A DNA stretch of 26,876 bases from the NCBI GenBank assembly GCA_036170245.1, contig JAVHOV010000041.1, forward strand, positions 1-26,876, written 5' to 3'. The notes beneath the pieces are model-generated. The model saw only the letters and a list, made by a program, of their open reading frames with translations, ran no database searches and was not told the DNA's origin. Position 1 is the stretch's first letter; each line of letters opens with the position of its first letter. This document shows, in pieces, positions 1 through 26,876 of the stretch. This stretch comes from an archaeon (GTDB taxonomy: Archaea > Iainarchaeota > Iainarchaeia > Iainarchaeales > JAAZKV01). Both the position numbers and the translations under genes were made by a program.

Positions 1-113
1 ATTGAGGACTGAATTAAATATTCGCTATTTGGAAAAACACGTTTTGCTGCTTCAATTGTAGCACAGAGATTAGAATAATATTTTTTTGATTTATGAAAAT
101 CCAAACTCATCAT
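1..113 (-). CDS. 5' fragment of a hypothetical protein running off the left edge (MMSLDFHKSKKYYSNLCATIEAAKRVFPNSEYLIQSS...)
   Basis: ATG at 113-111 is preceded by a GGTGG RBS (120-116) and a TTTATAT TATA-like box near 151-145. The frame is open for 37 codons to the window edge. Not in the ORF track. Confidence 0.6.
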   Translation of the reverse strand, partial: MMSLDFHKSKKYYSNLCATIEAAKRVFPNSEYLIQSS

Positions 114-180
114 ATCCACCAACTCCATCGTGATTTGGCGGACAATATAAATGTGTAGGACACACATGTGAAAATAATAG

Positions 181-253
181 CGCCCAAGGAAAGACTTGAA
201 CTTTCGACCATCCGGTTAACAGCCGGGTACTCTACCTGCTGAGCTACTTGGGC
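181..253 (-). tRNA. tRNA-Asn (anticodon GTT), intronless, CCA not encoded
   Basis: Reverse complement GCCCAAGTAGCTCAGCAGGTAGAGTACCCGGCTGTTAACCGGATGGTCGAAAGTTCAAGTCTTTCCTTGGGCG folds as a cloverleaf: acceptor GCCCAAG/CTTGGGC, anticodon loop CT-GTT-AA, T arm GAAAG-TTCAAGT-CTTTC, discriminator G. Confidence 0.97.
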
Positions 254-358
254 ATTAATCAACTTACCTTTGTTCAATTAAAAAGGCTCACCGATTAGTT
301 AATTTCAGCCAAAAATAGTTTATAAATTTACTCTTTATGTCCAATAAATGATGGTTGG

Positions 359-1582
359 TTATTGTTTGACTGAAGTGAGTACTTCTTTAGGAGGATTGTT
401 CAATAAATACATTCGAACCTGTTTTTTGAACTGCTCCAAATGCTCACTAGGAAAAGCTGCCCCTGCAGCAGGAATATGACCCCCACCATTACTATCAGAA
501 ATGCCATTTATTCCAGCTTTTGCAAGTTCTGAACAATTAACCTTAAAATCCTGTCTTCTTATTGAACACTTGATTTTGTCAGCAGGCTGTTCATAAATTA
601 TTACTACACTACTAGGAAGTTCTTTTGAAACATCATTGCTTAATTTCCCAGCAAAACGATTATCTGCTTTGAAAAAATAAAGCTGTGAATCAGGATAAAA
701 TTCTGCATCCTGATAAAAAGCTTCCTTTAAAATTTTCAGCCTTGCTAAAAACAAATTTTTGAACACAACATAATCTGATTTCAATAAATCATTTGGATTT
801 TTCGCTTTACAAAGGAACTCGAAAAGAGAATTTATTTTCTCAGGATACTGCGAAGTAATACACCCAACTATTTCATCAAGTTCAATTAATTTTTTTCTTG
901 TAAATTTATATTTCTTTGAAACTGATTCCAAAAAATCATTCCACTGTTCATGAGCAAAATCTCCAATCACCCCAATTGAACAAACCCAATCTTTTCCCTT
1001 AAATAAATCATAAACCATTTTTGAAGCAGGATACCTTGATGGTTCAACACTAGAAAAACTATAAGGCTTTATTACAACCATTCTAAACGGAGCATTTGTA
1101 ATCAAAGAAGATTGGTGATGATCAATAATCAAGCAAGGACCAGCTTTCGGACCAATATCCTGCAAAATATCAGAAATAAAACCTTCATTCAAATCAAGAA
1201 AAACAGTTTTTTCAGGATTGAATTCAAAAAAGTAATCCAAAGGAAAACTAAACCTTTTGGTATAATGATCATAAAAAAAAACCTTTGACTCAACTTTCTT
1301 TGAATCAAAAAATAATTTCATTTGAACAGCAGCGGTCAAACCATCCTGATCATTGTCAGAAACAATTGCTACCCTCTTAAGTGAATCAAGAGAAAGAAAT
1401 TCATTAATCTTTTTTAATGCAGTAACATAAAGAGGCTTATCTACTCCACTTAAAAAAATATTTACCGCTTGGACTTTTGTAACTGCTTTTTTCTTCAAAT
1501 GATTTTTAGAAGAAATTCTTTTCTTAACCATGCTCTTTGAATGAACCTGCTTCTTCTTTGCCACTTTTTTCTTCAAAACCAT
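359..1582 (-). CDS. DHH/DHHA1-family phosphoesterase (RecJ/NrnA-like) with a Lys-rich N-terminal extension
   Basis: Motifs SDNDQDG, FLDL, IIDHH, IGVIGD, SIRR and GGGHIPAAGA. Start moved to ATG 1582, about 25 nt downstream of a TTAAAAAA box. Confidence 0.88.
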   Translation of the reverse strand: MVLKKKVAKKKQVHSKSMVKKRISSKNHLKKKAVTKVQAVNIFLSGVDKPLYVTALKKINEFLSLDSLKRVAIVSDNDQDGLTAAVQMKLFFDSKKVESKVFFYDHYTKRFSFPLDYFFEFNPEKTVFLDLNEGFISDILQDIGPKAGPCLIIDHHQSSLITNAPFRMVVIKPYSFSSVEPSRYPASKMVYDLFKGKDWVCSIGVIGDFAHEQWNDFLESVSKKYKFTRKKLIELDEIVGCITSQYPEKINSLFEFLCKAKNPNDLLKSDYVVFKNLFLARLKILKEAFYQDAEFYPDSQLYFFKADNRFAGKLSNDVSKELPSSVVIIYEQPADKIKCSIRRQDFKVNCSELAKAGINGISDSNGGGHIPAAGAAFPSEHLEQFKKQVRMYLLNNPPKEVLTSVKQ

Positions 1583-1686
1583 GCAACAATTAGACAAGTT
1601 GTTCTTTTTTAACTTTCCTTTTAATCCAAAAGAATTTAAACCACTAAACCGCTTATATTCTATAGTAAAATTAAGGTGGTAAAAAA

Positions 1687-1851
1687 ATGGTTTATGAACA
1701 CATTAATTCAAAAGGAAATAAATACTATTTGCATTCAAGAGGAAAATTATTTTATTTTGCAAAAGACCCTAAAGACGGAATAGATATGCCTAGCGGATAT
1801 ACTGTAATTGAAAACTCAACTACTGGACTCCCAATGATAAAAAAGAAGTAA
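1687..1851 (+). CDS. 54-aa small protein (MVYEHINSKGNKYYLHSRGKLFYFAKDPKDGIDMPSGYTVIENSTTGLPMIKKK)
   Basis: AAGGTGGT RBS just upstream of ATG 1687, stop TAA at 1849-1851, fills the intergenic gap. From recall it resembles small conserved hypothetical proteins of the N-S-K-G-x-x-Y-Y-L-H ... G-Y-x-V-x-E-N-x-x-x-G-L-P type. Below the ORF-track length cutoff. Confidence 0.85.
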   Translation: MVYEHINSKGNKYYLHSRGKLFYFAKDPKDGIDMPSGYTVIENSTTGLPMIKKK

Positions 1852-1882
1852 ATTGAAAATGAATTATAGAAGGGACTAATAT

Positions 1883-2791
1883 ATGGGAATAAAACCGTTG
1901 CCAAGAACTGACAGGGCAAGAAGAGAACACTTCAATCCAGCAATGATTGTGGCTTCAAGACAACACAGAGTCCCATTAGTCCCAATGAGTGAACTAATTT
2001 TCAAAAAAGCTTCAAAAACTTCAGGAATAAACATGAAAATCAGAATTAAGGCAAAAAAAGGACTTAAGAAAATTGAAAGCATGTATGAAGGCAAAAAAAC
2101 TCTTAGAGACATAAGAATATTGCAGGCCCTCTTTTTGGATGACCTTGCAGCAAGAAATGCTGATTTTGCAGTTAACGGACTAGCAAGAGTCGATGCACTT
2201 GAATCCACTGCAAAAAATGAAAAAATACCAAATTATGAAAACTTAACCCTAAAAGAACTGAAAGATAAAGTTTGGGAAAAAATGTTTTCAAAATTTATAT
2301 TAAATTTCAGAAACGCTATACCTCAAGCATCAGATGTGATAAGAACAATCCAATATATTAGAAGATTTACTACATTTCCTTTGGGAGTTCACTTTGAAAG
2401 AAAGAAACATTGGAATTCAATAAGCAAAATAGAAAGTGACCTGCTTAAAGAAAAAGTTAATCCTGAAGAGAATTTGAAAACAGAAGTCAAAAGAGTTCTT
2501 AAAAGAACCAGGAACACACAACCAATGGAACACAAAAAATTGGCAAGACTTAGAGCACTTGACATAATTGTTGCATCTTCAATTTATGCGGATTTATTGC
2601 TGGAAACGGAAGGAAAACCCCTAGTTGATAAAATAGCAAGAGAGCAATTCTGGAATGATGCATACAGTTCAGGAATGGAACAAATATACCCATTAGTTGC
2701 TGATCAAAAAGGACTCATTAGAGCAGTAATAGAATACAACAGAGAAAGCCCAAAAAGCAAAGTTCCTCTTACAAAAAGTTCTCAAGAGTAG
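1883..2791 (+). CDS. hypothetical basic, probably helical protein with an Arg/Pro-rich N-terminus
   Basis: 302-aa ORF with genome-typical codon usage and no recognisable motif. Confidence 0.75.
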   Translation: MGIKPLPRTDRARREHFNPAMIVASRQHRVPLVPMSELIFKKASKTSGINMKIRIKAKKGLKKIESMYEGKKTLRDIRILQALFLDDLAARNADFAVNGLARVDALESTAKNEKIPNYENLTLKELKDKVWEKMFSKFILNFRNAIPQASDVIRTIQYIRRFTTFPLGVHFERKKHWNSISKIESDLLKEKVNPEENLKTEVKRVLKRTRNTQPMEHKKLARLRALDIIVASSIYADLLLETEGKPLVDKIAREQFWNDAYSSGMEQIYPLVADQKGLIRAVIEYNRESPKSKVPLTKSSQE

Positions 2792-2809
2792 TAATTAATT
2801 TTGAAAATT

Positions 2810-3766
2810 TTATTGTCTTTCTTTTGTTCTAAAAACAAACGGCCCAATTGGTTTTAGAGTAGTTCTTGAGAAAGCTTCAACCCTTTGTGCTGTACCAAAT
2901 TCAATATGCGATCCAAATCCACCAACTTCTTCAGCAATCGCACTGCTTCTTTCAGTCTCAGCCATTCTTCCAACAAATTCAGCATCTCTTCTAATATTTT
3001 GAGAAACATGCTTCTTTAACGCATCCATTTTTTTCTCCTGAGTATGTGCAGAATATTTTACAATCTGATTCAATTCAGTCAAAGGATGCTGGTGGTAAGT
3101 AGTTTCAAACCCCCAAAGTTCAATTGGTTTTTGAGTCCTTCTAACTTTACTCTTCAAATATTTCATTGCAACATCATACGAAACTGCATGAGTTGGCTGA
3201 ATATCCAAAATATCAGGCATAATTACTATATCCCATTTTCCAGAGTCAATTATCTGTTTCATTTCCTTTAAATCCTCTTTTGAAATTTTTGACTTATTAT
3301 AATAATCCATTGAATGAACAGTGCTATCTATTCCAAGAACTTTATCAGCCTCTTTCAATTCTTTTAATCTAATTCTTGAACGAATAAAATAATCCATTCC
3401 CCCAGGATTCTTTGAATTTTGAATTATTTTTTTTTGATCACTAGTAAGTTCAACACCACGCCAACCAGGAGTCAAAACATGAACTGCAACTTCCCCGCCA
3501 GCTTTCTTAAATCCCTGAATTGTAGCAAAGCACTTTTCAACAGGTTCATCAGGATGAGGCGCTAAAACCAAAACATTTTTCTTAGGAAGATCCTCAGCAT
3601 TAACAGTACTTATTTTAGGCAATCTTCTCCTGACTAATGCAAATTGAGAAAATAACCCTCTTCTAGCTCCAGCTATTTTTTCTTCAGTAAGATGTTTTGC
3701 AATATCATAATTTGCTTTTTTAATTCTTGGTCTTGCAAGAAGCTTCTTTTGCACTCTTAGGTTCAT
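2810..3766 (-). CDS. PIG-L/LmbE-family N-acetyl deacetylase-like protein with variant motifs
   Basis: VLVLAPHPDE (family HPDD), VHVLTPG, RIRLKE, QPTH (family HxDH) and KKMDALKKHVSQ. Start moved to ATG 3766 because the longer frame overlaps the divergent aminopeptidase gene. Confidence 0.8.
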   Translation of the reverse strand: MNLRVQKKLLARPRIKKANYDIAKHLTEEKIAGARRGLFSQFALVRRRLPKISTVNAEDLPKKNVLVLAPHPDEPVEKCFATIQGFKKAGGEVAVHVLTPGWRGVELTSDQKKIIQNSKNPGGMDYFIRSRIRLKELKEADKVLGIDSTVHSMDYYNKSKISKEDLKEMKQIIDSGKWDIVIMPDILDIQPTHAVSYDVAMKYLKSKVRRTQKPIELWGFETTYHQHPLTELNQIVKYSAHTQEKKMDALKKHVSQNIRRDAEFVGRMAETERSSAIAEEVGGFGSHIEFGTAQRVEAFSRTTLKPIGPFVFRTKERQ

Positions 3767-3866
3767 AATTAAAATAAACGCACCCATCCTTAAAAAAACT
3801 ACCCCTTTAAGAAAAACCATTATATTTAAATCAGTTTGAGCTTCAATTATAGTCATAGGTGGTTTA

Positions 3867-5285
3867 ATGGATAAAGTTGAAGCTAAACAAGAAAAAGATG
3901 AAAGAAGCAAAATTGAAAAAGAATTATTCAGTGAACAAAAATCAGCATGGGAAGTACTTGCTGAAGAAAAGAGATTAGCAAATAGAATGAGCGATGATTA
4001 CAGAGAATTTATTGATAATTACAAAAGCGAAAGAGAAATAGTAACCTACGCTGAAAAAGTTGCTAAAAAAAATGGATTTGTCAATATTAAAGAAGCCACA
4101 AGCTCAACTAAAAAGATTTATGCACTAAACCACGCAAAAAACTTTTTACTGATTGATTTAGGAAACGATAACTTAGCAGGAGGAATGAGAATCCTTGGCT
4201 CACACGTTGATTCATTAAGACTTGATTTCAAAATGAGTCCAATTTACGAATCAACTCCATTTTTGATGATCAACCTTCACTATTATGGAGGAATAAAAAA
4301 ATATCACTGGTTAAATGTTCCTCTATCAATGCACGGAGTAATATTCAATAAAAAAGGAGAAAAAATAGATGTAACAATCGGAGAAAAAGAAGACGAACCG
4401 GTTTTTGTTATAAGTGATTTACTTCCACATTTAGAAGGAGTAGAGGGAAGGGAAAAACTAGTTAAGGATATTATCAAAGGCGAAGACATGGATGCAATAG
4501 GAGCAACAATCCCTATTGAAGACAAAAAAGTAAAAGAAAAGATAAAAGCAACTTTTTTGAAAGCCATGAATGACAAATACAAAATAACTGAAAACGACTT
4601 TGCAAGTGCAGAACTATCACTTTACCCAGCAATTAAATCAAGAGAAGTTGGAATTGATAGAGGAATGATTGGTTCCCCAGCACATGATGACAGAATATGC
4701 TCATACTTAGGATTACAATCTTTCCTTGAAAGCAAATCAACTAAACCAAAACTATTACTTTGGGTTGATAAAGAAGAAATTGGAAGTGTTGGAAATACTT
4801 CAATGGAATCAATGTTCCTTGAAAACACATTAGAAAAAATAATTGCTTTAAGAAAAGAAAAAATAACTGCAAAACAAATTTTAGAGAACTCAAAAGCAAT
4901 TAGCGCAGATGTAACAAGCGGATTTGATCCAAAGTTCGCTGACAAAATGGATATGACAAATGTAAATAAACCAGGATACGGAGTAGCAGTAGAAAAATAC
5001 ACTGGAGCAGGAGGAAAGTCCTACGGAAGCGATGCTAATGCTGAATATATGTCATGGATTAGACAAATGCTTGAAGATGCAAAAATTCCTTGGCAGCATG
5101 GAGAAATAGGAAAAGTAGATCAAGGAGGAGGAGGAACAATTGCGTATTTGCTTGCAAAGTACAACATGAACATAGTTGACATGGGCACACCAGTTCTTGC
5201 AATGCACTCTCCATTTGAATTAGTAAGTAAAATAGATTTGTACGCAACTTACAAAGCATACAAAGCATTCTATGAACGAAAATAA
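3867..5285 (+). CDS. apeA: M18-family aminopeptidase (ApeA-like)
   Basis: Metal-ligand motifs GSHVDS, HDDR, KEEIGS, SADV and LAMHSP; HYYGGIKKYHW; GKVDQGGGGTIA. AGGTGGT RBS. Confidence 0.92.
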   Translation: MDKVEAKQEKDERSKIEKELFSEQKSAWEVLAEEKRLANRMSDDYREFIDNYKSEREIVTYAEKVAKKNGFVNIKEATSSTKKIYALNHAKNFLLIDLGNDNLAGGMRILGSHVDSLRLDFKMSPIYESTPFLMINLHYYGGIKKYHWLNVPLSMHGVIFNKKGEKIDVTIGEKEDEPVFVISDLLPHLEGVEGREKLVKDIIKGEDMDAIGATIPIEDKKVKEKIKATFLKAMNDKYKITENDFASAELSLYPAIKSREVGIDRGMIGSPAHDDRICSYLGLQSFLESKSTKPKLLLWVDKEEIGSVGNTSMESMFLENTLEKIIALRKEKITAKQILENSKAISADVTSGFDPKFADKMDMTNVNKPGYGVAVEKYTGAGGKSYGSDANAEYMSWIRQMLEDAKIPWQHGEIGKVDQGGGGTIAYLLAKYNMNIVDMGTPVLAMHSPFELVSKIDLYATYKAYKAFYERK

Positions 5286-5362
5286 AACTATTTTTGAAAG
5301 TGTGGGGCCAAAAAAGCCTCATGCTCAATTATTTTAAACCAAATCTAACCCTATTTTAGTAC

Positions 5363-6373
5363 ATGGTTTACAGCAAAGTTGATTCAATAGTACTATTTAA
5401 TTTCAAAAACTACTGGATTCATCCGCTAATTAACAAATATTTGGATTCAAAAGATAACAATACTCCAAGCGAAAATTATGAAGGAATACTTGTTTTAAGA
5501 AAAGACAAAAAACCATTATGGCTATCCCACCCATTCAATTACAAACAAGCAAAAAAAACATTCAAAAACGCAGAGGTAAAAGAGTACCGGACAAAAAAAG
5601 AACTTGAAAGAATATTATTAAAAAATTGCGGGAAAAAAATAGGGTTTGATGCAAGACACACTGCAGTATCCACACTAAAATCACTAAGAGCAATGTTAAA
5701 GCACGGAAAAATGATTAATGTTTCAAAATACATTGATAAATCAAGAGAAGTGAAAAAAGATATTGAAATTGAAAAAATAAGAAAAGCTGTTAAAAAAACT
5801 CAGGAAGTTCTCAGCAAAGTAAAAAAAGAACTCAAAGAAGGAATAAGCGAAAAAGATCTTTACTGGAAAATAAAAAATGAATTTGAAAAAGGTGAAATGG
5901 AATTAGGTTTTTGTATAGTTGCTTTTGGAAAAAACACTTCAAACATCCACCATGTTTCAGGAGAAACAAAACTTGCGAAAGAAGATGCAGTAATGATTGA
6001 TACAGGAGCAAAGTACAAAGGGTACTATGCAGATATTACACAAAGTTACTGGTTTGGAAAAAAAGAGCCGATTGAATTTACAAAAATAATAAAAAAAACA
6101 AATGATGCACTTTTAAGAGTGGAAGAAAAATTGCGTGAAGGGACACGTGCAAAAGAGCTTTGGAAAGCATGCGATATTAAAATGCCTCATGCACTTGGGC
6201 ATGGACTTGGAATTGAAGAACATGATCTCCCTGGAGGAATAGGGGATAAATCTAAATGGATATTAAAAAAAGGAATGGTGCTTGCAATTGAACCAGCAAT
6301 ATACACTAAAAAATTTGGAGTGAGAATTGAATTTGATTATTTAATTACTGAAAACGGGTTTGAAAAACTATAA
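5363..6373 (+). CDS. M24B Xaa-Pro peptidase (prolidase/aminopeptidase P family)
   Basis: IDTGAKYKGYYADIT, HALGHGLGIEEHD, IEPAIY and GVRIE motifs. Confidence 0.92.
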   Translation: MVYSKVDSIVLFNFKNYWIHPLINKYLDSKDNNTPSENYEGILVLRKDKKPLWLSHPFNYKQAKKTFKNAEVKEYRTKKELERILLKNCGKKIGFDARHTAVSTLKSLRAMLKHGKMINVSKYIDKSREVKKDIEIEKIRKAVKKTQEVLSKVKKELKEGISEKDLYWKIKNEFEKGEMELGFCIVAFGKNTSNIHHVSGETKLAKEDAVMIDTGAKYKGYYADITQSYWFGKKEPIEFTKIIKKTNDALLRVEEKLREGTRAKELWKACDIKMPHALGHGLGIEEHDLPGGIGDKSKWILKKGMVLAIEPAIYTKKFGVRIEFDYLITENGFEKL

Positions 6374-6389
6374 TTAATTGGTGAACAAA

Positions 6390-7166
6390 ATGTATTTGCA
6401 TGAAGCTCAAGAAAAAATACTTACAAGCATTAAGAACAGGCACTTATGCATTATTGTAGGAGAATTTGAAGTAAAATATTTAGGGAGAGCTTCTTCCACT
6501 TTGCCAATGGGAAAAAGACTTGTAATAATTAAATCTGATTCAAGCGTTTCAATTCACGAGAACAGATTAATCAGACCTACAAATTATATGATGGATGCAA
6601 CTATTTCCTGCGAAAAAGCAAAAAATGAGGAAGGGAAAGATGTTTTAGTTTTAGTTGCAAGAAAATTAAAACCAAAAGAAACTATTACAGTTACTTTTGC
6701 TTCAGTTGATGATATTCACTCTTATGATTTGCCTGAAAGCAATGATTTGAGATTAAGCGGTTCTGAAAGAGAATTAAATGATGCATTAATGGATGATTTG
6801 AGTTTTCTTGAGGCAGGACTTAAACCAATCAACCAACAACAGTACTTCAGAAAAGGAATATGCGATATTGTTGCAGAGGATGCAAAAGGCAGATTAGTTG
6901 TAATTGAACTCAAAAGAAGACAAGCAGATTATGCAAGTGTCACACAGCTAAAAAGATACGCTGAAGAAATAAACAAAATGAAGGGAGTAGAAACCAGAGG
7001 AATACTCCTTGCACCAAGTATTAGAAAAACCGCACTCGCACTGCTAAAATCCTATGGACTTGAATTTTTCAGCTATGATTTTGAAGTAGGCGAACGAAGC
7101 AAAATAAAAGGAATTGGAAAAAGTCAAATGAAACTAAACGAATATGCTACTGATTTAACAAAATAA
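6390..7166 (+). CDS. nucS: mismatch-specific endonuclease NucS/EndoMS
   Basis: YLGRASSTL, IIKSDSSVSIH, PTNY, GSERE, DIVAED, VVIELKR and QLKRY. GGTGA RBS before ATG 6390. Confidence 0.93.
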   Translation: MYLHEAQEKILTSIKNRHLCIIVGEFEVKYLGRASSTLPMGKRLVIIKSDSSVSIHENRLIRPTNYMMDATISCEKAKNEEGKDVLVLVARKLKPKETITVTFASVDDIHSYDLPESNDLRLSGSERELNDALMDDLSFLEAGLKPINQQQYFRKGICDIVAEDAKGRLVVIELKRRQADYASVTQLKRYAEEINKMKGVETRGILLAPSIRKTALALLKSYGLEFFSYDFEVGERSKIKGIGKSQMKLNEYATDLTK

Positions 7167-7232
7167 TAAACCATTACTTGGACAAACCAACATCATTTAA
7201 AATCATCCAACCTATTACTGATTGGTGGTTAG

Positions 7233-8186
7233 TTGGGTAATGGGGTAAAAGAAATAATGTTATTTTCTGGTTCTAGTAACCCTAATTTAGGAAAAGAAAT
7301 TGCAAAGCAACTAAATATACCCAAAGGAAAAATCAATCTAAAGAAATTTGCAAACGGGGAAACCTATGCACAATTTCTGGAAAACATTAGAGGAAAAGAT
7401 GTTTTCTTACTTCAAACAGCAGTTGATCCAATTAATGATTATTTAATGGAACTTTTGATAATGATTGATGCTGCAAAAAGATCTTCAGCAGGAAGAATTA
7501 CTGTTGTAACCCCAAACTTTTTTTATGCCAGGCAAGATAGAAAAGCTGCTTCAAGAGAACCTATTACTGCAAAATTAGTTGCAGATCTAATTACTACTGC
7601 AGGAGCAGACAGAATAATTACAATTGATTTACACTCAGACCAAACCCAAGGATTCTTCAATATCCCACTTGATAATTTACCAACAACAAGCATCATGATG
7701 AAAAAAGCAAAAGAATTAATCCAAGGTGAAGGAGTTGTTGTTGCCCCTGATGCAGGTTCAGCTAAAAGAGCCACAAAAATTGCCTCAAGAATGGACCTTG
7801 AACTTGCAATAATAAACAAAATAAGATTGAAACACAATGAAGCAAAAGCACTAAACATTATTGGAGCTGAAGTAAAAGGAAAAACTTGTTTAATCTTTGA
7901 TGATATGATTGACACGGGAGGAAGTCTTTGCACTGCAATTGACATGCTAAAAGACAATGGCGCAAACAAAGTATATGCATTTATCACACATGGAATACTA
8001 AGCCAGGATGCAGTAAAAAGAGTTGAAAACTCAAAAGTTGATATGTTATACATTTCTGATTCGCTACCATTGAAAACAAAGAGTGAAAAAATCCAAGTAA
8101 TCAGCATTGCAAAGTATATTGCAAGTGCAATTAAATGCATTCATGAAGATGAAAGTGTAACAGTTCTCTTTGATGAACAAGACTAG
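7233..8186 (+). CDS. prs: ribose-phosphate pyrophosphokinase (class I-like)
   Basis: FANGE, YARQDRK, IDLHSDQ, VVAPDAG and DDMIDTGGSL (PRPP loop). TTG start after GGTGG. Confidence 0.95.
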   Translation: MGNGVKEIMLFSGSSNPNLGKEIAKQLNIPKGKINLKKFANGETYAQFLENIRGKDVFLLQTAVDPINDYLMELLIMIDAAKRSSAGRITVVTPNFFYARQDRKAASREPITAKLVADLITTAGADRIITIDLHSDQTQGFFNIPLDNLPTTSIMMKKAKELIQGEGVVVAPDAGSAKRATKIASRMDLELAIINKIRLKHNEAKALNIIGAEVKGKTCLIFDDMIDTGGSLCTAIDMLKDNGANKVYAFITHGILSQDAVKRVENSKVDMLYISDSLPLKTKSEKIQVISIAKYIASAIKCIHEDESVTVLFDEQD

Positions 8187-8205
8187 AGAAATAACTACCT
8201 AATAA

Positions 8206-9315
8206 TTATTCGCAAATCTCTTCAACATCAAGTAGTGCACAAGTGCAATTAGTCTTTAGCATTGAAGAAATGCTCGGCTTTGTTTTCCCATGATCGGAAG
8301 AAATGAACTCTTTAACATAAGTTCCATGGGAAGTTCTTAAAGTTAAAACTAATTCTTTATCAGAAACTTTAACAGCATTAAGAAGAGTAACTTTCTTTTG
8401 GCGCTCTAATTTTGCTCTTCTTTTTTCAACTCTGCTTGGAGTATACTGGGCAACATCAAGTTCTATATTGAGTTTTAAATCATTCAAGTCAAATTTATTT
8501 GAGCATACAACAAATGCAGAATAAATCTTATCATGCATTGTATCCTTTACTTTTGAAACATTTCCCAATTCACAAGGAGCAAGAGAATTAACTGAAAGCT
8601 TCCCGCTATTTTCTAAATTTATTTCATTTTCAACCTGTTTTAAATTCACACTTCTCTTTTTTGGCATTACTAGTTCCGCTACAAAAGGCCTTCCCCTACC
8701 AAGCATTAAAACATCCAAATCTTCTCTTCCAGCTCCATGCATAATCAATAATTTTGATTTAAAATATTTCAAAAAAGTTTTTGAAATTAACTGCTCTACA
8801 CTTTCATCACTAAAGTGACCAGTATTATTACAGTACCAGCAACCCGCCCCTTTACATTTATTGCAGAAATATTCAGTTTGGGCAATTTCCCTTGAGTGCT
8901 TACAATAATTTCCGACAATATACACAGGGCGAATTCTAATCAAAACTAATTTCTTTGAAAAATCAATTAAAAATTCAGCATCAGGATTTGAATTAAACTC
9001 AGCTTTTTTACCTAATTCAGTTTCAATTTTATTTATTAACACAGTTTGAACACCAAACTTTAAGTGACTCTTTTCTGCATCACTCATTTGAACTGGCCAA
9101 GAAACTCCTAATTTAAAAGTTGAGAACTCGATTTCACCCAAAACCTCTTTCACTTTATTAAAAAGAATATCAACTAATTCTGTTTCAAAGAAACCATCAA
9201 AATCAAAACTTGTTGCAAAGTGAAACTCTGCACTCTTTACTTTATCCCTGAATTGAAGTTCATGAAGGAGAGTTTGGTATTTTTCCAAGGACTCTGTTAA
9301 AGTTAATATACTCAT
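8206..9315 (-). CDS. pus10: tRNA pseudouridine(54/55) synthase Pus10
   Basis: GNYCKHSREIAQT, CxxCxGxGCxxC, SVEQLI, catalytic HGAGREDLDV, GRPFVAE, QYTPSRV and GTYVKEFI. Confidence 0.93.
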   Translation of the reverse strand: MSILTLTESLEKYQTLLHELQFRDKVKSAEFHFATSFDFDGFFETELVDILFNKVKEVLGEIEFSTFKLGVSWPVQMSDAEKSHLKFGVQTVLINKIETELGKKAEFNSNPDAEFLIDFSKKLVLIRIRPVYIVGNYCKHSREIAQTEYFCNKCKGAGCWYCNNTGHFSDESVEQLISKTFLKYFKSKLLIMHGAGREDLDVLMLGRGRPFVAELVMPKKRSVNLKQVENEINLENSGKLSVNSLAPCELGNVSKVKDTMHDKIYSAFVVCSNKFDLNDLKLNIELDVAQYTPSRVEKRRAKLERQKKVTLLNAVKVSDKELVLTLRTSHGTYVKEFISSDHGKTKPSISSMLKTNCTCALLDVEEICE

Positions 9316-9360
9316 AAAAAAATACCTTAAAGAAGAACATAAAAAAGTTGGTAAATATTA

Positions 9361-9401
9361 AAAAAATAAAAATAAGGTCCTTTTATTCAAAAAGAACCTT
9401 A
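9361..9401 (-). terminator. hairpin + T-tract terminator of the 124-aa membrane protein gene
   Basis: On the minus strand TAAGGTTCTTTT-TGAAT-AAAAGGACCTTA forms a 12-bp stem with one G:U, followed by TTTTTATTTTTTT. It starts 10 nt after the stop. Confidence 0.65.
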
Positions 9402-9410
9402 CAAAACCAT

Positions 9411-9785
9411 TTAGTTTTTCTTATCCATTCCAAAATTCCAAATTTGCAAAAGTCCAACCATTAATGCAGCTGGAGCTGTCAAAGCAACTAAGTTTTGGAA
9501 AACTGCTGTTACTATAGTAGCTATTACTGGAACCAAAGCAACTATTTGCTGCACTGTGATTGATCCTATTAAAGTAACTGCTATTATAGAAATTAGGAAT
9601 TCATTTCTATTCTTCTCGTGAATATTGAACAACCCAACAACTAACCCAAGGATGATCAAGACTAAAGTTATTAGTCCAGCTGCACCTTGAACAATTGCAG
9701 GAGCAAACCAAGCAACTAAGCCCAGAACCACACAAAGAACTAATCCAATTAGAAAAGCTAATCCTCCTACTTTTTTAGCAACCAA
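9411..9785 (-). CDS. small integral membrane protein, about 4 TM helices, unknown function
   Basis: Four hydrophobic segments including GLVVGLFNI and APAA. Strong AGGAGGTG RBS before the TTG start. Confidence 0.85.
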   Translation of the reverse strand: MVAKKVGGLAFLIGLVLCVVLGLVAWFAPAIVQGAAGLITLVLIILGLVVGLFNIHEKNRNEFLISIIAVTLIGSITVQQIVALVPVIATIVTAVFQNLVALTAPAALMVGLLQIWNFGMDKKN

Positions 9786-9860
9786 AAATATACACCTCCT
9801 TTGAAAGAATAACTAGTTACTTAAATAAAATACTTTTCTTAACCAAAAAGTAATTCAAAA

Positions 9861-10796
9861 TCAGTAGTGAAAAGATTCAGTTTGATGAGCCAAAACAGCT
9901 TGTTCTATTTTTACTTTTTCAAGTTCAGTCAAACTCGATTCATCATCAAAACAATAAGCATTCATTAAACCCCTTAAGAAAAGAACTCTCTTCAAGGCCT
10001 GCATCTTTTTATTTACAGGATAAGATTTTTTTATTTCATTAATTCTAGAATCATTCACCAAATACTTTCTCATATCCATTTCACCCATAGAATGGGCAAG
10101 TTCCAAAAAATAACTTGGAAAAATTAAAGCAGAGTTACAAGCAATTCCGCAAAACCCCTGCCTTAAACAATAAAATGCCATATCCTTACTTGCTTCAAAT
10201 AATTTTGTTACTTGATAAAACTTTGATAATTCATTAATATAATCAACATCTTTTGAATATTCAATAATTCCAGTAAATCTCTCCCAAGTAACTATTTTTT
10301 CAAGCCAAGGAATTGGAATAACTGCCCTTGATAACCTTACATCATCATACAAAAGAATGTTTGCACTTGTATGTCTAAAAAGCATGTCAAAGAAATCAAC
10401 AAAACTTATTTCATCCTCAAGAACTGAACTTGGAAGTGAAACTACACAGTAATTAGTGAACTTTTCTGCTTCATTTACTCTTTCGATTATTTCATCAATG
10501 TTTTTTCCAAAGCATCCCGCTAAGAGAAATCCTTTTCCATTAACTTCCTTAAACACAGTCTCCATTATGGCAACTCGATCATCAAAAGAAAGAAATTCCT
10601 GCTCTGAATAAGGCCCAAATAAAAAAAAGCTCTTCACCCCTTTATTCAATAAACGCGCAGTAAGAGTTTTTAGCGAAAGAAAATCAATTGATTTATCTTC
10701 ATTAAGCGGAGTAAGCAGGGGCACAATTAGTCCGGAAAGATTTGATGGATGCAGAGAAATAATTTCTCGCTTACCAAAAAAACCAATCCTTCTCAT
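9861..10796 (-). CDS. DapA/NanA (DHDPS-family) TIM-barrel protein with a degenerate active site
   Basis: GLIVPLLTPLNEDKSID and LLAG place it in the family. GTTGE is GPYSE, PPYY is LPSS and GIKDS is GIIEYS. Confidence 0.85.
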   Translation of the reverse strand: MRRIGFFGKREIISLHPSNLSGLIVPLLTPLNEDKSIDFLSLKTLTARLLNKGVKSFFLFGPYSEQEFLSFDDRVAIMETVFKEVNGKGFLLAGCFGKNIDEIIERVNEAEKFTNYCVVSLPSSVLEDEISFVDFFDMLFRHTSANILLYDDVRLSRAVIPIPWLEKIVTWERFTGIIEYSKDVDYINELSKFYQVTKLFEASKDMAFYCLRQGFCGIACNSALIFPSYFLELAHSMGEMDMRKYLVNDSRINEIKKSYPVNKKMQALKRVLFLRGLMNAYCFDDESSLTELEKVKIEQAVLAHQTESFHY

Positions 10797-10806
10797 AACC
10801 TAACCT

Positions 10807-11487
10807 CTAATTGTTATTCATTTTTTTCTTCAAAATACTCTGTCTTATTGAATCCTTAACTGTGTCCCCAACAAGAACAGTTTTCATTACTTCAAAAACA
10901 TACTTGTCAAGAGAAGCTATATTTACAACCGGAAAATCAGTCAAAAGCTGCTTTACAGAATCAAAATCAAAATTGAAATATGCAAGTCCGTTTAATCTGT
11001 CAATTTTATTTCCTCTATCAGTTAAATTTCCTTCAAACAGAGCAAAATCTATTTTTGAGAATCTTGTAGTGTAATAACCATCAACCCAAACATCATTACA
11101 CAAAAGCAAAGCATCTTTTTCATTCAAATCTTTTTCTTTCAAAACTCTCTGAATTAAAACCTGCTTAAAAAATGAATCATTGAACATAGGGTCCTTTGCA
11201 AGATTTTCCCTATGCAGTTTTTTATCTTCTTCTGCTTTACTTTCAATATATAATTCATCAACAAAAACAAAATGCTTCTCATCTACAAACTTATGAAATT
11301 CCTTCTCCATCATTTTTTGTTTTGCTACAGTTTCATGATGTCCTGAAACTAAATATAATTCAATTTTATTTTCTTTGCAAAAATCATGCAAATTTTTCAT
11401 TAATTCTCTTACCTTAGAATCAATGGCAGTATAATTCTTGTAATTAGTCAAAAGACCCTCAAGCTCAATAAAACATATGTTTTTCAT
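10807..11487 (-). CDS. HAD-superfamily-like protein with motif I ExE
   Basis: MKNICFIELEGLLT (family hhhDxDGTL), LYLVSGH (motif II), a motif III-like Lys and LLCNDVWVDG (motif IV-like). Confidence 0.7.
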   Translation of the reverse strand: MKNICFIELEGLLTNYKNYTAIDSKVRELMKNLHDFCKENKIELYLVSGHHETVAKQKMMEKEFHKFVDEKHFVFVDELYIESKAEEDKKLHRENLAKDPMFNDSFFKQVLIQRVLKEKDLNEKDALLLCNDVWVDGYYTTRFSKIDFALFEGNLTDRGNKIDRLNGLAYFNFDFDSVKQLLTDFPVVNIASLDKYVFEVMKTVLVGDTVKDSIRQSILKKKMNNN

Positions 11488-11542
11488 AAAAGAAACAAGA
11501 AAAACAAAGTTTTTATACCCTACTAAAGTAAGCTATATGCAT

Positions 11543-11707
11543 ATGAGCAACTCTTTGGGATTATTTTTGATAGGAATGGGAATGGGAGTCGCAATGACCC
11601 AATTCATTTTCCCTCAACTTGGAGAACCAATAAGAGGATTCTTCTGGATTAGCTGGTTTATTTTAATACTTGCAGGAATATTCTTTATAATAAAAGCAGG
11701 AAACTAA
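11543..11707 (+). CDS. 54-aa two-TM membrane protein
   Basis: MSNSLGLFLIGMGMGVAMTQFIF...GFFWISWFILILAGIFFII. A TTTTTATA box at 11510-11517 suggests a leaderless start at ATG 11543 (or 11537). Confidence 0.7.
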   Translation: MSNSLGLFLIGMGMGVAMTQFIFPQLGEPIRGFFWISWFILILAGIFFIIKAGN

Positions 11708-11831
11708 ACATAATTTGTTAATTTTCTTTTTTTTCACCTAATTTTTCTTTTTTATTATAAATAAATTTTATTTTGGTTTTTTAGGCACAATAACCGAATA
11801 CTTATAAACTGATAATTCCTTTAAAATGTAA

Positions 11832-12998
11832 ATGATTCGAAGACTAATTATTGGAAAAGAAGGTTCAGAAAAAGAAGTAGTTCTAGTTGGAACTGCACAC
11901 ATCTCAAAAGAATCAATGGAACTTGTAAAAAAAACCATTGAAGAAGAACAGCCTAATGTTATTGGAGTTGAACTTGACAGAGACAGACTTGAACAATTAT
12001 TATCAGGAAAAAAATGGCAGGAAACTAATTTAGTTGAAATAATTCGAACTGGAAAAACATACTTATTTTTGTTGAACATATTCCTATCAAACATGCAAAG
12101 ACAAATTGGAAACCAAGTAGGAATACAGCCAGGGGCAGAAATGCTTACTGCACTAAAACTTGCTCAAGAAAAACAAGTTCCAATACAATTACTTGACCGA
12201 GACGTAAGAATTACACTAAAAAAAGCTTTCAGCGAAATGGGTTTAATGGAAAAATTAAAACTTGGAACTTCATTTGTTGGAGGATTCTTTGGAGCTGGAG
12301 AAAAAATTACTGTTGAAAAAATTGAGGAACTAAAGAAAGAAGATTTGATAAACAATTTAATGAAAGAAATGGGAAAACAATTTCCTTCAATAAAAAGGGT
12401 CCTAGTTGATGAGAGAGATTTATACATTTCTGAAATGATTAAACACAGCCCAGGAAAGAAGATTGTCGCAGTTGTCGGAGCAGGACACATCGAGGGAATA
12501 GTTGCACAATTGAGTTCTGACAAGAAAGTCAATTTAGAAGAACTGAATAAAATTCCTCAAACCAAGAATTGGTTAAAATATATTACAATTGCATTACCAA
12601 TTTTATTTATTGGAATCTTAGGGTACGCATTACTGTCAAAAGGATTTGAAGCTGCAATAGGGGTTTTAATTTACTGGATACTAATAACAGGAATATTTTC
12701 AGCACTTGGGGCACTTGCAGCAAGGGCACACCCATTATCAATAATTGCAGCTTTTGTTTCTGCACCAATAACAACACTTCACCCGGCTCTTGCCGCAGGA
12801 TGGATTAGCGGACTAGTTGAAGCAAGATTTAATTCACCAAGAGTAATGGATTTTGAGAACTTGCCAGAAGTATCTTCAATAGGACAATTCTACAATAACA
12901 AAGTAACTCACATCTTAATCGTTGCAGCACTAACAAATTTAGGCGCAATGATTGGAGTAATAATTGCATTCCCTGCAATCATTACACTCTTAGCATAA
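11832..12998 (+). CDS. TraB/PrgY/GumN-family protein with C-terminal membrane domain
   Basis: LVGTAHIS, VELDRDR, PGAEM, LLDRDV, LVDERD, VVGAGH, then TM helices with SAPITTLHPALAAGW. Confidence 0.92.
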   Translation: MIRRLIIGKEGSEKEVVLVGTAHISKESMELVKKTIEEEQPNVIGVELDRDRLEQLLSGKKWQETNLVEIIRTGKTYLFLLNIFLSNMQRQIGNQVGIQPGAEMLTALKLAQEKQVPIQLLDRDVRITLKKAFSEMGLMEKLKLGTSFVGGFFGAGEKITVEKIEELKKEDLINNLMKEMGKQFPSIKRVLVDERDLYISEMIKHSPGKKIVAVVGAGHIEGIVAQLSSDKKVNLEELNKIPQTKNWLKYITIALPILFIGILGYALLSKGFEAAIGVLIYWILITGIFSALGALAARAHPLSIIAAFVSAPITTLHPALAAGWISGLVEARFNSPRVMDFENLPEVSSIGQFYNNKVTHILIVAALTNLGAMIGVIIAFPAIITLLA

Positions 12999-13004
12999 AA
13001 AAGC

Positions 13005-13038
13005 AAAGTTGAAATGAATAAATTAATTCAACAACTTT
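13005..13038. terminator. imperfect hairpin between the convergent TraB-family and tRNA-binding genes
   Basis: AAAGTTG..TGAAT-aaatta-ATTCA..CAACTTT fills the gap between the two stop codons. Confidence 0.45.
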
Positions 13039-13039
13039 A

Positions 13040-13375
13040 TTACTCAAATCTAGTTCCTTGTAAAACACTTTCATCTACAAAATTTATTCTGTATTTTCCT
13101 TCAGTGTTCTTTGCCGCAAGAATCATTCCCTGACTTTCAAATCCAGCCAAGACTCTTGGAGCCAAGTTAAAAACAAAAATGGATTTCTTTCCTTTAATTT
13201 CTTCTTTTGTGTAATAAAATTTAATTCCAGCTAAAATTGTTCTTTTTCCAAGTTCAGTTCCAAAATCAACAGTCATTTTGTATAATTTGTCCTTTCCAAC
13301 AATATCCTCTACATCTTCAATCAAACCTGCTCTTAATTCTATTTTAGCCCAATCTTCAAAAGGAATAACCATCAT
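13040..13375 (-). CDS. stand-alone tRNA-binding OB-fold protein (Trbp111/CsaA/MetRS C-terminal-like)
   Basis: FEDWAKIELRAG, DKLY, RTILAGI, NLAPR and ESQGMILAA. GGTGA RBS. Confidence 0.92.
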   Translation of the reverse strand: MMVIPFEDWAKIELRAGLIEDVEDIVGKDKLYKMTVDFGTELGKRTILAGIKFYYTKEEIKGKKSIFVFNLAPRVLAGFESQGMILAAKNTEGKYRINFVDESVLQGTRFE

Positions 13376-13438
13376 GCTTCACCAAAATAATAATTGCAAT
13401 AAAACATTAAAATAGCTTATGCACCTATATTTTACTTG

Positions 13439-14317
13439 ATGTTTTCAAACAAAAACGCTTTACCTGAAAAGAAATTTTTATTTCTTGATATTGATGGAGT
13501 AATCACTCCGACTCACGAGTTCATTCCTGATATTCCCCCAAAGATTTCAAAGGAATCAATAAAAATTCTCAAAGAAGCAGTGAAACATAATTTCAAACTA
13601 GTATTCATTACTGCACGTTCATCAGTTGAAATAAGAACAAAAAACGGAGTAGAAGAGGTACTTAAAAAAAATAATCTTTTATGCGATTCACTGATATATG
13701 CTTCAAGCGGAATAGAACATGTTACACACGCACACGAATTTCATACAAAAAATGGAAAACCCCTTTTCAAGAACGGAAATGCAATAATCACAATTAAACC
13801 CGTAATAAAGCGAGAAACTTTTGCCCACTTGGATCAATTAATGCTTTACAAAATGTTTTTGGGAAATGATATTAGAAATGCACTCAAGTATGAAGGATTC
13901 AAGCTTCGTTCAGCAAGAGAAAAAAGATTACTTACTGATGCAAGATTCTTTTTTGAACTTCAAATCAATAAACCTTCTGAGCGAAAAAGAATGACTCTTG
14001 AAGCTAGAAAAATTGTAAAACATTTACACAACGCATTTTTACGAACTCACAAATATGGCAGTCCAGTAGAACTTGATGTAATTGATATAGGCGCAGGAAT
14101 TGCAATTGAACCAAAAGAAATGGGGAAACACTTAGGAGTACTAAGAGCATTGAAGCATGAAGAAGTAATGCCAAATGACAAAATAATTGCATATGCTTTT
14201 GGAGACTCAAACAGCGACAGATTAATGAAAATAAGAAAAGATATTGTATTCTTCAACGTAAGAAATAACAAAGGATTTTTGAAAATCTTGCGAGAAATAT
14301 TAACAGAAGAAAATTAA
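13439..14317 (+). CDS. HAD-superfamily (IIB-like) phosphatase
   Basis: Intact FLFLDIDGVIT, FITARS, GKHLG and YAFGDSNSD motifs. Confidence 0.82.
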   Translation: MFSNKNALPEKKFLFLDIDGVITPTHEFIPDIPPKISKESIKILKEAVKHNFKLVFITARSSVEIRTKNGVEEVLKKNNLLCDSLIYASSGIEHVTHAHEFHTKNGKPLFKNGNAIITIKPVIKRETFAHLDQLMLYKMFLGNDIRNALKYEGFKLRSAREKRLLTDARFFFELQINKPSERKRMTLEARKIVKHLHNAFLRTHKYGSPVELDVIDIGAGIAIEPKEMGKHLGVLRALKHEEVMPNDKIIAYAFGDSNSDRLMKIRKDIVFFNVRNNKGFLKILREILTEEN

Positions 14318-14349
14318 CTTTTAAAAGGAAAAATTATTTTTTAGGCAAA

Positions 14350-14982
14350 TTATCTTTCCATTTTATTTTTAATATAAGGCAATAAAGTTCCTTTTTTTTC
14401 TGCTTCTTTAATCAGCCCTTTAGCATAAATCATTCTCTGAACAGAACCAATTGCTGAAATTAATGCAATTAATAACAAAAAGTATTCTAAGTAATTGAAC
14501 CCTAGAACTGCAAGCAATAATCCAACTAATAATAGTGCCAATTTATCAGCGTGTTCTCCAATTGCAGGCCAATCCCTATTATCAGTAATAATAATCAAAC
14601 CAACTCTTGGTTTTGCATAACTTGATACTGCTGAAAATCCAAGTGCAAGCACTGCAGGGATTGAATACATAGGGATAAATGCGAATGAACCAAGCATTGC
14701 AAAATCAACCAACTTATCTATCATTGTTTCAAAATAATTACCCCAATTACTTCTTTTGTTCAAAGCTCTTGCAGTAGTACCATCAATCAAATCCATTGTT
14801 GGAGCTAAAATGAAAAAAACTAAAGCCAAAAGCCAATTTTGTTGAGTAACAAAATAAGCCCCAATTATTGCAAGAATTAATCCAAAAACAGAAATTAAGT
14901 TAGGATCAATTCTTAGTTTTATAAAAGGCCAAGCCAGAATATTTTGCAAAAAACCAATTTTTCCTCTTAACTTTGAAATCAT
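14350..14982 (-). CDS. CDP-alcohol phosphatidyltransferase family protein
   Basis: PNLIS and DLIDGTTARALNKRSNWGNYFETMIDKLVD (CDP-OH motif, third Asp replaced by Glu), SYAKPR, multiple TM helices. Confidence 0.9.
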   Translation of the reverse strand: MISKLRGKIGFLQNILAWPFIKLRIDPNLISVFGLILAIIGAYFVTQQNWLLALVFFILAPTMDLIDGTTARALNKRSNWGNYFETMIDKLVDFAMLGSFAFIPMYSIPAVLALGFSAVSSYAKPRVGLIIITDNRDWPAIGEHADKLALLLVGLLLAVLGFNYLEYFLLLIALISAIGSVQRMIYAKGLIKEAEKKGTLLPYIKNKMER

Positions 14983-15019
14983 ACTAATTCACAAATTAAG
15001 TAATTTTGTATAAGAATAT

Positions 15020-15078
15020 TGCCTCAGAGTTGGATTAACTAATCACTAAATCATTAGGGATTTACTTCATCATGGGCA
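15020..15078 (-). ncRNA. C/D-box 2'-O-methylation guide sRNA (double guide)
   Basis: Minus strand reads TGCC-C-ATGATGA (box C)-AGTAAATCCCTA (12 nt)-ATGA (D')-TTTA-GTGATTA (C')-GTTAATCCAACT (12 nt)-CTGA (box D)-GGCA. Terminal 4-bp stem, two 12-nt guides and a compensatory A:U change in D'/C'. Confidence 0.88.
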
Positions 15079-15099
15079 TTTATATTGTGCAACTTGGGC

Positions 15100-15118
15100 T
15101 TTAAAAATGTGGCTTTTT
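15100..15118 (-). promoter_or_regulatory. BRE/TATA promoter for the C/D sRNA, possibly also the downstream phosphatidyltransferase gene
   Basis: Minus-strand AAAAAGCCACA-TTTTTAAA with the TATA box 22-29 nt upstream of the sRNA 5' end. Confidence 0.6.
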
Positions 15119-15286
15119 AGGTAAAAATTAGAGTTTGTCAAAAAATTCCCAAAAAAAGAAGATTTAAATACTCTAATAATAAGGCATTATGTATCAAATA
15201 TAAAGAATAGTACCAAATCTTTTGAGATTGGTTATAACCTATTTTCTAAATAATTTGAAGGAAAGAAAATAAAAAAGTGATTAAAT

Positions 15287-16771
15287 ATGCAAAAAAGATA
15301 TGTAAATACAATAATAGAAGCTACTCAAGGCAGCACATTTGCCGGAGATGTAAAGATATTAAGAAAGGCTAAACCGGGCCCAGTAGTTTTCCAAGTAAGT
15401 GACGGTACAGCAACTATTGATGCTGTAACTAAAGAATCAGATTTCAATACTGATGATACAGTTTTTTTGGAAGGATATGTTACTGAAAGAGCAGGAAAAA
15501 AACAAATTGAGATAGAACACATAAAGAAATCAACTGCTGATTTTTCAAAAATAATTGATGAAAAAAGCAAACCAAAAGAAAAACCATTTGCAGTTAATTC
15601 TGAAAAATATAACACAATGAAGGAAAGATTTTACCTAATTGCAGCAAGACTAAGAAAAGCTGTTATTGAAGGGCAACCTGTTTTAATCAGGCACCACTCT
15701 GATGCTGATGGAATTTCTGCAGGAATTGCAATAGAAAAAGCATTGAATGATTTCATGATAGAGTTTGGAACAAACCCCCAATACAATTTATACAGAAGTC
15801 CAAGTAAAGCTCCATTTTATGAAACAACTGATATGCTAAAAGACTTGTCACTTGCAAAAAGACTAGTGAATGATTTCAGCCAAAAGAAACCATTAATTGT
15901 TATAATTGACAATGGTTCGACTCATGAAGACTACTTTGCATTGAAAATGATGCATGCACTTGGATTTGAAATTGTTGTGATAGATCACCATAATCCTGGT
16001 GAAATAAAAAACGGCAAAACAGAAGTGTGTCAATTCTTATCACTTCATCTAAATCCGTACATTTTCGGATTTGACAGCAAAATATGTGCAGCAATGTTAT
16101 CTTACGAAGTTGCAAGACTTGTAAATGATAAATTTGAAAACAAATTAATTCCAGCACTTGCAGGAATCAGCGACCGTTGCGAAGGAACTGAAATTGAACA
16201 GTACATAAAAAACAGTGGCAAAAGTATCGAGAACTTGCAGAAAATTGGAGTAGCAATTGACTTTGCTTCATACAATTTGAGATTTGATGCAGGAGAAGGA
16301 GTTTATGAAGAATTCTTTACAAATGAAGAAGTTGTTTCATTAATATTTGAAGAAACTTTAAAAGGAATGGCAGTACAACTGCAAAGCACAATGCCTTATG
16401 TAAAGACACAGGAGATAAACAATGTAATTTTATCTCACATTGATCTTGAGAAATACACTGTAAGATTCAAGTACCCTCCGGCAGGAAAAGTAATTGGAAT
16501 GGTTCATGATGAAATATCTGAAGGAAAAGAAAACCACGCAGTAATAACTTTAGGACTACTTTCCGACATGATTATTCTAAGAGCAACTAAACCAGTTCTG
16601 CCAATCGCTAAAATAATTAGCCATCTTCAAGCAAAAATGCCTGAAGCCAATATTGAAGGCGGGGGACATGAATGCGCAGGAACAATAAAGTTTGTAAGTG
16701 CACACTCTGAAAGAATACTTGAAGAAATAAAAGAACAAATCAGAACTCTAAAATTTGAACAGGAAGAATAA
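15287..16771 (+). CDS. archaeal RecJ-like DHH exonuclease with N-terminal OB fold
   Basis: GPVVFQVSDG OB fold; IRHHSDADG, RSPSKAPFYE, IIDNGS, VIDHH, YPPAGK and GGGHECAGTIKF. Confidence 0.9.
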   Translation: MQKRYVNTIIEATQGSTFAGDVKILRKAKPGPVVFQVSDGTATIDAVTKESDFNTDDTVFLEGYVTERAGKKQIEIEHIKKSTADFSKIIDEKSKPKEKPFAVNSEKYNTMKERFYLIAARLRKAVIEGQPVLIRHHSDADGISAGIAIEKALNDFMIEFGTNPQYNLYRSPSKAPFYETTDMLKDLSLAKRLVNDFSQKKPLIVIIDNGSTHEDYFALKMMHALGFEIVVIDHHNPGEIKNGKTEVCQFLSLHLNPYIFGFDSKICAAMLSYEVARLVNDKFENKLIPALAGISDRCEGTEIEQYIKNSGKSIENLQKIGVAIDFASYNLRFDAGEGVYEEFFTNEEVVSLIFEETLKGMAVQLQSTMPYVKTQEINNVILSHIDLEKYTVRFKYPPAGKVIGMVHDEISEGKENHAVITLGLLSDMIILRATKPVLPIAKIISHLQAKMPEANIEGGGHECAGTIKFVSAHSERILEEIKEQIRTLKFEQEE

Positions 16772-16790
16772 ACAAAAATAAAAATTAATT

Positions 16791-16833
16791 GGGAAGAAAC
16801 TAAAATTAGTTTCTTTTCAAAAATCTTTTTTTT
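16791..16833 (+). terminator. hairpin terminator between the convergent RecJ-like and PHP genes
   Basis: AAGAAACTA-aaat-TAGTTTCTT (16794-16815, extendable by G:U pairs), followed by T-rich sequence. Confidence 0.55.
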
Positions 16834-16838
16834 AAAAA

Positions 16839-17534
16839 TTATCTTTCCTTCATCCAATGTTTCCTTGCCATTTGAGTCTGGAAGTGATGCCAAAGTTTAG
16901 CTTTATTATTTGCAACAACATTGGTTCTGCACTTTTTTATTTCTTTTCTGAATTCTTCTTCATTCACTGCATCAATTTCGGTTAAGCCATTTCCAATTTC
17001 TTCAGGAGTATGAGCATCACTCACTCCAAGAGCAGCAATTTTCTTATTCACCATTTCACTATTAAAGAATTTTTCTGATTTTCTGTTCAGCCCCTGATAA
17101 TAAGCTCTAGCATTATAAATTTCCATTGCATCAAAATGCTTCCATTCCTTAGGAAAGGATTTGAAATTCTTTCTTGGCCAGTCAAAAGGATGCGGGCATG
17201 AAAGAAGAGCACCCTGACTCTTTATATCATCTAAAATTTCTTCAAAAGTAGAAGGTACTATAGGGTCAGTTAAGAAATATCCAATTACTTCCCCAACGCA
17301 TTTCTTTTGTTCCTTATTATTCAAAACTTTTACTTCTTCACCAGGGACTAAAAAAACACTTTCTTTTTTTGCTAATTGCTTGATGTTATTATCTCCTTTG
17401 TATGCAGCCATATTGTTATGATCTGTTAGAGCAAAACCGATTCCCTGCTTCTTGCACACCTTAACTATTGTAGAAGGCTTGGTTAAGGCATCAACGCTGA
17501 ATCTTGAATGCAAATGCAAATCAAATAACATCAT
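16839..17534 (-). CDS. PHP-domain metal-dependent phosphoesterase
   Basis: DLHLHSRFSVD, ALTDHN, PGEEV, CPHPF, EIYNAR and GVSDAH. Confidence 0.9.
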   Translation of the reverse strand: MMLFDLHLHSRFSVDALTKPSTIVKVCKKQGIGFALTDHNNMAAYKGDNNIKQLAKKESVFLVPGEEVKVLNNKEQKKCVGEVIGYFLTDPIVPSTFEEILDDIKSQGALLSCPHPFDWPRKNFKSFPKEWKHFDAMEIYNARAYYQGLNRKSEKFFNSEMVNKKIAALGVSDAHTPEEIGNGLTEIDAVNEEEFRKEIKKCRTNVVANNKAKLWHHFQTQMARKHWMKER

Positions 17535-17591
17535 TTATCACTTACAAAAAAGGTAAACTAAGTATTTAAAACCCCTTTTGAATCAAAAATA

Positions 17592-18818
17592 ATGCAGATG
17601 AATATAGAACAAATCAGAGAAGATTTTCCATTATTACAAAGAAAAATTAAGGGCAAAAAAATTGTTTACCTAGATAATGCTGCAACTTCTTTAAAACCAA
17701 AACAAGTTATTAATGCTGAAAAGAATTATTATGAAAATGTTTCTGCAAATGTCCACCGCGGGCTGCACATTTTAAGTGAAGAAGCTTCAAGAGAACATGA
17801 AGCAGCACATGAAACTGTTGCAAAATTTGTTGGAGCAAAAAAAGAAGAAACTATTTTTGTCAGAAATGCTACTGAAGGATTGAATCTTGTAATGTATTCC
17901 TTATGGAACTCAAATTATTTCAAAAAGGGAGATAAAATTCTTGTTTCAAAAATGGAACACCACTCAAACATTGTTCCTTGGCAATACTTAGAAAAAAAAA
18001 TTGGAGTGAAACTTGAATATGTTGAACTCAATAAAGATTATACTCTTGATATGAATGATTTTGAATCAAAAGTAAAAGGAGCAAAATTAGTTTCAATTAC
18101 TGCAGCAAGCAATACCGTTGCAACCCTCCCTAATGTCAGAGAAATTACAAAAAGAGCTCACAAAGAAGGAGCCTTAGTTTGCGTTGACGGAGCACAGCTT
18201 GTACCCCACCATGAGGTTAATTTTTTTCAAATGGATTTTGACTTTTTGGCTTTCTCAGGACACAAAATGCTTGCCCCAACAGGAACTGGAGCACTAATCG
18301 GAAAAAAGAAAATATTAGAAGCAAATGAACCATTTATGTTCGGAGGAGACATGATTCACTCTGTTGAACTTCATAAATCAATTTGGAACACTTTACCAAA
18401 TAAGTTTGAAGCAGGAACTCCAAACATTGCAGGATCCTATGGAATAAAAGCCGCTTGTGAATACTTGAAGAAAATAGGAATGAATAATATTGCAAGGCAC
18501 GAAGAAACACTTACAAAACTTGCATTAGAAGAAATGAGCAAAATTGATTCAATAAATATTTACGGTCCCCTTGATGCAAAGAAACAGGGAGGAATAATTC
18601 TATTTGAATCCACTTTACTTTCTGCACACGAACTCGCAATGGCATTAAGCGAAGCAGAGAATATTTGTATTAGAAGTGGAATGCACTGTGCTGAACCATT
18701 AGTATCAAGTTTAAACAAAGAAGGACTTGCAAGAGCAAGCTTCTACCTATACAACACAGAAGAAGAGATACTATTCTTTACTAATACATTAAAAGAAACG
18801 CTAAAAGTGTTTGGTTAA
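17592..18818 (+). CDS. sufS: SufS-type (group II) cysteine desulfurase
   Basis: YLDNAAT, ANVHRG, EHHSN, VDGAQ, FSGHKM (PLP Lys), FEAGTP, RSGMHCA (catalytic Cys) and RASFYLYN. Confidence 0.95.
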   Translation: MQMNIEQIREDFPLLQRKIKGKKIVYLDNAATSLKPKQVINAEKNYYENVSANVHRGLHILSEEASREHEAAHETVAKFVGAKKEETIFVRNATEGLNLVMYSLWNSNYFKKGDKILVSKMEHHSNIVPWQYLEKKIGVKLEYVELNKDYTLDMNDFESKVKGAKLVSITAASNTVATLPNVREITKRAHKEGALVCVDGAQLVPHHEVNFFQMDFDFLAFSGHKMLAPTGTGALIGKKKILEANEPFMFGGDMIHSVELHKSIWNTLPNKFEAGTPNIAGSYGIKAACEYLKKIGMNNIARHEETLTKLALEEMSKIDSINIYGPLDAKKQGGIILFESTLLSAHELAMALSEAENICIRSGMHCAEPLVSSLNKEGLARASFYLYNTEEEILFFTNTLKETLKVFG

Positions 18819-18884
18819 ATCAAAAAACATCAAAAAAGTTAAAATTAATGAGCACTAAAAGCGGTTTTCTGCCATTAAAAACAA

Positions 18885-19328
18885 CTATTTTTCTTCAAAA
18901 AAGTAATCACTTAACTCTTGGCCTTTAATTATTGAAGCTACATCAATGGCCAAATACTCTCTTGGGCTAAGTTCAAAAAATAATTTCTTTTGTTTCTTTG
19001 CTTCTTTGGTAAATGAAACCTTTGCACCAAAAACTGAGATTGGAGGAAAATAATCTTTTTCAAATCCGGTTAGCTTGAGAACCTCACCCTCATCAACTTC
19101 TTGTAAATTCACATCAAATAAATCCTTGGCAGTTTCAATAGTTACTTTTTCATTTGCAATAAAAACCACTACAAAGAAGTCCATTTTATCATTTACAAAA
19201 GCACTTGCTTTGGCACAAGCAAAAATATTCAATTTTGCAACCGAAAGAGCTTTAGTTACAGAAACATCACTAGAAAATTTTATTATCTGTGCATTAAGAG
19301 CGTTTGAATCTATAAAATCCTGAAGCAT
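18885..19328 (-). CDS. YbaK/EbsC/ProX-like aminoacyl-tRNA editing domain, divergent
   Basis: Length and layout match the family, with CAKAS (conserved Lys) and EVLKLTGFEKDYFPPI (family TGxxxGGVxP). The Gly-rich loops are lost. Confidence 0.65.
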   Translation of the reverse strand: MLQDFIDSNALNAQIIKFSSDVSVTKALSVAKLNIFACAKASAFVNDKMDFFVVVFIANEKVTIETAKDLFDVNLQEVDEGEVLKLTGFEKDYFPPISVFGAKVSFTKEAKKQKKLFFELSPREYLAIDVASIIKGQELSDYFFEEK

Positions 19329-19399
19329 TAAACCACAACAATTAAATCAAAAAAACAATTTAAAAACAAGTTCTTAATTAAAAAAACTACTAAAAAAGA

Positions 19400-19461
19400 A
19401 ACTTAAAAAAAATTAAATAAAAAAAGTAAATCTTTAATGCCCTTATTTTGAGCATTAAAGA
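19400..19461 (-). terminator. hairpin + long T-tract terminator of the surface-protein operon
   Basis: Perfect 10-bp inverted repeat TCTTTAATGC (19431-19440) / GCATTAAAGA (19452-19461), 14 nt after the stop, followed on the minus strand by several T runs. Confidence 0.7.
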
Positions 19462-19474
19462 AATTTAACTGTAT

Positions 19475-21844
19475 TTATTTTCTAAACCCATTTTTCTTTT
19501 TAGCAACAGGCCCAAATAATAGCACAACTATTATCACAAATATTGCAAACAGCAATAGTCCAAGCAATGGAGCTGTGTATGCACCAAACCAACCACTTAT
19601 AGAAAATGATTGATCTTTACCTGTAAAAGAAATCAATTGAGTCTTTGTTATTGACCCGTTTGAAGTTTCTATTACTACTGAAACATTCTTGTCAGTTGGC
19701 AGACTTCCAGTGAACCACGCAACAATACTTGCAGTCATGCTTTCAGTTGGCTTTAGTAATCTATTTGAATCAAACTTTACTACCGCATTCAAATCATTAA
19801 TGAAAATATCACTTACTGTAAAGTCTGCATTTGAATCATTTGAAATTACAAAGTCAAACTTTACTTCAGTAACTTTCAATCCATTCAAATCAGTTACCTT
19901 AGAGTTAGTATCACTATTAAATCCTTCAGGAACTTTACAATTTCCGCCGAACACATGAACTAAAAAGTTGACATCTCGGTAAGTGTTCTTATCACTTAAC
20001 ATTGCAACTTGAACATTAAAGTCTCCATTAGTTCCTGCAGGAGGAGTTAAACTCAAATAAACATTCTTATCTTTAGTTGCAAGGATGAAAACTGGTGTTT
20101 CACTTACAGAAATCCACTTAGGGGCAACAACATTCAAATCAATTGTCTGTGCAAAGAAACCACTGTTTCCAATATTTAATGGAACAATTTTACTTTCGCA
20201 ACAATTAGCATCAACTGATTTGGCTACTTTGAAATTCAAATCATAACATTCTTTTGGAGTTAATGTAATAACAGGAACTGTCTTTGAAACATTAACTTGG
20301 TCAGATTCAATTAAAATTGTCTGTTGGTTTGCATAAGCATTAGGAACGTCACCGTACAAATTAACTTGCTTTGATTCGCCCGCATTAAGATCAAATTCGC
20401 CGTTCATTACAAAAATCCAATTCGAATCAATACTTACTTTGAATTTTTGTGCAGATGTACCATCATTTGTTACAAAGAAATCATGTCTCATATCTTCATT
20501 ATCGCAAATTAAAATTCTAGAAATATCTGTTCCAGCATCAAAACAATTTTGGAAATTATAATTATATTCCAAAGTTTTTTCAATGAAAGGAGTAATAACT
20601 TTTACACTTACTTTTGAATCAGAAGGACTTGCTGAAGTCAATTTGAAAACTTCTTTTGTATTTGATGCAGCAGCAACAACTATTGGTTTAGTTTCTACTA
20701 AAACCCCATTTAGGTAAATACTTGCATTAAAATCCATTCTTTCTGAACCAGTGTTAGTGAATTTAATTACTGAATCCGCTGACAAAAGACAAGTGTTTTC
20801 GTCAAAAGAAGCTCTTTCTATATTCAAGTCATAGCAATTGTTCAATACTAATTCAATCGGGAAGAAGTAACTCTTATTGTATGCGCTTGAAGTTATTTTA
20901 ACTATTAAATTTGAATCACTTACACTTCTTTTCTTTACAATCAATGAAACAACTGAAGAAGAATTAAAATCTAACTTTGCTTTGCTCTGTTCAAAATATG
21001 CAATATCTTTATTTAAATTTGCATAATTTTCATCAAGCAATTCAATAGTTAAATTATCATTTTTATCAGACACATTTGTCAGTTTGAATGAAACATTTTT
21101 GTCAAATTCTTCGCAAGAATTTAATTTGAACTTATTTGACTCTGACAAATTATCTATAATAAAAGGATTGAATTTAGTTATTGTTTTAGTCAATGCTATT
21201 TTGCTTGAAGCATTTGTTCTTGTATTAAACAACCCTAATTCAAATGAATAAGTATTTGCATCAGTATTGCATAAAGAAGTTACTCTCATTAATGCAGTAT
21301 ATGAAGAATAGGGATTTATCACAAATTTAGTTTGTGGATAAGTTACCCAAGAATCATTTAATCCATTTTGAACTAAAACAAATTCATCAACAAATTTGCT
21401 AGTATTTCTTATTACAATATTATAATCACTAGCTTCGCATGGCTTTGAAGTTCTGTTTAATGGGCTTACTGAATAATTAAAAGTGTGGGCTTGGTTAACA
21501 TTCAAATTATATTTAAGTAAATTTGATTCAACCCCAAAAACCAAAATATTGAAATCATAACTTCCGCTGTTTGCATAACATTCAGGCGTAACAAATGCAT
21601 AAAAATCAATGCAAGAATTTGAATCCATATTAATTGAACTAGGAGCAATTGCAATCCAACTACTTTGAGGCCCTTGAACAGAAATATTATACACTCCGCC
21701 AAGATCTGCGCAAATAGTATACTTTTGTTTAAAAGAGTCACATTGGTTAACACTAGCGTAAGTTGGCCCAGTTACTGACAAAGCACTAACTGTGCTTACT
21801 AATAACACAAAAACTAATATTATTGAAATTATTCTATTGTCCAT
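19475..21844 (-). CDS. 789-aa membrane-anchored surface protein with tandem Ig-like (NEW3/CARDB-like) domains
   Basis: Signal peptide MDNRIISIILVFVLLVSTVSA; repeated beta-sandwich motifs (IRNTS, LTNVS, FTNTG, VTNDG, IGNSG); C-terminal TM and KKKNGFRK tail. Confidence 0.85.
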   Translation of the reverse strand: MDNRIISIILVFVLLVSTVSALSVTGPTYASVNQCDSFKQKYTICADLGGVYNISVQGPQSSWIAIAPSSINMDSNSCIDFYAFVTPECYANSGSYDFNILVFGVESNLLKYNLNVNQAHTFNYSVSPLNRTSKPCEASDYNIVIRNTSKFVDEFVLVQNGLNDSWVTYPQTKFVINPYSSYTALMRVTSLCNTDANTYSFELGLFNTRTNASSKIALTKTITKFNPFIIDNLSESNKFKLNSCEEFDKNVSFKLTNVSDKNDNLTIELLDENYANLNKDIAYFEQSKAKLDFNSSSVVSLIVKKRSVSDSNLIVKITSSAYNKSYFFPIELVLNNCYDLNIERASFDENTCLLSADSVIKFTNTGSERMDFNASIYLNGVLVETKPIVVAAASNTKEVFKLTSASPSDSKVSVKVITPFIEKTLEYNYNFQNCFDAGTDISRILICDNEDMRHDFFVTNDGTSAQKFKVSIDSNWIFVMNGEFDLNAGESKQVNLYGDVPNAYANQQTILIESDQVNVSKTVPVITLTPKECYDLNFKVAKSVDANCCESKIVPLNIGNSGFFAQTIDLNVVAPKWISVSETPVFILATKDKNVYLSLTPPAGTNGDFNVQVAMLSDKNTYRDVNFLVHVFGGNCKVPEGFNSDTNSKVTDLNGLKVTEVKFDFVISNDSNADFTVSDIFINDLNAVVKFDSNRLLKPTESMTASIVAWFTGSLPTDKNVSVVIETSNGSITKTQLISFTGKDQSFSISGWFGAYTAPLLGLLLFAIFVIIVVLLFGPVAKKKNGFRK

Positions 21845-21861
21845 ACCCAAAAACCCCTTTT

Positions 21862-24800
21862 TTACTCCATCCAAACTTCTCTTTGTTTTGGCTTAGTAAT
21901 TATAGCTAACCCTAAAGTAATTAACCATACCAAAACAATTAAAATAATTGCTAGAATTACAAATCCCATTATTCCGCTAAAATCCAATATATTATTTCCC
22001 CCAAAAGAGAAGAAAGCAGAAAACATTCCTGCAAACACCCCATTATTCTTTTCAATATGCAGAGTAAATCCTTTCTTATTCACTAATTGAGAACTTGATA
22101 CTACAAATACTGGAGAATAATCCCCGTTCACATCAAGAGCAGTAATTTTGCCAGACACATTAGTTAATTCGCCTGCAGCAAGAGAAGGAATTACAATATC
22201 ATCCATAGAAACTCCGTCAGGTAAAGATTCAATTGTTATTTTTATATTATTCAAATCTTTCTCAGAATTATTTCTTACTACTAAATCAAATGATGCGCTA
22301 GAATTGCCTTTTATGTCAATTTCACTAGTTGCACTCAATATTTGAAGATCATCAAAAGTTGTTTTCTCTTTTACATTAAAGTAAATTGTTGAAGTCAATT
22401 GAGTTGAACCGTTTAATTTCAACTGGATTTTTTGGTTATCCCCAACTATTGAACTAGGATTAGTTGAAACTGAAACAAAAATTGTTTTACTTGTTCCTTT
22501 CCTTACAGTAAATCTGTCTTCAGAGAAACTTACATTCACTCCAGTAGGAACTTCAAATGCAGACAAAGAATATGTCTCATCAAGATCTCCGTTATTTACT
22601 ATTTCCACGTCAAATATGCTTGAACCGCACCAAATTATATCCTTAGCCTGAGTTTTAACATAGAAACTTGAACTGCTCTCAGGCAAAACATTTAGGCAAA
22701 TATCTTTAGTTTGAGTAAATGAATCCCATTCACTGCCATCACTAGCATTAATTGTAACATAATTCTTTCCTGCACTAATATCAGTTGGAACTATTAAAGA
22801 ATATAAAATTGTTTTACCTTCCCCTTCTTTTAGAGAAACTGTACTATAAGATAATTCGCTGCTTGCTTGCGCAATATTCAAAAAGAAATCTTTTCTTTGA
22901 GTAGAACAATTGCTTCCGGAATTACTTTCTCTTCTTACTGAAAATTGGCTTTCTAAAGTTTGTCCTCTTTTTACATCAAAGCAAACATTTGGTGCAGAAA
23001 GAGTGAATGTTCTTTTTACAATGTTTGAACAATCCACTACATCAAAGTAAACTTGTTTTTCAATGTGATAAGAATCAGCATCCCCTGAAATTGAAACACT
23101 TTCAGTTGTGCCTGCTTGAAGTGCAATTGCATTAATTGTTAATTGAACAGTTTTTTGTTCCCCGCCATTAAGAGTAATATACTCGTTATCAAAGTGAGGA
23201 AGAACCATTTCATTATCTGCACTTAAATAAATTTTCTTGCTTGATGAAGTAGTGTTTTTTACTAAAACTGAAACATCTTTTCTTTCCCCAGCACAAACTG
23301 TTCCATCAAACTCTTCTATTTTGAATCCGTCAAAATTACTGCAAGTTCCAACTTCGAACTTGAAATCCATGCTTAAATTTGAATCATTGTCAAATACACT
23401 GACATTATATTTTCTTTCTTCTGCCCCGCAGGAATTTACGCTCAAAGTAATATTTGTTTCTTCTTTTGAATTAAGGCACAACTTGTTTTGTGAAAGTGAA
23501 GTGTTCAAATAATTGTAAGGAGATGAACTTGAATCAAAATCAAAGCATTTCTTTGCATTAGTATCATTCTTCAAATAAATTGGCAAAGAATAAGTTGAGC
23601 AAGTTTCAAGGCATACACCGTATGTTTCTGCAGAAAAGTGAATTACTCCATTATTTGAATCAAAGCAATTACTTGAAACAGTAAAACTAGTGCTAGAACT
23701 TTTTCCTTTTGAATCAGTTGCACTCAAATCAAGAACAACACTTAATTTATCATTTGATTCCAAAGTACATGAAATGAAATTACTGTCAACTAAAGAACAA
23801 CTTAAACCATTAACTGAAGTTTGGTTAAAATGGAAAGTCAAATTATTTTTGTCTTCAGTATCAGTAACGTAATTTCTCAAATCAACGAACTTTGTTTTTG
23901 ATTCGTTAATACAAACACTTGAAATATTATTCCACACAGGAGTTTTATTTTTCACATTCAACATAAAAGTTGTTTCTGAATATAATCCGAAAATATCAGT
24001 TGCTCTTACTTGTACAATATTATTTGCATCACTGCATGAAGATATTGCACAAAAAAGGAAATGATTTTCAGTCAAATAACAATTTGCAAAATAAGGATTT
24101 GACTGTGAAATTATATTAAAATCCAGTAACTGTTTGTCTTCATCAGAGGAATAATCATACAAATCAATTAATTTGTTTACATTTTGAACACAATCAACTT
24201 CCTGATTCGGAATGTAAATACTTGGAGCTGAATTTGTTACATTAATGTCAAATTGTTTTGAAGCGTGCTTTCCGCAGGAATCCTCTACATTAACGCTTAT
24301 TGTAGTAATGCCCAAATCGTTTCCGTTGCAGCTCAAATATCTATTTGAAGCAACAGTGCAAACAGCTGATTCTGAATTTATATCAGTGATGTATAAATTA
24401 GTAATTTCAAGTTCGCTTTGGAAATCATCAGAATCTTTGACATAATCCCACAAATCAATTCTCAAATTCTGTTTGTAAGTTATTGTTTTGTTTGGAAGCT
24501 CTAAAATGCAAGGAGCTAAATCTGTTGTGCAAGGATCAACTGGCTTATCTTTTGTACAATTAGCAGTTGTTCCAGAGTGAAGTCCAACACAATTCCATTT
24601 ATACAAAGTAGAAGAATCTGCTACATCAGCAAAAGTTCCTTTAGAACAAGTGTTAACATCAGTACCGCAAACACCATTTACTGGCAAAGGACAACCGCAA
24701 GTCGAGCAAGTAGGTGCAGGATCACATGCTGAGCAAGTGCTGCAAGTTGAGCAAGTGGAAGGAGTTGAATTGCAAAAAGAACAAGTTGAAGTTGTTGTAG

Positions 24801-24939
24801 AAGTATTAGTATGATAAATATTATCAATGCAATCAGAGCAAGAACTATCATTAGTTGCACATGCAGCATTTGCAAATACACTCATTGATAAAACAATTAA
24901 CAGCATTCCAGCTAATAAACAAAAATGATTAAATTTCAT
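21862..24939 (-). CDS. 1025-aa membrane-anchored surface protein: Cys-rich tip, three cadherin-like repeats, Ig-like stalk
   Basis: GGAGGG RBS before ATG 24939; signal peptide MKFNHFCLLAGMLLIVLSMSVFANA; CxxC runs; repeats IDLWDY/IDLYDY/VDLRNY about 95 aa apart; C-terminal TM and basic tail. Confidence 0.85.
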   Translation of the reverse strand: MKFNHFCLLAGMLLIVLSMSVFANAACATNDSSCSDCIDNIYHTNTSTTTSTCSFCNSTPSTCSTCSTCSACDPAPTCSTCGCPLPVNGVCGTDVNTCSKGTFADVADSSTLYKWNCVGLHSGTTANCTKDKPVDPCTTDLAPCILELPNKTITYKQNLRIDLWDYVKDSDDFQSELEITNLYITDINSESAVCTVASNRYLSCNGNDLGITTISVNVEDSCGKHASKQFDINVTNSAPSIYIPNQEVDCVQNVNKLIDLYDYSSDEDKQLLDFNIISQSNPYFANCYLTENHFLFCAISSCSDANNIVQVRATDIFGLYSETTFMLNVKNKTPVWNNISSVCINESKTKFVDLRNYVTDTEDKNNLTFHFNQTSVNGLSCSLVDSNFISCTLESNDKLSVVLDLSATDSKGKSSSTSFTVSSNCFDSNNGVIHFSAETYGVCLETCSTYSLPIYLKNDTNAKKCFDFDSSSSPYNYLNTSLSQNKLCLNSKEETNITLSVNSCGAEERKYNVSVFDNDSNLSMDFKFEVGTCSNFDGFKIEEFDGTVCAGERKDVSVLVKNTTSSSKKIYLSADNEMVLPHFDNEYITLNGGEQKTVQLTINAIALQAGTTESVSISGDADSYHIEKQVYFDVVDCSNIVKRTFTLSAPNVCFDVKRGQTLESQFSVRRESNSGSNCSTQRKDFFLNIAQASSELSYSTVSLKEGEGKTILYSLIVPTDISAGKNYVTINASDGSEWDSFTQTKDICLNVLPESSSSFYVKTQAKDIIWCGSSIFDVEIVNNGDLDETYSLSAFEVPTGVNVSFSEDRFTVRKGTSKTIFVSVSTNPSSIVGDNQKIQLKLNGSTQLTSTIYFNVKEKTTFDDLQILSATSEIDIKGNSSASFDLVVRNNSEKDLNNIKITIESLPDGVSMDDIVIPSLAAGELTNVSGKITALDVNGDYSPVFVVSSSQLVNKKGFTLHIEKNNGVFAGMFSAFFSFGGNNILDFSGIMGFVILAIILIVLVWLITLGLAIITKPKQREVWME

Positions 24940-24941
24940 AA

Positions 24942-25526
24942 TTAAGCCCTCCTTTTTATTCTTGCAATAAATGAAACTAATAAAACCGCGCAAACTACAA
25001 TTAAAATAATAAATATTACCCAATCAGTTGGAGTGAATGAACTAAATTCACCCAAAGTTGCTCCAAAAGAAAATAATCCTGCTAAAGCAGATTCAGAAGA
25101 AGAACTTCTCTTTGTTGTAAATGATAAATTAACATCCTTTGTAATTACTTTTGTTCCAAAACTAGCTTCAACTAAACCAACTATTTGTCTGTCATCTTTG
25201 AAATTATTTATAATCGTAATTTTTGCAGTTGTTTTTGAATTTGGACTCAATTGCTTTGGCGCAACTACTGTTGCATTTGCAGGAGAATAAAAATTTACTT
25301 TCAAATCAACTGTAGTAGAAGAATCGTTAATTAATTCAACATAAAAAACTGCTTTGTCAGTTACTCCAACTGCTTCCGGGGCAACTACACTAAAAGCCAT
25401 TGCCTTGGAACTTAGTAAAACTATTAAAAAAAGAACTGCAACTAATAAATAATCCAAATCAAAAGAAAAAAACTTTTTTGAAGCAGTGGCTACAGATGAA
25501 ACTCCAGTTGAACTAGATACCATCAT
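24942..25526 (-). CDS. small surface protein with one Ig-like domain between an N-terminal signal/TM and a C-terminal TM
   Basis: GGGTG RBS before ATG 25526; hydrophobic YLLVAVLFLIVLLSSKAMA; FYVELIND beta-sandwich motif; C-terminal TM and RIKRRA. Stop is 2 nt from the next start. Confidence 0.8.
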   Translation of the reverse strand: MMVSSSTGVSSVATASKKFFSFDLDYLLVAVLFLIVLLSSKAMAFSVVAPEAVGVTDKAVFYVELINDSSTTVDLKVNFYSPANATVVAPKQLSPNSKTTAKITIINNFKDDRQIVGLVEASFGTKVITKDVNLSFTTKRSSSSESALAGLFSFGATLGEFSSFTPTDWVIFIILIVVCAVLLVSFIARIKRRA

Positions 25527-25546
25527 AACACCCAACCCCAAATTTG

Positions 25547-25609
25547 TAACTTTGTGTAATTACAAAGTTATAGCTATTACATAATACCCTATAGAAGAAG
25601 TATTTAAAC
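25547..25609 (-). promoter_or_regulatory. surface-operon promoter (TTTAAATA) with a downstream 9-bp inverted repeat
   Basis: Minus-strand GTTTAAATA at 25609-25601; TAACTTTGT-N6-ACAAAGTTA at 25547-25570 lies between the TATA box and the RBS. Confidence 0.55.
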
Positions 25610-25647
25610 TTAACTAATTCACTAAAGTGAGGGATAAACAGAGTTTT

Positions 25648-26802
25648 TTAGTTAGGGAGCTCAATTCCAGTTCTCAATTTAAGATTAAAATTCAAACAAT
25701 CATCTCTACCACAACCAACTTCAGGAGTAGAAATAATTACAATATCATTAACTCCGCCAGTACCACAGTTTTCAGAATCATTAGGTGCTAACCCAGCAGG
25801 ATTTATTCCAGGAATTGCTTGTGCACAATCTAACTGAATAGCTACATCTTTATCTAGTTGATAAACATTATACTGAGAATCATGCAAATATGAAACAGCA
25901 TCATAATAAGTTACACAATAATTATCATAACTTGTTAATTTAATACAAACTCTACTATCCCAACCCTTATCCTTAAAACTCGCAAAAAGGTAACTTTTGC
26001 CACCAGCAGTTTTTATTTCGGCAGTAGACCCGCCAAAAGCCTTGTAAGAATATAATTTTCCAACTGGTGTTATCCAACCATCAACATTAGCAGGATCTTT
26101 AACTACTGGAGTAGCTTCTGCACCAACTGAATAAACATTAAAGCATGTTGAGGGTTCGCTCTTGGCACCAACACAAGGCATAGCAATTAACTGAGCACTA
26201 TAGAACTTTGAACCGTATCTAAAAGTAACATTAGCATCAATACCAGTTTTCCCGCCATCAGAATGAGCCCTAAATTCAGCTGTTCTTTTCAATTCGTAAC
26301 CTTTATAGTTCGCACTAAAATAACTTCCTCTCACATATTCAAAGTATAATTCAGAAGCATCAACTAACTTAGAATCACCTTCTCCAGAAAAACTCTCAAC
26401 ACTTTCAACTAATTCCAAAGCAGAATTTGGCTGAATTGCATAACTTCCAACAAGAGCTATTTTAGTCCAGTCAAGTTTAGCTTCTTCTGTATATCCCTTC
26501 TTTGTTAAATATACTCTCAAATTACCAGCTTGGCTTTCATCAACAACAAACTGAGCACCTGAAACAGAAGGATTCAATTCATAATTAATATCAAGCAAAT
26601 CTTTTCCTTTAAACAATTCATCCATGCTGATTTCTTCTTTTCCGCCAATCAATTTGAAATTCAAAATCTTAACATAATCTAAAACAGATTGACCCTCTTT
26701 AATTGAAAAATTTCGTTTAGCCACTTCTCCAACAGAAAAAGCAACTCCAATAAAAAGAGCTATCAAAAGAATCGAAAAAATTGCAAAATGAATTCTCTTC
26801 AT
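25648..26802 (-). CDS. exported hypothetical protein with an N-terminal signal/anchor and paired Cys
   Basis: MKRIHFAIFSILLIALFIGVAFS signal; TTTATATA box at 26842-26835 supports ATG 26802; no C-terminal TM. Confidence 0.8.
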   Translation of the reverse strand: MKRIHFAIFSILLIALFIGVAFSVGEVAKRNFSIKEGQSVLDYVKILNFKLIGGKEEISMDELFKGKDLLDINYELNPSVSGAQFVVDESQAGNLRVYLTKKGYTEEAKLDWTKIALVGSYAIQPNSALELVESVESFSGEGDSKLVDASELYFEYVRGSYFSANYKGYELKRTAEFRAHSDGGKTGIDANVTFRYGSKFYSAQLIAMPCVGAKSEPSTCFNVYSVGAEATPVVKDPANVDGWITPVGKLYSYKAFGGSTAEIKTAGGKSYLFASFKDKGWDSRVCIKLTSYDNYCVTYYDAVSYLHDSQYNVYQLDKDVAIQLDCAQAIPGINPAGLAPNDSENCGTGGVNDIVIISTPEVGCGRDDCLNFNLKLRTGIELPN

Positions 26803-26876
26803 CAAAAACACTATAATATAGTTAAAAAAAGTTGTATATAAATCCACCTACTATAAAAAATTTGATTAATTCACTG

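Follow-up and report, generated by a model that had tools for sequence, protein, structure and literature searches.

A D-x-N signal selected in exported proteins of an Iainarchaeota archaeon and its predicted reading by AglB

Exported proteins of an Iainarchaeota (DPANN) archaeon contain two to five times more D-x-N (Asp two residues before Asn) than chance, while its cytoplasmic proteins do not. We conclude firmly that D-x-N is a selected, export-specific signal that is read as sequence. On balance, we favor the prediction that AglB, the oligosaccharyltransferase of this genome, reads the motif through the Asp at -2, without Ser/Thr at +2, and glycosylates the Asn. The stretch of DNA analyzed (the window) is 26,876 nt long and belongs to an assembly that is 86% complete.

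Results

Protein A carries a large excess of D-x-N. Surface protein A (Table 1) consists of a signal peptide, a chain of Ig-like beta-sandwich domains, and a C-terminal anchor (model pLDDT 82.5, pTM 0.43); if translated from the ATG at 21844, it is 789 aa long. Its own Pfam match is weak, with NPCBM_assoc/FixG_C-type Ig families found on homologues, and a fold search returned generic multi-Ig chains only (TM-score 0.33 or less). Within residues 32 to 762 there are 49 Asp, 76 Asn, and 27 D-x-N (the first at 21617-21625, the last at 19685-19693), so that the hand count in the initial annotation was exact. Whole-protein shuffles gave 5.0 +/- 2.0 D-x-N (maximum 13 in 5000), the same as the roughly 5 that had been estimated from composition. 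The excess also survived shuffles within 10-residue blocks (mean 6.2, maximum 14 in 5000) and shuffles that kept i,i+2 strand parity (mean 8.1, maximum 18 in 5000).

Related patterns in protein A were at chance level (DN 4, D-x-x-N 2, N-x-D 7, and E-x-N 3, the last already described as rare), and D-x-D was absent against 3.2 expected. Sequence contexts were non-repetitive, in agreement with the earlier remark that the motif is not bound to one repeat register. Of the codon pattern GAY-NNN-AAY, the reading frame holds 27 copies, another sense frame 2, and the antisense strand 1; the pattern is therefore one of protein. That only 4 of the 27 sites are also N-x-S/T was counted correctly, but 4 is the chance share, and N-x-S/T still numbers 17 against 13.4 expected. 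The neighboring protein B, which adjoins protein A in relatives too, had been credited with 12 D-x-N and many N-x-S/T; the values are 12 versus 6.3 (p 0.018) and 26 versus 18.9, respectively. The 199-aa protein of the same gene run has 1 D-x-N and is uninformative.

Table 1. Positions of the features discussed (window coordinates unless a contig is named)
Feature	Position	Strand	Basis or remark
Surface protein A, 799 aa from TTG	19475..21874	-	
N-terminal hydrophobic signal segment of A, residues 1-31	21782..21874	-	hydropathy; predicted helix 13-26
Ectodomain of A, residues 32-762	19589..21781	-	holds all 27 D-x-N
C-terminal membrane anchor of A, then short basic tail	19514..19588	-	hydropathy; predicted helix 769-787
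Surface protein B, 1025 aa from ATG (1053 from TTG 25023)	21862..24939	-	Ig-like domains (FixG_C)
Small exported C-anchored protein, 199 aa	24942..25541	-	same gene run as A and B
STT3/AglB oligosaccharyltransferase, 714 aa	G000:C38:4955-7099		PF02516, E 3.7e-20, over the cutoff

The excess is genome-wide and restricted to exported proteins. The 791 ORFs of the genome were called crudely and sorted into classes by regular expression and hydropathy rather than by a trained predictor. With this sorting, 79 exported-like proteins held 410 D-x-N against 198 +/- 13 (200 shuffles, maximum 237), and 102 proteins with an N-terminal hydrophobic segment and one to three such segments in total held 415 against 196. 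D-x-N was the most over-represented residue pair at distances 1 to 4 in the exported set (z 15). There was no excess in the 559 proteins lacking transmembrane (TM) segments (385 versus 372; 419 versus 411 in another count), which extends to the genome the initial impression that D-x-N is sparse in cytoplasmic proteins. Other membrane proteins (n = 130) had 96 versus 65.

The excess was present on every export route: lipobox proteins (36/16.9, 2.1-fold), pilin-like proteins (38/19.3, 2.0-fold), proteins with a signal peptide and C-anchor (135/45.5, 3.0-fold), giant anchored proteins (121/72, 1.7-fold), and proteins with a single h-region (93/45.5, 2.1-fold). Confinement to one protein, which would have undone the original proposal, is thereby excluded. 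Because all export classes are affected, a factor acting after export on any substrate is indicated, and we infer that the reader of D-x-N works at that stage whatever the substrate. Searches of 5 relatives gave no match to two other proteins of this genome that are rich in D-x-N. An 812-aa multi-membrane protein (G000:C26:1279-3717) has 9 D-x-N against 3.2 and is possibly a further membrane glycosyltransferase. The genome also encodes a 2203-aa Ig-like protein, anchored N-terminally (G000:C36:5611-12222; L075), whose multi-copy family is present in 40 of the 41 genomes searched; the protein is a candidate envelope or S-layer component.

D-x-N is general in the host genus. Comparison genomes all came from within the phylum, and per relative 1 to 11 exported proteins were sampled, these being homologues of two proteins of the window's genome and their neighbors and hence not independent. 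The D-x-N ratio (observed to expected) was 1.6 to 4.2 in 21 of 22 genomes of the host genus (1.3 in the remaining one, G003) and 2.1 in G023. Of 16 genomes in other families, 13 did not exceed 1.09, the exceptions being G033 (1.86), G037 (1.65), and G035 (one protein). With more sampling, G022 (117 versus 82) and G024 (52 versus 43) showed excesses carried by single rich proteins (22/4.7, 16/5.2, and 9/1.7), and the excess of G033 likewise lay in single rich proteins (23/5.5 and 18/5.9). G026, whose AglB has WWDYG and D-N-T-N, was flat overall (181 versus 168 in 60 exported proteins) but nonetheless has three D-x-N-rich proteins (13/4.4, 16/5.8, and 12/3.2). Contexts in the rich proteins of other families were non-repeat, apart from a Cys-rich protein of G036, and the no-TM proteins of G022, G024, G026, G033, and G037 had D-x-N at or under chance. 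The signal is thus order-wide in chosen proteins and general in the host genus. In the comparison of exported with cytoplasmic proteins proposed in the initial annotation, the excess was limited to exported proteins in this genome, and an excess in exported proteins recurs across the lineage.

Asp and Asn are gained and lost together. To the 18 orthologues of protein A from clade loci were added 19 whose taxonomy is not known; five rows from outer genomes were left out of the counts. The 37 sequences contain 633 D-x-N sites over 98 alignment columns, and orthologues showing D-x-N are 30 to 71% identical. Among ten close orthologues, Asn was retained in 95% of comparisons in which Asp was kept and in 26% of those in which Asp was lost. 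The coupling odds ratio was 53.5 for these ten and 33.7 for all 37; nine control pair types gave 0.6 to 3.5, with N-x-S/T (S and T pooled) at 3.0 to 3.5. Pairwise counts of this kind overstate independence, a bias that the control pairs share. These results demonstrate that D and N are selected as a two-residue unit.

A few columns have D-x-N nearly fixed (35/37 and 33/37 orthologues). However, full-length orthologues of family f2 have 0 to 2 D-x-N in 7 of 8 cases (G025 has 5), and the G034 orthologue has none; therefore, the fold does not need D-x-N. The predicted structure of protein A places 11 of the 27 sites within loops, 9 within strands, and 7 where strands end. Every one of the 9 strand sites has a hydrophobic residue directly following Asn, which suggests that in this model D and N would face outward.

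The motif excludes proline and is indifferent to Ser/Thr. In 163 pooled clade proteins, D-x-N occurred 1348 times against 525 expected (2.57-fold). All other a-x-N combinations lay between 0.69 and 1.20, with E-x-N at 0.91, so Glu cannot stand in for Asp at -2. Further positions were examined in 58 proteins chosen for D-x-N richness (1073 versus 295), in which about a quarter of sites are chance sites. Pro was found 15 times at -1 and 10 times at +1 of 1069 sites, against 41.9 expected, and was near normal elsewhere (35 at -3, 53 at +2, and 37 at +3). The Pro signal was weaker in the window's genome alone, where 9 D-P-N and 6 D-x-N-P among 410 sites compare with about 13 and about 16 without exclusion. 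Additional Asp was scarce near the motif (20 at -4, 12 at -1, and 26 at +1, versus 64), and at +2 both Asp (32 versus 64) and Asn (59 versus 83) were low. Acid-rich Ca2+ loops are defined by D-x-[DN]-x-[DN]; the further Asp/Asn/Glu ligands of such a loop were lacking at i+4 and nearby.

Ser/Thr followed at +2 in 279 of 1308 clade D-x-N and in 1561 of 7014 other Asn (odds ratio 0.95). The odds ratio ranged from 0.89 to 1.37 across five groups and was significant in none, and N-x-S/T was mildly enriched (about 1.2) in D-x-N-bearing proteins. Two further patterns did not hold up: a use of E-x-N by other families in the place of D-x-N (sites in G027, 10/9.1, and G034, 9/5.7; pooled 473 versus 496), and a trend from D-x-N-x-S/T in outer families to a relaxed D-x-N in the genus (odds ratios 1.35 to 1.37, p about 0.4).

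The only AglB found has altered motifs. A profile search found one STT3-family gene in the window's genome (Table 1). The model of its product (pLDDT 91) had STT3/AglB proteins as best fold matches (Z 31.7, rmsd 5.4, 558 aligned; against AfAglB 3waj, VIA Z 29.3, rmsd 4.1, 531 aligned) and lay nearer to STT3/AglB (Z 25-32) than to PglB (Z 22). D57 (the EL1 Asp) and E378 (the TIXE/SVSE Glu) are invariant in 36 of 36 aligned relatives, as are both Trp of the WWDYG motif. The EL1 Asp aligns with that of STT3A/AfAglB, and the TIXE assignment was made by motif and position.

Inspection of the AglB motifs, as suggested in the initial annotation, showed that WWDYG and DK are altered and that EL5 has a lysine. 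WWDYG reads WWNDGH here, a departure from the usual +2 Ser/Thr pocket. Among 120 homologues, the third residue of WWD is D in 69, N in 25, G in 16, and S in 7 (3 unparsed), and the full WWDYG is present in 14. The column of the DK-type lysine, assigned by alignment within the order, is Ala. In place of the second metal motif in EL2 (D-x-D/E/H), this clade has G-D-N, versus E-E-D/E-D-D in other families; with one metal-ligand acid gone, the activity could be altered or lowered. A Lys lies 11 residues past the TIXE-type Glu in 110 of 120 homologues and is here Lys389, at the end of the EL5 helix. In PglB, R331 binds the -2 acid and lies 12 residues after E319, according to the available parts of PMC7226087 and PMC4894442; Lys389 may be its equivalent, judged solely by spacing. 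A profile of EL5 only found no transferase among solved structures (PDB).

In relatives, aglB has Alg7-like neighbors in 70 of 80 named loci and Alg14-like neighbors in 43. The Alg7-like family was not found in the 86%-complete assembly, in which the locus ends about 0.5 kb past aglB. Three genomes of the genus have a second AglB type, long-branched and lacking the EL5 lysine (L032 in G018, L049 in G003, and L069 in G006); G003 yielded no other full AglB. The AglBs L365-L372 (G129, G163, G054, G048, and G076) are 636 to 670 aa long and matched the profile in two pieces, as if they were without the membrane segments before EL5.

AglB changes track D-x-N load poorly. The EL5 lysine is present also where sampled proteins show no excess (G034, G048, G054, and G163). 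G038 and G076 keep WWD and a DK-type lysine, a near-intact pocket, yet have D-x-N-rich orthologues (7/1.6 and 10/2.0); nine genus members with intact WWD have loads among the highest, and G025 and G030, which lack WWD, have overall ratios of 0.82 and 0.30. None of four candidate load markers sorts the genomes, and all were rejected: WWN by itself, absence of the DK lysine by itself, the lysine in EL5, and a D-N-R-N motif. A quick tree groups the G-D-N type of AglB into one clade (SH-aLRT 99), so that its match to high load counts as only one contrast. G022 and G023 are of this type, and their giant proteins show no excess (0.82 and 1.18). Given this poor tracking, the link to the enzyme is put forward as a prediction.

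Discussion

The initial annotation proposed that an oligosaccharyltransferase or other modifier reads the -2 Asp without the +2 hydroxyl residue. The signal it needs is there, being export-specific, lineage-wide, co-selected, Pro-excluding, and independent of S/T, and the sole AglB found has altered motifs; the part that did not hold up is a clean sorting of AglB changes with load. In the mechanism that we favor, the chain, once exported, would bind to AglB and lie extended, as a strand, along the TIXE-type loop, and hence proline would not be tolerated near D-x-N. Lys389 of EL5 would pair with the -2 Asp in the manner of R331 in PglB and thereby take over from the hydroxyl pocket, and the lipid-linked glycan would then be transferred to the Asn. 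Besides the poor sorting, several observations speak against AglB as the reader: Pro is not depleted at +3, a position disfavored in the AglB frame (PMC8342417, available part), Glu is not enriched, though PglB takes Glu at -2 (PMC4894442, available part), N-x-S/T keeps its mild enrichment, the G-D-N change may affect activity, no Alg7-like gene was found in the assembly, and the Pro signal is weaker in this genome alone. The capacity to read D-x-N looks order-wide, with the host genus having spread the signal over most surface proteins.

It is possible, but rather unlikely, that a second enzyme (another GT-C transferase or a different modifier) reads D-x-N outside the membrane and that AglB keeps N-x-S/T. 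The D-x-N and N-x-S/T signals are statistically independent, AglB features sort poorly with load, and two PMT_2-family membrane glycosyltransferases are encoded in the window's genome, all as such a division of labor would have it. However, the Pro pattern and the -2 Asp match oligosaccharyltransferase recognition, N-x-S/T is weakly selected in D-x-N proteins (coupling 3.0-3.5 versus 34-53), and no conserved membrane enzyme other than the Alg7-like one was found beside aglB in 80 loci.

A structural or physicochemical role, such as turn formation or capping by Asx, binding of Ca2+ or another metal at the surface, or lattice contacts in the beta-rich envelope proteins of this lineage, is improbable. 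Asp and Asn at i and i+2 lie on the same strand face, the carriers are all beta-rich surface proteins, and the few nearly fixed columns are what a structural motif would give. Against this, the sites are spread over loops, strands, and strand ends and over 98 columns, most f2 orthologues have almost none, N-x-D, D-x-D, N-x-N, and E-x-N are not enriched, and parity-keeping shuffles reach at most 18 versus 27. Depletion of extra Asp near the motif is the opposite of what acid-rich Ca2+ loops show. The Ca2+ and structural alternatives named in the initial annotation are thus disfavored: nearby acids are avoided, and the fold dispenses with the sites.

We give little credence to a shifted register, in which Asp is the acceptor, Asn occupies a remodeled +2 pocket, and hundreds of surface sites bear an Asp-linked (ester) glycan. 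Glycosyl esters are labile, which counts against it. Glu is no substitute for Asp, and the +2 pocket and one metal-site acid are changed, as this register would have it. Pro depletion would then fall at +1 and +3 from D, the places barred by the AglB TIXE frame; the available part of PMC8342417 describes Pro as excluded at +1 and less strictly at +3 through the TIXE loop. The PglB register fits the identical Pro pattern, however, since its sequon bars Pro at -1 and +1 (PMC2952790, available part). Moreover, the residues that bind the acceptor amide in known enzymes (PMC7226087, available part) are invariant here, as Asp57 and Glu378, and would repel a carboxylate. Finally, an artefact of DNA or composition, or repetition within the protein, is all but excluded despite an AT-rich genome and Asn-rich proteins, given 27 in-frame occurrences versus 3 in other frames, 559 no-TM proteins without excess, non-repetitive contexts, and recurrence in orthologues at 30 to 71% identity.

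To return to AglB as reader, D-x-N behaves like a sequon of the PglB type, yet the +2 hydroxyl and Glu set it apart. It shares with the Campylobacter PglB sequon D/E-Z-N-X-S/T an Asp two before Asn, disfavored Pro at -1 and +1, location in exported proteins, and a basic EL5 residue at similar spacing from the TIXE Glu (here +11, in PglB +12). It differs in that +2 S/T is not needed (odds ratio about 1; 4/27 in protein A) and that Glu is unused: an acid at -2 is favored here for Asp only (2.57-fold, Glu 0.91-fold), although PglB accepts Glu there (PMC4894442, available part). The host is also an archaeon, and its AglB is closer in fold to STT3/AglB than to PglB. With AglB/STT3 enzymes that use N-X-S/T (A. 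fulgidus AglB-L, 7E9S, 3WAJ) it has in common the family, the fold, the EL1 Asp, and the TIXE-type Glu, together with the W-W of WWDYG and, in relatives of the host, Alg7/Alg14-like neighbors. AglB can modify Asn without +2 S/T, as seen for N-X-N/L/V mutants in H. salinarum and three sites in Hfx. volcanii (PMC2952790 and PMC8241124, available parts). Those sites are rare and follow no -2 rule, whereas here there are hundreds per proteome under selection. The literature searched, mostly outside subscription journals and without supplements, held no account of the D-x-N signal or of Iainarchaeota AglB specificity in the text available, and the available part of PMC11407970 added nothing further on precedents.

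If the prediction is true, D-x-N, being the lineage's main signal under selection, would be a natural, proteome-wide exception to the +2 rule and would show evolutionary rewriting of a sequon. To our knowledge, the +2 hydroxyl is regarded as invariable and central to N-glycosylation throughout the three domains, with scattered exceptions only. The system would allow a direct test of the contributions of the WWD pocket and the -2 contact, and its single-subunit enzyme would possibly be useful in glycoengineering. Most sites in these archaea would escape site predictors and any glycoproteomics that filters by sequon, and a heavy, renewable glycan coat would bear on how such small cells meet hosts and viruses.

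Additional observations

Sampled exported proteins of 13 genomes among G025-G040 were depleted in D-x-N (247 versus 355). N-x-D (343), E-x-N (449 versus 471), and N-x-N were not depleted in the same genomes, and D-P-N was exempt. This could be avoidance of a signal read order-wide, in a sample dominated by orthologous giant proteins. The dipeptide E-N was in excess in G026 (205 versus 163 in exported and 438 versus 326 in no-TM proteins, so that the excess extends beyond exported proteins) and in G033 (80 versus 58). In pooled exported proteins, N-x-C exceeded expectation by a factor of 1.5 (clade) or 1.7 (other families), which may reflect an atypical sequon or a disulfide pattern.

By Pfam, window positions 359-18818 contain ordinary housekeeping genes, with no family assigned to the ORFs at 1883-2791, 9411-9785, 10807-11487, and 13436-14317. 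The families found were two DHH proteins, a PIG-L deacetylase, M18 and M24 peptidases, NucS, PRPP synthetase, Pus10, a DHDPS-like protein, TraB, a CDP-alcohol transferase, PHP, and a class-V aminotransferase. A tRNA-editing domain is encoded at 18885-19328.
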